NCBI GenBank assembly: GCA_041749335.1
Contig: JBGTBM010000007.1
Coordinates: 85,408-149,407, forward strand
Direction of reading: 5' to 3'
Source: Patescibacteria group bacterium
Lineage (GTDB): Bacteria; Patescibacteriota; JABMPQ01
Length of the DNA: 64,000 nucleotides
Under the pieces are notes generated by a model. It did no database searches. It was not told the origin of the DNA and saw nothing but the letters and a program-made list of their open reading frames with translations. The position numbers and the translations under genes were made by a program. Positions 1 to 64,000 of the stretch are shown piece after piece; position 1 is the first letter of the stretch; the number at the start of each line of letters is the position of its first letter.

Positions 1-975
<975 letters not shown>

Positions 976-1362
976 AGGGAGATAATCAATAATCAATTTT
1001 ATTGATAATTGGTCGGTACTTTTTACTGACTGCTATCATCTTTTAGTTGTTAGAGAATATTGATAAATTTTGCGAATCTATTTATAATGGTTAAGAGTTA
1101 TTTAAAAATCTTAACTTTTTTTATATAATGAGCCTATATCCACTCGCCATCTGATTCACTTTTGAATTAGTCGGATGAGATTTGTGATCAGGCAAAGCGG
1201 TTTTTATTCAAATTTTGATAATTATAATTTACACTCGGGGCGATTAATATATTAACAATATGGGCTCGTAGCTTCCTTCGACAAGCTCAGGACAAGCTGT
1301 TCTTATAAAATATTTTTTTAACAAAAAAGAGGAAAAGCATTATTACCAAAAATATTTATCAA

Positions 1363-1439
1363 GGGCTCGTAGCTCAGTTGGTTAGAGCGCGTCACTGATA
1401 ATGACGAGGTCGGAGGTTCAAATCCTCCCGAGCCCACCA
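1363..1439 (+). tRNA. tRNA-Ile (anticodon GAT), CCA encoded
   Basis: gggctcgtagctcagttggttagagcgcgtcactgataatgacgaggtcggaggttcaaatcctcccgagcccacca. Acceptor gggctcg/cgagccc, anticodon stem cgtca/tgacg, loop cTGATAa. Typical ITS tRNA. Confidence 0.9.
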
Positions 1440-1710
1440 TTTTACGCGTAGCGTAAAATGCCCTGCGTAGCTCGTATGAGCGGAGCATGGGCAAAAAGAA
1501 AAAAATATTGCATTAAATAACGGCTACGCTCCAAATGGCACAGCCATTTTACTTAAGCGGAACTTCGAATGGCGTAGCCATGAGAAGTAGAAGAATGTTT
1601 TTCGAAGCTCTTGCCGTCGCATAGCCGCTATGGCGAAGCACGGTTAGCGAAGAAGGGCGTATATAATTATATTTATTCTACGCTTCAAATGGCGTGGCCA
1701 AATGATTAAA
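1440..1710. repeat. Cluster of short hairpin / GCGTAGC motifs in the 16S-23S spacer
   Basis: tttacgcGTAgcgtaaa hairpin at 1441-1457. Then ATGGC-NNN-GCCAT mini-hairpins: tccaaatggcacagccat at 1530-1547, cgaatggcgtagccatg at 1566-1582, caaatggcgtggccaaatg at 1686-1704. The 7-mer GCGTAGC (or its reverse complement) occurs 5 times in 250 bp. Confidence 0.6.
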
Positions 1711-1717
1711 GGAGGAA

Positions 1718-1960
1718 ATGTATTACGTATACATTATTAAAAGTATCATTTATCCAAATAAAATTTATACCGGATATACGAAGGATTTAAGACAAAGAAT
1801 ACTTGATCACAATAATGGCAAGAATGTATCTACCGGAAAATATAAACCTTGGGAGTTGAAATTTTATTGTGGATTTCGGAATAAATATAAGGCTTTAATG
1901 TTTGAAAAATACTTGAAAACATCCTCAGGCATCGCATTTAAAAACAAAAGGCTAATATAA
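1718..1960 (+). CDS. Small GIY-YIG nuclease-superfamily protein (YhbQ/UPF0213-like, 80 aa)
   Basis: YVYIIKS...KIYTGYTKDLRQRILDHNNG matches the GIY-(10-11 aa)-YIG motif followed by a conserved Arg and the H/N region. The ORF sits in the rRNA spacer. Confidence 0.6.
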   Translation: MYYVYIIKSIIYPNKIYTGYTKDLRQRILDHNNGKNVSTGKYKPWELKFYCGFRNKYKALMFEKYLKTSSGIAFKNKRLI

Positions 1961-1964
1961 AAAT

Positions 1965-2213
1965 ATGAGATTTTTTTTAGGATTATTAGGAATTGGCATT
2001 GGAATAGTTCTTTCGCTCAAATACGAATGGCTTTTGAATAATTTTGGTAGAATTCCATCAGTAGAGAAATATTTAGGTAGCTTTGGTGGAAGCCGGCTAT
2101 TTTATCAGTTGTTGGGAGTACTCATTATATTTTTTTCCGCGCTGTATATGACCGGGATGCTAGGCAGATTAGTGGAGGCAATATTTTCACGCCTCTTTGG
2201 AATAGGTGCATAA
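1965..2213 (+). CDS. Small hydrophobic membrane protein, unknown function
   Basis: The 82-aa ORF is almost entirely two predicted TM helices. Its stop overlaps the next ORF's start (ATGA-type overlap). Confidence 0.4.
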   Translation: MRFFLGLLGIGIGIVLSLKYEWLLNNFGRIPSVEKYLGSFGGSRLFYQLLGVLIIFFSALYMTGMLGRLVEAIFSRLFGIGA

Positions 2214-2808
2214 ATATTTTATGAATAAATTTTGGTTGTATTTAGTTAGACTAATATTCCTGGCGCTGATATTATTTGAAGCAGCTAATCTTTTTCAGAT
2301 TATAAAATTTGACTTGGATTATAGTTGGTTCGGATTGATTATAACTGCTTTGGCGGTATGGGCGAGTTTAGAAGTTGTCTACTACTTACATCGAAGTAAG
2401 TTTAGTAAAAATATACCCGGCTTGGTAATAATTGTTCCGACTTCAAGCATATTGATTGATGCTTTAGGCGATATATTGAGATATTACAGCAAATTTGAAT
2501 GGTATGATCAGGCGGCTCATTTTATCGGGGGTATGGCGGTGGCGTTGGTAATTTTTTATGTTGTTAGAGTATATGCTAAATATAAAGGATATAAAATGGG
2601 GAATGGTTTTATCGCTCTTTATGCTATTTTCGGAACAGCTTTTTTCGCTGCCTTATACGAGATTGAAGAATATGCCGAAACAATACTTTTAAAAAATAAT
2701 CGCTTGGGTGATAGACTAGACACCCCCAATGATATATTGTTAACAATAATTGGCGGAGCAATTGGAGCATTAATTATTTTATTGTATTTACAAATTAAGA
2801 AAAAATAA
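2206..2808 (+). CDS. Polytopic membrane protein, unknown function (200 aa)
   Basis: There are 5-6 hydrophobic segments. It is translationally coupled to the previous ORF. No recognisable catalytic motif. Confidence 0.5.
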   Translation: MHKYFMNKFWLYLVRLIFLALILFEAANLFQIIKFDLDYSWFGLIITALAVWASLEVVYYLHRSKFSKNIPGLVIIVPTSSILIDALGDILRYYSKFEWYDQAAHFIGGMAVALVIFYVVRVYAKYKGYKMGNGFIALYAIFGTAFFAALYEIEEYAETILLKNNRLGDRLDTPNDILLTIIGGAIGALIILLYLQIKKK

Positions 2809-2835
2809 TTACTTTAATATTATCCTGGCCTGAAT

Positions 2836-2895
2836 GGGCCCGTAGTATCTTGATAAGAGCGTCCCGATGTTGCATCGGGAAGGTAAGGAGTTCAC
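2836..2895 (+). pseudogene. Degenerate tRNA-Ala-like remnant (partial duplication of the tRNA-Ala 5' region)
   Basis: The 30-bp string aatattatcctggcctgaatgggcccgtag at 2811-2845 is repeated at 2917-2951, where it leads into the intact tRNA-Ala. The first copy continues as gggcccgtag + a 6-bp hairpin (cccgat/atcggg) + aggtaaggagttcac, which resembles a variable loop and T-arm but has no 3' acceptor. Confidence 0.5.
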
Positions 2896-2941
2896 AATTA
2901 GTTATTACAATATTATAATAAAATATTATCCTGGCCTGAAT

Positions 2942-3014
2942 GGGCCCGTAGCTCATCTGGTAGAGCGCCTGTTTTGCACACAGGAGGTGAGGAGTTCGAG
3001 TCCCCTCGGGTCCA
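2942..3014 (+). tRNA. tRNA-Ala (anticodon TGC)
   Basis: gggcccgtagctcatctggtagagcgcctgttttgcacacaggaggtgaggagttcgagtcccctcgggtcca. The G3:U70 Ala identity pair is present, the anticodon loop is ttTGCac, the discriminator is A, and CCA is not encoded. Confidence 0.9.
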
Positions 3015-3036
3015 TTTAGTTCGGGATTTTTTATTT

Positions 3037-3113
3037 GAGCGTGTAGCTCAGTTGGTTAGAGCGTTACGTTGACATCGTAGAGGTCAGAGGTTCGAATCCT
3101 CTCACGCTCACCA
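3037..3113 (+). tRNA. tRNA-Val (anticodon GAC), CCA encoded
   Basis: gagcgtgtagctcagttggttagagcgttacgttgacatcgtagaggtcagaggttcgaatcctctcacgctcacca. Acceptor gagcgtg/cacgctc, anticodon loop ttGACat. Confidence 0.88.
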
Positions 3114-3195
3114 TGTTATGAAAATAACATTGTGAAAAGATTAACTTAACAATAATACTTTTGATAGCGAAGTAGACGGAATACTACTTTGATAT

Positions 3196-3253
3196 GGTAG
3201 AAGTCGGACCTGCCTGCCGGCAGGCAGGGGTTCAATTCCTCCTCTACCCACCA
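3196..3253 (+). other. tRNA-like 3' fragment (T-arm + acceptor + CCA) preceded by a perfect 20-bp palindrome
   Basis: ggggttcaattcctcctctacccacca resembles a T-loop (TTCAATT), a 3' acceptor strand and ACCA. It is preceded by cctgcctgccggcaggcagg (3209-3228, a perfect palindrome). No convincing D-arm or 5' acceptor strand. Not tmRNA: no tmRNA 5' domain or tag ORF. Confidence 0.35.
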
Positions 3254-3259
3254 TTTTTC

Positions 3260-3294
3260 GTCCCGCTAAGCGGGACTCCAAATGGCACAGCCAT
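3260..3294 (+). repeat. Hairpin gtcccgcTAAgcgggac followed by an exact copy of the 18-mer tccaaatggcacagccat
   Basis: The 18-mer at 3277-3294 is identical to 1530-1547. Confidence 0.7.
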
Positions 3295-3320
3295 AAAAGT
3301 AAAAATACTTTATATCATAA

Positions 3321-3347
3321 AAAACAGCAATCACGCTGTTTTTTTAT
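3321..3347 (+). terminator. Rho-independent terminator after the spacer tRNA cluster
   Basis: aaaacagc-aatcac-gctgtttt (8-bp stem) followed by a T-run. Confidence 0.55.
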
Positions 3348-3609
3348 CTAAAAATCGGAAAGAATGGGAAAATAATCTTGAAAAAGGCTTGACAAAAAGT
3401 TAATAATATGATAGCATATAAATAAGAATTTCAAGCACTTTTACAAAATATAATATTTAAAATTAAACTGGCCATAGCTAAAAGCAGCTTGTTTTAAGCG
3501 GTTTCTAGCTGTGGCTATAATGATGTAGCCAGAAGCGGGAAATTTTCTAAGGTATGCTGAGGCGAGCGCAAAAAAGCGCTTGTGGGGGCATATCAAGGAG
3601 GAAGACAGA

Positions 3610-4202
3610 TGGGAAAAAGTAATAAGCAGAAATCAGAAGCAGTGACCGGATTGGGACTCGGACTGGGCATGCTCACTCTGGCGGACCAAGTCCGCAAGGA
3701 GATGGGTGTCAGCGACGAGCTGTTCCATCGCCTCACGACCGAAGATGGGCGGCAGGACTGGAAGAAGCTTTTCACCGGTATGCAGGAGGATGACGGCAAG
3801 AAGCACGTCATTGACTGCGATGCCAACCCCTTCGTTCCGGAAGGCTGGGAAGTGATTGAGCACCGGAAGGGCGGGGAGTTCCAGTGGGATCCTACCAAGG
3901 TCGAGCTCTATCTCTGCGACGAGCAGAAGAGCGAATGGATCAAAGGAAACGAGCTTAGAAAGAAGCTCGAGGGCAAACCTGTCCTCAACGCCTGCGTACT
4001 GGATTACCTGCACGCGCATCCCGAACTCATCCCCAACGAGTGGAAAGGCAAGTACATCTTCTTTTGGGGGACGATCTATCGCTTCCAGGATGGCCGTCTC
4101 TCTGTCCGTTCTCTCGGCTTGTGCGCTGATCGGTGGTCCCGGCTTGCCTCTTGGCTCGGCGATCGCTGGTACGACTACGATCCGGCTGTCCTCTGCAAGT
4201 AG
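3610..4202 (+). CDS. Hypothetical protein encoded on a GC-rich (~58% GC) segment; putative horizontally acquired gene
   Basis: Strong SD aggagg sits 8 nt upstream of ATG 3610; the ORF-track start at 3582 is in frame, but 3610 has the SD. GC content is far above that of the flanking DNA. The high GC generates long spurious ORFs in other frames (3593..3898-, 3633..4019-, 3856..4215+). No recognisable domain in the protein. Confidence 0.6.
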
Positions 4203-4261
4203 CTCTTGGTGCTAGAAACTATGTTCTTTCCTAACTTTAGATCTTGAACTTTAGACTTTAG

Positions 4262-4298
4262 CCCTGCGTTAATTATTATATTAATGCAGGGTTTTTTG
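4262..4298 (+). terminator. Strong rho-independent terminator after the GC-rich gene
   Basis: ccctgcgttaat / attaatgcaggg gives a 12-bp stem (one G-U pair) with loop tattat, followed by T6. Confidence 0.75.
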
Positions 4299-4462
4299 TT
4301 ATATTCAAAACAATATATATATATATCAGGAAATTGTTAAATTGTTTTTATGATATCTTGTTCTAGTGTTTTTGTGATTTATCCTGATACAAAATTACCT
4401 CCATAATATTTCTACAATGATACATAAATTAGTGGTATAATAAATTAAGAAATCCCAAATAT

Positions 4463-7400
4463 TTGGATATGTTTTTGAATATAAAAACACTAAGAATTAT
4501 CAAGAAAATATTTATCGCCGCTTTTTTTGGCGTTTTTTTATTTCCATTAATGATCAACGCGCAAGGCGGAGTGTGGGAAAATATTTTTCCCGGATCATTA
4601 AGTTTAACGGCAAATAATGAAGAGGTCGAAATCATTGAATACAAGGGAGATATTTATGCCGGGATCGGGGTGGGAGGCGAGTCGCAGGTTTATCGGTATA
4701 TAAGTGGTGATAATTGGGAGCAGGTTAATAAAAATGCGTTTGAAATTGATGTGGAGCGGGGAGTGGCGTCTATGGCCGTGCATAATGGATATTTATATGT
4801 GGGCGATCGGTTTGATTTGGGGGGCGGATTTGTATTGCGCACCAAAGCGCAGGGCGGCCCGCCTTTTACTGATTGGACCCAAGTGAATATCGGCGGGTTT
4901 GGCGATGTTAATAATCAACAAATATCCGACTTAAAATCTTTTGGCAGCTTTCTTTATGCCGCTACTAAAAATTCAATAACCGGTACGGAAATCTGGCGGA
5001 CGCAAGAGGCGGGGGGTCCGCCCTATACCGATTGGACGCAAGTTAATTTAGACGGTTTTTCTGATGTTAATAATGTAGATACGCCATTTTTAGGTATTTA
5101 CGATGGATACTTATATGCTTCTACCGGTAAATCTTCTGGCGCGGGCGAAGTATGGCGTACAAACAATGGAATCAATTGGTCGCAAGTGCAAACCGATGGC
5201 TTTGGGAATTTAAGTAATTATGCTATGTCGTCTTTCGGGTCTTTTGATAATTCACTAATTGTCGGCTCTGCAAATTTAAACGGCGGCAATTTATTTAAAA
5301 CCATAAACGGCACTTTTTGGAGCGTGGTGAATGCTAACGGGTTTGGCGACACCAATAATAAATCCATTTTCCCTTTATTAAGTATCGGGAATTATTTATA
5401 TTTAGGAACGGAAAATAATTCAGCGGGAGCGGAAATTTATCGTACCGGCGATGGAATACATTTTACTCAAATTAATTCATCCGGATTTGGCGACAGTTCT
5501 TATAAAAGTTTTAAAGCTTTGGAAAATAGCGGCAATTTGTTTATTAATGCCAGCAATTCCGGCGGAGGACAAATTTGGGTGGATTATCCGCCGATTCCCG
5601 GTAATTTAACGGCATCTCAAAATATTAATGACCCGAATAAAATTAATATCACTTTTTCCGCGGATGATCAAAATAAAGCGGACAATTTATTAGCGCGGAT
5701 TGAGTATAATATAGGCAGCGGCTGGAAAAAAGCGACCATCATGGTTAATGACGCAGAAACCAGCGCTACTTACGGCGATCCCAAGGTTAATAATTCGCAG
5801 GATTTTCAAATTGGCGATTCTTTGGGATATATCACCGCATCGACAGGATTAAATACCGTTAAGACAGTTTGGGATTACAGCGTGGATGAACCGAATGTCA
5901 ATACCAATAACGCGCAATTAAGGGTAAAGCTGGACGATCAAATTTTGGAAAGTTCAGATATTACCTCCAATCAATTTTCAATAACTTCAGTATTGCCGGT
6001 ATCATTAATAAAATCATATTCTATTAACAGTCCGGCACCGGCGCCGCCTGCCGACAGCGAGGATAATATTTTTATAACTTCCGCCGGATCTTTGATAAAA
6101 AATATTGGCGGCAATATCAATAAACTAACGCCGGGAAATATTTTCAATATTAACTATTTATTTTACGCTTATTTTGTTTTAGCAATTATACTAGTCATTT
6201 TTATTTCTATTTATTGGTTTTTAAAAAAACAATATTATTACCACTCCAAGAATAGATTACGCCTATCATCCGCCGTTTTTTTCTTAATTTTTAATTTGGG
6301 CTTATTGGGAATATTTTCGTTATTGCAGCCGGTTAAATATTTATCGGCTTCTCCTTACGATGTATTTCCGCGGGACATTATTACTTACCGCATTGAATAT
6401 AAAAATTCATCAAATCAAGACATTCATGATTTGTATATATTGGATGAAATTCCTCAATATTCAACGTATGTCGCAGGATCAATGAATTTAAATGGCGCCT
6501 TGATTACAGATGAACTGGATTTTGACTCCGGAGACTTCAATATCTCGAATCAAAATAAAGTAACATTTTATGTTGGATCGGTAGGAGCCAATAATTCCGG
6601 TTATGTTGAATTTAGGGTTCAGGTTAATGCCAATGCTCCCATGGGCGGGGTGATAGAAAATCAGGCCAGAGGAGCTTTTAATCCGGGGAATATCTTAATT
6701 ACCAGCAACATCATTCAAAATTTTGTGGTAGCTACCGGATCAATTTCCGGCAAAGTGTTTTACGATAACAACCGAGACGGCCAGATTAATTCAAATGATT
6801 GGGGCATTGAAAATGCGCAGGTGAAGCTCTATGAAGATCGGGACCATAATGGATTATTGGATACGGCAGTTGATTATTTTGTTGATAGTAAATCAACTGA
6901 CCAGAATGGTGATTATCATTTTACGGGACTTTCAGCGCAATATTATTTATTTTTTGTTGAAAGCTATTCTTTACCGTCGGGATATATTTTGACAACGGGT
7001 AATATTCCGGCCCAAGCGGTGCTTACGGCTAGCGACCAGCAATATCAAAATGCCAATTTTGGTTATTTTAATCAGCCTCAACTGCCGGTTACTCCCGATA
7101 TCCCGGTAATACCTTCCATTCCTTCCACTTTTGAACCTATCCCTGATAATACCCCTGACGATGAGCAAGAAGAGCCGCCAATTATTGAAGAAGAAGACGA
7201 GGAACCGATAGAAATTCCAGATCGAGAGGAGCCAATTGAACCAATAGAACAAGATAAGCCGATAAAAATTGAAACTGAAGACGTTAAGCCGATTGAAATT
7301 GAAAAACCGGATGAGCCCGGAATTGAAAAAAGAAACTGGCGGGATTATTTAACTTTTTCCCTGCCGATTTTTGCCGCTTTATCTTTAGCTAATTTATTTT

Positions 7401-8359
7401 TTAGCGTTCCCTTTTCCGCTTTGGCAAACTTTTTATATTATTTATTCCAGCTAATCACCCAGCCGTTTTTATTATTAACGCGTGAAAGAAAAAGAGAATT
7501 GGGAGCGGTGTATGATTCGTTAACCAAGCTGCCGCTTGACTTAGCGTTAGTCAGATTATTTGACAAAGACACCGGAAAATTAGTGGAAACCAGAGTTACT
7601 AACAGCAGGGGGCAATATTTGTTTGTCGCGGAAAAAAATAAACAATATTATTTATCTGTCCAAAAAGAAAATTATTATTTTCCTTCAAAACTTTTGGAAT
7701 TTAAGCCCGACGACGATGAATTTAAAAACTTATATTATGGTGGAATAATAAGTACGCAGGATCTTGAAAAAAATAATGGCAAAATTTCTAAAAATATTCC
7801 GTTGGATTTGGAGCGGGGGAAATCGTACGCAGCGGGAGTTCGACATAAAACAATTCAAACTGGAATTAATCAAATTGATGATTTGAAGTCAATGGATGAG
7901 GAAGCTAAATTAAATGAATATAAAAAAATTCGCAAACAATTTACCATAAAAAAAATCAGCCAGATAATCGCATATCTGGGGCCTGCCTACGGTTTATTGG
8001 TATTTATTTTAAATCCAAAGCTGATAACATTTATATTTTTAATTATACATATACTTTTATTGCTGCTATTTATGCGGCTGGCGCAGACTCGGGAAAATAA
8101 GTCCTGGGGAAAATCATTTGATTTGAATACTAAAAAGGGATTAGATAATTGCGTAGTTAGATTATTTGACCAGCAATATGGTAAATTGCTATTTACTACT
8201 TTGAGTAAATCTGATGGCCGCTATGGATTTTTGGCGGGGAAAAATAATTATTTAATTTCGGCGTACAGGGATTTTTATCGCATGCCTCAAGAAAAATTGG
8301 AGATACAAGGCCGGGAAAACGGTATAATTAATAAAGATATTGGACTGGAAAAAAAATAG
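4463..8359 (+). CDS. Giant (1298 aa) secreted/membrane-anchored multidomain surface protein
   Basis: N-terminal signal peptide. Five or six ~48-aa propeller-like repeats (GF.D.NN...LY..T.....G.E.WRT). A DUF11-like 'conserved repeat domain' (YRIEYKNSSNQD...YVAGSMNLNG). Three SdrD-B/Cna-B/carboxypeptidase-regulatory-like domains (DGQINSNDWGIENAQVKLYED..., LVRLFDKDTGKLVETRVTNSRGQYLF, VVRLFDQQYGKLLFTTLSKSDGRYGF). An acidic Pro/Glu-rich linker (EEPPIIEEEDEEPIEIPDREEPIEPIE). Several internal hydrophobic helices. Confidence 0.8.
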   Translation: MDMFLNIKTLRIIKKIFIAAFFGVFLFPLMINAQGGVWENIFPGSLSLTANNEEVEIIEYKGDIYAGIGVGGESQVYRYISGDNWEQVNKNAFEIDVERGVASMAVHNGYLYVGDRFDLGGGFVLRTKAQGGPPFTDWTQVNIGGFGDVNNQQISDLKSFGSFLYAATKNSITGTEIWRTQEAGGPPYTDWTQVNLDGFSDVNNVDTPFLGIYDGYLYASTGKSSGAGEVWRTNNGINWSQVQTDGFGNLSNYAMSSFGSFDNSLIVGSANLNGGNLFKTINGTFWSVVNANGFGDTNNKSIFPLLSIGNYLYLGTENNSAGAEIYRTGDGIHFTQINSSGFGDSSYKSFKALENSGNLFINASNSGGGQIWVDYPPIPGNLTASQNINDPNKINITFSADDQNKADNLLARIEYNIGSGWKKATIMVNDAETSATYGDPKVNNSQDFQIGDSLGYITASTGLNTVKTVWDYSVDEPNVNTNNAQLRVKLDDQILESSDITSNQFSITSVLPVSLIKSYSINSPAPAPPADSEDNIFITSAGSLIKNIGGNINKLTPGNIFNINYLFYAYFVLAIILVIFISIYWFLKKQYYYHSKNRLRLSSAVFFLIFNLGLLGIFSLLQPVKYLSASPYDVFPRDIITYRIEYKNSSNQDIHDLYILDEIPQYSTYVAGSMNLNGALITDELDFDSGDFNISNQNKVTFYVGSVGANNSGYVEFRVQVNANAPMGGVIENQARGAFNPGNILITSNIIQNFVVATGSISGKVFYDNNRDGQINSNDWGIENAQVKLYEDRDHNGLLDTAVDYFVDSKSTDQNGDYHFTGLSAQYYLFFVESYSLPSGYILTTGNIPAQAVLTASDQQYQNANFGYFNQPQLPVTPDIPVIPSIPSTFEPIPDNTPDDEQEEPPIIEEEDEEPIEIPDREEPIEPIEQDKPIKIETEDVKPIEIEKPDEPGIEKRNWRDYLTFSLPIFAALSLANLFFSVPFSALANFLYYLFQLITQPFLLLTRERKRELGAVYDSLTKLPLDLALVRLFDKDTGKLVETRVTNSRGQYLFVAEKNKQYYLSVQKENYYFPSKLLEFKPDDDEFKNLYYGGIISTQDLEKNNGKISKNIPLDLERGKSYAAGVRHKTIQTGINQIDDLKSMDEEAKLNEYKKIRKQFTIKKISQIIAYLGPAYGLLVFILNPKLITFIFLIIHILLLLLFMRLAQTRENKSWGKSFDLNTKKGLDNCVVRLFDQQYGKLLFTTLSKSDGRYGFLAGKNNYLISAYRDFYRMPQEKLEIQGRENGIINKDIGLEKK
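4855..5085 (+). repeat. Intragenic tandem DNA repeats (~150-bp period) encoding the propeller-like blades
   Basis: ggcggcccgccttttactgattggacccaagtgaat...gatgttaataat is followed by ggggggtccgccctataccgattggacgcaagttaat...gatgttaataat. Confidence 0.7.
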
Positions 8360-8480
8360 TATGAAATTAGGCTTGACATATATTTTTACTGATTATAATA
8401 TTAGACAAGTATTAATATGAATAAATTTGACGCCAACTTAAAGAAAGCGACCTGATTATCCTATAGTGGGAGACTTTATG

Positions 8481-8508
8481 GTCGCATAATATGCGGCTTT
8501 TTTGTTCA
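8481..8508 (+). terminator. Weak hairpin + T-run downstream of the giant gene
   Basis: cgcata-a-tatgcg followed by gcttttttg. The stem is short, so confidence is low. Confidence 0.3.
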
Positions 8509-8591
8509 GATTAATGTGTGAACGTTGACAATTTATCAAGAATTTATACACAGGTAAAAAAATTTAGCAATTATTAATTGCTAGTCAATTA

Positions 8592-11484
<2,893 letters not shown>

Positions 11485-11752
11485 ACTAAAGCTTTTAAAA
11501 TCGCTTATATCGATGGCGGTTTTAAAGGTTTTAAAAATTGACTAGCGATTTATAGTTGTTATTAATATAATGATGAAGAATCAGCGAAGACGCGGTGTAA
11601 ATGATTAATTGAAAAAATGAATTTTAGGAAATTATTTTCTTCAGTAAAATTAATATTGGTTTTATTAATTATTGGAATATTCGTTTCAATTGCATTTTAT
11701 GTGACTTCGCTAAATTCTTTGGCGCACAATATATTTTAACTTGGCTGCAGCA

Positions 11753-11866
<114 letters not shown>

Positions 11867-11884
11867 TATTGCAGCTAAATAAAA

Positions 11885-11908
11885 TCACCCCACGAAGGGT
11901 GTTTTTTA
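11885..11908 (+). terminator. rRNA operon terminator
   Basis: caccc-cacgaa-gggtg followed by T7. Confidence 0.7.
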
Positions 11909-11932
11909 TTTATGAAACTGTTTATAACTTTT

Positions 11933-11961
11933 TTGATATTAGATCTTAAATTTGGTATATT
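11933..11961 (+). promoter_or_regulatory. Sigma70-like promoter for galU
   Basis: TTGATA, a 17-bp spacer, then TATATT, about 40 nt upstream of ATG 12000. Confidence 0.5.
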
Positions 11962-11999
11962 AAATAAGTAATTTAGCAATATAAATAATTTGTTAATCT

Positions 12000-12875
12000 A
12001 TGTCTAAAATAAGAAAAGTCGTGATTCCGGTAGCAGGATATGGAACCAGATTTTTACCGGCCACCAAAGCGCAGCCAAAAGAATTAATGCCGGTAGTTGA
12101 TAAGCCGATTGTGCAATATGTAGTGGAGGAGGCAGTAGCTTCGGGCATTACCGATGTTATTTTAATAACCGGTGCGAGTAAACATGCGGTGGAAAATCAT
12201 TTTGACTATAATTACGAGCTTCAGGCCATGCTTAAAAAACAAGGCAAAGAAGAAAAGAGAGCTGAAATTAAAGAAATTGCGGACATGGCTAATTTTATTT
12301 ATGTTCGTCAAAAAGGACCTTATGGCAATGGTACTCCGATTTTATGTGCCAAAGAAGTAGTTGGTGATGAACCCTTTGCGGTATTGTGGGGCGATGAATT
12401 TTTTTATTCTACCGGAAAGCCCAGATTAAAGCAGCTGATTGAAGTTTACGATAAATATACAGATCCGGTTTTAACCGCCAAGGAAACTGATGATGAAGGT
12501 ACGAGGAAATATGGAATATTGGACGCAGTGAAAGTTGAAGATAATGTTTTCCAAGTAAATAAAATAGTAGAGAAGCCGGGTCCGGAAAAAGCGCCGTCGC
12601 ACTTGGCATCATTGGGAGGTTTTGTTTTAACGCCGGATATTTTTGAGGAGCTGGAAAAAACAAAATTGGGAAAAGATAATGAACTTTGGCTGGTGGATGC
12701 CATATTTTCCTTGTCTAAAAAAAGGCCGATTTATGCCTGCGAAGTAGATGCCGACTACTATGACACCGGTTCAAAGATAGGCTGGCTTAAAGCTAATATT
12801 GATATGGGTCTGAAACATCCGGAAGTAAAAGACGACCTAATAAAACTCATAAAAGAAAAAAATAACTTAATATAA
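12000..12875 (+). CDS. galU: UTP--glucose-1-phosphate uridylyltransferase
   Basis: VIPVAGYGTRFLPATKAQPKELMPVVDKPIVQYVVEEA is the classic GalU N-terminal nucleotide-binding signature. Length 291 aa. Confidence 0.88.
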   Translation: MSKIRKVVIPVAGYGTRFLPATKAQPKELMPVVDKPIVQYVVEEAVASGITDVILITGASKHAVENHFDYNYELQAMLKKQGKEEKRAEIKEIADMANFIYVRQKGPYGNGTPILCAKEVVGDEPFAVLWGDEFFYSTGKPRLKQLIEVYDKYTDPVLTAKETDDEGTRKYGILDAVKVEDNVFQVNKIVEKPGPEKAPSHLASLGGFVLTPDIFEELEKTKLGKDNELWLVDAIFSLSKKRPIYACEVDADYYDTGSKIGWLKANIDMGLKHPEVKDDLIKLIKEKNNLI

Positions 12876-12877
12876 AA

Positions 12878-14191
12878 ATGAAAAATAAAAGCAAGTTTTT
12901 CCGCATCGGAGTCATACTGTTTGCCATTTTACTGTTTGCCGGTTTTGGTTGTAAGGATGATAGCCAAAAACAAGACGCGGAGCAATTAGAACCGGTAGAA
13001 ATTGTTATTTGGAGCTTATGGGATGAAAAAGAAGTATATGATCCTTTGTTGAATGAATATACAAAGCTTAATCCCAATATTCGCTTTGATTACAAAAAAT
13101 TTACTTTTGAAGAATATGAACAGGCTGTTGTTAATGCATTGGCCGCTGGCAAGGGCCCGGATATTTGGTTGATGCACCATACTTGGCTGCCAAAACATCT
13201 GGATAAATTAGCTTCTATGCCGGAAGGCAAGATGTCAGCTTTTGAATATTCCGATACCTTTGTCGATGTGGCATATAATGATTTTGTTATCGACAATCAA
13301 ATATATGGAATTCCGCTTTCAGTCGATACGCTGGCAATGTATTACAATAAAGATTTATTTAATTCAGCAGCCATTACTAATCCTCCGGCCAATTGGCAAG
13401 AATTCAAGGATGATGCCAGGGCTTTAACCAAAATTAATGAGTATGGCGATATTCAGCAGGCCGGGGCGGCCATCGGTACCGCTAGAAATATAAACCGAGC
13501 AGTAGATATTCTATACTTGCTGATGATCCAAAACGGTACGGAAATGACTGATGAAAACAATACTAATGTTTTATTTAATCAGTCTGCTACGGCCGCGGAC
13601 GGAGAAGAATATATTCCCGGATTGGACGCTTTGATTTTTTATACCGATTTTGCCAATCCTAAAAAAACCATCTATACCTGGAATCCCACCATGCACTATA
13701 ACACTGACGCTTTTATTGAAGAGAGCGTAGCAATAATGTTTAATTATTCTTATCAAAATGAGGTAATTAGAGGCAAGGCTCCTCGCATGAATTATGGCAT
13801 TGCGCCCGCTCCGCAAATTGAGGGATCGTCCAAGAGATATGATTTTGCCAATTATTGGGGATTTACGGTAGCTAATAATTCAAAAAATCAGGAAATCGCC
13901 TGGGATGTGCTTACCTTTTTAGGCAAGCAAGAAAATGTTAAAGCATATACCGAAACCACTAAAAGGCCGGCTTCTCGTAGAGATGTTTTGAACGAACAAT
14001 TGCAAGATCCTGACCTAAAGGTTTTTGCCGAGCAAGCATTATCGGCCCAGAGCTGGCATCAGGTTGATCCCGGGCAAATTGAAGCGATTATGGCCGACAT
14101 GATCGAAAAAGTCGCTTTAGGAGAGATTGAAGCCGAAGAAGCCTTAAATGACGCAGTCAATCGAGTGGATGTTTTAATGAGTAATCAATAA
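12878..14191 (+). CDS. Lipoprotein, extracellular solute-binding protein (ABC sugar-transporter SBP family 1-like); no cognate permease nearby
   Basis: Signal peptide with a Cys (LFAGFGCKDD). Size and composition (aromatic- and Asn-rich, ~437 aa) fit family 1. The call is heuristic. Confidence 0.55.
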   Translation: MKNKSKFFRIGVILFAILLFAGFGCKDDSQKQDAEQLEPVEIVIWSLWDEKEVYDPLLNEYTKLNPNIRFDYKKFTFEEYEQAVVNALAAGKGPDIWLMHHTWLPKHLDKLASMPEGKMSAFEYSDTFVDVAYNDFVIDNQIYGIPLSVDTLAMYYNKDLFNSAAITNPPANWQEFKDDARALTKINEYGDIQQAGAAIGTARNINRAVDILYLLMIQNGTEMTDENNTNVLFNQSATAADGEEYIPGLDALIFYTDFANPKKTIYTWNPTMHYNTDAFIEESVAIMFNYSYQNEVIRGKAPRMNYGIAPAPQIEGSSKRYDFANYWGFTVANNSKNQEIAWDVLTFLGKQENVKAYTETTKRPASRRDVLNEQLQDPDLKVFAEQALSAQSWHQVDPGQIEAIMADMIEKVALGEIEAEEALNDAVNRVDVLMSNQ

Positions 14192-14196
14192 TAGAT

Positions 14197-14940
14197 ATGA
14201 TTAAGTTGGAAAAAATAATAATGATATTGTTAATATTTGGATTATTTGCTGTATTTCAATTTCCAAATATTACATATGCAGAAGATGAAAAAATTTTAGA
14301 CAAAGGAGCATATTGTGGATTTTATCAACCTTTTTATGTTACGCCAACCATGAAATCTAAAACATTGGAAGGTTATAAATGTATAGAAGGTACAGTTTGT
14401 GGCTACGCAAGCGTCTGCGATGAGCTGCCCGCAAGTGCTACTGAGGCGGGATATAAGGGCAAACCAAGATTTGCATGTATACCTCCCGAGTGGGTTCAAC
14501 AAAGACAGGATCAATTAACTGCCTGTATTCAAGGAGGTCCAGAAAAGGCTGCCGAAGAAGCAAAAAAAACTAAAGCAGACAATGCTTGTCTTGCTCAAGC
14601 TACCTCGACAGAAAGGGGGATTTTTACTAGAGACCTATCACCAAAATGTTTTGCTTGCGGGGAATGTACTCAAAAAGATGTTTTCCAGGAATTTATTAAT
14701 ATTTTTACCTTTATTCTACAAATTTCCGGAAGTTTAGCTGTATTAGTCATAGTAATTGGGGGAATTATGTACATGACAGCGGCCGGCGATCAGCAAAAAA
14801 CACAAAAGGCCAAAGGAGCTTTGACAGCGGCTATTATAGGTCTTATAATAGTTCTAGTGGCATTCACCTTGATAACATTTGTGATGAATTTATTGGGGTA
14901 TTCAAATGCCGGTTCATGGTACAGTCCCAGTTTAAAATAA
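14197..14940 (+). CDS. Secreted Cys-rich protein with a C-terminal TrbC/VirB2-like (T4SS-pilin-like) two-helix domain; paralog 1 of 4
   Basis: N-terminal signal/TM segment. About 140 aa containing 10 Cys (YCGF, KCIEGTVCGYASVCDE, FACIPP, TACIQ, NACLAQ, PKCFACGEC). C-terminal LAVLVIVIGGIMYMTAAGDQQKTQKAKGALTAAIIGLIIVLVAFTLITFV is shared with the three downstream paralogs. Confidence 0.55.
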   Translation: MIKLEKIIMILLIFGLFAVFQFPNITYAEDEKILDKGAYCGFYQPFYVTPTMKSKTLEGYKCIEGTVCGYASVCDELPASATEAGYKGKPRFACIPPEWVQQRQDQLTACIQGGPEKAAEEAKKTKADNACLAQATSTERGIFTRDLSPKCFACGECTQKDVFQEFINIFTFILQISGSLAVLVIVIGGIMYMTAAGDQQKTQKAKGALTAAIIGLIIVLVAFTLITFVMNLLGYSNAGSWYSPSLK

Positions 14941-14944
14941 AAAT

Positions 14945-15358
14945 ATGTATAAAAATAAAATTATCGCTTTAGTAATTTTGATCATTTTTTCTAGTTTAAT
15001 TGTTTCCAATTTTGTATTGGCGCAAACTACTCCCAACGCTCCCAATATCCCATCAACATCAAATACTCCTAGCACCACCACGGGCACAAAAACATCAACT
15101 GCGACATTGACTAATCCTCTGTCGGTTAGTACGCCTGGGGCATTGATCGGAAATATTATTAAAACGTTAATGGGTGTCGTGGGGGTTGTGGCAGTTTTAA
15201 TGATTGTCTGGGGAGGTGTAATGTATATGACTTCGGCCGGCAGTGATGAAAAAATCGGCACAGCCAAGAAAATAATAACCGGAGCAATTATCGGCCTAGT
15301 GATATCAATATTGGCATATGTAATAATTGATTTTGTTATTAAAGCAATCGGAGGATAA
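14945..15358 (+). CDS. TrbC/VirB2-like pilin-like small protein (paralog 2); Thr/Ser/Pro-rich variable region
   Basis: Signal peptide; NAPNIPSTSNTPSTTTGTKTSTATLTNP; conserved C-terminal VGVVAVLMIVWGGVMYMTSAGSDEKIGTAKKIITGAIIGLVISILAYVIIDFV. Confidence 0.55.
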   Translation: MYKNKIIALVILIIFSSLIVSNFVLAQTTPNAPNIPSTSNTPSTTTGTKTSTATLTNPLSVSTPGALIGNIIKTLMGVVGVVAVLMIVWGGVMYMTSAGSDEKIGTAKKIITGAIIGLVISILAYVIIDFVIKAIGG

Positions 15359-15363
15359 ATATT

Positions 15364-15765
15364 ATGAAAACAAACTTGATAAATTTATTAGTGGTAATAC
15401 TAGCCTCATTATTTATTATATTTCCCATTGCACAGTTTTGCTATGCGGGCACTACTACCACTACCCCTTCAACTACCACCGGCTCTGACAAATACGGCCT
15501 TGGCGATGTAAAGAGTAGCGGACTGGTTACCAAAGATGCTACCGAAGTGGTCGGCAGTATTATTCAAACAATTATCGGGATCGTCGGTGTAATATTGGTA
15601 GTAGTACTTATTTATGGCGGAGTGCTCTATATGACTTCTGGAGGCAGTGAAGAGAAAACAAAAACTGCGAAAAAAGCGATAACCTATGGAATTGTCGGAA
15701 TAACTATTATTGCCCTGGCATTTGCAGTTACTCGCTTTGTGCTTGATGCGTTAATTAAACAATAG
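15364..15765 (+). CDS. TrbC/VirB2-like pilin-like small protein (paralog 3)
   Basis: Signal peptide; TTTTTPSTTTGS; conserved C-terminal VGVILVVVLIYGGVLYMTSGGSEEKTKTAKKAITYGIVGITIIALAFAVTRFV. Confidence 0.55.
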   Translation: MKTNLINLLVVILASLFIIFPIAQFCYAGTTTTTPSTTTGSDKYGLGDVKSSGLVTKDATEVVGSIIQTIIGIVGVILVVVLIYGGVLYMTSGGSEEKTKTAKKAITYGIVGITIIALAFAVTRFVLDALIKQ

Positions 15766-15796
15766 GATTAATAAAAATAAAATATATTGAAGGGAG

Positions 15797-16195
15797 GTGA
15801 TATCAGTGAAAAAATACATAAAGTTAATTTCAGCAAGCCTGGTAGCCGTTTTTGCGTTGGCGTTGGTTGTTCCTGCTGTAGCAGGTGCAGCCGCAACTCC
15901 TCCTACCAGTCCGACTGAATTACTAAATCAAACCGCAAATAAGTCAGGACAAACCCAAACTAGATCATTAACGGATATAATCGGTAACATTATTCAATGG
16001 ATTTTAGGCCTAGTTGGTGTGGTTTTGCTAATTATGTTTATTTATGGCGGTGTGCTTTATGCAACATCTGCCGGCAATGAAGATAAAGTAGAAACAGGCA
16101 AAAAGGTGATGCTATATGCTATTATCGGAGTGGTTATTATCGCTTTGGCGTTTGCCTTAACCAGATATGTAATCGATGCCTTATTTCAAGCGTAA
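15797..16195 (+). CDS. TrbC/VirB2-like pilin-like small protein (paralog 4)
   Basis: Signal peptide (AAATPPTSPTELLNQ); conserved C-terminal VGVVLLIMFIYGGVLYATSAGNEDKVETGKKVMLYAIIGVVIIALAFALTRYV. SD gaagggaggtg lies upstream. Confidence 0.55.
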   Translation: MISVKKYIKLISASLVAVFALALVVPAVAGAAATPPTSPTELLNQTANKSGQTQTRSLTDIIGNIIQWILGLVGVVLLIMFIYGGVLYATSAGNEDKVETGKKVMLYAIIGVVIIALAFALTRYVIDALFQA

Positions 16196-16210
16196 AAATT
16201 TAACAATTAT

Positions 16211-16245
16211 AAAACAGGCAATGTATACAGCCTGTTTTATTATTT
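16211..16245. terminator. Bidirectional terminator between the convergent pilin-like array and the GT-C gene
   Basis: aaaacaggc-(10 nt loop)-gcctgtttt with A/T runs on both sides. Confidence 0.55.
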
Positions 16246-17760
16246 TAGTTTATATATTAAAATGTTTTCATTTTCATAAATTGTTTCGAATCTGAAGTCT
16301 TTTTTAGCATAATCGACAAATTCAGAAAAATCTTTATTTATAAAAACATAGTCAGCCTTAAAGTCTTGTTTAATAATTTGATAAGAGTTCTCTAGCGATT
16401 GTTGAGAAAATAATTGATGCCACTTTTGATATAAATTATAATTATATTCTTTCATGAAATTAGGGTCCAGACCGGCAATGTAATAATTTTGATCATTGTA
16501 AAATAACAATTGCGGTGATTCGCTCCAGTCCAAATGATAAACAATTTCATTAGCCGGAATATTTTCTTTCATCCAAATACTGGCTTTCTTGATATTTGTT
16601 TTATCCTCTTTGTCATTATTGAGATTAAAATATACCGCTTGAAAATTATAAATGGCTGCGCTTGTAAGTAAAAAAATAATTAATAATTTTGAAGTATATT
16701 TATTTTTAAATAAAAATAATTTACCGATATATTTATTAATAGCAATATGATTATTTGTATATAAGTAAGCGGCCAGCAGGATAATTAGCGGAGCGCTATA
16801 TTCAATCATTTTTCTTACAACGATTGTCAGTATAAAAAAAATTACTGCGTTTAAAAATAAAAATAATGTTATTTTGCCAATTTTTCTATGTTTAATTTTG
16901 GTTAATAAAATTATAAAAATAGAAATGACAAAGAGCGCGATAATTATCAAAGAAGACGAGATTAAAAAACGTGGAGCAGACATATACCATTCAATTCCTA
17001 CCGGCATATTTGAAAAAGGGTCTTTTAAGGCAACTTGGTATAAATGAAAAAAAAGATGGTAAATATTTTTAGGAAAATATGGATTTAAAATTATGGCGAT
17101 AACAACTCCGGTAAGATAACAAAAAATCGGGTAAAATAAATCGGAGATTAATTTGGTATTTTTGGTTTTAAATAAATAGTAAACTTCAATCAGAGATTTA
17201 ATAGCAATGACAATGCCTAAAATAATAAATCCATCAAAGAGCCAAGCATAAAAAATAGTAAGCGGTATTAAATATATATAATTATTTTTAATCAGCAGAT
17301 AAATTCCTATTAGTAAAAGAATTAAAGCCAAGCTTTGCGCTCGCAGTAAGTTTAGCCGAAAAATAAAAAGCGAAGAGGAAAAAAGCAACAGCAGAGTCCA
17401 AAAGTGCGGAAACTTGATGTTAAGTTTTTTCAAAATAACAAAAAAAGCAATAAAAAAAGCGGCTGAAAAAATGATAGTAGCAATTTTAGCAGCTAAAAAT
17501 GGTTCTAATAATTTAAAAAAGGGCAGCAGTAATATATGAAAAAGAAGGTGATGCTCAACGAAATTATCATTTAATATGGTGTATTGCAGCCAGGGAAAAA
17601 TTTCAACCAACTTGCCGCTATCTAAAATAAGTTGAGCCATTTTGGCGTGATAATAGACATCGGTACATAAAAACTCATAAGCTTTAAATTGAATAATAGC
17701 TATAAATGAAATTACAGTTGTGATTAATATGATGTACTTTAAATAAAATTTTATACGCAT
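16240..17760 (-). CDS. Large polytopic membrane protein, putative GT-C-fold glycosyltransferase (PMT_2/ArnT/oligosaccharyltransferase-like)
   Basis: 506 aa with ~12 TM helices in the N-terminal 400 aa and a soluble C-terminal ~100 aa domain, an architecture typical of GT-C enzymes. No unambiguous catalytic motif was identified by eye. Confidence 0.35.
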   Translation of the reverse strand: MRIKFYLKYIILITTVISFIAIIQFKAYEFLCTDVYYHAKMAQLILDSGKLVEIFPWLQYTILNDNFVEHHLLFHILLLPFFKLLEPFLAAKIATIIFSAAFFIAFFVILKKLNIKFPHFWTLLLLFSSSLFIFRLNLLRAQSLALILLLIGIYLLIKNNYIYLIPLTIFYAWLFDGFIILGIVIAIKSLIEVYYLFKTKNTKLISDLFYPIFCYLTGVVIAIILNPYFPKNIYHLFFHLYQVALKDPFSNMPVGIEWYMSAPRFLISSSLIIIALFVISIFIILLTKIKHRKIGKITLFLFLNAVIFFILTIVVRKMIEYSAPLIILLAAYLYTNNHIAINKYIGKLFLFKNKYTSKLLIIFLLTSAAIYNFQAVYFNLNNDKEDKTNIKKASIWMKENIPANEIVYHLDWSESPQLLFYNDQNYYIAGLDPNFMKEYNYNLYQKWHQLFSQQSLENSYQIIKQDFKADYVFINKDFSEFVDYAKKDFRFETIYENENILIYKLK

Positions 17761-17800
17761 ATTTAAATCAATAATATCATTAAAGTGCTCATTGTTAAAT

Positions 17801-17836
17801 AAAAAAGCGGGATGTAGTTAATTGATAACATCCCGC
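17801..17836 (-). terminator. Rho-independent terminator of the minus-strand GC-rich operon
   Basis: On the minus strand: gcgggatgt-(12 nt)-acatcccgc followed by T6. Confidence 0.65.
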
Positions 17837-17869
17837 TATGAAAAAAATGAACGAAAGAACGTGGAAGGA

Positions 17870-18295
17870 CTAGAGAGGAGGATCAACGGCGGCGAAGTTG
17901 TAGAAGGGGTCCCTGCCTTTGTTCTGTTTGGGCTGACGAGAGGAGGGCTGGTAGGATTTCTGCTTTTTCTGCTGGGGGTAGGCGCGTCGCTGGTACTCAT
18001 GATACCGGCGGTTGCCTTCCATCTCTCTCGCGTGCATCCGCTGGATTGCCTCTTCACTCTCCTGTGTGAGCTTGTCTTGGCACCCTTTGATCGGTGTGAA
18101 GACGCAGGTGTAGAAAAGCACTCCAAAAACCAGTGGTACGAAAGTCCAGAAGAACAGCGGCTCCATCTTTTCAAAGTTGATAGTGAGACTGCGAGGAGCA
18201 GGCGGACTGTTTGAAACAGCAGCTTGCTTGCTTCGCGCCCGAAAAACCATAGCTGCCACGAAAATGATGCAGCCAACCAGGAATATGTATCCCAT
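17870..18295 (-). CDS. Membrane protein co-transcribed with the SPFH gene (possible NfeD/YqiJ-like partner)
   Basis: 141 aa. Two N-terminal TM helices, then a charged Gln/Arg/Lys-rich tail. GC-rich codon usage like the upstream SPFH gene. The overlapping + strand ORFs are judged spurious. Confidence 0.5.
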   Translation of the reverse strand: MGYIFLVGCIIFVAAMVFRARSKQAAVSNSPPAPRSLTINFEKMEPLFFWTFVPLVFGVLFYTCVFTPIKGCQDKLTQESEEAIQRMHAREMEGNRRYHEYQRRAYPQQKKQKSYQPSSRQPKQNKGRDPFYNFAAVDPPL

Positions 18296-18310
18296 GGGGC
18301 TTGCTCCTTT

Positions 18311-19234
18311 CTATTTTTTCTTACCCGGGCCCTTCATGGCGTCGGCCATAATGTGGGCGATCGGAATAGACGCAGCGAGGCCGGAGGCGAGATCATCGGA
18401 AACGATGTAAACGCCGTCGCCCTTGGCCATTTCTTCACGACCTTCAATGCCGCGAATGGCGGCGCCTTCCGCCGGAGTCCAGTGCTTTTTGCCAAGGATG
18501 GAGCTATAGACTTCATCGACACGTTCTTTCTCCGCCTGGGCATCCATACGCTTGGCATCGGCTTTGGCGGCCGCGACTTTGCGGACCTTGATCGCCTCGG
18601 CGTCCGCTTCGAGTGAAGCAGATTCCGGCTTGCTGATCGCGGCTTCCAGTTCTTGTGGAAGCTCCAGGTTCGTAAGTAGTATGCTTACGTTCCGAATTTG
18701 CGATTCAACAAGAATGTTGTGGCGATCATTTTTTAATAGATTATCCAGACGATCTTTTATATCAGTATTGAATTCTTTACGATCATGGTAAAGTCTCTCC
18801 CAGTCAAACTCTTGGCAAACATCCTCTACCAAATCCACGACCGGCTCCATAAAAAGACTGTGGAGATATTCGGATTCAAGTGAATTAATAATTTTGACTG
18901 TCTTAAGCAGCAAGGGAAGTTCCATAGGGCGCATGCGCGTGGGGTACCGGAAGCGTAAGGACAGATGAACAGTAACGTTGACCGCCGAGTGGCCCTTGTC
19001 CTTCTTTGTCAATATGCGAGTATTGAACTCTAATTCCTGCTTGGATGTTGGGAAAACGATCAAATCGCAGAGGGGAAAGGGGATGAAAATCAGACCCGAT
19101 TCTACCGCTTTTTCCGGCTTGCCGAAGGTGGTTACCACCCCGGCCTCTGCCGCCTTAACGACGCGCACAGACTTATACAGCCAAAAACCGATCAGAACCG
19201 CAAGTCCCAGAATAAAAGCCGTTGCTTCGGACAT
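18311..19234 (-). CDS. SPFH/band-7 (stomatin/prohibitin/HflKC-like) domain membrane protein
   Basis: N-terminal TM helix followed by VVKAAEAGVVTTFGKPEKAV..., the canonical start of the SPFH domain. A long coiled-coil Ala/Glu/Lys-rich C-terminal region (EADAEAIKVRKVAAAKADAKRMDAQAEKERV). Confidence 0.75.
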   Translation of the reverse strand: MSEATAFILGLAVLIGFWLYKSVRVVKAAEAGVVTTFGKPEKAVESGLIFIPFPLCDLIVFPTSKQELEFNTRILTKKDKGHSAVNVTVHLSLRFRYPTRMRPMELPLLLKTVKIINSLESEYLHSLFMEPVVDLVEDVCQEFDWERLYHDRKEFNTDIKDRLDNLLKNDRHNILVESQIRNVSILLTNLELPQELEAAISKPESASLEADAEAIKVRKVAAAKADAKRMDAQAEKERVDEVYSSILGKKHWTPAEGAAIRGIEGREEMAKGDGVYIVSDDLASGLAASIPIAHIMADAMKGPGKKK

Positions 19235-19482
19235 CTCACACCTCTTTTCTTGTTTTGCGTGGTTAAATTGTCAAAAAGCTTACATTTTCTGAATATTGAA
19301 TGATAACATAAATAAGAAAAAATGTCAATATTTTATGGAATAAATTAAGCAATGCTGGTAAAGCGCATAAATAAGGCAAATTTAGCCTTAATTATTATAG
19401 AAAATAGTCTATGCATAAAAAAGTAAATTTTGACTTTTTAGCTTAAATAAACTACGATTATAGCAAGATAATATTAAATCAT

Positions 19483-19869
19483 ATGAAAAATCAAAAAATA
19501 AAAATTCTGATCGTAGATGATGAAGCGGATATTTTGGCGATTTATCAAGAAAAATTTTCTCTGGAAGGCTACCGAGTGGAAGCTACGGACAAAGGCAAAG
19601 AGGTTCTTACGCTAGCAAAAAAATTTAAGCCTAAACTAATTTTACTTGATATTATGATGTTGGATACCGATGGCTATAAAGTAATCAAACAGCTAAAGAC
19701 TGATAAAATCACCAAAAAAATACCGGTGATTATGCTGTCTAATCTGGGGCACGGCGAAGCGATAGAAAAGGGCATTATTAACGGCGCCGATGATTATATT
19801 GTCAAAGTAAACTATACCCCCAGAGAAATAGTGGAAAAAGTTAATATTTTTCTAAAAGATCATAAATAG
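19483..19869 (+). CDS. Stand-alone response-regulator receiver domain (CheY-like), no output domain
   Basis: KILIVDDEADIL...LILLDIMMLDTDGYKVIKQLK...KIPVIMLSNLGHGEA. The phospho-acceptor Asp and the conserved Thr/Lys region are present. Confidence 0.85.
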   Translation: MKNQKIKILIVDDEADILAIYQEKFSLEGYRVEATDKGKEVLTLAKKFKPKLILLDIMMLDTDGYKVIKQLKTDKITKKIPVIMLSNLGHGEAIEKGIINGADDYIVKVNYTPREIVEKVNIFLKDHK

Positions 19870-19902
19870 CGGGCGAGTTAAAACATCTAATTCGGAGCAA
19901 AT

Positions 19903-21033
19903 ATGAAAATTTTTTATATCGCCACTACCGTCCATCTCGGTAAAAATTTAGACGAAGGCTTGGGCAGCACCACCCATACTTATTTTATTGCCAAGGAGCT
20001 TACTAAGTTGGGGCATGAAGTGCATGTAATTTCCAAAAGGTATTCCGATGATGCTAAATTTGAAATAATTAATGGCATTCAAGTACATCGTTTAAAAAGA
20101 GGAGTGGTGGCATCCGGAAAATCATTGGAAAAAAGCCCTTTTAAAAAATATTTTAAGCCGTTTAAGGCTTTTTTGAATATCGTTTTAGCTTATCAAATCT
20201 ATAAATTAGTGGATCAATACGGCTGCGATATAATTTTGGAACGGAACCATTCCTTGGGAGTCGGCGCACTAACTTCTTATCTGACCGGGCGCCCCTTGGT
20301 ATTGGAGGTGATTGATAGTATTTTAAGCAAATATTCGATCAAGCGGGCAAAACATATCATCGCCTATACCGACCGATTTTTTAGAAAAACCGATCAGTCC
20401 AAAGTTAAGTTGGTTAAGGTGGGTTTTGATCCTTCAACTTTTTATCCCGAATTTATGAAAACAAAGTATGATATTTGTTATGCGGGATCTTTCAAGCCTT
20501 GGGACGGCGTAGAAGATTTAATCGTGGCGATAAATTTATTAGTGAACAGATATCATTTAGATAAAGTCAAAGCGGTGATGGTCGGATCGGGAGAAGTTTT
20601 TGATCAGGCTATGAAACTTATCAAAAATTATAAACTGGAAAATAATATTATTATGGCGGGGCGGGTGGAAATTGCAAAAGTTCGAAAATATATCAATAGC
20701 TCGAAATTATGCGTGGCGCCTTATAATATTAAAAAATCCGATCGCGGGGAATTTGATAAATATGGATTCTATTACGCTCCGCTTAAAGTAGTTGAATATA
20801 TGGCTTGCGGAATGCCGATAGTGGCAACTAAGTATGTGATGATAAAAAATATATTGCCTCAAAACGGAGCAAAATATTTTGCCGAGGGCGATGTAGACGA
20901 TTTAGCCATTAATATTAAAGATGTGCTAAAATCCGATCAAATTTTAGCCATGGGAGAAAGTAATTTAAAGGAGTCCAAGAAATATACATGGCAAAAAGTG
21001 GCAGCGGATTTCGATCGAGTCTTTAATAGTTGA
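19903..21033 (+). CDS. Glycosyltransferase family 4 (GT-B)
   Basis: N-terminal GT4 domain (IATTVHLGKNLDEGLGSTTHTYFIAKELTKLGHEVHVI) and a GT1/4 C-terminal domain. Confidence 0.7.
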   Translation: MKIFYIATTVHLGKNLDEGLGSTTHTYFIAKELTKLGHEVHVISKRYSDDAKFEIINGIQVHRLKRGVVASGKSLEKSPFKKYFKPFKAFLNIVLAYQIYKLVDQYGCDIILERNHSLGVGALTSYLTGRPLVLEVIDSILSKYSIKRAKHIIAYTDRFFRKTDQSKVKLVKVGFDPSTFYPEFMKTKYDICYAGSFKPWDGVEDLIVAINLLVNRYHLDKVKAVMVGSGEVFDQAMKLIKNYKLENNIIMAGRVEIAKVRKYINSSKLCVAPYNIKKSDRGEFDKYGFYYAPLKVVEYMACGMPIVATKYVMIKNILPQNGAKYFAEGDVDDLAINIKDVLKSDQILAMGESNLKESKKYTWQKVAADFDRVFNS

Positions 21034-22192
21034 TTTGTCTAAATAAAACTTTTTCTAACTCTTTGGCAAGGTTGGGATAAAAATAATTTTGCGCCTTAAT
21101 ATGTCCGCTTGCTCCGAAATTATCTCGGAGATTTTTATTTTTGAGCAGTTTTTCCAATGCATTTTCCAGGGCAATTTGATCCCAAGGTTCAATCAATAAT
21201 CCATTTACGCCATTATCAATCACAAAAGGCACTCCGCCGGCATTTGTGCCAACGCTGGGTTTGCGCTGCGCCATTGCTTGTAAAAATACCTGGCCAAAAG
21301 CTTCATAACTGGATGGCAGAACTAAAATATCGCAGGCGGCCAGCGCGTCATTTTTATCTTGGCCGTAAAGTGGTTCCAGGATAAAAACATTTTTAATATT
21401 ATCTTTTATAATTATCTCCTTAAGCTGAGTAGTAAATTCCAATTTGTCATAATCTTTATCATCGGGGCCAATATAGACAAGTTTGGCATCCGGAATTTCT
21501 CTTTGGATATTTTTAAAAGCATCAAGCAGCATAAAAATTCCTTTTTGTTTGCGAATTCGCCCTAAAAATAAAATAATTTGGCTTCTGATGCCGAACCTCC
21601 GATAAAAGTCAGTTGGGCTGCCGGGTGTTAATTCATCTTTGGTTAGTCCACATGGAGTTTCATGGACTTTATTTAGATCAATGTCCTGTTTTTTCAACCA
21701 GGGGATTACAGCTTGAGTGCGGATAAATATATTTGTGCATTTATTAAAGATCCGGCGTGCAAAAAGGCGGTCAAACAGATCGAGCGGTATTTGCTTGTAA
21801 AAGGCTCGAGGCTTTTTTTGCGATTGGATGTCATAGAGCAACACGGAAAAAGGAATATTGTTTTTCCGGCAATACCTTAGTGCTTGCCAGGTTTGCGTCT
21901 GAGCATAATCCAAACTCATTACTGCGTCCAATTTATATTTACACATTTTTTTACTAATGCCCGGCCAATATTTTGCTCGATAAAAAAAACCATAGCTAGG
22001 TAGGCGATGAATTCTGACTCCTTCTATAACATCTTCAGGCTTATCGGCTTTCTTCGTAGCTTGGGTGAAAACATGGACTTCATGCCCCAAATTAGAAAGC
22101 TCTCTGGTGATATGCAGGGAATACCACTCAATGCCGCCGGCCATGTCGGGATAATAATTAGGGCAAATGTATCCGATACGCATATATTTCAT
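21023..22192 (-). CDS. Glycosyltransferase family 4
   Basis: ICPNYYPDMAGGIEWYSLHITRELSNLGHEVHVFT; EAFGQVFLQAMAQRKPSVGTNAGGVPFVIDNGVNGLLIEP (the E-X7-E-type motif region). Confidence 0.8.
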   Translation of the reverse strand: MKYMRIGYICPNYYPDMAGGIEWYSLHITRELSNLGHEVHVFTQATKKADKPEDVIEGVRIHRLPSYGFFYRAKYWPGISKKMCKYKLDAVMSLDYAQTQTWQALRYCRKNNIPFSVLLYDIQSQKKPRAFYKQIPLDLFDRLFARRIFNKCTNIFIRTQAVIPWLKKQDIDLNKVHETPCGLTKDELTPGSPTDFYRRFGIRSQIILFLGRIRKQKGIFMLLDAFKNIQREIPDAKLVYIGPDDKDYDKLEFTTQLKEIIIKDNIKNVFILEPLYGQDKNDALAACDILVLPSSYEAFGQVFLQAMAQRKPSVGTNAGGVPFVIDNGVNGLLIEPWDQIALENALEKLLKNKNLRDNFGASGHIKAQNYFYPNLAKELEKVLFRQINY

Positions 22193-22234
22193 TAAAACAA
22201 AAATAACTTAAGGTCGTTGTTTTGTTTCCATGTT

Positions 22235-23242
22235 TTAAAGTTCATTTGTTTCGCCGCAAACTTTGCATAGAGGCAGTTGACGTCTTTTCATCAGCTTGCG
22301 GGTTGATCTATATCTCTCACTATTCCAGATATTGTTAAAATTTTGTTCGAAAATATTACCCATCTTATATTTACCCTTAATATCATAACAACAAATGCAA
22401 ACAGTGCCGTCTGCCAAAATAAAACTGCGCTGGACATTGCTACAGGCAAAATCTCTTTTTAAGTTTTTTTCATTATCATATCGGCTTTTGCCGGAATCGG
22501 GCAAATATTCCGCTGCCAACTTATCGCTTTGTTCCCGGCTTAATATCCAGGAAGGTATTCCTAAAGATTTGACCGCGTAATCAACTTTTAAATCTTGCGC
22601 AATTTCTTTAAATTTATCTTTTTGCTGTTGATTTATTTTAGAAAAAATAAATTGCAATTCAATTTGCGGTTTTAGCTTTTTTTGAATTGTCTTTTCATTG
22701 TTGATGAATTTTATGGCGTTAATTACTTTATAAAAATCTCCGCCTTTGCGCATTTTTTGATAGGTTTCATTATCGGTGCCATCCAACGATACGATTAATT
22801 TATCTAGGCCGCTTGCGACAATCTTTTCGGCCGCGCCTTCATCGATTAAATTGGCATTACTGCTGGTAGTGGTATGAAGGTTATTCTGGTTAGCGTAGCT
22901 TACCATTTCTGTGAAATGAGGATTTAAGAAAGGCTCGCCGGCCAAAAAAAGCCAGATATGATGCGTGTGATTTTTTATTTTATTAATGGTTTGTTTAAAT
23001 TCATTTAAGGTCATCGCACGCCTGGGGCGTTCAATCAGGCAGGGCGGCGATGAGCAGAAATCACAATTTAAGTTGCAAACATTAATTGGTTCAATGCTGA
23101 TATTCCTGGGATAATTAAGAAATATTTGCTTGGGAAATATTTTAAATAAATGATAAATTTTGCCATAATCTTTGTTTTTATAATCCAGCTTTATTTCGTT
23201 TAGGTATCTTTTGGCGACGCGTTTAAATTTTTTTAAAGTCAT
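22235..23242 (-). CDS. Radical SAM protein with C-terminal SPASM/twitch Cys cluster
   Basis: CNLNCDFC (CX3CX2C) near the N-terminus. C-terminal CSNV...CICCYD...CKVCGE cysteine cluster. Confidence 0.75.
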   Translation of the reverse strand: MTLKKFKRVAKRYLNEIKLDYKNKDYGKIYHLFKIFPKQIFLNYPRNISIEPINVCNLNCDFCSSPPCLIERPRRAMTLNEFKQTINKIKNHTHHIWLFLAGEPFLNPHFTEMVSYANQNNLHTTTSSNANLIDEGAAEKIVASGLDKLIVSLDGTDNETYQKMRKGGDFYKVINAIKFINNEKTIQKKLKPQIELQFIFSKINQQQKDKFKEIAQDLKVDYAVKSLGIPSWILSREQSDKLAAEYLPDSGKSRYDNEKNLKRDFACSNVQRSFILADGTVCICCYDIKGKYKMGNIFEQNFNNIWNSERYRSTRKLMKRRQLPLCKVCGETNEL

Positions 23243-24168
23243 AGTTTTAGATAAGCGGTTAAGGCAACAATTGAAAATATAATTTCCAATAAAGTTAAAT
23301 ATAAAAAGGCATTCTGAAATTTATCCGTTTGTTCCGGGGAATCGTTTCCAATATTGAGTGAGCGTAGTCTTTTTTGTTCTCGGTCAAAGCTTTTTTTATA
23401 TAAAAAGTAATAAACTAAATAAGGGATCAGCAGGATCAAAAAAGGAATAATGGTATTTTGCAATATGGCGGCGCAGGCCACGATCGCTCCCAGGGAAAAT
23501 CTACCCACCTTGCCCAGTGAGAGTTTAGTATTGGTGAGATTATACATCTGTAAAAAAATGATGATACCACCGATCGTACTTAAAATCAGCTGCGACGTAT
23601 AGTTTTCTTCAAATACCGCCATGATAAATAAAGCTATCGTAATGATTGAGCCTAAAGCTAGATTTATTTTATTAAAGCTTTTAACGCCGTTAAAAAGCTT
23701 GGATGAAACAATGATGACAACGGGTACCGCGATAAAAAGGTAAATATTTGATTTATTTAAAGTTCCGTCAATAAAGGGATTATTTTGGTTAATAACGGCG
23801 GTTAATATGGGCATTATAGCGCAAATGAAAAAAATATTTCTTATTAAGTGAGTGGGGAATCGCAAAATATCATCAACAAAGCCGATAAAAGCGATAACCG
23901 CGATGCTTAAGAAGCTGGTGAAAAGCAAATAAGTATTTATATTTATATCGTCAGTGAAATTTTGAATGGTAAGAATAATGGAAATAACGATAAAAAAAAG
24001 CAATACGCTTAAAAGTCCTTCTAGGCTTTGTACGCGCGGTTTTTTGAATTTATTATTATCTTCGTTTCTAATCTTTTTCTTTTCTATCCAATTTTTTATA
24101 TAAGGAAATAAAGTAAAAGATAGTGTACTGGATAATAAGAAAGCGATTGTAACTAAAATCCAATTCAT
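23239..24168 (-). CDS. MraY/WecA-family paralog, degenerate (lacks PGxGG and NxxNxxDGxDGL motifs); possibly non-catalytic
   Basis: Polytopic membrane protein that shares GFVDDILRFP with the downstream paralog. It overlaps that paralog by 4 nt. The other catalytic motifs are absent. Confidence 0.45.
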   Translation of the reverse strand: MNWILVTIAFLLSSTLSFTLFPYIKNWIEKKKIRNEDNNKFKKPRVQSLEGLLSVLLFFIVISIILTIQNFTDDININTYLLFTSFLSIAVIAFIGFVDDILRFPTHLIRNIFFICAIMPILTAVINQNNPFIDGTLNKSNIYLFIAVPVVIIVSSKLFNGVKSFNKINLALGSIITIALFIMAVFEENYTSQLILSTIGGIIIFLQMYNLTNTKLSLGKVGRFSLGAIVACAAILQNTIIPFLILLIPYLVYYFLYKKSFDREQKRLRSLNIGNDSPEQTDKFQNAFLYLTLLEIIFSIVALTAYLKL

Positions 24169-25184
24169 CTATATAAATTAAATGTATGAAATATAAGGGC
24201 GATTACTGCGCATGAACCTTCAATGATCATTAATCTATGAACTAATTTTTTTTCGGTAATATTTTTTGATTTTTGCATTATCAAGTGGGTCAGTCCGTAA
24301 GCTTTTTTATATTCGCTTTTAATATTTCCCTGGCGGTCAATGACGCCTCTTTCTCTCGGCCTGGTTTTAATGGTTTTACGATCCCAGGTAATGCGCTGCT
24401 GCAATATTAAGTGTAAAAGATAAGGAATCATCAAAATTAACAGCGGATATTTAAGATTTCCTAAAATCGCTCCAACGGCAATGGCGCTGCCGGCGAAAAG
24501 AGTGCCGATATTGCCGCTAAAAATTTTGGCGGGAAACTTATTGTAAAAATAAAAGATAAGTAGTGCGCCGACCAAGGCGGCCAGAATAACCATGGCGGTT
24601 GTTTGATTAGATAAATAAGCGCAAATAAAAAGCGTAATTGATATTATTAAGCCGTTGCCGGGCATCAATCCGTCAAAATCCGCCATAATATTAATTGCAT
24701 TAGAAACAAAAACAATAATCAAGGGGACGATAATTAAAGGATAGATATAATGTAGATTGATATTTCCTAATAAGGGTACATTGAAAATAGTGCTTTGCCC
24801 GTACGCAATGGTCATCATTGGTATAGAGGCCAAGAGAGCAAAAATGGGCTTTATCGGTCTGATCGGAAACATTAAGATGTCATCTGTAATTCCCACAAAA
24901 GCCATAATGATGATTGATAAAATACCGGGAAGCAGTAGCACCAAATTAATACCATCAAAATCAAAAAGCATTTTTAAAGCGATGATGGCGGAAAGCGAAA
25001 AAAAGAAACTCAAAAGCAGGGCAATGCCGCCCAATCCCGGAATACGGCGCTGATCCAGCTTATTCATATCTGTCACGACAAATTTCTTGTATTTATGCCA
25101 TTTGATTACATAGGGAACCAGCCATAATGTTGATATGGTTGAAATTATGAAAGCGGTGATTGTTAAAAATAATTCTGATTTCAT
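24165..25184 (-). CDS. Polyprenyl-phosphate N-acetylhexosamine-1-phosphate transferase (MraY/WecA/GT4 family)
   Basis: RRIPGLGGIALL (KxxxPxxGG), GITDDIL, NAINIMADFDGL (NxxNxxDGxDGL) and FSGNIGTLFAGSA are all present. Confidence 0.75.
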   Translation of the reverse strand: MKSELFLTITAFIISTISTLWLVPYVIKWHKYKKFVVTDMNKLDQRRIPGLGGIALLLSFFFSLSAIIALKMLFDFDGINLVLLLPGILSIIIMAFVGITDDILMFPIRPIKPIFALLASIPMMTIAYGQSTIFNVPLLGNINLHYIYPLIIVPLIIVFVSNAINIMADFDGLMPGNGLIISITLFICAYLSNQTTAMVILAALVGALLIFYFYNKFPAKIFSGNIGTLFAGSAIAVGAILGNLKYPLLILMIPYLLHLILQQRITWDRKTIKTRPRERGVIDRQGNIKSEYKKAYGLTHLIMQKSKNITEKKLVHRLMIIEGSCAVIALIFHTFNLYR

Positions 25185-25209
25185 AATGGAAAGTATTTGT
25201 ATTTATCGT

Positions 25210-25335
25210 CCCCTCCTCAGATGAGGAGGGGAATTAAAGGGGAGGTGATGATTTTTAACAAACAGCACCCCCTCCTCCCGACTTAACGTCGGGATACTCC
25301 TGCCTGCGGTAGGCAGGCCCCCTCGACTGAGGGGG
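25210..25335. repeat. Cluster of 4-5 consecutive GC-rich hairpins in an AT-rich intergenic region
   Basis: cccctcctca-ga-tgaggagggg (25210-25231); tcccgac-ttaac-gtcggga (25276-25294); cctgcc-tgcggta-ggcagg (25299-25317); ccccctc-gact-gaggggg (25318-25335). The third resembles the 3209-3228 palindrome. Confidence 0.7.
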
Positions 25336-25362
25336 AGAAGTAAAAAATACTAATTCTTAAAG

Positions 25363-26205
25363 CTATATTTTACTTGATTCAATCTTTTCCCAATAGGTGC
25401 GATTATGCTTAAAATCCCACCAGGCCTTAGTCCAAGCCATAATGTCCAAAATAATATATAAAATCGTATAAGGATTTTTGAATATATACTTAATTTGGCT
25501 TAAGTTTCGCCTTTCGGAAATTTTCATGCCTTCTCGAGTAAGTTGCCACCAGCCGATGCGGTTGCGCGCTTTTTGTTTAATAAAATCAGATATGCTTTGT
25601 ACTGCCAGAACATAAGCAACGGCTTGGGGCTGATAGATTACTCTATGCCCCTGCTTTTTAATAAGCCATCCAACCAGAGCATCATCCAGTAAAAACTTGG
25701 TATCTATTTGCGGAGCGATGCTCTTTTTTACTCCCACCAGATATCCATTTAAAGCCCAAAATTTACCTGCATTATTTTCGGCAATTTTTTGCTCATTGAG
25801 GGCGATCCAGCCGGCATTTTGAATTTTATCAAAAAGGGTTTTTAGGCGATAACTTGCTACTTTTCCGCATGTAGCCGCCACCTTTTCATCCCTTAGGGTA
25901 TTCTCAATAATTTTAATTGCATCAGCGGCGATAATAACATCAGCGTCAATCATAATAATAATCTCATTTAGCGCTTGGCGCATAATTTTGTTAATGGCTG
26001 CAACCTTACCGGCTCTTTCTGTTTCTTCGATAATTTTTATCCGGGGATCATTGATTGATTTGACTTGGAAAACGGTGTCATCGGTGCAAGCGGAAGCGAT
26101 TACCAGTAGTTCATCGCCTTCTTCTAATTGTGGTAAAATTGTCTGAATAGTTTTTTTAATGCTCTTACCTTCATTATAAGCGGGAATTCCGACAGTTTTT
26201 AGCAT
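25363..26205 (-). CDS. Glycosyltransferase family 2
   Basis: VGIPAYNEGKSIKKTIQTILPQ...; DADVII (DxD). GT-A fold. Confidence 0.7.
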   Translation of the reverse strand: MLKTVGIPAYNEGKSIKKTIQTILPQLEEGDELLVIASACTDDTVFQVKSINDPRIKIIEETERAGKVAAINKIMRQALNEIIIMIDADVIIAADAIKIIENTLRDEKVAATCGKVASYRLKTLFDKIQNAGWIALNEQKIAENNAGKFWALNGYLVGVKKSIAPQIDTKFLLDDALVGWLIKKQGHRVIYQPQAVAYVLAVQSISDFIKQKARNRIGWWQLTREGMKISERRNLSQIKYIFKNPYTILYIILDIMAWTKAWWDFKHNRTYWEKIESSKI

Positions 26206-26331
26206 TGATTTATGCGCTAATTTATGATAAAATATAAATAAGAAATAAAGCTTCGTGAATAAGCCTTCCTTTTAACCAGTCTACTCAATATAGTGCAAAA
26301 AATCAATTAAAAACCTTTAAATAAGGCTAAA

Positions 26332-27231
26332 ATGATAGATATTAGGCATTTAAGCCATACTTACAAATTAAGAGGAATCAAGGCCATAGCTTTGCATGAT
26401 ATTTCTTTGAAAATCAAAAAAGGCGAAGTTTTTGGGCTTTTGGGCACAAATGGGGCCGGTAAAAGTACTTTAATTAAAATTTTAACAACCTTGCTATATC
26501 CGACGGCGGGAGAGGTGTTTATTAATGATGTAGATATCAAGAAGCGGCCGCAGGATATCAGGAGCCGCTTGGGAGTGGTTTTTGGCCAGCAGATGATCTA
26601 TACGGGACTGACCGGTCGGGATAACCTACGTTTTTTTGGCGATATATATGATGTTCAGAATTTAGAGGAAAAAATTGATAATTTAGCCAAATTTTTTGAA
26701 CTGGAGCAGTTGGATTATTTGGTAGAGGGGTATTCCAGCGGGCTGAAGATGAAATTAGCCATTATGCGCGGGCTGATTAATGATCCGGATATTTTATTTC
26801 TAGACGAACCGACTTTAGGCTTAGATCCCAATATGCAGCAAAAAATTCGCAAGAAAATCAAAGAATTGCAGAAAATGGGCAAAACCATAATTTTAACCAC
26901 CCACTATATGCTGGAGGCGGAGGATTTGTGCGATCGTATCGGCATTTTGAATAAAGGTTCGGTGGTAGCCATAGATACTCCTTTGGCCTTGCGGAAAAAA
27001 ATGCCCGGAAAAAATCTTTTAGAGGTAAAGTTCAAAAATCCCCAAGTTTTCGATAAATTCAGAAAAGACTATATTTTAACCAATGATCCTACGTTGATTA
27101 TGATTCCTATAACAGACTCCGATCATTTAAATAGCGTTTTAAAAGAACTATTGGAAAGTGGCTGTTATATTGAAGATATTAAATTGATAGAACCATCCTT
27201 GGATAAAGTATTTTCGTATTTTACCGAATAA
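26332..27231 (+). CDS. ABC transporter ATP-binding protein (Wzt/TagH-like polysaccharide exporter ATPase)
   Basis: Walker A GLLGTNGAGKST, ABC signature LSGGLKMKL-like (YSSGLKMKLAI), Walker B ILFLDEPTLGLD. Confidence 0.85.
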   Translation: MIDIRHLSHTYKLRGIKAIALHDISLKIKKGEVFGLLGTNGAGKSTLIKILTTLLYPTAGEVFINDVDIKKRPQDIRSRLGVVFGQQMIYTGLTGRDNLRFFGDIYDVQNLEEKIDNLAKFFELEQLDYLVEGYSSGLKMKLAIMRGLINDPDILFLDEPTLGLDPNMQQKIRKKIKELQKMGKTIILTTHYMLEAEDLCDRIGILNKGSVVAIDTPLALRKKMPGKNLLEVKFKNPQVFDKFRKDYILTNDPTLIMIPITDSDHLNSVLKELLESGCYIEDIKLIEPSLDKVFSYFTE

Positions 27232-27237
27232 AAAAAT

Positions 27238-28056
27238 ATGACCCTGCAGCATATTAAAAATAAAATAAAAACAATTCAAGCTTATGTAGTTAAAGATATT
27301 AAGCTTACTTTTCGTTTTCGTATGTCATTGGTCAATAAGTTTTTTGCTCCAATTTTAACGATGTTGAGCTTTATGGTAACTTATTCCGCGATCTTTTTTG
27401 GCGCGGGTACTGAAGATCTCGGCTTTGTTGACAGCAGCAACTATGTGGTTTATCTTTTGACCGGGTTTTTGGCTTATTCGGTTTTTCGCTTGGCCTGGGG
27501 AATTACCTCATTAAGAGGAGAAGTTAGCTCATTGACTTTATATGGCATGTTGATGGCTCCCGGATCGCGAGTATATATTTTGGCGGGCAAGGCAGTCAGG
27601 GCTTTGGCGGAAATATTTATTTCGGCCGGCGGATTTGCGGCGATGATAATATTTTTGAATCCCGCGATTGATGCAAAAAATTTAATCATCGGTTTGGGCG
27701 CTATTATTTTGCTTTTTATTATTTTTATCAGCCTGGATTTTATGGTTACCGCTATTGATTTAGTCAATCCCGGCATTGCAGGAGTGATTACCAGCTATGT
27801 TCCCAAGGGATTTTTACTGATTGGCTGCGTTTATTTTCCGGTGGATGTTATTCCGGAAATATTCCGTCCGCTGGTTTACATTAATCCGCTCTATCACGCT
27901 GTGAATCTTTTCCGTTCGGGTTTTATGGCGGCCGATTTGCAATTTGGCGTGATGATGCCGATGATCTATCTTTTGGTTCTGGCCTTAATAATGCCAATTC
28001 TATCGCTATACATATTTGATCTGGTATTTAAAAAATGGAATATTAGAGGATTATAA
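27238..28056 (+). CDS. ABC-2 type transporter permease (Wzm/TagG-like)
   Basis: 272 aa with 6 TM segments, immediately downstream of the ATPase. ABC-2 family architecture. Confidence 0.7.
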   Translation: MTLQHIKNKIKTIQAYVVKDIKLTFRFRMSLVNKFFAPILTMLSFMVTYSAIFFGAGTEDLGFVDSSNYVVYLLTGFLAYSVFRLAWGITSLRGEVSSLTLYGMLMAPGSRVYILAGKAVRALAEIFISAGGFAAMIIFLNPAIDAKNLIIGLGAIILLFIIFISLDFMVTAIDLVNPGIAGVITSYVPKGFLLIGCVYFPVDVIPEIFRPLVYINPLYHAVNLFRSGFMAADLQFGVMMPMIYLLVLALIMPILSLYIFDLVFKKWNIRGL

Positions 28057-28068
28057 AAAAATAATTAT

Positions 28069-28746
28069 ATGCAAAAAACAAAAACAAAAATCAAAAAAGC
28101 GGTGATCTTGACCGGAGGGTTGAATAGCCGCATGCTTCCCATCAGCAAGGTGATTCCTAAAGTGATGCTACCCTATAAGGATAAATTAACGATCCAGTAT
28201 TTAGTGGAAGAATGTGTCAATGCCGGCATTGAAAAAATATATTTTGTTGTGAGAGACGACGATTCATTGATTAAAAAATATTTTGAACCCAGCCCCCGGC
28301 TGAATTTCATGCTGCAAAAATACGGCAAAAAAGAAATGGTAGATAAATTAAACCAGATCGAAAATTATTGCGAGGTTTATTTTATCAAACAGCCCGAACC
28401 TTTAGGAGAAGCGGATGCCGCTTACGCGGTGCACGATGTTATAAACGGGGATGATTTTGCCGTTCTCTTGGGCGACACCATCTATGTCTCGGAAGAACCG
28501 GCTATTAAGCAATTAATGATCAAAACCGAAGGACAATATTGTAAATTAAAAATGGCCGATAGCCGTTTTATTTTTAGTCATAATTCCTATAAATTATTTT
28601 GTTCCCGGTATCATAAAGAAGAAGACAAAATGGATAAAAGGATTGAGGACATGTTTGAAGATGATGAAATCTGTTTTACTACTATTTCCGGCCAGAAAAT
28701 CAGGGTAGGAGAGTTGGAACAATATAAGAAATTATTTGTGGAATAA
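28069..28746 (+). CDS. Sugar-phosphate nucleotidyltransferase-like protein (short)
   Basis: KAVILTGGLNSRMLPISKVIPKVMLPY is a G-x-G-x-R nucleotidyltransferase motif like that of GalU/RmlA; DAAYAV...LLGDTI. Confidence 0.6.
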   Translation: MQKTKTKIKKAVILTGGLNSRMLPISKVIPKVMLPYKDKLTIQYLVEECVNAGIEKIYFVVRDDDSLIKKYFEPSPRLNFMLQKYGKKEMVDKLNQIENYCEVYFIKQPEPLGEADAAYAVHDVINGDDFAVLLGDTIYVSEEPAIKQLMIKTEGQYCKLKMADSRFIFSHNSYKLFCSRYHKEEDKMDKRIEDMFEDDEICFTTISGQKIRVGELEQYKKLFVE

Positions 28747-28748
28747 AG

Positions 28749-29114
28749 ATGAATGTAAAAAGATTTAAAAAAATCACGAGGAATATCATTTATGAGGTAA
28801 TTCCTCATGCAGTTCCTTGCGTCATATTATCCCTTTTTGATACTTCACAAGTCGGGATGATTTTTTTAGTGGGACTTTTTTTGCCCGATTTTTTAGTATT
28901 TTTCAGTAAAATGACAGCTTATCCTGCCCGTCGGAACGACAAGGGCGAGAAAATTGTTAGATATCCATATCTTCGGTATAATAAAATTAGAAATATAATA
29001 AAATCATTCCATGTTCTTACTTTTATGATTGCCGTAGTGGCCTTATTTTTGGGTTATCCGTTGGTATTTTTGGCAGGATTGAGTCATATTGTATTGGATG
29101 CGATAGGGTATTAA
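28749..29114 (+). CDS. Small membrane protein, unknown
   Basis: 121 aa with 3 hydrophobic segments. Confidence 0.4.
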   Translation: MNVKRFKKITRNIIYEVIPHAVPCVILSLFDTSQVGMIFLVGLFLPDFLVFFSKMTAYPARRNDKGEKIVRYPYLRYNKIRNIIKSFHVLTFMIAVVALFLGYPLVFLAGLSHIVLDAIGY

Positions 29115-29198
29115 TGTGGGGAGCGGTAGGGACTTTATTTTATGCAATATTGCTGTGGCGGAAAGTTAGACGAAAATTATCAATAAAAGCAGTAAAAA

Positions 29199-29340
29199 GT
29201 TACAAGGACACAAGATACAAGGATACAAAAATATTATAAATAAAGTCAAATAGTTGATTGTGGTTTAAATAATTTGACATAAAATAATTCAAGGAGGAAT
29301 GCATCAAGTAACAAGTGACAAGAAACAAGATACAAAAGTT
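29199..29340 (+). repeat. Heptad/octad (N)ACAAG direct-repeat arrays (two blocks)
   Basis: gttacaag gacacaag atacaagg atacaaaa (29199-29232) and caagtaa caagtga caagaaa caagata caaaagt (29305-29340). The second block overlaps the 5' end of the four-helix-bundle ORF. Confidence 0.7.
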
Positions 29341-29688
29341 CATCAATTTGATTTAGAGGATAGAACCACGGAATTTGCTAAAAGAGTGGTGAGATTATGT
29401 AGATTCATTCCAAAAGATTCTATCAATAATCGCTTGTCGGGACAGGCTGTAGGATCAGCCGGATCGATCGGGGCAAATTATCGAGAAGCAAATGATGCAC
29501 TGGGAAAAAAAGATTTCACGCATCGCTTACGAATAGCGCGCAAAGAAGCGAAAGAAGCAATTCATTGGTTAGACTTAATTGAAGAAGCTAATCCATATAT
29601 ATCTCACAGAATGAAAGAACTGAAACAAGAAGCAATCGAATTAAAGAATATTTTATCAGCTATAATTATTAACACGGAAAAGAAATAA
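29299..29688 (+). CDS. Four-helix-bundle protein (TIGR02436 / '23S rRNA intervening-sequence protein' family)
   Basis: LSGQAVGSAGSIGANYREANDALGKKDFTHRLRIARKEAKEAIHWLDL matches the family signature (Q..RSA.SI.ANIAEG ... A.GS..E). Confidence 0.7.
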   Translation: MHQVTSDKKQDTKVHQFDLEDRTTEFAKRVVRLCRFIPKDSINNRLSGQAVGSAGSIGANYREANDALGKKDFTHRLRIARKEAKEAIHWLDLIEEANPYISHRMKELKQEAIELKNILSAIIINTEKK

Positions 29689-29742
29689 TCTATAATCAAT
29701 ATATTTGGAATTTAAAAATTGAATTTTGAAATTTGTTTGTTG

Positions 29743-29776
29743 CTTGTATCTTGTAACTTGTTTCTTGTATAATACA
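29743..29776 (+). repeat. Inverted copy of the heptad array (CTTGTNN x4) ending in TATAAT
   Basis: cttgtat cttgtaa cttgttt cttgtat aat. This is the reverse complement of the upstream ACAAG arrays. Confidence 0.7.
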
Positions 29777-29779
29777 TTT

Positions 29780-30472
29780 ATGAACTACAAAACTCTAAAA
29801 CGCATCCTCGATATCTTATTAGCGCTGACAATGCTTTTGCTGCTTTGGCCTCTAATGCTGCTAGTCGCTTTGATTATTAAGATTGATTCTCGGGGTCCGG
29901 TGATATACAAACAAGAGCGATATAACGGTATAGATCGAAAGTTTGTTATGTATAAATTTAGGACTATGCAAGTGGGAGCAAGGCAGAAAATGGTAGAAGA
30001 CCACGAAAACCCCAAAAAATTAATTACCGGAGTCGGGAAAATTTTAAGAGAACTACATATTGATGAGCTTCTCCAGCTTTATAATATTTTGAAAGGCGAT
30101 ATTAGCTTTATCGGGGTGCGACCGCAGCAGGAAGCGGAGTATCAGTGGATGTTAAAATGTTCTAAGGACTGGCCGGATCGGTTCAAGGGAAGCGTGGGGG
30201 CGGTAAGTATTGAGAGGCTGATATGTATTTACCCTACTATTCAAGAAAAATTTGTTAAAAAATTGAAAAACGCGGATTATTTATTAGACAAGCAAAGAAG
30301 AGAGGATTACGATTTGTATTATGCAAAAAACGAATGTCTATATAACGATGTGATTATTTTAATCTATTTAGCGAGAACTATTTTAGGTAAGATTTATTGT
30401 GCATTTATTACAAAGCAATATTGCGAGTATGATAGTTGTGATATAAAATGGAAAAATCGGAAGTTGTATTAA
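29780..30472 (+). CDS. Initiating phosphoglycosyltransferase (bacterial sugar transferase, PglC/WbaP C-terminal domain family)
   Basis: LLLWPLMLLVALIIKIDSRGPVIYKQERYNGIDRKFVMYKFRTM ... LQLYNILKGDISFIGVRPQ. Start chosen at ATG 29780 (MNYKTLKR...). The ORF-track start at 29726 would translate the repeat array. Confidence 0.85.
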   Translation: MNYKTLKRILDILLALTMLLLLWPLMLLVALIIKIDSRGPVIYKQERYNGIDRKFVMYKFRTMQVGARQKMVEDHENPKKLITGVGKILRELHIDELLQLYNILKGDISFIGVRPQQEAEYQWMLKCSKDWPDRFKGSVGAVSIERLICIYPTIQEKFVKKLKNADYLLDKQRREDYDLYYAKNECLYNDVIILIYLARTILGKIYCAFITKQYCEYDSCDIKWKNRKLY

Positions 30473-30507
30473 AAATATAAAATATAATTTATAATGATTT
30501 TAATAAA

Positions 30508-31302
30508 TTGATGAAAGTAAATATTATTACGCATCAAGACGGATGGATACTGGATAAATTCGCGAAAGAGCTGCAAAATCGGCTGCCTTATGTAGTGCTA
30601 AATAAGAAAAATTTCAATAGCTATGATATTAATTATTATGTAAATTATTGCCTATTCAAAGGAAAATCTAGTAAAATAGATATCGCATGGTTTACTCATG
30701 TAGAAGAAAATATTCCGAGTTTAAAGAAAAAGTTTTTTGATGTTGCAAATCAAGTAGATTATTGTGTATGTCATGCAAAAAAATACGCAGATATTCTAAT
30801 AAGAAGCGGAATAAAAAATGTAAAACAAATAGTTCCCGGCATTGATACTAAGCTTTATAGTTCAAAGCTAATATTGGGCTATGTAGGTAGATTTTATAAA
30901 TACACGAATAGGAAGAATAGAAAACTTTTAGAAAAGTTATTGAAATTAGATTTTATTGAATTACGAACTACAGAAGGCGGATATTCAGAAGAAGAATTGC
31001 CAAATTTTTATCGCCAGCTAGATTATGTGATTATACCCTCAAGAATAGAGGGTGGGCCGATGTGTCTTTTAGAGGGTTTGGCATGCGGAATTCCAATAAT
31101 TGCACCCAAGAATGTTGGGATGGTGTCAGAATTTAAGCAGGGGATTCATCATTATAAAAATTCAAATATTGTTTCTTTAAAAAAATTATTGAAGAAGTTA
31201 TATAATGAAAAATTAAAGCTTAGAAAACAAGTAGAGCATCTGACCTGGGCTAGGTTTGCCAGAGAGCATGATGTATTATTTAAAAAGATATTAAAAAAAT
31301 GA
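30508..31302 (+). CDS. Glycosyltransferase (GT4-like C-terminal domain)
   Basis: EGGPMCLLEGLACGIPIIAPKNVGMVSEF. Confidence 0.55.
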   Translation: MMKVNIITHQDGWILDKFAKELQNRLPYVVLNKKNFNSYDINYYVNYCLFKGKSSKIDIAWFTHVEENIPSLKKKFFDVANQVDYCVCHAKKYADILIRSGIKNVKQIVPGIDTKLYSSKLILGYVGRFYKYTNRKNRKLLEKLLKLDFIELRTTEGGYSEEELPNFYRQLDYVIIPSRIEGGPMCLLEGLACGIPIIAPKNVGMVSEFKQGIHHYKNSNIVSLKKLLKKLYNEKLKLRKQVEHLTWARFAREHDVLFKKILKK

Positions 31303-32243
31303 AAATAGCTTTCCATTCTAATCAGCTTTGCGAAAGGGGATCAGAGGTAGCTTTATATGACTATGCTTATTATAATGAAAAAATTCTGAAGAATAATTCA
31401 CTAATAATATCTAAAAAGGATGCCAATCTGGAATCCTTTACAAAATTTAAAGATCGATTTAATGTTTTTTTATACAAAGATTTTTCTGAGGTTGATCAAA
31501 TCTTGCGAAAGGAAAAGACAGATGTTTTTTATGCTATCAAGGATGGTAAGCGCGATGGGATAGAATCTAAAATCTGTAAAACAGTGATTCACTGCATGTT
31601 TGATCTGGACCAGCCGCACGGAGATGTTTATGCTGCAATATCTTATTGGTTGTCTCAGGAAAAATCAAATGGCAAAACCCCGGTAGTTCCCCACATGGTT
31701 AACTTGCCCAACATTAAAGCAGATTTGAGAAACGAATTAGGTATAAGTAATGATGAAATAGTATTGGGAAGATATGGCGGGTATGGAACTTTTGACTTAA
31801 AATTTGCGCACGAAGCTATAAAAAGAGCATTAAAGAAAAGAAAGGATATTGTTTTTTTATTCCAAAATACTAGTAAATTTTGCGATGATCATCCCCAGAT
31901 AATCAGATTGCCTCAAAATACGGATATGTTACAAAAAGTAAAATTTATAAATACCTGCGATGCTATGTTGCATGCCAGGGAGCAGGGAGAAACTTTTGGT
32001 CTGGCTATAGGTGAATTTAGTATTAAAAATAAGCCAATAATTACCTGGAATGGATCAAGAGATAAAGCTCATCTGGATATTCTTGGAAATAAGGCAATAA
32101 AGTATTCAAATGAAGAAGATTTGTATACTATTTTAATAAATATCAGTAAAGACAAATTAATAGGTAATGATTGGGACTGCTACAGCAATAAATATTGTCC
32201 AGAAACAGTCATGGATAAGTTTAACAAAATATTTTTATCATGA
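31299..32243 (+). CDS. Hypothetical protein in the glycan locus
   Basis: ORF only; 4-nt overlap with the upstream gene; no clear motif. Confidence 0.4.
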   Translation: MKIAFHSNQLCERGSEVALYDYAYYNEKILKNNSLIISKKDANLESFTKFKDRFNVFLYKDFSEVDQILRKEKTDVFYAIKDGKRDGIESKICKTVIHCMFDLDQPHGDVYAAISYWLSQEKSNGKTPVVPHMVNLPNIKADLRNELGISNDEIVLGRYGGYGTFDLKFAHEAIKRALKKRKDIVFLFQNTSKFCDDHPQIIRLPQNTDMLQKVKFINTCDAMLHAREQGETFGLAIGEFSIKNKPIITWNGSRDKAHLDILGNKAIKYSNEEDLYTILINISKDKLIGNDWDCYSNKYCPETVMDKFNKIFLS

Positions 32244-33013
32244 TGAAAAAGTTAACAATTATATATTTAACCCACGATAAGCATTCAAGTAAACATAAGA
32301 TTTGGCCCAATGCGATTGAAAGCAAGATGGATTTGATTTTATTTAGTTTGCAGTCGTTGCTTCCTCAAATAAGAAAAGATTTTAAGGTTTTACATATTGA
32401 TGATCATAGTTCGAATAAATCTTTAAAATTAATTCATGAATCTTTTAATTTATATAATATTGACTATGATTTTATGCAATGCGGTGATAATTCAGGCAAC
32501 AAAATACCATTTATGTTTGGTCTCAAAGAAGCATTAAAGGTTAATACTCAATATATTTATCTGGCCGAAGATGATTATTTATATGTTCCAGGAGCTATAA
32601 ATAAAATGTTATCTTTTATGGATGATAAAAAGGAAAAGATATGTTGCACTTTTTTAGACCATATGGAAAATTACTATCAAACAAATGAAAATAATTTGGC
32701 ACAAAATTATAACCCTTCGGTTATTAAAAGAAATAAATTATTTTATTTAGAGCCAGCAAGAAATACTGACTGTCCGCAATCTAACATTAAAAACACCTGG
32801 CAAAAAAAGAAAATTACTACCAGCAACCTAATTTGGAATAAAGATATTCTTCAGGGGCTAATAAAAGATATTGAAGATATAAATAATAACGAAGATTGGT
32901 TTCAGGACAGAAGAATATGCAAACTGCTTAGTAAAAAAAATATATCTTTATATGCTTATGTGCCAAGCCTAGCGCAGCACTGTACAATAAATGGTCTTTC
33001 GCCAACTTTTTGA
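32240..33013 (+). CDS. Hypothetical protein, possible GT-A glycosyltransferase (DxD-like LAEDDYLY)
   Basis: ORF only; weak motif. Confidence 0.35.
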   Translation: MMKKLTIIYLTHDKHSSKHKIWPNAIESKMDLILFSLQSLLPQIRKDFKVLHIDDHSSNKSLKLIHESFNLYNIDYDFMQCGDNSGNKIPFMFGLKEALKVNTQYIYLAEDDYLYVPGAINKMLSFMDDKKEKICCTFLDHMENYYQTNENNLAQNYNPSVIKRNKLFYLEPARNTDCPQSNIKNTWQKKKITTSNLIWNKDILQGLIKDIEDINNNEDWFQDRRICKLLSKKNISLYAYVPSLAQHCTINGLSPTF

Positions 33014-33238
33014 TAAAATAATTATGTCCAAAGGCAAGAACCGAATTAAATAAAGGGTCCGCAAAAACCGTGAGAGCATTAAATGAGGAGTTCTTTCAGT
33101 CGGGAGTGCGGATGATAATAATAGCAAAAATTATATAAATCGTTTTGTAAGTCATTTTAAAAAATTGTATGACCAAGGTGGGTTTAAAAAATTTATTAAA
33201 GTGAAGCAAAATCATCCAAACGCAATAAATCTTAAGAG

Positions 33239-34438
33239 TTACAAAATATAATATTTATTAATTATATCTTTAACTAATTGTTTAGATGTATATTTCTGGG
33301 CAAGTTTTTTAGAAAAATTACTCATTTTAGTATAAATTTCTTGATTAGATAATAGTAAATCTATTTTATTAGATAAGGCTGATGAATTTTTGGGCGGGAC
33401 TAAATATCCATTTTTGCCGGGTAGTACTAAGTCAGGAATACCGCCAATATCTGAGCCAATTATAGGAAGTCCCGAAACCAATCCTTCATAGATTACATTG
33501 GGGGAGTTGTCTGGCCAGATAGAAGGCACTACTAGGATATCGCTTATACGATATATTTCCGGAAGTTGTTCTAGGGGAAAATTACCCAAATATTTTACTT
33601 TGTCTTCAACTTTATAAATATTGATATAATCATATAATTTATTCCCATCGATATTATTGCCAACAATAATCAGGATGGCATCCGGATCTTTTATATCTTT
33701 CATTGCTTGTAATAAATATTGATACCCCTTCGTTTCAATAATCCTACCAGAGAATAATATGACCTTTTTGTCTTTTAATTGATATTTATCTTTTAAGCTG
33801 TTTTTATCAAGTTTATCCACACGATCAAATACCGGCGGATAGAAATTTGGAAAGTATTTAACATTAAGCCTGGGATTAGCCATAAGAAACATACGTTTAA
33901 TGTGTCTGCTGGGTGCCAGGAGTTGAATATTTTTCGCAGATTGAAAAAAATAGTTTCTAATAAAAAACTGTTTTAAAAAAATTGCAGGGGATACACAAGC
34001 GATGCAATTACGATAAGATGAATTTGTACAAATAGATTTATCTTTTTTTAGCATAGTGCCGCGTGCACAAATCATGTCATAGTCGGGTAGTTTCATGACA
34101 ATTTTACCTCTAAAATCTCTGATAGCTTGTAGAGGAGCAAGCCCGACTGTCCAAATGGAATGAAGGTGAATTATGTCCGGATTAAATTTATCGATTACAA
34201 TCTTTATACTTTGGGTTAAATTTGGATTATAAATTTTATTTGCAGAATTTGGCTTAATGCGAGTAATGTGTATGTCATTGTAAATTTCGTCGTTGGATTT
34301 AATATTTTTGTTGTCGAAAGCAATCACTTTAACCTCATGGCCGTATTGTAAAAGTTGTTTCGATAAAATATAGGCCGAATTGCCAGAACCGCCGGCAAAG
34401 CCAGGAGGAAACTTATGAGTTATTTGCAGTATTTTCAT
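33239..34438 (-). CDS. Glycosyltransferase family 4
   Basis: KILQITHKFPPGFAGGSGNSAYILSKQLLQYGHEVKVI; C-terminal GLVSGLPIIGSDIGGIPDLV. Confidence 0.8.
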   Translation of the reverse strand: MKILQITHKFPPGFAGGSGNSAYILSKQLLQYGHEVKVIAFDNKNIKSNDEIYNDIHITRIKPNSANKIYNPNLTQSIKIVIDKFNPDIIHLHSIWTVGLAPLQAIRDFRGKIVMKLPDYDMICARGTMLKKDKSICTNSSYRNCIACVSPAIFLKQFFIRNYFFQSAKNIQLLAPSRHIKRMFLMANPRLNVKYFPNFYPPVFDRVDKLDKNSLKDKYQLKDKKVILFSGRIIETKGYQYLLQAMKDIKDPDAILIIVGNNIDGNKLYDYINIYKVEDKVKYLGNFPLEQLPEIYRISDILVVPSIWPDNSPNVIYEGLVSGLPIIGSDIGGIPDLVLPGKNGYLVPPKNSSALSNKIDLLLSNQEIYTKMSNFSKKLAQKYTSKQLVKDIINKYYIL

Positions 34439-34466
34439 TAAAAATTTATAATAAGATATTATATAA

Positions 34467-35054
34467 ATGCTATCAATTACAGCTGAAAAATCAAATAAAA
34501 CTGAGAATATGAAGAAAAAATTAGAAATTAATAAAATAAAAAGCCCAATAAAGTTAAATATGGGTTCGGGCGGAAAGGTGCGAGTCGGTTATATCGGCAT
34601 TGATGCAAATCCCGGTGAGGGTGTCGATATACAGATCAAGGTTGAAGACATTGAAAACTATTTTGGAAAAAATTCAGTTGATAAGATATATAGCCGTCAT
34701 ATGCTAGAGCATTTGTCTCGAAAAAAAGCTCCTCTAGTTATTAGGTCTTGGGTGAATATTTTAAAAATCGGTGGGGAAATTGAGTTAAACTTCCCTGATC
34801 TTGATAGATATGTCAAATTTTATTATAAGAACAAGAAAAAAATTCCAGTAGAGGAATTTGCCCGCTGGATATATGGGAATCAAAAGGACAAATACGATTT
34901 CCACAAAGCAGGATTTAATGGGGAATATATAGCGTCGATATTAAAAAGGGCCGGCATGAAAATATTATCAGTAGAACCGGCTAAGGTGGGAAATGGTTTG
35001 CCCCCTGAGAATAAAGCAATGATAGGCACAGTTGTTAAGGCGCTTAAAAAATAA
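34467..35054 (+). CDS. Putative class I SAM-dependent methyltransferase-like protein
   Basis: IKLNMGSGGKVRVGYIGID...SRHMLEHL resembles the Methyltransf_11-type N-terminus. Divergent. Confidence 0.4.
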   Translation: MLSITAEKSNKTENMKKKLEINKIKSPIKLNMGSGGKVRVGYIGIDANPGEGVDIQIKVEDIENYFGKNSVDKIYSRHMLEHLSRKKAPLVIRSWVNILKIGGEIELNFPDLDRYVKFYYKNKKKIPVEEFARWIYGNQKDKYDFHKAGFNGEYIASILKRAGMKILSVEPAKVGNGLPPENKAMIGTVVKALKK

Positions 35055-35055
35055 T

Positions 35056-35706
35056 TTATTTTTTTTCACCTCTAAACCAAAGCACGCCTCTTTCGTTTGG
35101 ATCCATTCCTAATTTATCATTAAAAAAATTTTTGTAACGGTTATTACCGCTTGTCTTTCTGGCTACTCTATAAGAAACAACGTGAAAGTAATTTAATAGA
35201 TTTTCTTGCAGAATTTTTTCAGTAAGAGTCTGGGGTTCGCATCGCGACGGGGGTTCATTTAAGTTAAAACTGGCAATGAGTGTTCCGCCCGCCCTTATAA
35301 GTCTTAAAATTTCATCACAACTTCTTTTAAAATCTTGTACATGGTCCATTGCATTAACATTAAACATAACATCAAAAAAATTTGATGGAATTGGAATGTA
35401 ATCTTCAGTACAAGCAACATAAATCATCCCATCATTTTTAAATTGCTCGCGATATATTTTGGAATATTCAAGAACTAAAACATCAATTCCAATTCTTAAT
35501 TTTGCTGAATTAGCCCATTTTAAACTACAGATCGGACCGCATCCAAAGTCTCCAACATTTTTATCTTTTAAAAATTTATCATTATTTTCTTCTGCGATGG
35601 CTAGATATAATTTTTTTAGGGGGATGGGATCTTCGGCTAAAAGCGACAGAAAATATGGCTTCTCTCGCTTCCAAAAATGGAGTTCAGAATCTTTTTTATT
35701 TGACAT
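35056..35706 (-). CDS. Class I SAM-dependent methyltransferase
   Basis: VGDFGCGPI (motif I), IGIDVL, LIRAGGTLIASFN. Confidence 0.65.
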   Translation of the reverse strand: MSNKKDSELHFWKREKPYFLSLLAEDPIPLKKLYLAIAEENNDKFLKDKNVGDFGCGPICSLKWANSAKLRIGIDVLVLEYSKIYREQFKNDGMIYVACTEDYIPIPSNFFDVMFNVNAMDHVQDFKRSCDEILRLIRAGGTLIASFNLNEPPSRCEPQTLTEKILQENLLNYFHVVSYRVARKTSGNNRYKNFFNDKLGMDPNERGVLWFRGEKK

Positions 35707-35944
35707 CTAGATATTATTAATTATCAAAATTACGTTTAAATAAAAAACTTGCTAAATTCAGTCTAACATATATATTTAAAAATTAGCATGTACTAAATTA
35801 AATTCATCAATATAATTATATTATAACTATAATATGTTCAATAACAAAAATCAATTAATATCTTTAAAAAATTATAATATTATTTATAATATGAATATTA
35901 TAGACTACAATAAAAATTTAGTAGTTTGATAATTTAAAAAATAA

Positions 35945-36670
35945 ATGTCAAAAAATATTATTCTTACTTCATATTTTATCTCTAAAACTGATTTTCAGAG
36001 GGGGATTAGACAGGAAAAAGATAACTATGAATATATAGTTCATTGGTATACAAGCATTATTAGGTTAAAAATGAATGGGATTATCTTTTACGATAATCTA
36101 TCGGATAGCTTTATAAAAAAATATCAAAATAAATATATAAAATTTATTAAAATAAAGCTTGGTGATTTATCGTTGTATGTCGAGCGCTTTATTATTTATT
36201 ATGATTACCTAAAAAAGAATAAATATGACAACATTTTCATGACAGATATTTCTGATGTTTGGTTTAAAAAGGATCCCTTTAAATTAATTAATGACAAATA
36301 TGATCTCTATGTTGGATCTGAACTTTGTAAAAACAATATGAGTAAGTGGATGATTAAAGGATTTAATACAATTTACGGTGGAATGTCTGAAGAAGTTAAA
36401 AATAAAATAATCTTAAATGCAGGAATAATTGGTGGAAGATATATTGCAGTGCTTAAATTATTAGATTTATTTATTCAAGAGTTGAAAAAACTAGAAGAAG
36501 ATAAAAGGGAGATGATTAAAAAAGGAATAGATATAACATTTGACATGATTGCTTTAAACAAAATAATCTATTCCAATTATAAAATTAATAGGATTTATTC
36601 AAGTAAGAAATTACATAGTCCCTATAAAAAATATTTAAAAGAAGGAGATTATTGTATTTTTCATAAATAA
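35945..36670 (+). CDS. Hypothetical protein, possible nucleotide-diphospho-sugar transferase (FMTDISDVWF DxD-like)
   Basis: ORF only. Confidence 0.3.
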   Translation: MSKNIILTSYFISKTDFQRGIRQEKDNYEYIVHWYTSIIRLKMNGIIFYDNLSDSFIKKYQNKYIKFIKIKLGDLSLYVERFIIYYDYLKKNKYDNIFMTDISDVWFKKDPFKLINDKYDLYVGSELCKNNMSKWMIKGFNTIYGGMSEEVKNKIILNAGIIGGRYIAVLKLLDLFIQELKKLEEDKREMIKKGIDITFDMIALNKIIYSNYKINRIYSSKKLHSPYKKYLKEGDYCIFHK

Positions 36671-36777
36671 ATAAAAAATATAAAATTTAGAAGAATAAAT
36701 TAAAATAATTATTTCTAAATAAAAAGAGTTGGAACAAATAAATATAATTTATAATAAATATTCGTCTGGAATTAATA

Positions 36778-37755
36778 TTATGATCTATGTTTAAATGTTG
36801 GATTATTTAAGGGAAGATCTAATTCTCGGCGAAATTTTATCTTATCAATATTTCTATAACTAAATTTTGAAACTAATTCATCCTTAATATATTTTGAATA
36901 TACTCTAGGATGGTTTTTAATTAATTGGATCAGCATTCTTCTCTTTTTTCTTTCATCGTTCCATAACGAACTCATCATGCTTTTTTCTTTACGGCGGTGA
37001 TAATACAAAGGCTTAGCGGCATCAACGATTCGAGCTTTATTTTCAAGTAAACTTAGGGAAAAGTCCCAATCTTCCCAACCATATACCATGTTGGGATTAA
37101 ATCCTCCGGCATCTTTCCATGCCTCTTTTTTAAATAAACCCACAACATGGAAGTTATTAATAAAGGGTTGGTTATTAATATTTATTTTTGATTTCCATAG
37201 AGACTTATTTATCGCCCCAAATTTTTTCATACCGGGGCAAACAAATGAAGCATGTTTATATTTGATAAATTTGTACAGAATTTCCAGGGTACTCGGTTCA
37301 ATTTTATCGTCTCCGTCCATTAAATAAATAAAGTTAAAGGTTGAATTTCTAATACCAATATTTCTTGATTCAGATAATCCAACATTTTGAGGATTACTAA
37401 TTAATTTTATATTGAAATTTTGATATTTATTTTTAATTTTATTGGCAATATTTAGTGTATCGTCATTAGAGCTATCGTTTATTATAATTATTTCAATATT
37501 TTGGTAAGTTTGATTAATAACTGATTCTATAGCTTCTATTAAATACTCACCTTGATTATAACAGGGGATAACCACCGAAATGCCTGGTTTTTGTTCATTA
37601 TCTAATAAATCTTTAATTAAAAAATAAAAATATTGTAGATAAAAATTTGGTATTATCCATAATAATTCCAATTTCTTTTTATATCTAGAGGGCAGCCTAT
37701 GTTTTATAAATAATGCTTTTAATAAAGGGGTAGGTTGAAAAATATTAATTGCCAT
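36778..37755 (-). CDS. Glycosyltransferase family 2
   Basis: ISVVIPCYNQGEYLIEAIESVINQTYQNIEIIIINDSSNDDT. Confidence 0.85.
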   Translation of the reverse strand: MAINIFQPTPLLKALFIKHRLPSRYKKKLELLWIIPNFYLQYFYFLIKDLLDNEQKPGISVVIPCYNQGEYLIEAIESVINQTYQNIEIIIINDSSNDDTLNIANKIKNKYQNFNIKLISNPQNVGLSESRNIGIRNSTFNFIYLMDGDDKIEPSTLEILYKFIKYKHASFVCPGMKKFGAINKSLWKSKININNQPFINNFHVVGLFKKEAWKDAGGFNPNMVYGWEDWDFSLSLLENKARIVDAAKPLYYHRRKEKSMMSSLWNDERKKRRMLIQLIKNHPRVYSKYIKDELVSKFSYRNIDKIKFRRELDLPLNNPTFKHRS

Positions 37756-38893
37756 AATTTTGAAAAATATCTAAATATTGATTGCTAATTAAATTCCAGT
37801 CGTAATTTTTTGCATTAGATATTCCATTTTCAGCAAGCCGGGAATATATAATTTTATTTCTAGAAAGCTCTATTATTGAATTTGCGATCTCTTTGCTACT
37901 TTTGGAAGATACAATTATCCCATCTTTGTTATGGGTAATAACATCACCGACTCCACCGGCATTGGTAGCAATGGCTGGAACGTTGGCGGCTTGCGCTTCG
38001 AGGATTACCTTGCCGAAAGGTTCATAAAGTGACGGCAAGATAAAAATATCAGCTAATTTATAATATTTCAGTATTTCTTTTTGCGGGATAGGAGGGATAA
38101 TATTAATTTTATCCTTGAGGCCGAGAATTATTAATTTATTTATAATATTAGAATAATCATCGTCATCATTTTTGCCCCCCACTAAATATAAGGTGAAGTT
38201 AATATTTTTATTATTAAGTATTTTGCAAGCATCAATTAAATAATTTAATCCTTTCATTTGTACAAATCTGCCGATATATAATAAATTTATATTTATTATA
38301 GGAAACATTTTTATTTCTTTTTGTTTCGCTGCCTGATTAAATAGTTCAAAATCTATGCCTTGTGGTACAACCTTTATTTTATCTTTCGGAATGTTGTTTG
38401 CTATTAATTCGCTTTTGATAAAATTTGATATTGGTAAAATTAAATCTACTTTTTGGGCTAAGTATTTAGCTAAATATGTAAATTCCAAATTTCTTAGCTT
38501 ATTTTTGAATCCCTTGATATAACCATGCTTGAGCGGAAGGATTGAAGTGTGAAGCGACATGGCATATTTGCAGTTTAATATTTTCCTCATTTTGCTAATG
38601 CGCCAGCCAAAAGGTATGCAGTTAAGTCCATGGATGATATCAGGCTGAATATTTTGTTTTTTTATAGCTTTGGCAAATGCAACTCCACCATTCCAGCGGA
38701 TTTTATGGGGCTTTTTAATGCGATAAATTGTGATCCCATCCTTGAGTTCTTTTGACGGTTTGTCTTTGGTAAATGAAAAAATCCAGACTTGATTTCCTTG
38801 CTTAACCTGTTCCCGCGATATATAGTAAACATTAGGGGATAGACCCCGATTTATTTCATGAGGAAATTCTTCAATTAGTCGAACAATTATCAT
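37745..38893 (-). CDS. Glycosyltransferase family 4
   Basis: EPFGKVILEAQAANVPAIATNAGGVGDVITHNKDGIIV. Confidence 0.8.
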   Translation of the reverse strand: MIIVRLIEEFPHEINRGLSPNVYYISREQVKQGNQVWIFSFTKDKPSKELKDGITIYRIKKPHKIRWNGGVAFAKAIKKQNIQPDIIHGLNCIPFGWRISKMRKILNCKYAMSLHTSILPLKHGYIKGFKNKLRNLEFTYLAKYLAQKVDLILPISNFIKSELIANNIPKDKIKVVPQGIDFELFNQAAKQKEIKMFPIININLLYIGRFVQMKGLNYLIDACKILNNKNINFTLYLVGGKNDDDDYSNIINKLIILGLKDKINIIPPIPQKEILKYYKLADIFILPSLYEPFGKVILEAQAANVPAIATNAGGVGDVITHNKDGIIVSSKSSKEIANSIIELSRNKIIYSRLAENGISNAKNYDWNLISNQYLDIFQNYGN

Positions 38894-38946
38894 AAATTTA
38901 TATTCTAAAGATTCTATCTAAAAATAGCTTAAAAATCAATAAACCA

Positions 38947-39849
38947 ATGATTTCAGTAATAATTGTAACATATAACGAAGAAAAAAATATTAAGGAATGT
39001 TTGGATTCGATCATTAAACAATCTCAAAAATCAAATGAGATTATTCTGGTTGATGACGGTTCGACTGATAATACTTTAAAGATTGCTTCTACTTATCCAA
39101 TTAAAATTATAAAAACCCAACACCAAGAAAGATCACATGCCAGAAATATAGGTTGGAAAAATGCATCAGGTAAATATATATTATTTGCTGAAGCTGACTC
39201 TATTTTTAGTGAAAATTGGATTAAAGAAATAATGAAAAAATTTCAAGAAGGTGCAAATGCTGTGATTGATCGTAGGAAAATGTATCAGCCTAAAACTTTA
39301 TTTCAAAAAATTATGGATATCCAGTTTAATATCAGGTACACAAACTACAAGCCATTTTCAGCTTGGGCTTTTAAAAAGAGCGTTTTGCAGGATGTAGGAG
39401 GATTTAATGAGGATTTGAATCAGTCAGAGGATACGGAACTTGGCAAAAGAATTTTAGATAAGGACTATAAAATATTATTGGCTGATCAGGCGATTCAATA
39501 TCATCAGGGAGAGCCAAAAAACTTGATTGAATATTTGAAGAGAGCATTTATGATCGAGACTAGAAGGGTAGGTATTTATTATAAAAAATTTCCCGGGGAA
39601 AAACCTTTAGGGAAATTAGTCAGCATTATTATCAGTATTACTCTGATAACGCTTTCGATCGGTTGGCCGATATTATGGCTCTTATTTGTTTTTTATATAA
39701 TTACTCAGTATATATTTATTCTTTTTAAAATTATTTTCAGGGAAAAAGGATTAAAGTCTGCCGGTTTTATGCATATAATTCTGCTGGCTTTTTTTAGGCT
39801 ACTTAGAAATTATTCAGCGGCAGCCGGTTATATAATTGGAAATTTATAG
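38947..39849 (+). CDS. Glycosyltransferase family 2 with C-terminal TM helices
   Basis: ISVIIVTYNEEKNIKECLDSIIKQSQKSNEIILVDDGSTDNT. Confidence 0.85.
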   Translation: MISVIIVTYNEEKNIKECLDSIIKQSQKSNEIILVDDGSTDNTLKIASTYPIKIIKTQHQERSHARNIGWKNASGKYILFAEADSIFSENWIKEIMKKFQEGANAVIDRRKMYQPKTLFQKIMDIQFNIRYTNYKPFSAWAFKKSVLQDVGGFNEDLNQSEDTELGKRILDKDYKILLADQAIQYHQGEPKNLIEYLKRAFMIETRRVGIYYKKFPGEKPLGKLVSIIISITLITLSIGWPILWLLFVFYIITQYIFILFKIIFREKGLKSAGFMHIILLAFFRLLRNYSAAAGYIIGNL

Positions 39850-40947
39850 GTAAGCATCTTTAAGCTGCTTAGTGCTGTTTATATCCATAAAATTTTCTTT
39901 TACTCTCTTGTATCCATTAAGTCCCAAATTTTTAGCTAGACTTGGCTCATTATATAGAGTTTTGACAGCTTGGGCGATTTCTGTCGCATTCCCTTCATTA
40001 ACCAAAATCCCAGTTTTTCCATCAATAATTGCTTCTTGAACACCGAAATGTTTTGTGCCGATAACCGGTTTTTTGAATAAGTTGGCTTCCAGATAAACGC
40101 AGCCAAAGCTTTCATAGCCACCGGGAGGATTAGATACCAGCTTGGGTGTCATAAGAAAAATATCACAATCGGTATAAAGTTTAGCCATTATATCAATATT
40201 TTTAACATCTCCTAAAAATTTAACCTTATCTGTTAAATCTAGCTTTTTTGTTAAATTTTTAAATTTAGTAAGATTTGGACCGCTACCGGCAACATTCAGT
40301 TTAATATTTTTAATATTGTTTTTTAATACATTAATCGATTTAATAATATCATCTAATCCTTTTCTTCTAATTAATCTACCAGCAAAAAACAAAGTAAAGC
40401 TTTGATCATCTTTATGGTATTTATCTAAGTATTGCAAATATTCACTATTTACGCCGGGGTTAACAATATAGACTTTGTGATGATAATTATTTGGTACAAA
40501 ATCCCTAGTTGATTGCGAATTAACGATGATTTTATTTGCGAGCTTTTGGACAATAATAATTTTCAATTTGGCAAATAAATTACCGCTTTCTATAACGTCA
40601 TACATTTCCCCGCCATAAAGGGATACGATTGGTCTTTTTCTCAGTAAAAATAAAAATAAAATAAAGTGTTGAATATTATTTATTCCTTCAAGAAAATGGA
40701 AAATATCAAAATTGTTTTTATGGGAATATGCAAATTTTAATATTTGCGTGAGATTATTCTTGGGGTACCGGTAAATTATGCCTTGATAATAATTTTCTTC
40801 ATTAATATCCTCATATTTAGCAATACTCAAGATATTTGGAGAGATATAAAACTTAGGCAAGTTCTTAGTATAATTAATAACTCTGGTTTGGATGCCTCCG
40901 GTTCTTTCTTCTGCCAATTTTTCACAAATAATTAATACTTTTTTCAT
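39844..40947 (-). CDS. Glycosyltransferase family 4
   Basis: ESFGCVYLEANLFKKPVIGTKHFGVQEAIIDGKTGILV. Confidence 0.8.
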   Translation of the reverse strand: MKKVLIICEKLAEERTGGIQTRVINYTKNLPKFYISPNILSIAKYEDINEENYYQGIIYRYPKNNLTQILKFAYSHKNNFDIFHFLEGINNIQHFILFLFLLRKRPIVSLYGGEMYDVIESGNLFAKLKIIIVQKLANKIIVNSQSTRDFVPNNYHHKVYIVNPGVNSEYLQYLDKYHKDDQSFTLFFAGRLIRRKGLDDIIKSINVLKNNIKNIKLNVAGSGPNLTKFKNLTKKLDLTDKVKFLGDVKNIDIMAKLYTDCDIFLMTPKLVSNPPGGYESFGCVYLEANLFKKPVIGTKHFGVQEAIIDGKTGILVNEGNATEIAQAVKTLYNEPSLAKNLGLNGYKRVKENFMDINSTKQLKDAYL

Positions 40948-41873
40948 TAAATTATTCTTCTTTTACTAAGTTCGGGGCAAGTTTGGCAAAGCTTTACAAT
41001 ATTTTTACCATTATATTGCCTTTTCATAATTTTGCGGAAATTTTTCATTTTCTTACCATTCCAAACCTTCTTTACCCCAACTTCAAAAACATTGCCTAAA
41101 TTAATAGAACAATCAGCGTCATAGCAGCAGGGAGCGACATCGCCATTCCATTGAATGGTCATATGATACCAGGGCCGGATGCAATATCCGCTTTTTTCTA
41201 TCACTCTTTGATATTTTGGATTTTTTGGAATAATGTCTTTATATTTATCCTGTAATCTTTTATCTAAAAACCAGGCTGATTTTAAGCTTAGTTTATCTAC
41301 TTCAAGCTTTTTCGCCATTTGCTTAATATCTTCGACCTCATGCTCATTATGGCGCATAATAATAAATTGCAATTCAACTAAAATATTTTTGTCTTTTTTA
41401 GCACATAATTCTTTAATGCTTGCTATAACGGTTTCAAAATTACCGTTTTGGCGGTATTTCTCATATGTAGCTTTTGAAGCCCCATCTAAAGAAATCATAA
41501 TTTTATTAATTTGCGAGTCAATTAATTCGTCGATTTTTCCCGGTAGAAAATGAGCATTGGTGCTGGTGACAACCTTGATGCCTTTATTTCTGGCATATTT
41601 AATCATTTTAAATAAATCTTTGTTTAAAAAGGGCTCTCCATAATTCCAAAGCATCACCATTTCTAAGCTTTTTTTGCACTCATCTATGATCTTTTTAAAA
41701 TTATCGAATGTCATATAACCCTTCGGTCTTTTTAAAATACCGCAGCCGGTAGGGCAGCCAGGACATTTAAGATTACAAATGTTGGTTGGTTCAATCAGTA
41801 GATTCGAAGGTAGGCCAAAAGACGTTTGGTTTTTTAAATATTTATTTATTTTTATAAATATTTTATTAAGCAT
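40947..41873 (-). CDS. Radical SAM protein with SPASM domain (second copy in the locus)
   Basis: CNLKCPGC (CX3CX2C); C-terminal CIRPW...APCCYDADC...CQTCPE. Confidence 0.75.
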   Translation of the reverse strand: MLNKIFIKINKYLKNQTSFGLPSNLLIEPTNICNLKCPGCPTGCGILKRPKGYMTFDNFKKIIDECKKSLEMVMLWNYGEPFLNKDLFKMIKYARNKGIKVVTSTNAHFLPGKIDELIDSQINKIMISLDGASKATYEKYRQNGNFETVIASIKELCAKKDKNILVELQFIIMRHNEHEVEDIKQMAKKLEVDKLSLKSAWFLDKRLQDKYKDIIPKNPKYQRVIEKSGYCIRPWYHMTIQWNGDVAPCCYDADCSINLGNVFEVGVKKVWNGKKMKNFRKIMKRQYNGKNIVKLCQTCPELSKRRII

Positions 41874-41941
41874 ATATCTAATATTATTTTATTATCTATA
41901 ACAATAAATTGTTAAGTCGTCTATTTGAATACAAATATAAT

Positions 41942-43678
41942 TTATGATTTATAAAATAAGTTATACCATAAATGAAAATGTACATATCTGCTTCCAGGAT
42001 AAGCTAATTCATTGTTTATATTCAATAGATCCCTGTTTACTTTATATGAATTAAATAAATTATTTATATAGTTTTTATTGGTACTATTAATAGCGGGTAT
42101 ATTCACTCTAGGCGGAATATTTTTGTTTTGATCATAGGTAGAAGGAATTTTCATTATTGATGGGTTAATATTAAATAATATTTTTTTATATAAATTTATT
42201 TTATTTTTATACTGATGGGGAATGGACAGGGTAAAATTTATAAGATCATTATCAAGGAAAGGAAGATAACTCTCTCTTTTTGTTAGAAGAATTGAGTTGG
42301 GAGCTAACGATATTGCTCGTCTCGTGCGGTTTTTTAAAAAGTAATAAGTTATTATATTGTTTTTATTTTTAATAAATTTTAGTTCGGATAAAATGGAACT
42401 AATAATATTTTTATTAATTAGTGTTTTAATGTCATCCTTGAACATCTTGGAAATTAAATTCGAATTAATATCTTTCAGGTTACCCTTTTTATTTAATAAG
42501 TTATCTACTAATAAATTATAATCTTTATTTTTAATAAAATTATCAACCTCGGATTGTCTTATAAAATTTTTACCAAAAGTCACGTCTCCAGCTATTCCAT
42601 CGAAGTTATATTTATAATTTGCTAAATCTTCTACTAATGGCATCATCCATAGATGCTGATCAGTTATACCATCTAAAATATTAAACCATTTTAGATAATA
42701 ACTTTTATATAAATTATTGGGTAAAGGAATAAATTTATGTTTAAAATTTAATAATTTGGCAATATTTTTTGCAATAATTTCGTCTTCTCTAGAACCAAAT
42801 TCATTTAGAGATGTAAATAAGGATAGGTTGGTTCGAGTGAAAAATTTTATTATCATTGATATGCATCTCGAATCGTATCCACCACTCAATAAACAATCTG
42901 CCCTTTTTAAGTTGTTACAACAGCGTTTAACTGCTTGTTTTATTAAAAATGATCCTTTGTCAACTAAATAATCTTCATTTAGATTATGAGACTCGATAAT
43001 ATCATCATACGTCCAGTAATTTATTATTGAAAATTTATTATTTTTATATTTCAAAATTGAAGCGGGGGGTAAAACTAATATATTTTTAAAAAAAGTATTA
43101 TTTCCATTTATTGATCCAAGATACATAAAATCTGACCAGGCCTTCCAATCTATTTCCCTTTTTACTTTTTTGTTATATGTGATTGATTTTATTTCAGAAG
43201 CAAAAATAAATGAACTATTATTCTTATAAAAATATAATGGTCTAAAGCCATAGCGGTCGTTAAATATTAGTAATAAATCTTTAAAATTATCATAAATAAT
43301 AATATTAAAAATGCCATTGAGTCTTTTAATAAAATTTTCGTTATATTCAATATATAAATTTAATATATATTCATTAATAGAAAAATTATTCGAAAATTTA
43401 TATCCTTTTTTAATTAATAAGTTGACATCATCATGAAAATTCAACAAATATCCAGAAAAAATTACACAAATAGATTTATCTTTATTCCAAAATAATTTAT
43501 TTTTATAATTAATTGAATTAATTTGGCCAATGCCGCAAATATTATTTGCAAAAATTGAAATATTTGGGCTTTGGGCGTGGTTCATTAATTTGCTCATTTC
43601 AATAAGACTGGAATGTTTTATTTCCTTTTTTATATCTCTATCAAAAATACCGCAAATTTTTGTTGTTTCTGAAAACAT
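41942..43678 (-). CDS. Asparagine synthetase-like amidotransferase paralog with the N-terminal catalytic Cys displaced (Cys at residue 9)
   Basis: PP-loop LLSGGYDSRCIS. N-terminal MFSETTKICGIF instead of MCGI. 578 aa. Confidence 0.6.
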   Translation of the reverse strand: MFSETTKICGIFDRDIKKEIKHSSLIEMSKLMNHAQSPNISIFANNICGIGQINSINYKNKLFWNKDKSICVIFSGYLLNFHDDVNLLIKKGYKFSNNFSINEYILNLYIEYNENFIKRLNGIFNIIIYDNFKDLLLIFNDRYGFRPLYFYKNNSSFIFASEIKSITYNKKVKREIDWKAWSDFMYLGSINGNNTFFKNILVLPPASILKYKNNKFSIINYWTYDDIIESHNLNEDYLVDKGSFLIKQAVKRCCNNLKRADCLLSGGYDSRCISMIIKFFTRTNLSLFTSLNEFGSREDEIIAKNIAKLLNFKHKFIPLPNNLYKSYYLKWFNILDGITDQHLWMMPLVEDLANYKYNFDGIAGDVTFGKNFIRQSEVDNFIKNKDYNLLVDNLLNKKGNLKDINSNLISKMFKDDIKTLINKNIISSILSELKFIKNKNNIITYYFLKNRTRRAISLAPNSILLTKRESYLPFLDNDLINFTLSIPHQYKNKINLYKKILFNINPSIMKIPSTYDQNKNIPPRVNIPAINSTNKNYINNLFNSYKVNRDLLNINNELAYPGSRYVHFHLWYNLFYKS

Positions 43679-43698
43679 AATAATTTTAAATAATAGAT

Positions 43699-45579
43699 TT
43701 AAAAATATATTTTAAACCACAACTCCAATGTTAATAAATTCCAAAAATTATTTCCTAAGTTTCTTTCCTTTTCTAAATGACTTTTAAAATAATCTTCTAG
43801 TTTATCTTTTTTAAAAATACTGCAGACAAAAGAATTATTTCCCATAATAATGTCTTGCAGATAATCTTTTAATTCACCTCTAAACCATTCATTGACCGGA
43901 ATGCCAAAGCCCATTTTCTTTCTATGAATTATTTGATCGGGCACAATTCCTTGAATTATTTCTTTCAAGAAATGCTTGGTATTATAACCTTTAAGTTTAT
44001 GTTTTATATCCAATTGCGCACATAATTCTACTAATTCATGGTCTAAGAGTGGAACTCTGCCTTCAATTCCATGAGCCATAGAAGCAATATCAAGCTTAGT
44101 CATTAAGTCATCCGGAATAAACGAGTAATAGTCTATATAAAAAATTTTATCTAATTCGTGTTCAAAAAATTTATCTTTAATTATTCGATTATAAAAATTG
44201 TTTGAGTTCTCTAATACTTTATCAATAAACTCTTGCTTTAAATAATTACTTTTTTGCTCTTTATTTAAATAAGCTCGGAAATTAAAAAACGCAGATTCGG
44301 AATCATTTGATAGCTGGCTGATAAATTTATCATCGAGGGCCAGGAAATTTGTTTTTAATATATTATTAAAATATAGATTATTTAATTTTGTGCAAAATTT
44401 ACGTAAAAACTTGGGATATTTTTGGATAAGGTTGAGATATTTTTGTTTTATATAATAACTATAACCGCCAAAGTCTTCATCTCCGCCTTCGCCACACAGA
44501 GAAACAGTTATATGTTGGGAGGCATATTCGGATAAATTATATAAAGGTAACATTGATGAATCTCCGAAGGGCTCTTCATAGTATTCCACAATTTTTTCCA
44601 GATCGGAAAAAGAGCTGGGCTTGAGGTAAAGTTCATGGTGTTCAGTCTGATATTTATCGACAATTAATTTTATGTATTTACCTTCATCATATTTGGGCAC
44701 TTCGGACCTGATAGAAAATGTTTTGATCGGCTTGTTTGAATTCATGGCCATATAATGAGCAACTAAGCTGCTATCAATACCTCCGCTTAAAAAAACTCCC
44801 AATGGCACATCTGAAATCATTCTTAATTTAACTGATTCCTCAATTTTTTCTAAAAAAATGTTCTTTAGGTCTTTTGGGTGGAAAGCTAACTTATTATTGA
44901 AATCAAGATCCCAATATCTTTTTATTTCAAATTTATTATTATCTAAATTTAAAATAAAATAATGGGCTTGGGGGAGCTTGTAAATATTTTTAAATCCGGT
45001 TCTGGGGTGGGGAACATATGAAAAAGATAAATAGTCATAAATGGCCTGGTAGTCAATTTCCTTTTTTACCTCAGAGTTAACCAAAATTGCTTTAAGTTCA
45101 GAGGCAAAAATGAAATTATTATTATCCAGATAATATTTAAGTGGCTTTACTCCCAACCGGTCTCTGGCGCCCCAGACAATGTTTTTTTTCTTGTCGTAAA
45201 TTACAAAAGAAAACATTCCTCGTAATTTTTTAAGGGCTTCGTATCCATATTTATCATATAAATAGATAATAACTTCGGTATCGGTTTGGGATTTAAATTT
45301 ATATCCGTGACTTTGTAATTCGTTACGCAACGCTTTGTAATTGTATATTTCTCCATTAAAAGTAATAACTATTTTGCCATCTTCGGACTTCATTGGTTGA
45401 TGACCAAGAGGCGATAGATCAATAATGGATAATCTTTTGTGCCCCAGTCCAATATATTTATCAATAAAAATACCTTCATCGTCTGGACCGCGGTGATTGA
45501 TTTTTTCCAGCATCAGCTTAATGTCTTGCTGCAAAATTGGAGTACTATCTAATTTTATCTTACCGGCAATGCCGCACAT
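43699..45579 (-). CDS. Asparagine synthase (glutamine-hydrolysing) family amidotransferase
   Basis: N-terminal MCGIAGKI (class II glutamine amidotransferase nucleophile), PP-loop GVFLSGGIDSSLVA. Confidence 0.85.
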   Translation of the reverse strand: MCGIAGKIKLDSTPILQQDIKLMLEKINHRGPDDEGIFIDKYIGLGHKRLSIIDLSPLGHQPMKSEDGKIVITFNGEIYNYKALRNELQSHGYKFKSQTDTEVIIYLYDKYGYEALKKLRGMFSFVIYDKKKNIVWGARDRLGVKPLKYYLDNNNFIFASELKAILVNSEVKKEIDYQAIYDYLSFSYVPHPRTGFKNIYKLPQAHYFILNLDNNKFEIKRYWDLDFNNKLAFHPKDLKNIFLEKIEESVKLRMISDVPLGVFLSGGIDSSLVAHYMAMNSNKPIKTFSIRSEVPKYDEGKYIKLIVDKYQTEHHELYLKPSSFSDLEKIVEYYEEPFGDSSMLPLYNLSEYASQHITVSLCGEGGDEDFGGYSYYIKQKYLNLIQKYPKFLRKFCTKLNNLYFNNILKTNFLALDDKFISQLSNDSESAFFNFRAYLNKEQKSNYLKQEFIDKVLENSNNFYNRIIKDKFFEHELDKIFYIDYYSFIPDDLMTKLDIASMAHGIEGRVPLLDHELVELCAQLDIKHKLKGYNTKHFLKEIIQGIVPDQIIHRKKMGFGIPVNEWFRGELKDYLQDIIMGNNSFVCSIFKKDKLEDYFKSHLEKERNLGNNFWNLLTLELWFKIYF

Positions 45580-45833
45580 AAAGATTAATTTAAATCTAAT
45601 TTATGGTTTTAATGATATATGATATAAGGAAATATATAAATAATAAATTTATAAAATCAAAACCATTAAAAAAACAAATATCGCATTTGATATTATCTAG
45701 GCTTTCAATTATTTTATTTTATGATTTATACCCCAGCTCTTTAAAGAATAGATGTACAACTTTAAAGAGTTCATTAAATACATTAGTTAAATATCCTTTA
45801 TGGACGTAAACTTTGATTGTCGCTTAATTATTA

Positions 45834-46625
45834 TTACCTTGTAAATAGGATGGTTCCAGTCGATTTGTGATTTTCATGTTTATTAAAATAGTCAACCTTA
45901 AACCCAGTTCGTACTAAAAATATTTTTAAATTACTAATATTATAATTGTTATTATCTAAATTGTGATATTCAAGAACTATTTGATTTATTTTTTTTAAAA
46001 TATTATCAGGAGTATTAAGTAATATCTTATATTCTGCGCCTTCACAATCTAATTTTAATAGATCTAAATAATTAACATTTTCTTTTATAAAAAAATTTTC
46101 TAAAGATATTGTTTTAATTTTAAAATATAAATCCGCTTTGTTGGTATAGATGTTATGACCCCCAGTATTTTTAAAATTTATATATAATATTTCAGAGTCT
46201 TCGCTAGAAACACCCATCTTATATGATTTAACATTTTTAAGTTTGTTGGTTTTTATATTCTTTTTTAATAGTTTATAATTCCATTTCATTGGCTCAAAAC
46301 AATATATATTACCTGTTTTTACAATTTGTGAAATTTTTAAAGCAAAACAACCGATTTGTGCTCCGATATCAATTATATTTGAATTTTTGTTAATTTTTAG
46401 TTTATCAAATGGATATTCGTTAGAATAAAAAATTTCGCTAATTATATATTCGTCAGTTGTTTTATTTCTATATCTAATTTTAATGCCATCAATATTTTTG
46501 TATCTAATAAAGATATTGGGATGGTTAAGTAATATATTTTGATATTTCCAAGGAAGTCTTTGTTCAAACAGGACAGCTTTAAATAAAGAAGTAGATTTAT
46601 TACTATAGTTATTTAAGGATTTCAT
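45834..46625 (-). CDS. FkbM-family methyltransferase
   Basis: IIDIGAQIGCFALKIS...IYCFEP pattern. Confidence 0.55.
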   Translation of the reverse strand: MKSLNNYSNKSTSLFKAVLFEQRLPWKYQNILLNHPNIFIRYKNIDGIKIRYRNKTTDEYIISEIFYSNEYPFDKLKINKNSNIIDIGAQIGCFALKISQIVKTGNIYCFEPMKWNYKLLKKNIKTNKLKNVKSYKMGVSSEDSEILYINFKNTGGHNIYTNKADLYFKIKTISLENFFIKENVNYLDLLKLDCEGAEYKILLNTPDNILKKINQIVLEYHNLDNNNYNISNLKIFLVRTGFKVDYFNKHENHKSTGTILFTR

Positions 46626-47792
46626 TTAGATGCTATTTAATAATTTAATAAAATTTATGGCAATATCACTCCACTGGAAATTTTTCGCAGTCAATCTTGC
46701 ATTGTTGCCAATTTTTATAATTAAATCTTTATTATTAATTAGAATTTTAATTATATTATATAATTCGTAATAATTTTTTGTCGGAACTATAAAACCGTTG
46801 AAATTATTTTGGATTATGTCTGCTACACCGGTTTTATTAGAAATGATAACTGGCAAAGCGCATGCCATTGCCTCGGAAGCAGTTAAACCCCAGCCGTCAA
46901 GCAATGACGGAAGGGTAAAAATATCATGAGTCTGATAGAGTTTGAGTAATTCCTGGTCACTTACGTCTTCTCGTATATTAACTCCGGGAATTTTTATATC
47001 TTTAATGTTATGGCTTAAAATTGTTAATTCAATATTATATTTATTTTGTAAAAGTTCATATGCCTTAAGCAGATAGGAAAGGCCTTTACGAGTTGCGCCA
47101 TTGCCGGCAAAAAGAATTCTAAATTTATCATCATCAGGTTTATATTTTGCGGGTTTAAAAAAATCTGTATCAGTGCCATGCGGAAGAACCATAATATTAT
47201 TTTTAGGCCAGCCTTCTTTTATACAATTATTTTTAATGATTTTGGAAGGAACGATAACAAATTCATTTTTTGATTTTGGACGGTATAAATTATTCACTAA
47301 AATTCTTTGTTTATAATCTTCAGGATTGTCCCAAAAAACATTTTCTTTATATTTATAAGGTTTTTCATTCTTTAAAATATCCATAGAAGTATCGGATTCG
47401 TCATGCCCCATAAATATTAGAAATTTTACTTTTTTTATGCGGCAAATAAATCTAATCAATGGCACTAATGATTTACTTTGATAAATACTTTTACTTACCA
47501 AGCCAAACACATCAGGGGGACAAATAAAAAATTTAATTAAATCAATTATTTGTTTAAGGCCAGATCTAAAAATGAATATATTTTTTTGGAGGGAGTAGGG
47601 GGTGGGCGGTTTTTTTGATAATTTAATTATATTGAAACCTTGATTCTCCAACGATTTGATTAAATTATAAATAACTAAATATTCAGATATTTTATTTTTA
47701 AATATATTGTTCTGAATTTTTAATAAATGGGGCCAATAATAATGATAAAAAGCTATTTTCATATTATAAATAACACCCTCCCTCCCTTTCAA
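46626..47792 (-). CDS. Glycosyltransferase family 4
   Basis: LPSLLDGWGLTASEAMACALPVIISNKTGVADIIQNNFNGFIV. Confidence 0.8.
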   Translation of the reverse strand: MKGREGVIYNMKIAFYHYYWPHLLKIQNNIFKNKISEYLVIYNLIKSLENQGFNIIKLSKKPPTPYSLQKNIFIFRSGLKQIIDLIKFFICPPDVFGLVSKSIYQSKSLVPLIRFICRIKKVKFLIFMGHDESDTSMDILKNEKPYKYKENVFWDNPEDYKQRILVNNLYRPKSKNEFVIVPSKIIKNNCIKEGWPKNNIMVLPHGTDTDFFKPAKYKPDDDKFRILFAGNGATRKGLSYLLKAYELLQNKYNIELTILSHNIKDIKIPGVNIREDVSDQELLKLYQTHDIFTLPSLLDGWGLTASEAMACALPVIISNKTGVADIIQNNFNGFIVPTKNYYELYNIIKILINNKDLIIKIGNNARLTAKNFQWSDIAINFIKLLNSI

Positions 47793-49608
47793 TTTTCCTT
47801 TTGTATATTATTTGTGGAAGCATAATAATATTTCTAATATATGAAATTATATAAAGTAGGGGATTTCTACTTTCTTTGGGTAACTTAAAATAATGTTTGA
47901 AAGAAACATATTTTATTAGTTTTAATAAATTTTTATTTGGATCTTTTAAAAATCTCCTGATTTCATTGCTACAGAATAGAAAGTACATTTTATAAAACAT
48001 ATAATTCTTTTTCTTGGCACTGGTTTTAAAGCCATAATGATAAATTATGCTTTGTGGTACGAGGTATAGATCAAATCCATGGAATCTGGCTCTTTGACAC
48101 CAATCATACTCTTCCTGATAACAAAAATATGCACGGTCAAATAATCCTACTTTTTCTAATGCCTTTCTTTTAAAAAGGATCGTGCATCCGACTAATTTCC
48201 CCGTGGTTTTTGCTTTGGCGTTTTGTTGATCTGATAATTCCAAATGAGAGGGATTATTAAATCCCTTCATCGGCCCTTGAATGTATTTTCTGTCTCCGCT
48301 AAGAATTAATGGTCCCATCGCTCCAGCAGCAAAATTATTTTCGCCAATCTGCACTAATTTATTCAGCCAATTTGGATCAACTTCGGTATCATTATTTATT
48401 ACTGCGATATATTCAGCATTATGACGATATGCATATCTTAAACCCTTATTATTACCACCAGCATATCCTAAATTTTTATCAAGTTTTAATATTTCTATTC
48501 CAGGAAAATTATTTTTTGTATATTGAATGCTTTCGTCGGTGCTATTATTATCTACTAATAAAATTTTATAATTTTGATAATCCGTCGTTAATAAAGAGGG
48601 AATGCACTTTTTTAACCATTCCAGCCCGTTATAATTAAGTACAATAATATAAACTAAGGGATCAATCGTTTTAATATTATTATCGTAATCTTTATCCAAT
48701 TCATTTTTTCTATTTTTTGAATGGTAAATTTTCATTACTTGCTCATGCAACTTGCGGCTTATTTGATCCATTAATTCTTTATTTTCAATAAAATTATCAT
48801 AATGAGCATTGTTGAATTTTGTTAAATCTTTTACTGGTCTCTTACCGACGATTTTAAATCCCATCTCGATAAATTTCTGCTTAATCATTTCTCTTCCCAT
48901 ATTTTCGTTTTTTCCACTTTCGGTTCTTCTTGTATCTTTAATATCTCTATTATCAATATGGTAAACTATATTTTTCATTTTCTTCGTTTTGTTGTTCAAA
49001 AAAGCTTCCAGCCGGTACATTAATTCCAGGTCTTGCCCTCTAAGGCCAGCAAAAAGTATTTTATCGAATCCGCCAATTTTAAAATAAATATTTTTTAATA
49101 TAATTCCAGTACCTGATAAAGATACGCCTTCATATTTTTTACTAAAACCCATGATGTGATATTTTTCCAGACGATAAATATTATTAATTATATCTTTTTC
49201 GGTAACATCGTATTTAAGATGAATTCTTTTGCCGACCACAGCATGAAATCGCTTGCTTCTTCCGGGAAAACTGATCCACCGATACATTTTTTTTAAAGTA
49301 TCAGGGAAAAGGACTATATCGCAATCCATAAATAAAAGATATTTACCTTGGGCGTTCCTGGCCCCCATATCTCTAGCCGCGGCCGGGTTAAAGAGATTTT
49401 CGGGATTTTCCCTTTTTAGATATTTTATCGGGAAGTATTCGCTAAAACTTTCAGTAATTTTCTTTGTTTTTGAAGAAGTTCCGCCATCGTCACACACCAA
49501 AACATCAAAGTTTTTATAAGTTTGATTGATTAAGGAAGATAAAGTTTTTCTTAAAAAATCATCTCTATTATAAGTCGGGATAATTATTGAAATATTTATC
49601 TTATTCAT
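47764..49608 (-). CDS. Bifunctional glycosyltransferase with two GT2 domains
   Basis: ISIIIPTYNRDDFLRKTLSSLINQTYKNFDVLVCDDGG (domain 1) and YIIVLNYNGLEWLKKCIPSLLTTDYQNYKILLVDNNSTDES (domain 2). Confidence 0.85.
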   Translation of the reverse strand: MNKINISIIIPTYNRDDFLRKTLSSLINQTYKNFDVLVCDDGGTSSKTKKITESFSEYFPIKYLKRENPENLFNPAAARDMGARNAQGKYLLFMDCDIVLFPDTLKKMYRWISFPGRSKRFHAVVGKRIHLKYDVTEKDIINNIYRLEKYHIMGFSKKYEGVSLSGTGIILKNIYFKIGGFDKILFAGLRGQDLELMYRLEAFLNNKTKKMKNIVYHIDNRDIKDTRRTESGKNENMGREMIKQKFIEMGFKIVGKRPVKDLTKFNNAHYDNFIENKELMDQISRKLHEQVMKIYHSKNRKNELDKDYDNNIKTIDPLVYIIVLNYNGLEWLKKCIPSLLTTDYQNYKILLVDNNSTDESIQYTKNNFPGIEILKLDKNLGYAGGNNKGLRYAYRHNAEYIAVINNDTEVDPNWLNKLVQIGENNFAAGAMGPLILSGDRKYIQGPMKGFNNPSHLELSDQQNAKAKTTGKLVGCTILFKRKALEKVGLFDRAYFCYQEEYDWCQRARFHGFDLYLVPQSIIYHYGFKTSAKKKNYMFYKMYFLFCSNEIRRFLKDPNKNLLKLIKYVSFKHYFKLPKESRNPLLYIISYIRNIIMLPQIIYKRKIEREGGCYL

Positions 49609-50359
49609 ATTTTTGACATACTAAACATATTCTACGCGCATTAATTTCTTCAGCTAGTAAAAAATGTTTTTTGTAATATTTATAAATATAATTTAATGAT
49701 TTTCGATGATTTAATATATAATACTTATTTGATAATGCTTTGGCGATGTATCTAATTATTTTAGACCTTTTATTTAGAAAATAAACTTCTTTAATCTTAA
49801 AATAACCTTTTAAGTATTTTTTTAATAATGTTAAGTTAAAATGTTGATAATGATGATTATCAACCGGTTCATTTGTACTGGGGACGCTTAAAATTAATAA
49901 GCCGTTTGAATTAATCAAATTATATATAGCCCGGATGAATTGATTTATCTCTTGAGGTTTAATATGCTCAAGAGTTTCTATTAATGTTGCAATATCAAAG
50001 GTGCTGCCAGCATGCTTGTCGTCTGTGATATCTTTATTAATAAAATTAATTTCAGGTGTAATAGCGCTGGCCATTTTTATCGCTCTTTGTGAATAATCAA
50101 TTCCAGAAAGAATCTTGCCGGGTATTCTTTTATTTAATTCATTTAAAAATTTTCCGTCACCGCAGCCGATATCAATAAGTTTAGTAAAATTTATATTTTT
50201 AAGAATGTTTAATATAAATGTAATATAAGCCGAATACTCATAACCCCATTTAATATATTTATTTTGAGAAAAAAAATTATCTGAAATTGTAATTAAATGA
50301 TGATATGGAAATCCATATTTATTCTCTTGAATTGCTTGTGGTTTATCAAGTTTAGCCAT
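49601..50359 (-). CDS. Class I SAM-dependent methyltransferase
   Basis: LIDIGCGDGKFL (motif I), ILSGIDYS, LLILSVP. Confidence 0.75.
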   Translation of the reverse strand: MAKLDKPQAIQENKYGFPYHHLITISDNFFSQNKYIKWGYEYSAYITFILNILKNINFTKLIDIGCGDGKFLNELNKRIPGKILSGIDYSQRAIKMASAITPEINFINKDITDDKHAGSTFDIATLIETLEHIKPQEINQFIRAIYNLINSNGLLILSVPSTNEPVDNHHYQHFNLTLLKKYLKGYFKIKEVYFLNKRSKIIRYIAKALSNKYYILNHRKSLNYIYKYYKKHFLLAEEINARRICLVCQKYE

Positions 50360-51278
50360 TTTTTCTTATATGGGGAGTAAAATAATTTTTATTATGATCA
50401 TATAAATGTAATCTTTTTCTGAGAATTTTGCTTATATTTTTAATTCTTTCATTATCTTTAAGCAAACAATCATAAAAGCCTTCCTTTTCCTTTATTTTAT
50501 CTTTGGCGGGCTTATGGTCTAAGTTTATCATTCTAAAGTCCATCATATGCAATTTTTCTCTGATTAATTGCTTGGCGATATTTTTTCTTTGAATGGCAAT
50601 GATATTTCTTTTGTTGCGGTAAGCATCATTATCCAAGTGGTAAACTTGAAGTGGTAGAGTTTTATGACTGATATTTAGAAATCCCTCTAATCTTTTTATA
50701 ATATCGGTATCACCAAGTTGCAAACCTTGAAATAGTATTTCATCAAACCCGCCAATTTTGTTAAAAATATTTTTATAAATTAACCCCATGCAGCCAATAG
50801 AGACGCTATTCGCATAATAATTAATATGGTATTTTTTTAAATCAGAAAAATTTGTATTTATGAGATCGTTAAAAAAATTATCATAGATGTAGAGCCTTGA
50901 AAATGGTGTAATGAAATATTTATTTTTGCGGTGGGGGAGGAGTGTGAGCCAACGGTACATTTTTTCAATCCCATTTTTGGGAATCAAAATATCGTCATCC
51001 ATAAATAATAAATATTCAGCTTGCGCTTTTTTTGCGCCATAATTTTTTGCCTGCGCCCAGCAATATCCGCCCCGATCTTTACACCAAAAATATTTAATAT
51101 TTATTTTTGGTTTAAATTGCTCAACTAATTTATCCGTATCAGAATTTCCACCATCGTCACACACCAAAACCTCAAAATTATTTTTATATGATTGAGTATT
51201 TAAAGAGATTAGAGTTTTTTTTAATAGCCCATTTCTATTTCTAGTCGCTATTATTATGCTCAGTTTAATATATTTCAT
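50352..51278 (-). CDS. Glycosyltransferase family 2 (tandem paralog)
   Basis: LSIIIATRNRNGLLKKTLISLNTQSYKNNFEVLVCDDGG; shares KYFWCKDRGG with its neighbours. Confidence 0.8.
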   Translation of the reverse strand: MKYIKLSIIIATRNRNGLLKKTLISLNTQSYKNNFEVLVCDDGGNSDTDKLVEQFKPKINIKYFWCKDRGGYCWAQAKNYGAKKAQAEYLLFMDDDILIPKNGIEKMYRWLTLLPHRKNKYFITPFSRLYIYDNFFNDLINTNFSDLKKYHINYYANSVSIGCMGLIYKNIFNKIGGFDEILFQGLQLGDTDIIKRLEGFLNISHKTLPLQVYHLDNDAYRNKRNIIAIQRKNIAKQLIREKLHMMDFRMINLDHKPAKDKIKEKEGFYDCLLKDNERIKNISKILRKRLHLYDHNKNYFTPHIRKNG

Positions 51279-52156
51279 TTATTGGTGCTATTGGCTAATT
51301 TTCTGCTAATATTATTAATAAATATTTTATTAGCAAGTAAATCTTCATAATATTTTTCAGAATGATTGATTAAGTCTTTTTGGGGACGATATTTTTTTTC
51401 ATACAGAAAACCCAAGTTAATAAATTTTTGTTTAATAAGGTTTTTTATCGAGTTAATATTTTTGCGCGCGTTATTATCTCTGGCTTTAAATTCGCTATAA
51501 TGGTTTAGATGATAGACTTTAAAAGGTAAAATCTTTCTTTTATTGTTCAAAAATCCCAATAAGCGGGCTCCCAATTCAATATCTTCATATATCCTACCGA
51601 CAAAAAGGATGTCGTCAAATCCTCCGATTCTTTCTATAATACTTTTATGAAATAATCCGATTGTACTTATACTTAAATTGCCCTTGTAAATTTTACCTTT
51701 TTCGTCTTTCTCAATATATTTATTAATATTTATTAAATTATTTTGGATGATGCCTAAGGGAATATTTTTTTTAACATGAATTCTCTCAATCGGAGTTACA
51801 TGAAATTTTGATTTTCGATAATTGTATTTTGCTATCCATCCATATAAGTTTCCAATGCATTTGGGAGGAAGTATGATGTCGCTGTCTAGGAACAGTAAAT
51901 AATTGCCTTGAGAATTATTCCATCCAATATTTCTGGCTGTTGCGGGACTCATTCCGCCTCTATCTTTATTCCAAAAATATTTAATATTTAAATATTTACG
52001 ATAACTTTTAATTATTTTGTCGGCTTTAATTTTTCCTCCATCATCGCACACCAAGACTTCAAAATCTTTATAGGTTTGATTAATTAAAGCTGTTAGGCAT
52101 CTTTTAAGATATTCATTTCTGTTTCGTACGGGTATTATAATAGATATTTCTGGCAT
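51275..52156 (-). CDS. Glycosyltransferase family 2 (tandem paralog)
   Basis: ISIIIPVRNRNEYLKRCLTALINQTYKDFEVLVCDDGG; KYFWNKDRGG. Confidence 0.8.
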   Translation of the reverse strand: MPEISIIIPVRNRNEYLKRCLTALINQTYKDFEVLVCDDGGKIKADKIIKSYRKYLNIKYFWNKDRGGMSPATARNIGWNNSQGNYLLFLDSDIILPPKCIGNLYGWIAKYNYRKSKFHVTPIERIHVKKNIPLGIIQNNLININKYIEKDEKGKIYKGNLSISTIGLFHKSIIERIGGFDDILFVGRIYEDIELGARLLGFLNNKRKILPFKVYHLNHYSEFKARDNNARKNINSIKNLIKQKFINLGFLYEKKYRPQKDLINHSEKYYEDLLANKIFINNISRKLANSTNK

Positions 52157-52157
52157 A

Positions 52158-53297
52158 TCAACCTTTGATTATATTAAATAGTTTTTTAATTTGATTATCA
52201 TAATTAAACATTGTATCTGAATAAATTTTAGCGTTTTTAGATAACTCATTTAGTAAATACTTATCTTCAATCAATTTCAATATTTTTTCCGCGATATCTT
52301 TATAATTTTTTTCTTCAACTAATAACCCGGTTTTGTTGTGGATTATAATTTCTGGCATACCTCCGGAATTTGAAGCAATGCCTGGTGTACCGCACATAGC
52401 TGCTTCTGCCAGGACTACGCCCAAACTATCACATCTTCCATCTTTTGATCTTATGCTGGAATGAACTAATAATTCACTATTTTTCATATAGATTAATACA
52501 TCTTGATGGCTCATACTGCCCAAAAAATTTACTTTTTGGCTAACTTTAAGCTGCCGCGCTAGTTTTTTGCAGCGCTCTAATTCGGGTCCGGCGCCAATAA
52601 AATTAACTTCAACCTTGGGATAATTTTTTAAAACGATGGGCAAAGCCCTGATTAGAAATTCTTGCCCCTTCCAGTCAATAAATCTGCCGACGGATATGAT
52701 GCGAAAAATATCATCATTTGTTTTATCTACCTTTGGGATATCAATTTTAATCGCGGGCCGCCAGACTTGAATTTTATCTTTCGGAGCTCCCAATTTAACT
52801 AAATTTATTTTAAGGAAATTTGAGGTGCACAGAATTATTTTGGAATAATCAAATATCAGTGGCAATTTATTTTGATAATCTTTTTTATCGGGGTCAAAGG
52901 GATCGCGAGTGACATCTGCTCCATAAAAAGTAGTGATGTGGGGGAGATTATTTTGAATAGCTAAATCAATTCCTTTCTGGGCAGCCCAGCCAAAATGGCT
53001 GTGAACGACATCTATATTTCCCTTTTTAATATATTTATTCCAAAATAAAGTCGCGCCATCGCTTTTGGTTAACTTTCCCAAGGCCCGGTAATAATTTATT
53101 TTACATTTAGGAGCGTCTTTATAGCTATGAACAATTTTATGGCTGAAAGAGTCGGTATTAATAATTTTATGGCAAAAAATATCAGATTCAAAACCAATTT
53201 TTTCCAAACCTTTAATCTGTGAGTATATCCAGCTTTCCGTAACAGGTAGGAATTTGTCTAGTATTTGCGCGATTTTCATATATTTATATTTCCCCAA
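52158..53297 (-). CDS. Glycosyltransferase family 4
   Basis: Two-domain GT-B organisation; VLAEAAMCGTPGIASNSGGMPEIIIHNKTGLLV. Confidence 0.75.
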   Translation of the reverse strand: MGKYKYMKIAQILDKFLPVTESWIYSQIKGLEKIGFESDIFCHKIINTDSFSHKIVHSYKDAPKCKINYYRALGKLTKSDGATLFWNKYIKKGNIDVVHSHFGWAAQKGIDLAIQNNLPHITTFYGADVTRDPFDPDKKDYQNKLPLIFDYSKIILCTSNFLKINLVKLGAPKDKIQVWRPAIKIDIPKVDKTNDDIFRIISVGRFIDWKGQEFLIRALPIVLKNYPKVEVNFIGAGPELERCKKLARQLKVSQKVNFLGSMSHQDVLIYMKNSELLVHSSIRSKDGRCDSLGVVLAEAAMCGTPGIASNSGGMPEIIIHNKTGLLVEEKNYKDIAEKILKLIEDKYLLNELSKNAKIYSDTMFNYDNQIKKLFNIIKG

Positions 53298-53338
53298 ATT
53301 ATACCAAGAAAAACCAAAATATCAATTATAATTTAAAC

Positions 53339-53370
53339 AAAAATAGCAATTGTTATTGCTATTTTTTTTG
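53339..53370. terminator. Bidirectional hairpin terminator splitting the long minus-strand gene run
   Basis: aaaaatagcaat-tgtt-attgctattttt (12-bp stem) with T-runs on both strands. Confidence 0.6.
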
Positions 53371-53386
53371 TTGTAAATATTTAATC

Positions 53387-56300
53387 TTAGAGATGTTTCT
53401 TTAAATACCACTTAAATTTTTTATAAGCAGCGAATAGAATCAGAGCAAGGAAAAATAATATGGAATTTATCGCAATAAAGCTAAAAGTAAGCTGAACACC
53501 AGTAATTAATCCCGGATAAATACTATTCCAGGCTCTGAAGGGATCTTGTTCCGCTACTCTGACTATGCCGCGTGCTACAAATAACATAAAAAACGGAATT
53601 GCGATAGTCCGCAATGACTTGGTATATAGAAGCACAAACAAAAAGCAAAAAATAGCCGTAAAGTAAACTACCATGCCGCGGCTGGGCTTTGTGGTGTTTA
53701 ATTTAGTTTCAAAACCATAAGGGATTACTTTAGCCAGCAATAAATCAACGTTATCTTTCAGCCCTTTAATTACGCTGTATTTTTCGGATAGCGGTATGGT
53801 TTTTTCCACTGCCTTTTCCTCTTCGGCTGCAGCGGACGAACTAAACTTAAGAATTTTATTAATAGCAATTTCTTCCTGATTTAAATAAACGCTTTTAATA
53901 AAAATTTCATTGGCATTATCGTCTTTTCCTTTAAAGCCGATATTGATTTCTTCGCTGCCATAATATTCAAACGGGATTTCAAAATTGGAAGTAATTTCGG
54001 TATCAATCGTTTTTTCCGCGATTAATTCGCCATTTACTGATATTTGCAGCAGCGGCCAAATATTTTTATCAAGGCCATGAACATTGGCAATGACAGATAT
54101 TTTACTGTATTTGCGTGTGCAATCCCCGGAACAGGTAGTCGGAGATTCTCCCATTTCACAGATATTATTGCCGCACTCAACTTCGCTTATATTATATTTA
54201 ATATTAAAATTATCAATTGAATAAACTTCTTCCATATCAAAGTTTTCAAAATCCGTGTTGGTGAAAATTTCATAATTTTTGTCCGGCGATAGATTATTAT
54301 CAGCAATATCGCTGTTGTAATATTTCGCGATTGAAGCAAGATAGGAATCCGGATATAATTGTCCCACCTCTTTAAGCTTAATGGCCGCTTCTTGGTCAAT
54401 AAAATCATTATTGGCCAAATAATTTACCGCGCTATTTATTAGTTCTGTTGCCCGGTATTCGGCGATAGCCCGGTAAAGATTATTTTCAAGGCTATTTTCA
54501 ATATTCAGATATTGTCTTAACGCCTCCTTGTTTTTCCCCAGAGCTTCTAAATTAAATGCTCTAGACAGATAAATTATATTTTGTGCGTTGGGGTCTTTCC
54601 CATAAAATTTATTCAAGGCGGATAAGACAATAATTTCCTGCGCAATATTGCCTGCGTTTTTTTCTAAAAGCGCGTGATAAATTTGCAGCGCCTTTTCTTT
54701 ATTGCCATTTTCATTATGCGCCATTGCCAGCATTAAATTGATATTAAATTCCTCCGGGTAGTTATGGTAATTGACTATTTCATTAAAAACATCAATCGCT
54801 TTGGCATAATTTTTATTTTTTAAATATACTTCAGCCAGGTTTATTTTCATTTTAGGAACATAAGATGCCTCCGGATTTAGCTTGATAATGGTTTCATAGG
54901 CCTTGGTTGCTTTATCGTAGTCTTTAAGCTCCATAAAAATTATGGCAATTTGATGCATAACATCTGCAATATGAACATTATCGGGATAATCTTGGATAAA
55001 ATTTAAATAGTAATCAAGCGCTAATTTATAATAGCTTTCTTGATTAATATAGCCCTTTTTAAAACCAAAATAATCTTCTTCCTTGGTGGCGGCCTTGTTT
55101 AAATAATGGGCGGCCAGAGAATTAATCGCTTTGGCTTTTATATCTTTAATTTCACCGTAGTCAATAATTATTCGTTCCAGATTTTCTTGAGCCTGTAGTA
55201 TTTTACCTTCATTCGCTAAAGAGTTGGCGTATTCAATTTCTCTTTCGCCGTATGTTTCTTTGTCGGTTACTTCTTTATAGTAATCAATAAAATCAACCTC
55301 TCTGATGCTTTTATATAAATCCAAACTGTTAAATACATCCATTTTGTAATCCCAAATATATGCCTCGGCGGATAAGCCGGACAGGATAAATCGCTTAGTA
55401 TGATATTCCGTGTTGGGAATCAGCATTAATAAGCTAAAAACAAATACTACTAAAAATAATAATTTGTATGATATTTTTTTAAATACTCGCGCGGATAAAA
55501 TAATAATCAGCATTAATCCCATGAATGCAAATAGCAGCCGGATATTATTTCCTCCGGAAATAACGTTGGGCATAAAATAATTGCTCATAATCAAGCCCGT
55601 GTCGGTCGCGCCATGGTAGCCGATTGGCATATGCGCCAGCGCGCCGATAAAAATATAAATAAACATTATCAAGAAATAGGATGTAAAAGAAAAGATGATA
55701 AAAAATATTATATTGGTTAATTTTTTAATGTTAAGGGCCAGCCAAATTAAGAAGGCGCAAAATATGGCTAATAAAATATTGCTTAATACAAATATCAATT
55801 TTGCGTTATATTTAAATAATTTTTGATTATAGCCTAAATTGCGCGCTTTGATCTCTTTGATCTCATCCATAATATTATCATTGGGCGCTATTACTATCTT
55901 TTGGGGGTAATCCGCAATTAACTTGCGGGCGCAGCTATTATTTTTAAAACTTTCTGCAATTATTATCTTTTTCATTCCCAGGCCGGCAATTTTAAATTCA
56001 GCTACGCTGCAGTTTGAAACATTGCCAATAATTACTCCGTCAAAAGATTGGTTTACAAACAGCACCCACCTTAGGTATCCGGGCAAACTGCTATGTTTAT
56101 AAATTTTTATGCCTTGTTCATTGCCATATGTGGTATTGTCGGATGAATAGTTTAGTATCAACTTGGTTGGATTGGGAATTAATAAAGAAAAAATAACCAT
56201 GATAATAAAAATTGATAAACCGGCAAATGCAAAATCTTTATAGCTGAATTTTACCTTTTTTATTTTTAATTTTTCAAAATACAAAAATCCTAAAATGCTA

Positions 56301-57172
56301 ATTAAGATGATCAAAAAAATAATAATTTGGATAAAAGTATGAAAATTATAGTGATAATAAACTATGGCCGGGTTTGTAAAAGAGTGAAAAAAGTAGTTGC
56401 GCTCATCAATTTTATAGCTATTGGCAAAGTTATTGTCGCCGAATTTAATTACTTTGGTATTTTGGGGCAGCTGGATGGTAGCGGTATTGAAGCCCGCTCC
56501 GTTTACATTTATGGTTTCCCCCTGAAGAGGTGAAATAAAGCTTAAGCCCAAAAGGGAAGTAAAATGAGCGTGGGATACCAAAGTCAGCTCTTCTTGATTT
56601 GCGATGGAAGTAATGGTTTTGGATTTGGACGAATTTCCCGCCTGATCAATTACGGTAACATTCGCCGGAATCTGGATAGATCCTCTTAAATCTCTGATAT
56701 ACATCTTTACTTCCGCGATATCTTTGGAAGGCTTAAAAATGAAGGATTTATTGGGGGGACTGATTACTATTTTCCACTTAAAATTACCCCTTTTGGACAT
56801 ACTATAGCCGTTGTTGTCAATTTTTTCTTGCCAATCTACACCTGAATAATCGGCCGGTTCAACCGGGTCATATCCGTAGTCTTTTTTTAGATCAAGAAAA
56901 AATATGCCCAGCAGGACGCCAAAGACCAAACCCAATATCAATAAATAGGAAATCAGAATTTTTCTCCTAATTATTCTTGGCTTAACCCATTGATAAAAAG
57001 GCCGCAACAATTTACGTAGGCGATCCACCAAGGGCCTAAAAAAAACAAAAAACCTAGACAAATAGATACTTTTTAGTAGGTTTCTTAATCTTAGGTAAAT
57101 TGTCGTTTTTGTTTTTGCGATATATTGGCTTATTTTGGCCAATATTTTGTTTTTGTGTATATCCATCTGCAT
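53387..57172 (-). CDS. 1261-aa polytopic membrane protein with TPR repeats (possible O-antigen-ligase/oligosaccharyltransferase-like or polysaccharide assembly scaffold)
   Basis: About 10 TM helices in the central region (residues ~270-590). C-terminal TPR-like repeats (YYKLALDYYLNFIQDYPDN..., AIIFMELKDYDKATKAYETIIKLNP, NYAKAIDVFNEIVNY). A C-terminal TM pair. Confidence 0.6.
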   Translation of the reverse strand: MQMDIHKNKILAKISQYIAKTKTTIYLRLRNLLKSIYLSRFFVFFRPLVDRLRKLLRPFYQWVKPRIIRRKILISYLLILGLVFGVLLGIFFLDLKKDYGYDPVEPADYSGVDWQEKIDNNGYSMSKRGNFKWKIVISPPNKSFIFKPSKDIAEVKMYIRDLRGSIQIPANVTVIDQAGNSSKSKTITSIANQEELTLVSHAHFTSLLGLSFISPLQGETINVNGAGFNTATIQLPQNTKVIKFGDNNFANSYKIDERNYFFHSFTNPAIVYYHYNFHTFIQIIIFLIILISILGFLYFEKLKIKKVKFSYKDFAFAGLSIFIIMVIFSLLIPNPTKLILNYSSDNTTYGNEQGIKIYKHSSLPGYLRWVLFVNQSFDGVIIGNVSNCSVAEFKIAGLGMKKIIIAESFKNNSCARKLIADYPQKIVIAPNDNIMDEIKEIKARNLGYNQKLFKYNAKLIFVLSNILLAIFCAFLIWLALNIKKLTNIIFFIIFSFTSYFLIMFIYIFIGALAHMPIGYHGATDTGLIMSNYFMPNVISGGNNIRLLFAFMGLMLIIILSARVFKKISYKLLFLVVFVFSLLMLIPNTEYHTKRFILSGLSAEAYIWDYKMDVFNSLDLYKSIREVDFIDYYKEVTDKETYGEREIEYANSLANEGKILQAQENLERIIIDYGEIKDIKAKAINSLAAHYLNKAATKEEDYFGFKKGYINQESYYKLALDYYLNFIQDYPDNVHIADVMHQIAIIFMELKDYDKATKAYETIIKLNPEASYVPKMKINLAEVYLKNKNYAKAIDVFNEIVNYHNYPEEFNINLMLAMAHNENGNKEKALQIYHALLEKNAGNIAQEIIVLSALNKFYGKDPNAQNIIYLSRAFNLEALGKNKEALRQYLNIENSLENNLYRAIAEYRATELINSAVNYLANNDFIDQEAAIKLKEVGQLYPDSYLASIAKYYNSDIADNNLSPDKNYEIFTNTDFENFDMEEVYSIDNFNIKYNISEVECGNNICEMGESPTTCSGDCTRKYSKISVIANVHGLDKNIWPLLQISVNGELIAEKTIDTEITSNFEIPFEYYGSEEINIGFKGKDDNANEIFIKSVYLNQEEIAINKILKFSSSAAAEEEKAVEKTIPLSEKYSVIKGLKDNVDLLLAKVIPYGFETKLNTTKPSRGMVVYFTAIFCFLFVLLYTKSLRTIAIPFFMLFVARGIVRVAEQDPFRAWNSIYPGLITGVQLTFSFIAINSILFFLALILFAAYKKFKWYLKKHL

Positions 57173-57248
57173 GGGATGGTATTAGCTGCTTATATCTTTA
57201 TATTCTTATATAATTATAACAGAAAATTAGGCTAAAATCAAGGCTTTA

Positions 57249-58661
57249 TTACTTAAAAAATTTATATTTTAAATTTATAAAACCTTTTTCAAATTTTTTA
57301 TAGATGATGTTATTAAAAATATATTTTATTCTCTTATTGATGGGCTCTTTATCTTTAATATAAACATTGTAATAAAACCACTTAATTTGGTGCCGGATTA
57401 ATCTATTGTTAAAATTAGTATTTTTTAATATTGATTCTTTACGTTCCTTTATATTGATTAAATTATCTTTAATCAGATTGTTTTCTTTACAAAAATTGTA
57501 AAGATCGGTGCCCGGATAAGGATAAAAAACGTTCAACTGATATTCGTCTGGTTGACAAATTTTACATACTCTTATTGTTTCTTGGAAATTATCAAGTGTT
57601 TCTCTTGGTAGACCAATTAAGAGATAAAAATTTAAACGCAATTTATACTTTCTAGCTAAATTTACAACTTTGAATACATCTTCGTTTGTATAAAATCGGT
57701 TTAAAATTTTTTCTCGAATTTCTTTACTACCGGACTCTAGTCCAATATTAATATAATTAAAATTTGCCTTTTTAAAGTATGAAAATAATTCTTCATAGTT
57801 GATATTTGGAGCAATGCGAAGATTGACGCCATATTTTATATTGGGATATTTAAAATTAAAATTAATTAGATTTTGACATAGCTCAATCGCAAAATTCATA
57901 TCTATTCCAATTGTCTCAATTTCAAAATATATTTTTTTTAAGTTTGGGTTAGCTGATGTTATAAATTCAAGCTCAGACATTATATTGTTTACGGACCTTG
58001 CACGAACATATTTGCCATTTAAAACTTTTCTTAAAGCATGGTTACAGCAATAAGAGCAGGAAAATGGACAACCGCGTCCAAGTAGTATTACCTGAAAATT
58101 TTTATTTTGTGTTAGCCATTTACCCCAACTATTTCTGTCAGGAAATGGCAAGGAGTCTAGATCTTGGATCAAAATGTTTTTATCGTTTTTTTCAATATCT
58201 GTTTTGTTCTTTATCCATAAATTATTAATATTTGATATTGGCAATTTTTTATTTATTTTGTGACACAATTCAAGCATGGGTAATTCACCTTCTCCAATAC
58301 ATAAAGCATCAAATGGACTTGTTGTTAATATTTCTGGATTTAAGATAGCATGGGTCCCGCCAATAATATGAAAAATATCTTTTGTGTTATTTTTTATAAC
58401 CTTAGCAACTTTAGATATTCGATTATATTGACTAGCAATACTGGTATAACCAATGATTCTTGGATTAAAATTATTTATAAAATTTAATATATCATTTTTC
58501 GAAGTATTTTCAGTTATTGCGAGAATATCAGTTTTAAATCCATGTTTTTTTAAAAAGGATGAAATATATGATATGCCAAAATGCATTCTGGCTGGATTTA
58601 CCAGAGCCTTTTTTTCTTTATTGGGCTCATAATCTAAACTATATATAAATAATACTTTCAT
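57249..58661 (-). CDS. B12-binding radical SAM protein (class B radical SAM-like)
   Basis: N-terminal Rossmann-like cobalamin-binding region. GCPFSCSYCC (CX3CX2C). 4-nt overlap with uvrB. Confidence 0.65.
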   Translation of the reverse strand: MKVLFIYSLDYEPNKEKKALVNPARMHFGISYISSFLKKHGFKTDILAITENTSKNDILNFINNFNPRIIGYTSIASQYNRISKVAKVIKNNTKDIFHIIGGTHAILNPEILTTSPFDALCIGEGELPMLELCHKINKKLPISNINNLWIKNKTDIEKNDKNILIQDLDSLPFPDRNSWGKWLTQNKNFQVILLGRGCPFSCSYCCNHALRKVLNGKYVRARSVNNIMSELEFITSANPNLKKIYFEIETIGIDMNFAIELCQNLINFNFKYPNIKYGVNLRIAPNINYEELFSYFKKANFNYINIGLESGSKEIREKILNRFYTNEDVFKVVNLARKYKLRLNFYLLIGLPRETLDNFQETIRVCKICQPDEYQLNVFYPYPGTDLYNFCKENNLIKDNLINIKERKESILKNTNFNNRLIRHQIKWFYYNVYIKDKEPINKRIKYIFNNIIYKKFEKGFINLKYKFFK

Positions 58662-60634
58662 ATTTTTGATAATTTATTTCTAATTTCATCTATCTGATCG
58701 CGGAGTTCCGCCGCCTCCTCAAATTCCAGGTTTTGAGCATGAATTTCCATCTGATTTTGCATATTTTTGATAATTTCCAGCAATTCTTGTTTGCTGCGCT
58801 TTTCAATTGCTTTAAGATCAAGCTTATTTTTTGGCTTTCTTTCAGCCTTAATATAATCTTCACTAATAGCTTTTTTGATGGATTTGGGGGTGATGCCATG
58901 GCGCTTATTGTATGCTTCTTGATACTTTCTTCTTCTTTGAGTTACGCTGATCGCGCGTTTCATGCTGGAGGTTAAAGTATCGGCATACATAATAACATGG
59001 CCTTCTCGGTGGCGGGCGGCGCGGCCAATTGTTTGCACCAGCGCAGTCTCTGATCTTAAGAAGCCTTCTTTATCCGCATCTAATATCGCAATAAGGCTTA
59101 CTTCCGGTAAATCAAGGCCTTCACGCAATAAGTTGATGCCTACTATCACGTCATATTTGCCCAGGCGCAAATCGCGCAAAATCTCAATGCGATCCAGGGT
59201 ATCAATGTCGGAATGCAGATATTGCACCTTTATTTCTTGTTCAATTAAATATTCTGTCAGCTGTTCGGCCAATTGCTTGGTGAGAGTCGTTACCAGCGCT
59301 CTTTGGCCCTTTTTGACAGTTTGTTTGATATTTTTTATTAAATCCGGGACTTGATTTTGAGTGGGCTTGATTTCAATGGTCGGATCTAAAAGTCCGGTAG
59401 GCCTTACTAACTGCTGGGCTATTTGTTCGGAATATTCCAATTCAAATGGGCCGGGAGTGGCGGAAACAAATATCGCCTGATTAATTCTTTGTTCAAATTC
59501 GTCAAATTTTAGCGGGCGGTTATCCAGCGCGGACGGCAGGCGAAAGCCGTAGTCAATTAGCGTCTGCTTGCGGGATTGGTCGCCAAAATACATGCCGCGC
59601 ACCTGGGGAATAGTCATATGTGATTCATCAATAAAAGTAAGAAAGTCTTGGGGGAAGTATTCCATTAGAGTATTGGGAGCATCGCCGGTATTTCTATTGT
59701 CAAAATAACGGGAGTAATTTTCAATGCCTTTGCAGTAGCCGGTCTCTTTGATCATTTCCAGATCGTATTTGGTTTTTTGCTCCAGCCTTTGCGCTTCTAC
59801 TAGCTTATTTTGGGTTTTAAATTGAGCTACTCTTTTTTTTAGATCTTTTTTAATCTTTTCAATTCCACCTTGTTGGCGTTTGAGCGGAGCGATATAGTGG
59901 GTGCCGGGGAAAATTCTAATTTCCCGGGGCGCTTCCAAAACCTCGCCGGTAATATAATTAATCCAGGTTATTTTTTCAATTTGGTCGCCAAAAAATTCCA
60001 GCCGATAAAATTTATTGTCTGAATATATTGGGAAAATTTCCACCGTATCTCCGCGCACGCGAAAAGTTCCGCGGTTAAAAGCGATATCATTTCTTTGGTA
60101 TTGAATTTCGATTAAATCTCTTAGCAGTTGGTCGCGCCCTCTTTTTTCTTTTATTTTCAGGGGAATACTGTAGCGTTGATATTCTTCCGCCGGTCCCAAA
60201 TTGTAAATACAAGATACCGAGGCGCAGATAATTACATCCTGCTGCGAGAGCAAAGCGGAGGTGGCGGCATGGCGCAAGCGGTCAATTTCTTCATTGATAG
60301 CGGAATCTTTGTCAATATAGGTATCAGTTTGGGGAATATAGGCTTCCGGTTGGTAATAATCATAATAGCTGACAAAATAATGCACTTCGTTTTGGGGAAA
60401 AAATTTTTTAAATTCCGAGGCCAGCTGGGCAGCCAAGGTTTTATTATGCGATATCACCAAGGTTGGTTTCTGCGCTTGTTCGATAATTTTCGCCATGGCA
60501 AATGTTTTACCGGAGCCGGTTACGCCCAAAAGTGTTTGATATTTATGCTTATTTAAGCCTTGGGATAATTTTAAAATCGCCTGAGGTTGATCTCCGGTTG
60601 GTTTGAAACTTGATTGTACTTTAAATTTTGGCAT
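58658..60634 (-). CDS. uvrB: Excinuclease ABC subunit B
   Basis: LLGVTGSGKTFAMA (Walker A), YFVSYYDYYQPEAYIP, a beta-hairpin region, and the C-terminal UvrB/UvrC interaction helix (EFEEAAELRDQIDEIR). Confidence 0.95.
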   Translation of the reverse strand: MPKFKVQSSFKPTGDQPQAILKLSQGLNKHKYQTLLGVTGSGKTFAMAKIIEQAQKPTLVISHNKTLAAQLASEFKKFFPQNEVHYFVSYYDYYQPEAYIPQTDTYIDKDSAINEEIDRLRHAATSALLSQQDVIICASVSCIYNLGPAEEYQRYSIPLKIKEKRGRDQLLRDLIEIQYQRNDIAFNRGTFRVRGDTVEIFPIYSDNKFYRLEFFGDQIEKITWINYITGEVLEAPREIRIFPGTHYIAPLKRQQGGIEKIKKDLKKRVAQFKTQNKLVEAQRLEQKTKYDLEMIKETGYCKGIENYSRYFDNRNTGDAPNTLMEYFPQDFLTFIDESHMTIPQVRGMYFGDQSRKQTLIDYGFRLPSALDNRPLKFDEFEQRINQAIFVSATPGPFELEYSEQIAQQLVRPTGLLDPTIEIKPTQNQVPDLIKNIKQTVKKGQRALVTTLTKQLAEQLTEYLIEQEIKVQYLHSDIDTLDRIEILRDLRLGKYDVIVGINLLREGLDLPEVSLIAILDADKEGFLRSETALVQTIGRAARHREGHVIMYADTLTSSMKRAISVTQRRRKYQEAYNKRHGITPKSIKKAISEDYIKAERKPKNKLDLKAIEKRSKQELLEIIKNMQNQMEIHAQNLEFEEAAELRDQIDEIRNKLSKI

Positions 60635-60645
60635 TTAAATCGATT

Positions 60646-60736
60646 AACAAGGTGCAAGGTACAAGTAAAAAAGGTATAAAAGCACTTAAATTATACAATG
60701 CTTAATTATTTGAATCTTGTTTCTTGTAACTTGTAT
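60646..60736. repeat. Third copy of the inverted CAAGNNN heptad-array pair, in the divergent uvrB/ruvA intergenic region
   Basis: caaggtg caaggta caagtaa (60648-60668) and cttgttt cttgtaa cttgtat (60716-60736). The sub-motif cttgtttcttgtaacttgta is shared with 29750-29770. Confidence 0.7.
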
Positions 60737-60976
60737 TTTTAGATAATATTCATTATTCAAAATACACGATCTGATAAAGCTAACAAGCTAATTGCCTAGC
60801 ATAATTCATTCTTATTCCTTTATACTTCATAATTTTTGATTAATAATTTAAACACAGGATACAAAATTCAAATCCCTGTAAACCCAAAAACCCACAAGCT
60901 GCAATCCGGCCTGTCTATTGTCCATTGAAAATTGTGCATTGTTAAGAATACCATTTAACTTTATAATAAAAACAAT

Positions 60977-61555
60977 ATGATTACATATTTAAGAGGTAAA
61001 ATAAAAAAAGTTCGGGAGGAATTTTTAATTTTGGACGTAAATGGGGTAGGCTATCGAATTTTTGGCACCCAGCAGATGCTGCATAGTCTGAAAAATGAAT
61101 CCGGGGATGTGGAGATCTATACTCATCAGCACATCCGAGAAGATTCCCAAGAATTATATGGATTTTTAACTTTGGAAGAGCTGGAATTTTTTGAAATTAT
61201 TATTTCGGTATCGGGAGTGGGTCCAAGAATCGGACTGGCGATTTTGGAGATTTCTGGCGTGCCGGATATTAAAAAGGCGATCGCTACCTCAAATGTTGAT
61301 TACCTGACTCGGGTGCCCGGCATTGGTCGAAAAAAAGCGGAATTGATTATATTAAATTTAAAAAGCAAAATGGATGTTTTGGTAGGAGGGGACGGTTTGA
61401 ATTTATCCAATGATGATTCTGATTCGGTCAATGCTCTAATCCGCTTGGGATATAACAGAAACGAAGCGTTGGAGGCGCTGGAAAGCGTACCGCAAGATGT
61501 AAAAGACGCCGGTGAGCGCATTAGGCTGGCCTTAAGGAATATTGGCAAGAAATAA
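60977..61555 (+). CDS. ruvA: Holliday junction branch-migration complex subunit RuvA
   Basis: MITYLRGKI...LILDVNGVGYRIF (OB-fold domain I), helix-hairpin-helix motifs (SGVGPRIGLAILE, VPGIGRKKAELII), C-terminal domain III. Confidence 0.85.
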   Translation: MITYLRGKIKKVREEFLILDVNGVGYRIFGTQQMLHSLKNESGDVEIYTHQHIREDSQELYGFLTLEELEFFEIIISVSGVGPRIGLAILEISGVPDIKKAIATSNVDYLTRVPGIGRKKAELIILNLKSKMDVLVGGDGLNLSNDDSDSVNALIRLGYNRNEALEALESVPQDVKDAGERIRLALRNIGKK

Positions 61556-61557
61556 CA

Positions 61558-62583
61558 ATGAAAATATTTTATTATCATCTTAAAGATAAAACCAAGATTA
61601 ATAATTTTATACTGGAAAATGGCGGCCATTTGCTGCAAAGTTATGATTGGGGAAAATTTCAAGAGAGCGAAGGGCGTCAAATTTTTCGTTTAGGCGTAGA
61701 AAGCAGCGGCGAAATATTAATCTATGCTCAAGCCTTAGTTTATAAATTACCTCTAAATAAAAGTTATCTTTATATTCCGCGCGGTCCGGTTTTTAATAAA
61801 TCACCCAAAAATGGCGACCGTCAGGAAATTTTAGAGATTATTTTAAACGAATTAAAAAAACTTGCTAAAAAGAACCGAGCGATCTTTATAAAAATTGATC
61901 CGGAAATAGAACGAGGGACAGAAGAAGAAAAATTATATACCGATGCGGGCTTTATTGTTTCCAGTAAAAAGATTCAGCCGGCCGATACTTTGATTTTAAA
62001 CATTGGAAGAACGAAGGAAGAGATTTTACAAGCTATGCATCATAAAACCAGATATAACATTCGTTTGTCAGCCCGCAAGGAAGTCAAGGTCAGACCGGGG
62101 AAAGATGAGCGTGACGTTGCCGCATTTTATAATTTAATGGCGATGACGGCCGACAGAGACAATTTTAAACCACATAGTAAAAATTATTATCATAATCAGC
62201 TTAAGATTTTAGGTGCGGACAATTTATTAAGGCTTTATTTAGCGGAAAAAGATCATCAAATTATTGCCGGGATTATAGTTTCTTTTTGGGGCGGACGGGC
62301 GACTTATCTGCATGGGGCGCTGGATAGCAAATATCGAAAATTTATGGCTCCTCATTTATTGCAGTGGGAGGCGATATTGGATGCCAAAAAAAACGGTTGT
62401 AAGGAATATGATATGTGGGGGATCGCTCCCAAAGATCACGACAATGATCATCCCTGGTCAGGCATTACGCGCTTCAAAGAAGGCTTTGGCGGCAAAAAAT
62501 TATATTTTGCCGGTCCTTTTGATCTGGTGCTGCAAAAATTCTGGTATCGGCTTTATAAATTAGCATCATTAAAAAAAGCCTGA
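61558..62583 (+). CDS. FemAB-family aminoacyltransferase (FemX/FmhB-like peptidoglycan interpeptide-bridge formation)
   Basis: Overall collinearity with FemX: YDWGKFQE, HHKTRYNIRLSARKEV, LHGALDSKYRKFMAPHLLQWEAI. Confidence 0.65.
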   Translation: MKIFYYHLKDKTKINNFILENGGHLLQSYDWGKFQESEGRQIFRLGVESSGEILIYAQALVYKLPLNKSYLYIPRGPVFNKSPKNGDRQEILEIILNELKKLAKKNRAIFIKIDPEIERGTEEEKLYTDAGFIVSSKKIQPADTLILNIGRTKEEILQAMHHKTRYNIRLSARKEVKVRPGKDERDVAAFYNLMAMTADRDNFKPHSKNYYHNQLKILGADNLLRLYLAEKDHQIIAGIIVSFWGGRATYLHGALDSKYRKFMAPHLLQWEAILDAKKNGCKEYDMWGIAPKDHDNDHPWSGITRFKEGFGGKKLYFAGPFDLVLQKFWYRLYKLASLKKA

Positions 62584-62645
62584 TAATTTCATCTGGAATT
62601 GGACTGAAAAAAATGGTATAATTAAATTACATAAATAAAAATTCA

Positions 62646-64000
62646 ATGGATAATTTAAAAGATAACGAAAAAAAGAGAAGTATCTTTTCTAATATGATTA
62701 ATAAACCCAAAGAGCTGCCTTTAATCGCGGTTAAAGATATGGTGATATTTCCGGGGGCGGTAATCCCGATCGCGGTTCAGAGGACAAAGTCGATTAAAGC
62801 GCTGGATGATTCGCAGAAAACCGGCCGGATGGCTATTTTTGTGGCGCAAAAGCAATCCGACGCGGAAAAACCTAAAGCCCGAGATTTGTTTAATATCGGT
62901 ACATTGGCGAAAATCAGAGAAATTGTAAAGCAGCCGGACGGAGTAGTAAGAATATTGGTAGAAGGTGTGGGCAAGGTTGAAATAACCGAATTTATTCAAG
63001 AAGATCCTTTTTTCAAAGTAAAATATAATCCGATCAGGCCGCAAGCCGGCACCAAAACCGAAAGAACGGAAGCCATGATGTATTCAGCGGTTAATCAATT
63101 CAAGGAGGCGGTAAATTTAGGTGCCACTGTGCCCTTAGACGTTTTGCTGGTGATTGTCAATATAACCGATCCTTTCCAGCTCGCGAATGTCATTGCTTTA
63201 AATATTGATTTTAATATTGATGAAAAGCAGGAAATATTGGAAGCTAATACTCCAGAAGAGAAGTTGGAAAAGGTTAATAAGGCTTTGTCGCGCCAGCTTA
63301 AAGTATTGCGCATGGCTAAAAAATTACAGTCGGAAACCGGCAAAGAATTAAGCAAAATGCAAAAAGAAATGTTTTTGCGCGAGCAGCTTAAGGCTATAGA
63401 AAAAGAATTGGGAGTAGTTGGTGGCCGCACCGAAGTGGAAGAGACGAGGGATAAGATTGAAAAAGCCGGAATGCCGAAAGAAGTCAAAGAAAAGGCTTTA
63501 AAAGAATTGGCCAGATTAGAGGGGATGCCATCATTTAGTCCGGAAATTTCATACATTAAAACATATTTGGATTGGTTGATTGAAGTTCCTTGGTCAAAAA
63601 AATCAAAAAGCAAAATTGATATCAAGCAAGCCAAAAAAATCTTAGACGAAGACCACTTTGGTTTGGATAAAGCCAAAGAAAGGGTTTTAGAATATTTGGC
63701 GGTGCAGAAGCTGGTGGGAAAAATCAAAGGGCCGATTCTATGTTTTGCGGGACCTCCGGGCACCGGTAAAACTTCAATCGGGAAATCTATTGCTCGCGCT
63801 CTGGGGCGAAAATTTTATCGAATGAGCTTGGGTGGCATCCGCGATGAAGCGGAAATCAGGGGCCATCGCCGCACTTATGTCGGCGCTCTGCCCGGTAGAA
63901 TTATTCAAGGGATAAACACCGCCGGCACCAAAAACCCGGTTTTTATGTTGGATGAAATAGATAAAGTGGGAGCGGATTTTCGAGGAGATCCTTCAGCCGC
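62646..64000 (+). CDS. lon: ATP-dependent Lon protease (N-terminal ~450 aa; continues beyond the window)
   Basis: Lon N-domain (LPLIAVKDMVIFPGAVIPIAV). AAA+ Walker A GPPGTGKTSIGKSIARAL. No stop codon before 64000. The antisense ORFs 62721..63044 and 63095..63763 are spurious. Confidence 0.92.
   Translation, partial: MDNLKDNEKKRSIFSNMINKPKELPLIAVKDMVIFPGAVIPIAVQRTKSIKALDDSQKTGRMAIFVAQKQSDAEKPKARDLFNIGTLAKIREIVKQPDGVVRILVEGVGKVEITEFIQEDPFFKVKYNPIRPQAGTKTERTEAMMYSAVNQFKEAVNLGATVPLDVLLVIVNITDPFQLANVIALNIDFNIDEKQEILEANTPEEKLEKVNKALSRQLKVLRMAKKLQSETGKELSKMQKEMFLREQLKAIEKELGVVGGRTEVEETRDKIEKAGMPKEVKEKALKELARLEGMPSFSPEISYIKTYLDWLIEVPWSKKSKSKIDIKQAKKILDEDHFGLDKAKERVLEYLAVQKLVGKIKGPILCFAGPPGTGKTSIGKSIARALGRKFYRMSLGGIRDEAEIRGHRRTYVGALPGRIIQGINTAGTKNPVFMLDEIDKVGADFRGDPSA

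Follow-up and report, generated by a model that had tools for sequence, protein, structure and literature searches.

A 7.6-kb 16S-23S rRNA spacer with tRNA genes and apparently long-standing protein-coding genes in a Patescibacteria bacterium

The stretch of 64,000 nucleotides analysed here (the window; GC 34.7%) probably holds the single visible rRNA locus of a bacterium of the Patescibacteria (CPR). The 16S gene matches positions 534-1533 of the Rfam model SSU_rRNA_bacteria within 973 nt (window 1-973, 968 bits) without insertion; its terminal sequence is ...GGATCACCTCCTTTCT, with the last base at 975, and the 3' terminus at this position reads ...CCTCCTTTCT. The 23S 5' end lies at 8594-8596, and the LSU model is matched from 1 to 2925 within 2,893 nt. 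The 16S 3' end at 975 and the long separation of the two genes, both proposed in the earlier note, are borne out by Rfam; the 16S-23S spacer is 7,620 nt (~7.62 kb) long. Both rRNA model matches are continuous, therefore a giant rRNA insertion was rejected as the origin of the spacer. The features of the locus are as follows.

1..975, + strand: 3' two-thirds of the 16S rRNA gene, truncated at the window start (Rfam SSU_rRNA_bacteria)
976..1165, + strand: conserved block 3' of 16S (81% identity to the relative L069)
1262..1300, + strand: 12-nt copy of the tRNA-Ile 5' end joined to a short GC-rich repeat, CTTCCTTCGACAAGCTCAGGACAAGC (sequence reading)
1363..1439, + strand: tRNA-Ile(GAT) (ARAGORN; Rfam tRNA, 77.9 bits)
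1440..1717, + strand: short-hairpin array, three copies of TYCRAATGGCRYRGCC at 1530, 1564 and 1684
1718..1960, + strand: GIY-YIG nuclease-domain ORF, 80 aa (Pfam PF01541, E 9.9e-16)
1965..2213, + strand: gene of an 82-aa membrane protein, TM82 (homologue alignments)
2221..2808, + strand: gene of a DUF2238-family membrane protein, 195 aa (Pfam PF09997 via homologues)
2816..2905, + strand: tRNA-Ala-like element (30-nt exact repeat, 2816-2845 = 2922-2951)
2941..3015, + strand: tRNA-Ala(TGC) (ARAGORN; Rfam, 60.7 bits)
3037..3113, + strand: tRNA-Val(GAC) (ARAGORN; Rfam, 72.9 bits)
3150..3255, + strand: ancestral tRNA-Val pseudogene (alignment with intact tRNA-Val of L007 and L069)
3256..3350, + strand: pair of trailer hairpins plus an intrinsic-terminator-like hairpin (3319-3347), predicted end of the tRNA unit (fold)
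3351..4399, + strand: window-specific cassette without counterpart in L004 or L069
3609..4202, + strand: GC-rich ORF, 197 aa, orphan family (composition, homologues)
4400..8359, + strand: surface/membrane protein gene, ATG at 4469, 1296 aa (ORF 4469-8359; Pfam)
8360..8593, + strand: conserved 23S leader (aligned with L004 and L069)
8594..11486, + strand: 23S rRNA gene, uninterrupted (Rfam LSU_rRNA_bacteria, 2507 bits)
11487..11560, + strand: 23S 3' trailer with an internal hairpin and the predicted stem 3' arm, 11536-11560 (cofold; near-identical in L004)
11617..11739, + strand: conserved 40-codon ORF with one predicted membrane helix in the 23S-5S spacer (window compared with L004)
11754..11866, + strand: 5S rRNA gene (Rfam 5S_rRNA, 82.6 bits)
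11886..11907, + strand: intrinsic-terminator-like hairpin, predicted end of the 23S-5S unit (-12.8 kcal/mol, z -3.8)

Six protein-coding ORFs lie within the 16S-23S spacer and one within the 23S-5S spacer, and homologues were found for all those listed. The named genes of the former (GIY-YIG, TM82, DUF2238, the GC-rich orphan and the 1296-aa surface protein), like all other spacer features, are co-oriented with the rRNAs. The ORFs and tRNAs named in the earlier note were all located (Pfam, ARAGORN, Rfam), and its internal terminators correspond to terminator-like hairpins at 3319-3347, 4260-4299 and 8480-8504. Promoters, terminators and processing sites are sequence predictions throughout; a promoter scan returned 42 matches against 31 expected from shuffles, a slight enrichment. 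The canonical bacterial rrn spacer measures ~0.3-0.6 kb, at most 1.5 kb, and holds at most tRNA genes, whereas the present one extends over 7.6 kb with six protein-coding ORFs. The canonical order is retained in that tRNA-Ile (1363) precedes tRNA-Ala (2941) and 5S closely trails 23S, after a gap of 267 nt.

rRNA regions are notorious for breaks and mis-joins in assemblies, and the short-read contigs of this organism break at 2942-2969, the site of the 30-nt exact repeat. Wrong joining of a 16S-tRNA locus to a locus carrying 23S and 5S in the metagenome contig is nevertheless extremely improbable. Logan contigs of the same project match window positions 1894-2969, 2942-9123 and 11783-22875 at 100%; L001 spans the GIY-YIG gene to tRNA-Ala, and L003 spans tRNA-Ala to 530 nt inside 23S at 100% identity. 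In an unrelated run, another species from another sample (L069) carries the 16S 3' end through 23S on one 7.1-kb contig in matching order (16S-tRNAIle-GIY-TM82-DUF2238-tRNAAla-tRNAVal-surface-23S), with a spacer of 6,249 nt. L004 agrees in order from the GIY-YIG gene to GalU, its contig stopping before 16S and covering part of its spacer. The mis-join was rejected on the basis of the 100% Logan contigs and the continuous L069, for window positions 976-1893 by L069 homology alone; the 23S-proximal half is supported by two relatives, L004 and L069.

The block behind 16S includes a TTGATA-17-TATAAT match at 1060-1088 (promoter scan), followed by a weak hairpin with a T-run at 1089-1123 (-6.4 kcal/mol). 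Elements related to 1262..1300 occur in L007 (1436-1490) and in L058. The motif TYCRAATGGCRYRGCC has four occurrences in 64 kb, all within the spacer (0.04 expected). The array is partly kept in L069 and L004, whereas L007 lacks exactly the segment made up of the array and the GIY-YIG gene (window 1445-1952).

The GIY-YIG protein contains the catalytic domain of GIY-YIG homing endonucleases (PF01541 spans residues 1-70 of 80), and the 80 aa consist of this domain only. Orthologues occupy the identical site in L004 (63.8% aa identity) and L069; at the corresponding site of L007 the gene is missing and the junctions are clean. Divergence among the copies in the window, L004 and L069 is similar to that of the neighbouring genes, a pattern that would fit inheritance with loss as well as homing. 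Intervening sequences occur in 23S rRNA, and the 23S of L004 carries a ~295-nt insert, a GIY-YIG ORF lying within one of the 23S helices. For the rRNA genes of CPR, Brown et al. (2015), as cited in 10.1101/705046, described both insertions and genes of homing endonucleases. The tie between small nuclease genes and the rRNA locus is similar here; unlike the case of CPR rRNA introns, the rRNA genes of the window are uninterrupted and the GIY-YIG gene follows tRNA-Ile in the spacer instead of lying within an intron.

TM82 was found in L004, L006, L007, L008, L010 and L069 (aa identity 100% in L007, 87.8% in L004, 59.8% in L006). Its differences by codon position are 14/3/44, and a CvpA-like Pfam match is weak and under the cut-off. 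The DUF2238 protein of the window reaches 22.7 bits against PF09997, below the cut-off of 26.4, and all its DUF2238 homologues carry precomputed PF09997 annotation. The closest of these homologues sit between 16S-tRNA-Ile and tRNA-Ala/Val: the gene lies directly 3' of tRNA-Ile in L006/L009, L007, L008, L010, L011 and L023 (in L004 this is the contig start) and is followed by tRNA-Ala or tRNA-Val in all these and in L004. Homologues below ~40% identity never adjoin rRNA. Protein identities range from 47 to 95%, and the 16S of the window is 83.4% identical to that of L006. Judging from these comparisons, the TM82/DUF2238 pair is an old resident of the tRNA-Ile/tRNA-Ala slot.

The distance from tRNA-Ile to the following ORF is 15 nt in L007, 21 nt in L009 and 2-14 nt in L011, and the ORF and tRNA-Ala are 41-49 nt apart in L008-L010. 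As in mixed tRNA-mRNA operons (thrU-tyrU-glyT-thrT-tufB of E. coli) and in mitochondrial 'tRNA punctuation', the coding sequence is directly flanked by tRNAs with no space for a separate promoter, therefore the mRNA ends would come from RNase P and RNase Z cleavage. Unlike in those operons, the unit lies inside an rRNA spacer, and it is the 15-21 nt spacing only that points to probable co-transcription of the pair with the tRNAs.

The element at 2816..2905, described earlier as a tRNA-Ala remnant, matches the true tRNA-Ala exactly in its 5' flank and first 10 nt; it has its own stem (CCCGAT/ATCGGG) without a 3' acceptor strand, and no tRNA match was obtained at E<=1. Its presence is confirmed, but it is rather an element kept in four lineages (window, L007, L069, L004). 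The tRNA-Val(GAC) at 3037..3113 is a replacement copy that differs in alignment from the tRNA-Val of L007 and L069. The tRNA-like 3' fragment behind it is indeed tRNA-derived but represents the ancestral tRNA-Val gene, the 5' half of which has decayed and the T-arm of which is split by the 20-nt perfect palindrome CCTGCCTGCCGGCAGGCAGG (3209-3228); its 3' trailer is common to the tRNA-Val of L007 and L069, and a tRNA search of 3150..3255 gave no match. The hairpins at 3256..3350 fold with -31 kcal/mol (z -6.6), and a terminator is found 3' of tRNA-Val at the equivalent position in L004, L069 and L007, that is, in four lineages with the window.

The cassette that follows consists of a promoter-like TTGACA-17-TAGCAT (3389-3417), a leader, the GC-rich ORF and a strong terminator (4260-4299; 14 bp, -21.6 kcal/mol, z -6.5). 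The foreign character proposed for this gene is confirmed: the ORF has a GC content of 56.6%, well above that of the window, and a GC3 of 71.7% against 30-38% in its neighbours, and the gene was not found in L004, L069 or L007. By composition and distribution it is the sole recent import among the spacer genes. More than 300 homologues are present in Patescibacteria and four on IMG/VR contigs, and homologues elsewhere share the GC content of their own flanks. No match was obtained in Pfam, PHROG or NCBIfam, and structure comparison of the AF2 model (pLDDT 86) gave no fold match.

The surface protein carries SdrD_B and CarboxypepD_reg domains (Pfam), and a TATAAT upstream of its gene (4436-4441) is conserved in the upstream alignment. 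Orthologues with 57-58% identity stand directly upstream of 23S in L004 and L069, and homologues with 32-34% identity (L070, L071) do not adjoin rRNA. By sequence comparison the gene is common to a narrower clade formed by the window, L004 and L069.

The interpretation of the earlier note, that the locus was colonised by accessory DNA, holds for the GC-rich gene; the other genes are long-standing, and as a general reading it is contradicted by the membrane pair, which occupies the tRNA-Ile/tRNA-Ala interval of five further lineages, among them some with as little as 47% protein identity and 83% 16S identity to the window. Recent colonisation of a normal rRNA operon by accessory or mobile DNA, with most of the 7.6 kb being new, could be suggested by the clearly foreign, window-specific GC-rich gene, by the presence or absence of the GIY-YIG gene between close relatives and by the tRNA relics, palindromic insertion and short GC-rich repeats crowded in the spacer. 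It is very improbable, however, since ~6.2 of the 7.6 kb (GIY-YIG, TM82, DUF2238 and surface genes) is syntenic in L069 and L004 with divergence typical of vertical inheritance, the composition of these genes is host-like, and TM82/DUF2238 occupy the same tRNA-flanked slot in far more distant lineages. ORF, Pfam and repeat searches revealed no integrase, transposase or attachment-site duplication flanking any block. No integrase or recombinase gene, as required for a tRNA-inserted integrative element, was found among the ORFs (Pfam, PHROG, NCBIfam), and the tRNA relics were rejected as integration border repeats, being an old tRNA-Val and a tRNA-Ala-like copy instead. The gene position shared by L004, L069 and more distant lineages argues that the GIY-YIG, membrane-pair and surface genes are long-standing residents of a lineage-typical layout and not recent colonists.

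Split CPR rRNA loci with spacer tRNAs and protein genes are already published (10.1101/705046; PMC8172020). Brewer et al. (ISME J 2020; preprint 10.1101/705046) define unlinked rRNA genes by a 16S-23S distance >1,500 bp, which the present spacer exceeds, and report a high proportion of them in Patescibacteria as a phylogenetically conserved trait; the layout of the window is likewise conserved in relatives. Most unlinked pairs are far apart (mean ~410 kb), whereas 16S and 23S of the window still adjoin each other on the same strand at a distance of 7.6 kb, the classical spacer tRNAs keeping their order. The next 10 kb downstream contain no 23S in L006, L008 and L010; the window locus is an intermediate state, 23S being already >10 kb away in these three. 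Lui et al. (2021, PLoS Comput Biol, PMC8172020, Fig 3C) described same-strand tRNAs and protein genes in the 16S-23S and 23S-5S intervals of CPR, the spacer protein gene often being an endonuclease, and 27/34 circularised CPR genomes as unlinked. The window shows this arrangement, with 16S, 23S and 5S on one strand and same-strand tRNA or protein genes in the spacers. Their work gives categories and counts without particular conserved cargo genes; unlike there, the cargo of the window is specific (tRNA-flanked TM82/DUF2238, the surface protein, the 40-codon ORF) and was traced across lineages.

The 23S leader is conserved at 79-83% identity, as compared to 64-66% over the terminal part of the surface gene (L004, L069). 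A promoter-like element ~220 nt upstream of 23S consists of TTGACA (8373-8378) with TATAAT/TAATAT (8394-8401), and TTGACA and TATAAT are conserved there in three lineages. Further downstream lie a 12-codon mini-ORF (8417-8455), in which GCGACC (8448-8453) could pair with GGTCGC (8480-8485), and the terminator-like hairpin with T6 at 8480-8504; in MFE folds an alternative helix takes up the terminator arm. By these features the leader appears attenuator-like.

In canonical rrn operons the 5' and 3' flanks of each large rRNA pair to form a long helix (RNase III processing stem). Such a helix is predicted for 23S, with the 5' arm beginning at 8566; cofolding of the trailer with 8566-8603 gives -60.7 kcal/mol (-66.1 in L004, the 23S of which is 93.6% identical). 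The window does not include the 16S 5' flank. The 23S-5S spacer, previously regarded as normal, is not plain, since it holds the conserved 40-codon ORF. Compared with L004, this ORF has codon-position differences of 11/4/26 (chi-square p 1e-4) and lacks indels, and its alternative frames are closed; a third 40-aa homologue is P0286 (E 1.5e-8).

The locus is likely to have arisen from an ancestral 16S-tRNAIle-tRNAAla-23S-5S operon pulled apart stepwise by co-oriented genes, which are now fixed parts of it. TM82 and DUF2238 entered the tRNA-Ile/tRNA-Ala gap in an old ancestor, being kept at ~83% 16S identity. The small GIY-YIG gene stands between tRNA-Ile and the membrane genes (window, L004, L069; cleanly missing in L007), and the 1296-aa surface gene between tRNA-Val and 23S in the clade of the window, L004 and L069. 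In the window lineage only, the gene with foreign codon usage was acquired, bringing a promoter-like site and a terminator of its own, and the old tRNA-Val was inactivated by the 20-nt palindrome and another tRNA-Val substituted.

16S and 23S are likely to be transcribed separately, since the 23S-5S part possesses a conserved promoter-like leader and a processing stem of its own; the earlier suggestion that the two do not form one precursor is probably correct, given the conserved TTGACA/TATAAT and leader and the 5'/3' stem of 23S. The first unit would run from 16S and tRNA-Ile through the GIY-YIG gene and the membrane genes to tRNA-Ala and tRNA-Val and stop at the conserved terminator behind the latter; RNase P and RNase Z, in processing the tRNAs, could release the membrane-protein mRNA from it. 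The GC-rich gene alone would form the second unit, the surface gene with its own conserved -10 element the third, and 23S, the 40-codon ORF and 5S, transcribed from the promoter-like element 220 nt upstream of 23S, the fourth, from which 23S would be excised via the long stem of its own flanks. The conserved hairpin and T-run at 8480-8504 lie between the proposed 23S promoter and 23S, which is awkward for a separate 23S unit unless the hairpin is regulated or bypassed.

Alternatively, a single precursor could run from the 16S promoter to 5S by antitermination past the terminators, with mRNAs and tRNAs cut out later. rRNA antitermination complexes read through intrinsic terminators, and with all spacer features on the rRNA strand a single long precursor could be formed in this way. 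From tRNA-Ile to tRNA-Val the genes follow one another at very short distances, the sequestered terminator arm makes read-through at the 23S leader structurally plausible, and Lui et al. (PMC8172020) counted such arrangements, conservatively, as operonic. This organization is considered unlikely in view of the strong 14-bp terminator at 4260-4299, the terminator conserved after tRNA-Val in four lineages, the conserved TTGACA/TATAAT ahead of 23S and TATAAT ahead of the surface gene, and the 23S stem built wholly from local flanks. Moreover, L006, L008 and L010 lack 23S within 10 kb downstream, therefore the 16S-side unit works without it in relatives.

A tentative possibility is that the rRNA locus also serves as a platform from which a few small, conserved membrane proteins are expressed. 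Taken jointly, and with the same reserve, the TM82-DUF2238 mRNA could be part of the 16S/tRNA precursor and be released by tRNA processing, the 40-aa membrane peptide could be translated from the 23S-5S spacer RNA, and the short leader ORF overlapping the antiterminator/terminator switch could gate 23S synthesis. In that case the leader switch would couple rRNA transcription to ribosome availability, and TM82-DUF2238 would represent mitochondrion-like 'tRNA punctuation' inside a bacterial rRNA spacer.

The window's genes for 16S and 23S rRNA are separated by a spacer of 7,620 nt, and every sizeable ORF of this spacer is carried by the rRNA strand. The locus is composed of the following features.

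1-973, + strand, 16S rRNA, 3' two-thirds (covariance model); the sequence ends ...CCTCCTTTCT at 975
1363-1439, + strand, tRNA-Ile(GAT), intact
1718-1960, + strand, GIY-YIG domain protein (Pfam E 1e-15)
1965-2213, + strand, 82-aa membrane protein (TM82)
2221-2808, + strand, DUF2238-family membrane protein
2941-3015, + strand, tRNA-Ala(TGC), intact
3037-3113, + strand, tRNA-Val(GAC), intact
3609-4202, + strand, 197-aa protein without family assignment (56.6% GC; window 34.7% GC)
4469-8359, + strand, 1296-aa protein with a signal peptide, several membrane segments, and SdrD_B and CarboxypepD_reg domains (surface protein)
8594-11486, + strand, 23S rRNA, complete and uninterrupted (covariance model)
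11754-11866, + strand, 5S rRNA (covariance model)

The inventory of the spacer in the earlier note was correct according to covariance models and the tRNA, ORF and Pfam results. The canonical order 16S-tRNAIle-tRNAAla-23S-5S is still readable, and the locus can be described as an rRNA operon part-way into disintegration. With continuous rRNA models, the ideas of a group I intron and of a giant rRNA insertion were both rejected. Also rejected was an integrative element at a tRNA gene: no integrase is present, and the tRNA relics do not correspond to border repeats. An Rfam search of the spacer (E ≤ 1) returned rRNAs and tRNAs only, so no described RNA family accounts for the leaders or the tRNA-like relics.

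The split locus is not an assembly artefact. Independently assembled contigs (SRR28170473/4) match the window at 100% over 1894-2969, 2942-9123 and 11783-22875, which shows the junction of the surface gene with 23S to be real. Where the short-read contigs break (2942-2969) there is a 30-nt exact repeat; short-read assemblies break within the spacer at this duplicated tRNA-Ala flank. A 7.1-kb contig (L069) from the unrelated run SRR24923521, belonging to a different species (surface protein 57% identity), carries the 16S 3' end, tRNA-Ile, GIY-YIG, TM82, DUF2238, tRNA-Ala, tRNA-Val, surface gene and 23S without interruption, with a spacer of 6,249 nt. The source organism belongs to Patescibacteria (CPR): homologues of the spacer proteins are found in genomes labelled Patescibacteria, Parcubacteria, Giovannonibacteria and similar, and tandem T4SS-type pilins are among the neighbouring genes.

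Split rRNA loci of Patescibacteria are already present in the literature. Unlinked rRNA genes were defined by Brewer et al. by a spacer of >1,500 bp, with Patescibacteria among the clades rich in them and the trait being phylogenetically conserved (10.1101/705046); in Lui et al. 2021, 27 of 34 circularised CPR genomes are unlinked (PMC8172020). Since the window fits both descriptions, the phenomenon is a known one and the bare observation is one more documented case. The present analysis contributes the specific conserved cargo, its stepwise history, and the evidence for a separate (predicted) 23S promoter and leader. This lineage will be missed or wrongly treated by methods based on long 16S-ITS-23S amplicons and by rRNA-operon databases.

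The inserted genes could be dated as old, intermediate or recent by comparison of relatives, which were gathered by exact-protein look-ups and by a DUF2238-alignment scan of species-representative genomes. Among the DUF2238 homologues only the closest (≥41% identity) are rRNA-adjacent, and all of these occupy the same slot, in the order 16S, tRNA-Ile, TM82 (in most lineages), DUF2238, and then tRNA-Ala or tRNA-Val; the more distant homologues are located elsewhere in their respective genomes. This order is seen in the further lineages L006/L009, L008, L010, L011 and L023 and, within the reach of their contigs, in the closer relatives L007 and L004. The window and L006 are 83.4% identical in 16S, 60% in TM82 and 47% in DUF2238. 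The shared slot together with these low identities indicates that the TM82/DUF2238 pair is an ancient resident of the spacer. Between the window and L004, TM82 is 87.8% identical, comparable to the housekeeping GalU (86.5%), and its differences are distributed over the codon positions as 14/3/44.

The GIY-YIG gene is present at the same site in L069 and in L004, where it was overlooked by the gene caller and is 63.8% identical to that of the window. L007 is cleanly devoid of this gene and of the hairpin array (window 1445-1952), and is otherwise 95% identical. Such a pattern would fit inheritance and loss, or homing. Another GIY-YIG sequence is found in the 23S gene of L004, in a helix apical loop (window equivalent ~10347-10364), where an insert of ~295 nt (L004 7724-8018) is closed by the 11-bp stem CCCCGCCCCTT/AAGGGGCGGGG and consists almost entirely of one 87-aa ORF, 40% identical to the GIY-YIG protein of the window. 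A group I intron would be longer; the insert resembles an intervening sequence instead.

The segment 3150-3255, listed in the earlier note as a tRNA-like 3' fragment, can be aligned to tRNA-Val of L007 and L069, where this gene is intact, and has the same 3' trailer and terminator; in the window its 5' half is decayed, and a perfect 20-nt palindrome, CCTGCCTGCCGGCAGGCAGG (3209-3228), interrupts the T-arm. The working tRNA-Val (3037-3113) differs in sequence from this old copy, and L004 has a third variant, so that three clearly different tRNA-Val(GAC) genes occupy one position (the window, L004 1675-1751 and L069 2042-2116). The coexistence of a decayed old and a new tRNA-Val in the window suggests that this gene is rapidly turned over or replaced. 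The palindrome sits in or next to the T-arm of tRNA gene copies: in L007, too, it interrupts the T-arm of a tRNA-Ala-like copy (1331-1350); a diverged copy occurs in L004 (~1503-1522), and an intergenic one in a Giovannonibacteria genome (L058 600-619). One possibility is a very small mobile palindrome whose insertion inactivates tRNA genes.

A tRNA-Ala-like element, the tRNA-Ala remnant of the earlier note, lies just 3' of DUF2238 (2816-2905), and also in L007 (943-1020), L069 (~1700-1760) and L004 (~1440-1530). It has its own stem CCCGAT/ATCGGG, conserved in four lineages, and in each genome its 5' flank follows the flank of the true tRNA-Ala, the similarity being the 30-nt exact repeat in the window. 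The element is no fresh scar; it is either maintained or produced by repeated gene conversion. It could mark the mRNA 3' end for processing, or it could be a gene-conversion product. Neither this element nor the relic at 3150-3255 scores as a tRNA (Rfam, E ≤ 1).

Next after the surface gene comes 23S-5S-GalU in the window, L004 and L069. In L006, L008 and L010 no 23S is found within 10 kb downstream, and the distant surface-protein homologues of loci L070 and L071 (32-34% identity) lie away from rRNA. Alignment of the surface protein against metagenome_contigs gave one distant match only (24% identity); a lineage-specific 16S helix-45 pattern had 0 matches in genome_contigs, and a 23S 5'-end pattern had 0 matches in metagenome_contigs.

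The cassette at ~3351-4399, which includes the gene of the 197-aa protein, has no counterpart in L004 or L069, where ~100-180 nt separate the tRNA-Val terminator from the upstream region of the surface gene. The GC3 of its ORF is 71.7%, and that of all neighbours is 30-38%. The cassette was recently acquired by horizontal transfer, and it includes a promoter-like site at 3389-3417 as well as a strong predicted terminator (4260-4299; -21.6 kcal/mol, z -6.5). The promoter, leader and terminator are not GC-rich; the ORF alone is. Its family (P0002-P0120; loci L072-L075) has >300 members in Patescibacteria and 4 on IMG/VR viral contigs, and the GC of these four homologues is roughly that of their own flanks. 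The closest homologue, P0002, is 70% identical. The AF2 model of the protein is confident (pLDDT 86) but has no significant structural neighbour in PDB or BFVD. Invariant residues of the family include W80, H85, the motif FFWGT and R167.

The observation of a long spacer with genes and terminators was confirmed; the interpretation offered with it in the earlier note, namely that accessory DNA has colonised the locus and that 16S and 23S are not transcribed as one precursor unless terminators are read through, is supported in part. The distance from 16S to tRNA-Ile in relatives is 180-290 nt, which is ordinary for co-transcription with 16S. The gap between tRNA-Ile and the next ORF is 15 nt in L007, 21 nt in L009 and ≤14 nt in L011, and that between DUF2238 and tRNA-Ala is 41-49 nt in L008-L010. 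As these tight gaps leave no room for a promoter, the membrane-protein mRNA would be made together with the tRNAs and freed by tRNA processing. Spacer protein genes are probably expressed from rRNA/tRNA precursors, and they provide concrete cases for testing, as does the predicted, conserved 23S-specific promoter with its leader. The tRNA unit would end at the predicted terminator found 3' of tRNA-Val in all four lineages. The surface gene has a conserved TATAAT (4436-4441).

The 23S leader comprises 234 nt before 23S (window 8360-8593, + strand; L004 5740-5969; L069 6133-6366). Its identity to L004 and L069 is 79-83%, compared with 64-66% for the final 600 nt of the surface gene and 90% for the start of 23S. 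A TTGACA/TATAAT pair is present in the leader. The sequence CTTGACAT, a TATAAT 15-17 nt further on, and a hairpin with a T-run (8480-8504) are conserved, as is the 5' arm of a long predicted helix whose other arm lies in the 3' trailer of 23S (-60.7 kcal/mol; L004, -66). On the basis of leader conservation, promoter-like elements and this flank helix, 23S-5S looks like a self-contained unit, which would end at the terminator 11886-11907. Alternatively, an antitermination complex could read through from 16S; this is unlikely, and it stays under consideration because all features are co-oriented.

In the MFE folds of all three lineages GCGACC (8448-8453) pairs with the 5' arm of the terminator-like hairpin 8480-8504; the competition for this arm makes the leader hairpins mutually exclusive. 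This hexamer shares bases with the stop codon of a 12-codon ORF, the start and stop of which are conserved in position. Hypothetically, this arrangement resembles a translation-dependent attenuator. The codon-position pattern of the mini-ORF in three sequences (2/2/3, 3/0/4, 3/2/1) gives no support for a coding signature.

The 23S-5S spacer (267 nt), described as normal in the earlier note, turned out to contain a conserved 40-codon ORF (11617-11739, + strand; L004 counterpart 9284-9406) with one hydrophobic helix. Compared with its L004 counterpart, the ORF of the window has no indels, and the changes fall mostly on third codon positions (11/4/26; chi-square p 1e-4). Of the changed codons, 15 are synonymous and 16 give mostly conservative replacements; no other frame is open. 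One more homologue, P0286 (E 1.5e-8), came out of an exhaustive protein search, and the three homologues (window, L004 and P0286) are each exactly 40 aa long. This ORF is probably a real gene of a small protein within the 23S-5S spacer. A literature search on ORFs in 23S-5S spacers returned nothing relevant.

Some minor elements accompany the locus. The hairpin motif TYCRAATGGCRYRGCC has 4 copies in the 64 kb (1530-1546, 1564-1580, 1684-1700 and 3277-3293; expected 0.04), all inside the 16S-23S spacer and placed after tRNA 3' ends or 5' of the GIY-YIG gene, and L004, L069 and L007 have similar copies. At 1262-1300 the short GC-rich element CTTCCTTCGACAAGCTCAGGACAAGC is joined to 12 nt that repeat the 5' end of tRNA-Ile; intergenic DNA at other Patescibacteria loci (L007 1436-1490, L058 ~640-670) contains further GC-rich elements related to it. 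Downstream, 3' of GalU and a solute-binding protein, four tandem paralogous T4SS_pilin (PF18895) genes are located at 14197-16195 (+ strand), and glycosyltransferases are abundant across the remaining window.

Follow-up and report, generated by a model that had tools for sequence, protein, structure and literature searches.

Tandem arrays of VirB2-like pilin genes, some of them far from virB4, have already been described in Patescibacteria (PMC10633639; PMC12102498). Quinonero-Coronel 2025 reported 441 arrays of 2-11 pilins each, with a mean identity of 25% (PMC12102498). In the same survey VirB4 was present in 2,417 of 3,035 assemblies, and only 1,135 of the 1,948 VirB4-positive assemblies with pilins carried them near virB4 (PMC12102498). 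Southlakia epibionticum encodes six PF18895 pilins (SEML1_0014-0019) inside an essential type IV secretion cluster (PMC10633639). Reviews describe the role of type IV secretion in Patescibacteria, and that of its unusual pilins, as unknown, the system being essential for epibiotic growth in the one species tested. Our literature search returned no report of a pilus built of PF18895 proteins in any organism.

The locus described here lies in a window of 64,000 nucleotides, by which we mean the whole stretch of DNA that was analysed. Exactly four tandem ORFs (ORF1-4, encoding pilins 1-4) occupy positions 14197-16195 of its plus strand (Table 1). All four proteins scored above the curated gathering threshold of PF18895 (T4SS_pilin; 26.6 bits, model length 71 positions), with 45-57 bits and matches that spanned model positions 2-5 to 70-71. 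Against NCBIfam NF045849 (Mbov_0395 family pilin-like conjugal transfer protein; curated cutoff 40 bits), which represents pilin-like proteins of Mycoplasma ICEs, ORF3 and ORF4 reached 45.8 bits each, while ORF1 (35.5) and ORF2 (35.6) fell below the cutoff. Homologues carry the NCBI names "pilin" or "MMCAP2_0565 family pilin-like conjugal transfer protein", and the family comprises 91,839 cluster representatives. A pilin array has been defined as at least two PF18895- or PF04956-positive genes, in tandem or one gene apart, in a Patescibacteria genome (PMC12102498); here there are four consecutive PF18895 positives, and the closest relatives are Patescibacteria/Parcubacteria MAGs. Because its four genes belong to an already described family of VirB2-like T4SS pilins, the array is not new. 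It is a further instance of the described Patescibacteria pilin arrays, ordinary for the phylum, and gives no grounds for reporting a new or lineage-specific system.

Table 1. Positions of the array and its associated features within the window
Feature	Positions	Strand	Details
Promoter-like site	11933..11961	+	TTGATA-17-TATATT with extended TG; upstream of galU; consensus scan
galU-like sugar-1-phosphate nucleotidyltransferase	12000..12875	+	291 aa; Pfam NTP_transferase E = 1.8e-25
Solute-binding lipoprotein, sugar/maltodextrin type (SBP_bac_1)	12878..14191	+	437 aa; PF01547 E = 6e-27, 95.9 bits
Pilin 1 (long first pilin)	14197..14940	+	247 aa; PF18895 E = 2.3e-13, 50.4 bits
Sigma-70 perfect consensus	14821..14849	+	TTGACA-17-TATAAT; 12/12 matches; within 3' end of pilin 1
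Pilin 2	14945..15358	+	137 aa; PF18895 E = 5.7e-12, 46.0 bits
Pilin 3	15364..15765	+	133 aa; PF18895 E = 9e-12, 45.3 bits; NF045849 45.8 bits
Pilin 4	15797..16195	+	132 aa from GTG; PF18895 E = 2.7e-15, 56.6 bits
Membrane glycosyltransferase, predicted GT-C fold	16240..17760	-	506 aa; converges on pilin 4, 44-nt gap

The ORF listing, hydrophobicity and alignment bore out the architecture, and the family matches the T4SS-pilin-like nature, given in a preliminary description of this DNA. Each protein has three hydrophobic segments, an N-terminal signal and two transmembrane helices separated by a short loop. All four combine a signal peptide, a variable exposed segment and a hairpin module. In ORF1-3 the loop carries 3-4 K+R vs 1-2 D+E and is net basic; in ORF4, with 2 K+R vs 3 D+E, it is slightly acidic. 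Between the signal and the first helix, ORF2-4 expose 24-37 aa in which Ser, Thr and Pro account for 45-64% of residues. ORF2-4 are 27-30% identical to ORF1, and conservation among the four is concentrated in the C-terminal module, which holds 14 of the 15 invariant columns of their alignment, including GG(V/I)(M/L)Y(M/A)T(S/A)(A/G)G...K. The predicted Ser/Thr/Pro-rich middle regions and Cys-rich domain of the first paralogue were likewise found.

Pilins of other classes were considered and rejected. The N-termini (MIKLEKII..., MYKNKII..., MKTNLIN..., MKKYIKL...) lack the G/(F,M)xxxE prepilin peptidase motif of type IV pilins, and the window contains no PilB/C/D or T2SSE ATPase; among related loci, a T2SSE ATPase lies 4.5-6.5 kb from the array in only two. 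Sortase-assembled pili were rejected in the absence of an LPXTG motif and of a sortase in the window, a TIGR01167 match being non-significant (E = 0.42). A similarity to DctQ/TRAP small subunits (E about 0.003) was judged to be noise from transmembrane composition.

The TrbC/VirB2 part of the preliminary assignment fared less well than its T4SS-pilin part. All four proteins were positive for PF18895, whereas PF04956 (TrbC/VirB2) matched ORF4 (21.5 bits, E = 2.7e-4) and ORF1 (14.8 bits) below its gathering threshold of 27.9 bits and gave no match to ORF2 or ORF3. A profile of 26 family members found no solved VirB2/TraA protein, nor any other, among PDB sequences. Alignment by hhalign to four annotated plasmid VirB2/TrbC proteins was not significant (probability 4%, E = 0.01, 37 columns), and fold searches returned only generic helical hairpins. 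Several homologues do bear precomputed PF04956 matches. Like Agrobacterium VirB2 and RP4 TrbC, the window proteins are small and have a long signal peptide followed by a pair of hydrophobic helices that a short polar loop connects, and the best hhalign register pairs the segments before and inside the first helix. Unlike those proteins of Gram-negative systems, they belong to a monoderm and carry long Ser/Thr/Pro-rich or Cys-rich N-terminal extensions. The virB2 genes used for comparison sit between virB1 and virB3, whereas the array adjoins genes for a binding protein and a GT-C enzyme, without VirB1, VirB3 or VirB4. With the Mycoplasma ICE pilins (Mbov_0395/MMCAP2_0565) the array shares the NF045849 matches of ORF3 and ORF4 and a wall-poor or monoderm, genome-reduced host. 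It differs from them in the lower scores of ORF1 and ORF2, in the lack of an ICE context (relaxase, integrase, VirB4, TraG) and in forming an array together with a binding protein.

As first noted, no secretion machinery accompanies the array. In the 64-kb window, which is part of a 219-kb contig, a further 50 non-nested ORFs of 110 aa or more were scanned against Pfam, and none matched VirB4, VirB6, VirD4, a relaxase or a type IV pilus ATPase. The scans left aside nine listed ORFs overlapping or inside larger ones (3633-4019, 3856-4215, 9616-9963 in the 23S rRNA gene, 14932-15267, 17822-18214, 17836-18276, 18224-18616, 58962-59354 and 60128-60556) and a partly overlapping 126-aa ORF at 61300-61680. 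Across some 50 related loci, type IV secretion genes were likewise missing from the neighbours that recur within ~9 kb, which were housekeeping genes (GyrA, FtsH, S1, methyltransferase, VanW and Hsp20, the last encoded downstream on the other strand in 20 loci). A recurring ~607-aa Walker-A protein upstream of the operon, suspected of being VirB4, proved to be FtsH. The closest GTDB locus with the same module of galU, binding protein, four pilins and GT-C (L011) belongs to genome GCA_013202585.1, which is listed as VirB4 "Yes" in a published Table S1 (PMC12102498); the 8.1-kb contig that carries L011 is without VirB4.

Comparison with S. epibionticum reveals a similar mixture. Both arrays are chromosomal, belong to the same Pfam family and encode proteins with a signal peptide, a variable segment and a two-helix module. 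The window array also shares the tandem, divergent paralogues of Patescibacteria arrays (27-30% identity to ORF1 here vs the published mean of 25%), and both genomes have a nearby Hsp20 gene and a GT-C gene beside a pilin. In contrast to the S. epibionticum cluster, the window array is outside and away from any type IV secretion cluster, and its first pilin bears a Cys-rich ectodomain. The S. epibionticum annotation table has no PF01547 protein, whereas the window array is led by a binding lipoprotein and, in its clade, by galU. The S. epibionticum pilin that adjoins a GT-C gene is SEML1_0024, which is non-essential and apart from the secretion cluster.

The array forms the end of a conserved operon headed by a sugar-type solute-binding lipoprotein. 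Intergenic gaps from galU to pilin 3 are just 2-5 nt, the galU stop lying 2 nt before the binding-protein gene. The best solved relatives of the binding protein are maltose/sugar-binding proteins; a nearly invariant G-C comes after its hydrophobic N-terminus, and it has many invariant aromatic residues. In loci chosen by the binding protein alone, its gene directly precedes a pilin array in 64 of 65 cases (median gap 7 nt), and in loci selected by their pilins it is found ahead of the array in 10 of 13. A galU orthologue lies immediately upstream of the binding protein in all 10 module-bearing GTDB loci (E = 1e-82 to 1e-157) and in L108; in L010 the position of galU is held by a member of the unrelated UDPGP family (PF01704). 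The module is common to several Patescibacteria lineages, including Parcubacteria, Doudnabacteria and class JABMPQ01. The operon, with its binding lipoprotein and facing GT-C gene, was missed in the preliminary description. We found no account of this pairing of binding lipoprotein and pilin array in the searchable literature, and we know of no counterpart to such a near-obligate partner in any characterised type IV secretion system.

We consider it probable that the array encodes subunits of the Patescibacteria type IV secretion pilus, with its machinery encoded at a distance and a glycan/binding-protein module alongside. In favour of this we count the family matches and published precedent, the VirB4 listing of the L011 genome, the Hsp20 and GT-C genes shared with the secretion-linked S. 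epibionticum array, the signal peptide and hairpin, the position-specific orthology with its unequal rates, the tight gene packing, the binding protein-pilin linkage and the GT-C fold. Against it count the lack of secretion genes in the window and among the recurrent neighbours, the weak VirB2 homology, the want of any reported PF18895 pilus, the partner without known counterpart and the non-essential, separately located SEML1_0024. The constancy of the binding protein raises another reading, in which the lipoprotein docks on an oligomer of two-helix proteins to capture or sense a host glycan, in uptake, signalling or adhesion, independently of type IV secretion. "T4SS pilin" would then be a misleading family name for this subgroup. 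Besides the gene order, this reading draws on the statistical weakness of the VirB2 homology and on the binding protein itself, which is far more conserved than the pilins, has the invariant aromatics seen in sugar-binding proteins and is accompanied, in the window and related loci, by neither a type IV secretion ATPase nor a MalFG-type permease; no cognate ATPase adjoins it either. We nevertheless regard it as unlikely. The same Pfam family forms arrays in type IV secretion clusters, which in S. epibionticum are essential, the closest reference genome is VirB4-positive, and we know of no transporter or sensor composed of two-helix subunits with cleaved signal peptides. Arrays with three to seven differentiated paralogues, the first of them variable and tip-like, instead recall pili with major and minor subunits.

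Differentiation is evident when each pilin is compared with its counterparts. In pilin 1 an ectodomain of 139 aa that contains 10 Cys lies between the signal peptide and the two-helix pilin module. Its ectodomain is 26% identical to that of the relative locus L002, compared with 79% for the C-terminal module. Among homologues the length of the ectodomain varies between about 0 and 400 aa and its Cys count between 4 and 44, while the juxtamembrane motif RGIFTxxLSxxCxxCGxC and a tail ending in GSWYSPSLK are kept. Pilin 2 has a signal peptide, a 37-aa exposed segment (64% Ser/Thr/Pro) and the module; its N-terminal part is 42% and its module 88% identical to L002. Pilin 3 has the same plan with a Thr-rich exposed segment. 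Pilin 4, which probably begins at the ATG at 15806 to give 129 aa, as in gene callers and orthologues, is short, comes last and is the most conserved of the paralogues (80% identity to L002 overall, 93% in the module). Its AlphaFold model is a hairpin of two helices (58-89 and 95-130; pLDDT 83-89).

Pilin 4 is orthologous to the final pilin of every array examined, and the top match of pilin 1 in most other arrays is the pilin in position 1. Orthologues of the first and last positions were found even in genomes whose binding proteins are 47-61% identical to that of the window. Sequence comparison thus indicates that the paralogues are ancient and position-specific, and such orthologues point to old, differentiated genes rather than to recent diversifying copies or a recently expanding variable family.

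The same comparisons bear on whether the module might be a plain anchor, by which four independent surface-display proteins coat the cell with mucin-like or Cys-rich N-termini and do not polymerise. The generic hairpins returned by structure searches would suit such a function, as would the many family members that join the module to large ectodomains or to domains such as Big_5; some polypeptides contain 2-17 modules, an awkward arrangement for a simple pilin. Conservation of the module (88-93% identity of pilins 2 and 4 to a relative) nevertheless goes beyond the needs of an anchor, its turn motif YxTSxGxxxK is near-invariant across the family, and the short last pilin, almost devoid of an ectodomain, is the most conserved of all. 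The family is also tied to type IV secretion clusters in many genomes. Together these observations make a plain anchor improbable. The novel, lineage-specific and antigenically variable filament or anchor system originally proposed is still less probable, since, although the low-complexity, Ser/Thr/Pro-rich exposed parts do evolve quickly as described (26-42% identity between close relatives for ORF1-3 vs 61-86% for neighbouring genes), the family is huge, annotated and published, the module recurs in several lineages and the paralogues are old.

The gene facing the array encodes a protein with no Pfam family and no sequence match in the PDB. Its AlphaFold model (pLDDT 93.8) found STT3/OST catalytic subunits as the best PDB matches in Foldseek (TM 0.65-0.72, E = 1e-9 to 1e-10), with PglB, DPY19 and ArnT among the others (TM 0.57 to PglB and ArnT). 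Invariant residues include D33 and H37, near the protein start, R134, and the motifs NPYFP and EW. The model gives the protein an STT3/PglB/AglB-like GT-C fold whose predicted first external loop bears a conserved acidic residue. The gene keeps its position in L002, L003, L010-L016 and six metagenome loci, mostly 44-170 bp past the last pilin on the opposite strand. L010 has it beside the array, and in L014-L016 it follows 1.9-3.6 kb past the last pilin with other ORFs intervening.

This enzyme is a candidate for glycosylating the exposed pilin segments. As in the pilin glycosylation loci of Campylobacter (PglB), Neisseria and Pseudomonas, a membrane oligosaccharyltransferase-like enzyme is encoded next to surface-filament subunits with Ser/Thr-rich exposed segments, and sugar-nucleotide and lipid-linked-glycan genes flank it (galU, two Glycos_transf_4 and many glycosyltransferases). 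The window enzyme differs in belonging to a separate GT-C family without a Pfam model, and glycosylation here would be a deduction from context. Known pilin O-glycosylation also involves Wzy_C-type enzymes and type IV pilins, in contrast to the VirB2-like pilins of this array.

Under the favoured reading of a type IV secretion pilus, each pilin would be exported by Sec and its signal peptide then cleaved. The mature protein is predicted to form a helical hairpin in the membrane, with both ends outside and the short, polar, Lys-containing loop inside. Subunits from this membrane pool would be built into a pilus or conduit by a type IV secretion apparatus of the Patescibacteria kind (monoderm, MPF-FATA-like), whose genes would lie elsewhere in the genome. 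Pilin 4, short, last and most conserved, is the likely major subunit. Pilins 2 and 3 would likely be accessory subunits with fast-evolving Ser/Thr/Pro-rich tips, and pilin 1 a minor or tip subunit whose hypervariable Cys-rich ectodomain serves host-cell contact. Gene linkage suggests that the array is co-transcribed with the binding lipoprotein and, in this clade, with galU, which together with the GT-C enzyme probably glycosylates the exposed segments. We infer that the binding protein is dedicated to the pilins, either as a receptor that recognises host glycan or cargo or as a factor in their assembly.

More broadly, we tentatively propose that in many Patescibacteria outside the Saccharibacteria the VirB2-like pilin arrays have a sugar-type solute-binding lipoprotein as a dedicated and near-obligate partner, joined in some of these bacteria by galU or UDPGP and an STT3-like GT-C enzyme; we hold this with less confidence than the assignment of the array to a secretion pilus. 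If true, the Patescibacteria "type IV secretion pilus" would be a glycosylated, receptor-equipped organelle. Its function would be coupled to a carbohydrate ligand, in recognition of host glycans or capture of host-derived material, and the binding protein would offer a first concrete biochemical handle on an essential secretion system. The near-invariable pairing could help explain what the pilus does. A conserved operon of pilins and lipoprotein, often with a glycosyltransferase and a UDP-sugar enzyme, directs attention to the ligand of the binding protein, to pilin glycosylation and to interaction between binding protein and pilins. In lineages whose pilins lie far from virB4, the operon can further serve as a simple genomic marker of the pilin locus.

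Two promoter-like sites were noted. The one upstream of galU, a candidate start of the galU-binding protein-pilin operon, sits just past a terminator-like hairpin that trails the 5S rRNA gene; it is weak evidence, as the total of such sites in the region does not exceed the shuffled expectation. L002 preserves both hexamers of the perfect sigma-70 consensus within pilin 1, and L012 preserves 11 of its 12 positions; the site overlaps conserved second-helix codons, so that coding constraint may explain this conservation. It precedes pilin 2 by 95 nt and may act as an internal promoter from which the three short pilins are transcribed.

We read the four tandem genes, with moderate confidence, as coding for VirB2-like Patescibacteria secretion-system pilins. 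On this reading their machinery is encoded elsewhere, a dedicated sugar-binding lipoprotein is expressed together with them, and the pilins are probably glycosylated. The preliminary description had proposed consecutive, same-strand genes sharing a conserved C-terminal module, and the array proved to be organized in this way. A hydropathy scan bore out the N-terminal signal and two-helix C-terminal part, with three hydrophobic segments per protein. The polar loop joining the helices spans 10-15 residues and is net basic in pilins 1-3, slightly acidic in pilin 4. The segment exposed between signal and first helix comprises 139 aa with 10 Cys in pilin 1 and 24-37 aa in pilins 2-4, where Ser, Thr, and Pro make up 45-64% of residues. 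In a four-way paralogue alignment, the module held 14 of the 15 invariant columns. An AlphaFold model of pilin 4 showed a hairpin (H58-89 and H95-130; pLDDT 83-89) whose turn is the conserved YATSAGNE motif. The start of pilin 4 is probably the ATG at 15806, since gene callers and orthologues begin there, giving a product of 129 aa.

Positions of the pilin array, its neighbors, and two genes of the downstream glycan island in the window
Feature	Coordinates	Strand	Length	Remark
galU	12000-12875			first of a tightly packed run
Binding protein	12878-14191			between galU and pilin 1
Pilin 1	14197-14940	+	247 aa	ORF1
Pilin 2	14945-15358	+	137 aa	ORF2
Pilin 3	15364-15765	+	133 aa	ORF3
Pilin 4	15797-16195	+	132 aa	ORF4, length as listed
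GT-C glycosyltransferase	16240-17760	-	506 aa	predicted fold
Wzm/Wzt-like ABC-2 exporter	26332-28056			in glycan island
Bac_transf	29726-30472			in glycan island

All four proteins matched Pfam family PF18895 (T4SS_pilin) at 45-57 bits (cutoff 26.6 bits), and pilins 3 and 4 also passed NCBIfam NF045849, which groups pilin-like conjugal transfer proteins from Mycoplasma ICEs. Public homologues are Patescibacteria or Parcubacteria proteins named 'pilin' by NCBI. Profile searches returned 91,839 relatives (E <= 1e-3) among 1.84 billion cluster representatives and no match among PDB sequences. The proposed T4SS-pilin-like character stands at the level of PF18895; the link to classical TrbC/VirB2 is weak. 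PF04956 (TrbC/VirB2) scored under its cutoff, and hhalign against four annotated plasmid VirB2/TrbC proteins gave a probability of 4%. For this reason we assign the proteins to PF18895, alongside the pilin arrays already published for Patescibacteria, rather than to PF04956.

In many family members (P0120-P0268) one polypeptide carries 2-17 pilin modules. For example, the 1,775-aa P0129 contains 17 matched stretches, and in locus L021 (9836-20206) the pilin module is joined to Big_5 in a 678-aa protein and also occurs in a 2,777-aa ORF. These are either real fusions or gene-calling artefacts. On the P0028 contig, a lone PF18895 pilin lies directly 3' of prolipoprotein diacylglyceryl transferase (LGT), and in two related loci (L003 and L108) the module has a signal peptidase II gene within a few kb.

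Intergenic gaps of only 2-5 nt run from galU through the binding protein to pilin 3. The order of binding protein, four pilins, and a membrane protein, roughly 500 aa long and encoded convergently, recurs in the close relative L002 (551-kb contig). It is also present in the distant L003, where the binding and membrane proteins are 36% and 32% identical and the other neighbors differ. A GTDB survey seeded with pilin 4 found galU, the binding protein, and 4-6 pilins in 10 of 13 loci. The membrane protein follows the array in six of these ten; L011-L013 have it immediately after the last pilin, whereas in L014-L016 a distance of 1.9-3.6 kb separates the two. The distant locus L010 (17371-17509 and 15913-17289), whose array has nine pilins and two GT-C copies, carries an unrelated UDPGP enzyme in the position that galU takes in the window's clade. 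This eukaryotic-type UDP-glucose pyrophosphorylase (PF01704), beside the binding protein, has the look of a non-orthologous replacement by which the module retains an adjacent UDP-sugar enzyme.

The binding protein belongs to SBP_bac_1, and its nearest solved relatives are binding proteins for maltose and other sugars. Its N-terminus is lipoprotein-like with a nearly invariant G-C, many aromatic residues are invariant, and it is 81% identical to its L002 orthologue (pilins, 41-80%). We surveyed metagenome contigs seeded with the binding protein only and retaining at least 600 bp downstream of it. In 64 of these 65 loci a pilin gene starts within 400 bp of its stop codon (median gap 7 nt), and loci with enough flank contained arrays of 1-7 genes. 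Recurrent neighbors were housekeeping genes (GyrA, SAM methyltransferase, FtsH, S1, VanW, Hsp20, and PrsW), with no secretion genes among them. The main rival reading, which we regard as rather unlikely, is a complex of the binding protein and the two-helix proteins that functions independently of type IV secretion.

As originally described, no secretion machinery is encoded nearby: a Pfam scan of every non-nested ORF that reaches 110 aa (nine nested and one partly overlapping ORF left out) found no VirB4, VirB6, VirD4, relaxase, or pilus ATPase in the window, nor any MalFG-type permease. Locus L011 has the same module as the window, with a pilin 4 orthologue 72% identical, and belongs to GCA_013202585.1 (GTDB class JABMPQ01), flagged VirB4 'Yes' in the published Table S1; VirB4 is absent from the 8.1-kb L011 contig itself. 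In Southlakia epibionticum, too, the array linked to secretion has an Hsp20 gene downstream on the other strand and a GT-C beside a pilin, and these common flanks suggest, indirectly, that it and the arrays led by a binding protein are equivalent. Only two loci (L020, 15756-17423; L074, 16573-18327) encode a PilB-type T2SSE ATPase 4.5-6.5 kb 3' of the array, probably by coincidental nearness to a type IV pilus locus.

We compared array members by position. The best match of pilin 4 in other arrays is always the last pilin, and that of pilin 1 usually the first. Common to the pilins in first position are a juxtamembrane motif, RGIFTxGLSxxCxxCGxCxxxD, and a tail, GSW(Y/F)xP(S/T)(F/L); their ectodomains vary in length from about 0 to 400 aa and in Cys content from 4 to 44. 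Against L002, pilin 1 is 26% identical in its ectodomain and 79% in its module; for pilin 4 the figures are 80% over the whole protein and 93% in the module, and for neighboring genes 61-86%. By these comparisons the paralogues are old and differentiated. Orthology by position and the contrast in rates fit one major subunit with accessory and tip subunits whose exposed parts evolve fast. A recently expanding variable family is at odds with them. That the proteins are plain membrane anchors for surface display, two helices bearing divergent exposed segments, we consider improbable.

A perfect TTGACA-17-TATAAT sequence within the 3' end of pilin 1 (14821-14849), 95 nt before pilin 2, is retained in L002 and almost retained in L012. 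Either an internal promoter that boosts expression of the short pilins or a by-product of conserved codons could account for it.

Wang et al. 2023 (PMC10633639) described a series of predicted pilins within the essential type IV secretion cluster of S. epibionticum, their tables giving SEML1_0014-0019 as PF18895 proteins. Quinonero-Coronel et al. 2025 (PMC12102498) used PF18895 and PF04956 to screen 3,035 genomes and found VirB4 in 2,417 assemblies. Pilins occurred in 1,948 of these VirB4-positive assemblies, near virB4 in only 1,135, and 441 arrays contained 2-11 pilins each with a mean identity of 25%. A 2025 review likewise draws attention to Patescibacteria pilin arrays. A diversified tandem array away from machinery is therefore an already documented kind, and the novel, lineage-specific system initially envisaged is very improbable, as such arrays are published and the homologues already carry the name 'pilin'. 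What deserves follow-up is the near-obligate link between binding protein and pilins and the further link to GT-C and galU. In the literature searched, we found no connection of these pilins to a solute-binding protein.

The convergent membrane protein matched neither Pfam nor PDB sequences. Its high-confidence model (pLDDT 93.8) superposed best on the oligosaccharyltransferase catalytic subunit STT3 (TM 0.65-0.72), followed by PglB, DPY19, and ArnT, and its predicted fold identifies it as a GT-C glycosyltransferase. Family members are also found in L003 and L008-L016; Acidobacteria, Nitrospirae, and DPANN archaea have them too, but there no pilins accompany them. Array-linked copies mostly lie 44-170 bp past the last pilin on the opposite strand, L010 and the more distant copies of L014-L016 being exceptions. 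In S. epibionticum, SEML1_0023, structurally assigned to STT3/PglB/AglB, converges on the lone pilin SEML1_0024, the same pairing as in the window; both genes are non-essential. Because the GT-C adjoins the pilins, the pairing recurs, and galU or UDPGP lies upstream, we infer that the Ser/Thr/Pro-rich exposed segments are glycosylated. In L008, the GT-C adjoins MptA_B and DUF2079 genes.

The first 11.9 kb of the window form an rRNA region. Here, the 16S (1-973) and 23S (8594-11486) genes are 7.6 kb apart, separated by tRNA-Ile, tRNA-Ala, tRNA-Val, and protein genes, one encoding a 1,298-aa SdrD_B/CarboxypepD_reg surface protein (4463-8359). A GIY-YIG ORF lies between the surface-protein gene and galU in L002; the corresponding window interval holds the 23S gene. 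Past the array, a GC-richer stretch (0.44; 17822-18616) has ORFs overlapping on both strands, including a reverse-strand, 141-aa ORF without Pfam match (17870-18295; 41% identical in L002). A very large glycan-biosynthesis island (19900-58700) contains about 20 glycosyltransferases, two Glycos_transf_4, three radical-SAM, two asparagine synthases, and several methyltransferases. Because GC, about 0.40 at first, drops to 0.24-0.33 beyond roughly 28 kb, part of the island may be horizontally acquired or hypervariable. The island also encodes a 23S rRNA intervening-sequence protein (PF05635; 29299-29688), remote from the 23S gene; a counterpart is encoded at the corresponding place in L002.

What the first reader, a model, noticed from the sequence alone, without database searches (positions are those of the whole stretch)
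14945..17760. Ser/Thr/Pro-rich pilin-like proteins sit next to a convergent GT-C-like 12-TM membrane protein: possible dedicated O-glycosylation of the pilin array
Immediately downstream and convergent, separated only by a bidirectional terminator, is a 506-aa polytopic protein whose architecture (about 12 TM helices plus a C-terminal soluble domain) resembles GT-C glycosyltransferases (PMT/ArnT/PglL/AglB-like). In other bacteria, protein O-oligosaccharyltransferases of this fold glycosylate pilins on Ser/Thr. The adjacent pilin-like genes carry long poly-Thr/Ser/Pro tracts. The ~37 kb glycan-assembly locus starts only 2 kb further on (19903 onward) and could supply the lipid-linked glycan.
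Basis: inference. Interest (0 to 1): 0.55.

Follow-up and report, generated by a model that had tools for sequence, protein, structure and literature searches.

The report
Unannotated membrane glycosyltransferase beside pilin genes
The 506-residue membrane protein is very probably a lipid-sugar-dependent glycosyltransferase from a large family that no database names, but comparison with about 170 related loci gives no sign that it exists to glycosylate the neighbouring pilin-like proteins.

Summary
Four tandem genes (14197-16195, +), not three, encode VirB2/TrbC-type "T4SS_pilin" proteins. Three of them carry short (17-33 aa) Ser/Thr/Pro-rich tracts. They converge on a 506-aa gene (16240-17760, -) across a bidirectional hairpin terminator.

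The 506-aa protein has no Pfam, NCBIfam or PDB sequence match. Its AlphaFold model (pLDDT 95) is a GT-C fold, closest to STT3, PglB and DPY19. It has 11 TM helices, an invariant Asp34 in the first outer loop, and a 125-aa outer C-terminal domain. The family is large, with at least 2,382 clusters at 50% identity.

Relatives often lie next to a DPMS/AglJ-like GT2, and in two loci are fused to it. The donor is therefore probably a polyprenyl-phosphate monosaccharide, not the glycan built by the adjacent 37-kb locus.

Dedicated pilin glycosylation is not supported:
- Pilin arrays lie 3' of the gene in 40 of 86 loci, but RuvC, YebC and PGI are linked just as often.
- Only 4 of 33 pilin arrays found independently have the enzyme nearby.
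- Ser/Thr/Pro richness does not track the enzyme's presence.

The acceptor is unresolved. Surface proteins remain one candidate.

The parts
12000..12875 (+). GalU (UTP-glucose-1-phosphate uridylyltransferase), first gene of the + strand unit; starts 134 bp after the 5S rRNA
   Evidence: NCBIfam TIGR01099 galU, E 4.7e-97; Pfam NTP_transferase in the identical locus L001; rRNA positions
12878..14191 (+). Orphan SBP_bac_1 sugar-binding lipoprotein (lipobox GFGC) that precedes the pilin array
   Evidence: PF01547, E 5.8e-27. In 60 of 63 SBP-selected loci with room, a pilin gene starts within 300 bp on the same strand.
14197..14940 (+). Large pilin-like protein (247 aa): signal peptide, Cys-rich N-domain, C-terminal T4SS_pilin hairpin
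   Evidence: PF18895, E 2.3e-13, residues 162-229
14945..15358 (+). VirB2-like pilin paralogue (137 aa) with a 33-aa tract of 61% Ser/Thr/Pro after the signal peptide
   Evidence: PF18895, E 5.7e-12; linker composition; model has helices 3-27, 64-97 and 101-136, with residues 24-63 disordered
15364..15765 (+). VirB2-like pilin paralogue (133 aa) with a poly-Thr tract (TTTTTPSTTT)
   Evidence: PF18895, E 9e-12; NF045849 at 45.8 bits, above its cut-off of 40; linker composition
15797..16195 (+). VirB2-like pilin paralogue (132 aa) with the tract ATPPTSPT
   Evidence: PF18895, E 2.7e-15; PF04956 TrbC, E 2.7e-4; NF045849 at 45.8 bits
16209..16240 (.). Bidirectional intrinsic-terminator hairpin between the convergent genes
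   Evidence: Sequence read directly; fold -13.6 kcal/mol, z -3.3
16240..17760 (-). GT-C-fold glycosyltransferase of an unannotated family (506 aa): 11 TM helices, N-terminus in, C-terminal 125-aa alpha/beta domain out. Invariant D34, H38, R135, P227, F229, P230, E257 and D432.
   Evidence: No Pfam, NCBIfam or PDB sequence hit; AF2 pLDDT 95; Foldseek STT3, PglB, DPY19, AglB, ALG12, ArnT; conservation; topology
17771..17798 (-). Promoter-like site (TTAACA-16-TATTAT with TG) just upstream of the glycosyltransferase start codon
   Evidence: Consensus scan, 10 of 12 matches. This is a consensus match only, and such sites are not more frequent here than in shuffles.
17870..18295 (-). 141-aa two-TM protein of unknown function, upstream of the glycosyltransferase and co-directional with it
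   Evidence: ORF; called as a gene in L001; no Pfam hit. A small TM protein plus Band_7 follows the pilin array directly in relatives that lack the glycosyltransferase.
18311..19234 (-). Band_7/SPFH protein; high-GC outlier (GC 0.505)
   Evidence: PF01145, E 1.2e-18; composition
19903..57172 (.). Glycan-assembly locus. It is context only and is not shown to be linked to the glycosyltransferase.
   Evidence: Pfam scans

Best explanation
The gene at 16240-17760 encodes a GT-C-fold glycosyltransferase that acts outside the cytoplasmic membrane. It belongs to a large family without any database model, remotely related to STT3/AglB-type enzymes.

Proposed mechanism:
1. A cytoplasmic DPMS/AglJ/GtrB-like GT2 charges polyprenyl phosphate with a single sugar. 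A hexose, possibly glucose, is suggested by the PGI and GalU neighbours.
2. The lipid-linked sugar is flipped across the membrane.
3. The 11-TM enzyme transfers the sugar to an acceptor at the outer face. It would use Asp34 (first outer loop), Glu257 (large outer loop), conserved basic residues (K92, R135, R317) and its C-terminal outer domain.

The position of the gene next to the VirB2-like pilin array is a conserved piece of Patescibacteria gene order. It is not evidence of a dedicated pilin-glycosylation system. The acceptor is unresolved. Extracytoplasmic segments of surface proteins, pilin-like proteins among them, and envelope glycopolymers are about equally likely.

Shown: the fold, the conserved outer-face residues, the family size, and the GT2 adjacency and fusion in relatives.
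Inferred: the donor type, the catalytic roles of individual residues, and the acceptor.
For: Fold. The AF2 model has pLDDT 95 and pTM 0.93. The 27 best Foldseek PDB hits are all GT-C enzymes or GT-C-like proteins: STT3 (E 7e-10, TMq 0.69-0.71), PglB (1e-8), DPY19 (2e-7), AglB, ALG12, ArnT (1e-5), ALG9, AftA, a GPI mannosyltransferase, a GPI-transamidase subunit and EmbA.

Sequence-level links. hhalign gives 94.4% probability to a PMT_2-bearing neighbour cluster, with Asp34 aligned to its conserved loop-1 Asp, and 98.4% to a paralogous 545-aa family. A GT2 control gives 0.4%. 23 of 65 family members weakly hit TIGR04154 archaeo_STT3, best E 2.8e-9.

Active site on the outer face. D34, H38, R135, P227, F229, P230, E257 and D432 are invariant in 65 sequences at 21-62% identity. 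All fall in loops that the positive-inside rule places outside.

Donor. A 239-aa GT2 lies immediately downstream on the same strand in 19 of 85 loci and within three genes in 32 of 85. It is fused N-terminally to the GT-C in two independent metagenome loci (L112 and L114, 769 aa). This GT2's best solved relatives are DPMS, ArnC and GtrB. Its best NCBIfam models are PgfS, AglJ, ArnC and PpgS.

Family size. 2,382 clusters at E<=1e-30 and at least 532 species genomes.

Synteny is no proof of function. YebC occurs in 49, PGI in 46, RuvC in 41 and pilin arrays in 40 of 86 loci. Only 4 of 33 SBP-selected arrays with at least 5 kb of room have the enzyme nearby.
Against: No DPMS-like GT2 lies in the 64-kb window. 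Its GT2 genes resemble chain-building enzymes, so the donor synthase of this organism was not seen.

Only one GtrA-like flippase was found in the 86 loci.

The closest structural relatives (STT3, PglB, AglB) transfer oligosaccharides en bloc, so an oligosaccharide donor cannot be excluded.

The pilin array is always on the 3' side and convergent: 192 pilin genes downstream and none upstream, in 40 of 40 loci. The enzyme also sits by the array in two different flank contexts. Both facts fit a functional tie.

Confidence: 0.6

Rival explanations
1. The enzyme is a dedicated O-glycosyltransferase that modifies the Ser/Thr/Pro-rich N-terminal tracts of the adjacent VirB2-like pilin paralogues after signal-peptide cleavage, at the outer face of the membrane.
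For: The topology fits. The pilin tracts are extracytoplasmic and disordered, and the enzyme's conserved residues face outward.

In 40 of 86 loci, and in 32 of 47 CPR loci with at least 9 kb of room, a pilin array lies 3' of the gene. It is always convergent and never upstream.

Adjacency persists in two different flank contexts, including the self-sufficient GT2-GT-C fusions of L112 and L114.

GalU is co-transcribed with the array in this window and in several relatives.

Precedents exist. TfpW is encoded within the pilin locus (bioRxiv 10.1101/2020.04.19.049825). GT2 plus GT-C glycosylation of Ser/Thr-rich disordered regions is shown in streptococci (PMC12041528).
Against: Only 4 of 33 arrays found independently through the SBP have the enzyme within at least 5 kb.

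The median S+T+P fraction of pilin linkers is 0.20, against a proteome value of 0.15. It is the same with the enzyme adjacent (0.21) as without it (0.22); Mann-Whitney p = 0.76. Orthologous pilins look alike with and without the enzyme.

Housekeeping genes RuvC and YebC are linked equally often.

The family occurs in phyla whose loci show no T4SS-type pilins.

The genes are not co-transcribed.
Confidence: 0.15
2. OST-like en bloc transfer. The enzyme takes the completed lipid-pyrophosphate-linked glycan made by the adjacent 19.9-57 kb locus and exported by its ABC transporter. It ligates that glycan to a surface protein or to the cell wall, as AglB and PglB do.
For: The best structural matches are STT3, PglB and AglB. 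There are weak archaeo_STT3 profile hits. The locus has PF00953 and Bac_transf initiating enzymes and an ABC-2 exporter, but no recognisable ligase, Wzy_C or LCP gene among the ORFs scanned. The gene is only 2 kb from the locus, in the window and in L002. Its GC3 (0.26) resembles that of the glycan locus.
Against: Adjacency to the glycan locus is lost at 42% identity (L003) and is absent from the other loci.

The recurrent partner is a DPMS-like GT2, fused in two cases.

The protein has 11 TM helices, not 13. There is no WWDYG motif: the family consensus is DWDDF and the window protein has DWSES. There is no Pfam STT3 hit. N-x-S/T sequons are not enriched in the neighbouring pilins (73 observed, 65 +/- 7 expected).
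Confidence: 0.1
3. The protein is not a glycosyltransferase. It would be a polytopic transporter or a structural membrane protein that merely shares a helical-bundle architecture.
For: No curated family model matches it. Two relatives carry a precomputed EpsG (PF14897) label, and one is named 'intracellular septation protein A' by its source.
Against: The 27 best structural matches are all GT-C enzymes or GT-C-like proteins, and no transporter scores below E = 1. An invariant Asp sits in the first outer loop at the position of the PMT_2 catalytic Asp. The protein is fused to a GT2 in two loci. Its neighbours are other GT-C families: DUF2079, GT87, PMT_2 and MptA_B.
Confidence: 0.03

Closest known systems
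STT3/AglB/PglB oligosaccharyltransferases (GT66) and the DPY19 C-mannosyltransferase
   Same: These are the best structural matches (TMq about 0.6-0.7, E 1e-10 to 1e-6). Shared features are an N-in polytopic core, an acidic residue at the start of the first outer loop, a conserved Glu in a large outer loop, and a C-terminal domain outside the membrane. 23 of 65 members weakly match TIGR04154 archaeo_STT3. A W-D-containing motif (DWDDF) lies about 30 residues after the last TM helix, where OSTs carry WWDYG (the comparison is from my own knowledge of OSTs).
   Different: The protein has 11 TM helices, not 13. Its C-terminal domain is only about 125 aa. It has no WWDYG motif (DWSES in this protein), no Pfam STT3 hit, and scores far below the NCBIfam cut-off. 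Its genomic partner is a monosaccharide-charging GT2, not a full lipid-linked-oligosaccharide pathway. Sequons are not enriched in the neighbours.
Three-component extracytoplasmic glycosylation systems: GtrA/GtrB/Gtr*, ArnC/ArnT, CsbB/YfhO, PgfS/PgfM1, GtrB/PgtC2 (PMC11127046, PMC12041528)
   Same: A DPMS-like GT2 is paired with a GT-C transferase acting outside the membrane. Here the pairing is seen as adjacency in 19-37 of about 86 loci and as a fusion in two. The GT2's best family matches are PgfS, AglJ and ArnC. In streptococci this scheme glycosylates Ser/Thr-rich disordered regions of membrane-associated proteins.
   Different: The GT-C part belongs to none of the known families (no YfhO, PMT_2 or GtrC-type Pfam hit). 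No conserved GtrA-type flippase was found. In this window the GT2 partner is not adjacent.
TfpW, the GT-C pilin arabinosyltransferase of Pseudomonas aeruginosa group IV pili (bioRxiv 10.1101/2020.04.19.049825)
   Same: TfpW is a polytopic enzyme with a periplasmic loop 1 and a large periplasmic C-terminal domain. It is encoded within a pilin locus and modifies the pilin using a lipid-carrier-linked sugar.
   Different: TfpW acts on type IV pilins, is Emb-like, and according to that preprint polymerises D-Araf. Here the neighbours are VirB2/TrbC-type proteins, the genes are convergent, and the association fails the reverse test. No sequence comparison with TfpW was possible.
PglL/PilO/TfpO O-oligosaccharyltransferases (Wzy_C family)
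   Same: These are the classic enzymes that O-glycosylate pilins on Ser/Thr.
   Different: They form a different family. No Wzy_C (PF04932) match was found, and they transfer pyrophosphate-linked oligosaccharides.
VirB2 arrays of Patescibacteria (bioRxiv 10.1101/2025.01.22.634366)
   Same: The four tandem PF18895 genes match the described arrays of 2-11 divergent VirB2-like genes. Identity among the window paralogues is 30-42%.
   Different: This array is not near any T4SS ATPase in the window. It sits behind an rRNA operon, GalU and an orphan SBP. A search of that preprint for glycosylation, solute-binding or ABC-transporter terms found neither a glycosyltransferase nor an SBP link.

Membership tests
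GT-C glycosyltransferase superfamily (GT-C_A-type fold) | Polytopic membrane core whose structure superposes on solved GT-C enzymes | tested here: met
   AF2 pLDDT 95. The 27 best Foldseek PDB hits are all GT-C enzymes or GT-C-like proteins; best E 7e-10, TMq 0.71.
GT-C glycosyltransferase superfamily (GT-C_A-type fold) | Conserved acidic residue in the first extracytoplasmic loop | tested here: met
   Asp34 is present in 65 of 65 sequences, within a D-x-Y-Y-H motif directly after TM1. It aligns with the conserved Asp of a PMT_2-bearing cluster. Topology places it outside.
GT-C glycosyltransferase superfamily (GT-C_A-type fold) | Uses a lipid-phosphate-linked sugar donor | not testable with these tools
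   Indirect support only: adjacency and fusion to a DPMS/AglJ-like GT2 in relatives.
STT3/PglB/AglB oligosaccharyltransferases | Match to the STT3 family models above their cut-offs | tested here: not met
   No Pfam hit. The window protein has no NCBIfam hit. 23 of 65 relatives hit TIGR04154 only weakly (best E 2.8e-9; the one score seen, for the L114 protein, was 26 bits against a cut-off of 450).
STT3/PglB/AglB oligosaccharyltransferases | WWDYG motif in the C-terminal domain | tested here: not met
   The family consensus is DWDDF and the window protein has DWSES at 411-415. This is a resemblance, not the motif.
STT3/PglB/AglB oligosaccharyltransferases | 13 TM helices and a large C-terminal domain | tested here: not met
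   11 TM helices and a domain of about 125 aa.
PglL/PilO/TfpO O-oligosaccharyltransferases | Wzy_C (O-antigen ligase-like) domain | tested here: not met
   No Pfam match at E<=1 apart from a chance DUF1706 hit.
PMT / PMT_2 (GT39/GT83, including ArnT) | Match to the PMT or PMT_2 profile | tested here: not met
   No Pfam hit. Only a remote profile-profile relation to a PMT_2-bearing cluster over the N-terminal 200 residues or so, at 94.4% probability. ArnT is a weaker structural match than STT3.
Three-component periplasmic glycosylation system (GT2 synthase, flippase, GT-C) | A polyprenyl-phosphate sugar synthase (DPMS/GtrB-like GT2) is genetically linked to the GT-C gene | tested here: inconclusive
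   Met for the family: immediately downstream in 19 of 85 loci, present in 37 of 86 loci, and fused in L112 and L114. Not met in this window: its GT2 genes are chain-building types.
Three-component periplasmic glycosylation system (GT2 synthase, flippase, GT-C) | GtrA-like or other small flippase in the locus | tested here: not met
   One GtrA-like ORF (L023) in the downstream genes of 86 loci, and none in the window.
T4SS_pilin / VirB2-TrbC pilins (the small proteins) | Profile match and the signal peptide plus two-helix hairpin architecture | tested here: met
   PF18895 at 45-57 bits against a cut-off of 26.6 in all four proteins. NF045849 is above its cut-off in two. The model shows helices 64-97 and 101-136. 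The Foldseek search of this low-confidence model was uninformative.
T4SS_pilin / VirB2-TrbC pilins (the small proteins) | Encoded with T4SS machinery (VirB4 and others) | tested here: not met
   No T4SS ATPase among the window ORFs scanned. In related loci, the large upstream gene first suspected to be VirB4 is GyrA.

The most novel reading that the evidence does not exclude
The family is a minimal, previously unrecognised protein-glycosylation system of ultra-small prokaryotes. A distant STT3/DPY19-like GT-C, sometimes fused to its own AglJ/DPMS-like GT2, would transfer a sugar from polyprenyl phosphate onto abundant surface proteins. Candidates are the VirB2-like pilins in Patescibacteria, the S-layer protein in DPANN archaea, and PT-rich anti-sigma-like proteins in Anaerolineae. 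A DWDDF/GLDP motif in the outer domain would take the role that WWDYG has in oligosaccharyltransferases.
Probability: 0.2. Interest if true: 0.7.

Novelty: new variant of a known kind. Interest (0 to 1): 0.4.

Why it matters
Patescibacteria live attached to host cells, and their VirB2-like arrays include genes reported as essential for that lifestyle, as cited in bioRxiv 10.1101/2025.01.22.634366. Almost nothing is known about how their surface is glycosylated.

This work shows that a family of at least 2,400 sequence clusters, spread over Patescibacteria, Chloroflexota, Acidobacteriota, Nitrospirota and DPANN archaea, is a GT-C glycosyltransferase with no Pfam or NCBIfam model. It has a clear catalytic signature and a likely lipid-monophosphate sugar donor.

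That gives annotators a new family to model. It gives experimenters a defined pair to express, the GT2 plus the GT-C or the natural fusion, together with candidate acceptors.

It also warns that conserved adjacency in these small genomes can be inherited gene order and need not reflect function.

Tried and rejected
Searches and tools that gave nothing:
- Pfam, NCBIfam and PDB sequence searches of the 506-aa protein and of its family profile gave no meaningful hit.
- The full 65-sequence alignment was too divergent for the locus scan, so a 17-sequence subset was used.
- The low-confidence pilin model gave no usable Foldseek match.
- The consensus terminator scan missed the intergenic hairpin; direct folding found it.
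- The organism name could not be recovered.
- Literature searches for GT-C enzymes or oligosaccharyltransferases in Patescibacteria found nothing relevant.

Ideas tested and rejected:
- N-glycosylation sequons in the pilin linkers: 73 observed against 65 +/- 7 in shuffles, so no enrichment.
- Ser/Thr/Pro richness of pilins tracking the enzyme: no difference between arrays with and without it, p = 0.76.
- The conserved 825-aa gene upstream of SBP-pilin arrays being VirB4: it is GyrA.
- A DPMS-like GT2 in the window: the two best single-domain candidates resemble chondroitin-synthase and TarS-type chain builders.
- A conserved GtrA-type flippase in the glycosyltransferase islands: only one was found.
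- Extra N-terminal extensions in longer relatives: these are additional TM helices without a Pfam domain. One relative carries a C-terminal GDPD domain.

Full report
**What is in the sequence.** The window reads like a Patescibacteria (CPR) genome. Evidence for this: low GC, a split rRNA operon, a 23S_rRNA_IVP gene, and best-named homologues from Parcubacteria/Patescibacteria.

A + strand unit starts 134 bp after the 5S rRNA. It runs GalU (12000-12875), an orphan SBP_bac_1 lipoprotein (12878-14191), then four tandem genes of 247, 137, 133 and 132 aa (14197-16195). All four end in a PF18895 T4SS_pilin domain scoring 45-57 bits against a cut-off of 26.6. Two also pass the NCBIfam cut-off for the Mbov_0395 pilin-like conjugal-transfer family. 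They are therefore VirB2/TrbC-type proteins, not type IV pilins.

The three small ones have a signal peptide, then a 17-33 aa tract of 46-61% Ser/Thr/Pro, then a two-helix hairpin. A low-confidence model agrees: residues 24-63 are disordered, and helices span 64-97 and 101-136.

The 506-aa gene (16240-17760, -) converges on the array. The 44-bp spacer holds an A-run, stem, T-run hairpin at -13.6 kcal/mol, z -3.3. The region 19903 to about 57172 is a real glycan-assembly locus.

**What the 506-aa protein is.** It matches no Pfam, NCBIfam or PDB sequence, alone or as a 65-sequence profile. All 80 homologues found are unnamed or 'hypothetical'.

The family is large:
- 5,748 clusters at 50% identity at E<=1e-3;
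- 3,594 at E<=1e-10;
- 2,382 at E<=1e-30;
- at least 532 species-level genomes.

Most members are from Patescibacteria. Others come from Anaerolineae, Pyrinomonadaceae, Nitrospirota and Woesearchaeota.

With the family alignment, AlphaFold2 gives pLDDT 95 and pTM 0.93. The 27 best Foldseek PDB hits are all GT-C enzymes or GT-C-like proteins: STT3 (E 7e-10 to 1e-8, TMq 0.66-0.71), PglB, DPY19, AglB, ALG12, ArnT, ALG9, AftA, a GPI mannosyltransferase, a GPI-transamidase subunit and EmbA. No transporter scores below E = 1.

The model and the positive-inside rule give 11 TM helices, the N-terminus inside, and a C-terminal alpha/beta domain of about 125 aa outside. Eight residues are invariant across sequences sharing 21-62% identity with the window protein: D34, H38, R135, P227, F229, P230, E257 and D432. 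All of them lie on the predicted outer face.

Profile-profile comparison with families found in the neighbouring genes gave:
- 98.4% probability to a paralogous 545-aa family;
- 94.4% to a PMT_2-bearing cluster, with D34 aligned to its conserved loop-1 Asp;
- 0.4% to a GT2 control.

23 of 65 members weakly match TIGR04154 archaeo_STT3, best E 2.8e-9, and no other model recurs.

**Which donor.** In the 86 loci selected through this protein, a 239-aa GT2 lies immediately downstream on the same strand in 19 of the 85 scored. It lies within three genes in 32, and somewhere in the locus in 37 of 86. In two independent metagenome loci (L112 and L114), the same GT2 is fused to the N-terminus of the GT-C as one 769-aa ORF.

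This GT2's best solved relatives are dolichol-phosphate mannose synthase, ArnC and GtrB. Its best NCBIfam models are PgfS, AglJ, ArnC and PpgS. All of these charge a polyprenyl phosphate with one sugar.

This is the signature of the extracytoplasmic 'three-component' scheme (PMC11127046). That scheme also operates on Ser/Thr-rich disordered regions of streptococcal membrane proteins (PMC12041528).

A monophosphate-linked monosaccharide donor is therefore the better inference. The oligosaccharide from the 37-kb locus is less likely. Adjacency to that locus is kept only in the 62%-identical relative and is lost at 42% identity.

Two caveats apply. The window itself has no DPMS-like GT2. No conserved flippase was found.

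**Is it dedicated to the pilins?**

*Forward test.* In 40 of 86 loci, and in 32 of 47 CPR loci with at least 9 kb of room, a pilin array lies within the flank. It is always 3' of the gene and convergent: 192 pilin genes downstream and none upstream. In nine loci the nearest pilin gene is less than 300 bp away. This is a real, conserved neighbourhood.

It is part of a longer conserved order: RuvC, YebC, PGI, this GT-C, a variable set (GT2, a 545-aa paralogue, DUF2079, GT87-like, PMT_2, PAP2), then the pilin array, SBP and GalU.

*Control.* YebC (49 loci), PGI (46) and RuvC (41) are linked as often as the pilins (40). Adjacency here therefore does not by itself imply shared function.

*Reverse test.* I found 80 loci independently through the SBP.
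- A pilin gene follows the SBP in 60 of 63 loci with room.
- The GT-C is present in only 4 of 33 loci with at least 5 kb of room.
- Where the GT-C is absent, the array converges directly on a small TM protein plus Band_7. In the window, these same genes lie just beyond the GT-C.

*Acceptor features.*
- The median S+T+P fraction of 144 pilin linkers is 0.20, against 0.15 for the proteome. Only 14% reach 0.35.
- Arrays with and without the enzyme do not differ: 0.21 against 0.22, p = 0.76.
- Orthologous pilins look alike in both groups.
- N-x-S/T sequons are not enriched.

The comparative evidence therefore gives no support for a dedicated system. It does not exclude pilins as one substrate among others.

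**Hints from other lineages.**
- A widely sampled Woesearchaeota member lies divergently next to an 856-aa S_layer_C protein.
- A second archaeal member lies near a protein with what looks, by eye, like a class III (pilin-like) signal peptide.
- The Nitrospirota member lies between N_methyl proteins, a PMT_2 gene, a secretin and T2SSE ATPases.
- Anaerolineae members lie next to an ECF sigma factor and a DUF5667/DUF5666 protein with a long Pro/Thr-rich tract. Ser/Thr/Pro-rich genes make up 7 of 56 near neighbours against 2 of 177 others (p = 8e-4), but this is essentially one lineage.
- Pyrinomonadaceae members lie next to a response regulator.

These are anecdotes. They keep open the reading that the family modifies surface proteins.

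Against that reading, three points suggest glycopolymer work: the islands of several GT-C paralogues, one GDPD fusion, and weak hits to a 'cell surface glycopolymer formation' model.

**Mechanism and probabilities.**
- Very likely, about 0.9: a GT-C glycosyltransferase acting at the outer face of the membrane.
- Likely, about 0.6-0.65: the donor is a polyprenyl-phosphate monosaccharide made by a DPMS/AglJ-like GT2.
- Unresolved: the acceptor. Surface proteins about 0.4-0.45, envelope glycopolymer or lipid about 0.4.
- Unlikely, about 0.15: a system dedicated to the pilin array.
- About 0.1: en bloc transfer of the neighbouring locus's glycan.
- About 0.03: not a glycosyltransferase.

**Comparison with known systems.** The protein works like the GT-C arm of three-component systems. 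Structurally it looks most like STT3, PglB and DPY19.

It fails membership of STT3 on four counts: no model hit above cut-off, 11 TM helices, no WWDYG, and a small C-terminal domain. It also fails membership of PMT_2, YfhO and Wzy_C.

The family motif DWDDF (DWSES in this protein) lies about 30 residues after the last TM helix, followed by an invariant GLDP. By my own knowledge of OSTs, this recalls WWDYG. It is a lead, not a test.

The VirB2-like array matches the arrays already described in CPR (bioRxiv 10.1101/2025.01.22.634366). A search of that preprint for glycosylation, solute-binding or ABC-transporter terms found no link to a glycosyltransferase or to an SBP.

**Verdict.** The functional story built on adjacency is not borne out.

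What remains of interest is a large GT-C family that no database models. It has STT3-like features, a natural fusion to a GT2, and recurrent surface-protein neighbours. Interest is moderate.

Noticed in passing
window 12878-14191; loci L089-L168: An orphan SBP_bac_1 sugar-binding lipoprotein is followed directly by a VirB2-like pilin gene in 60 of 63 SBP-selected loci with room. It also closes 34 arrays in the loci selected through the glycosyltransferase. No ABC permease or ATPase is adjacent. The CPR T4SS preprint contains no solute-binding or ABC-transporter terms. The SBP may be an unrecognised component of these pilin arrays.
   Followed up: partly
window 1-11866: The rRNA operon is split. 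The 16S (1-973, cut by the window edge) and the 23S (8594-11486) are 7.6 kb apart. Between them lie tRNA-Ile, tRNA-Ala, tRNA-Val and protein genes, including a 1298-aa SdrD_B/CarboxypepD_reg surface protein (4463-8359). The GalU-SBP-pilin unit starts 134 bp after the 5S, so read-through from the rRNA promoter is possible.
   Followed up: partly
window 17836-19234: The Band_7 gene and the small gene beside it have GC 0.50-0.52 and GC3 0.54-0.57. They are flanked by the glycosyltransferase (GC 0.27) and by genes of about 0.35-0.40. This sharp compositional patchwork suggests recent acquisition or a different origin.
   Followed up: no
window 53387-57172 (-): A 1261-aa protein closes the glycan locus. 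It has about seven N-terminal TM helices, central TPR repeats (about 735-842) and three C-terminal TM helices. The membrane part has no Pfam match. It could be a second uncharacterised membrane glycosyltransferase, ligase or polymerase.
   Followed up: no
L112:12640-14949 (-), L114:11833-14142 (-): Natural fusions of 769 aa join a DPMS/AglJ-like GT2 (residues 5-228) to the GT-C family domain (227-760). In both loci the fusion gene lies immediately convergent to a pilin array.
   Followed up: partly
L169:3195-5765 and 6001-7497; L171: A Woesearchaeota family member (seen on many marine contigs) lies divergently next to an 856-aa S_layer_C protein. Another archaeal member has, two genes away, a 169-aa protein with what looks like a class III signal peptide, and a 677-aa polytopic protein next to it.
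   Followed up: partly
L037, L047, L051, L075, L080, L087 (Anaerolineae): Here the family gene sits beside an ECF sigma factor and a DUF5667/DUF5666 anti-sigma-like membrane protein that carries a very long Pro/Thr-rich tract.
   Followed up: partly
P0157 (786 aa): One family member carries a C-terminal GDPD (glycerophosphodiester phosphodiesterase) domain on the predicted outer side. This hints at a glycerophosphate-containing substrate in that lineage.
   Followed up: no
window 22235-23242, 40947-41873, 57249-58661: The glycan locus contains two radical-SAM/SPASM enzymes and one B12-binding radical-SAM enzyme, plus two Asn-synthase-like amidotransferases (41942-45579). This suggests unusual sugar modifications.
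   Followed up: no
pilin paralogues in the window, L106-L116 and L131 (start of the PF18895 domain): A short motif, [IV]-x-N-P-L, recurs just before the first hydrophobic helix of one pilin paralogue per array. It occurs in arrays with and without the glycosyltransferase. In the window's 137-aa protein it reads TLTNPLSVS.
   Followed up: no
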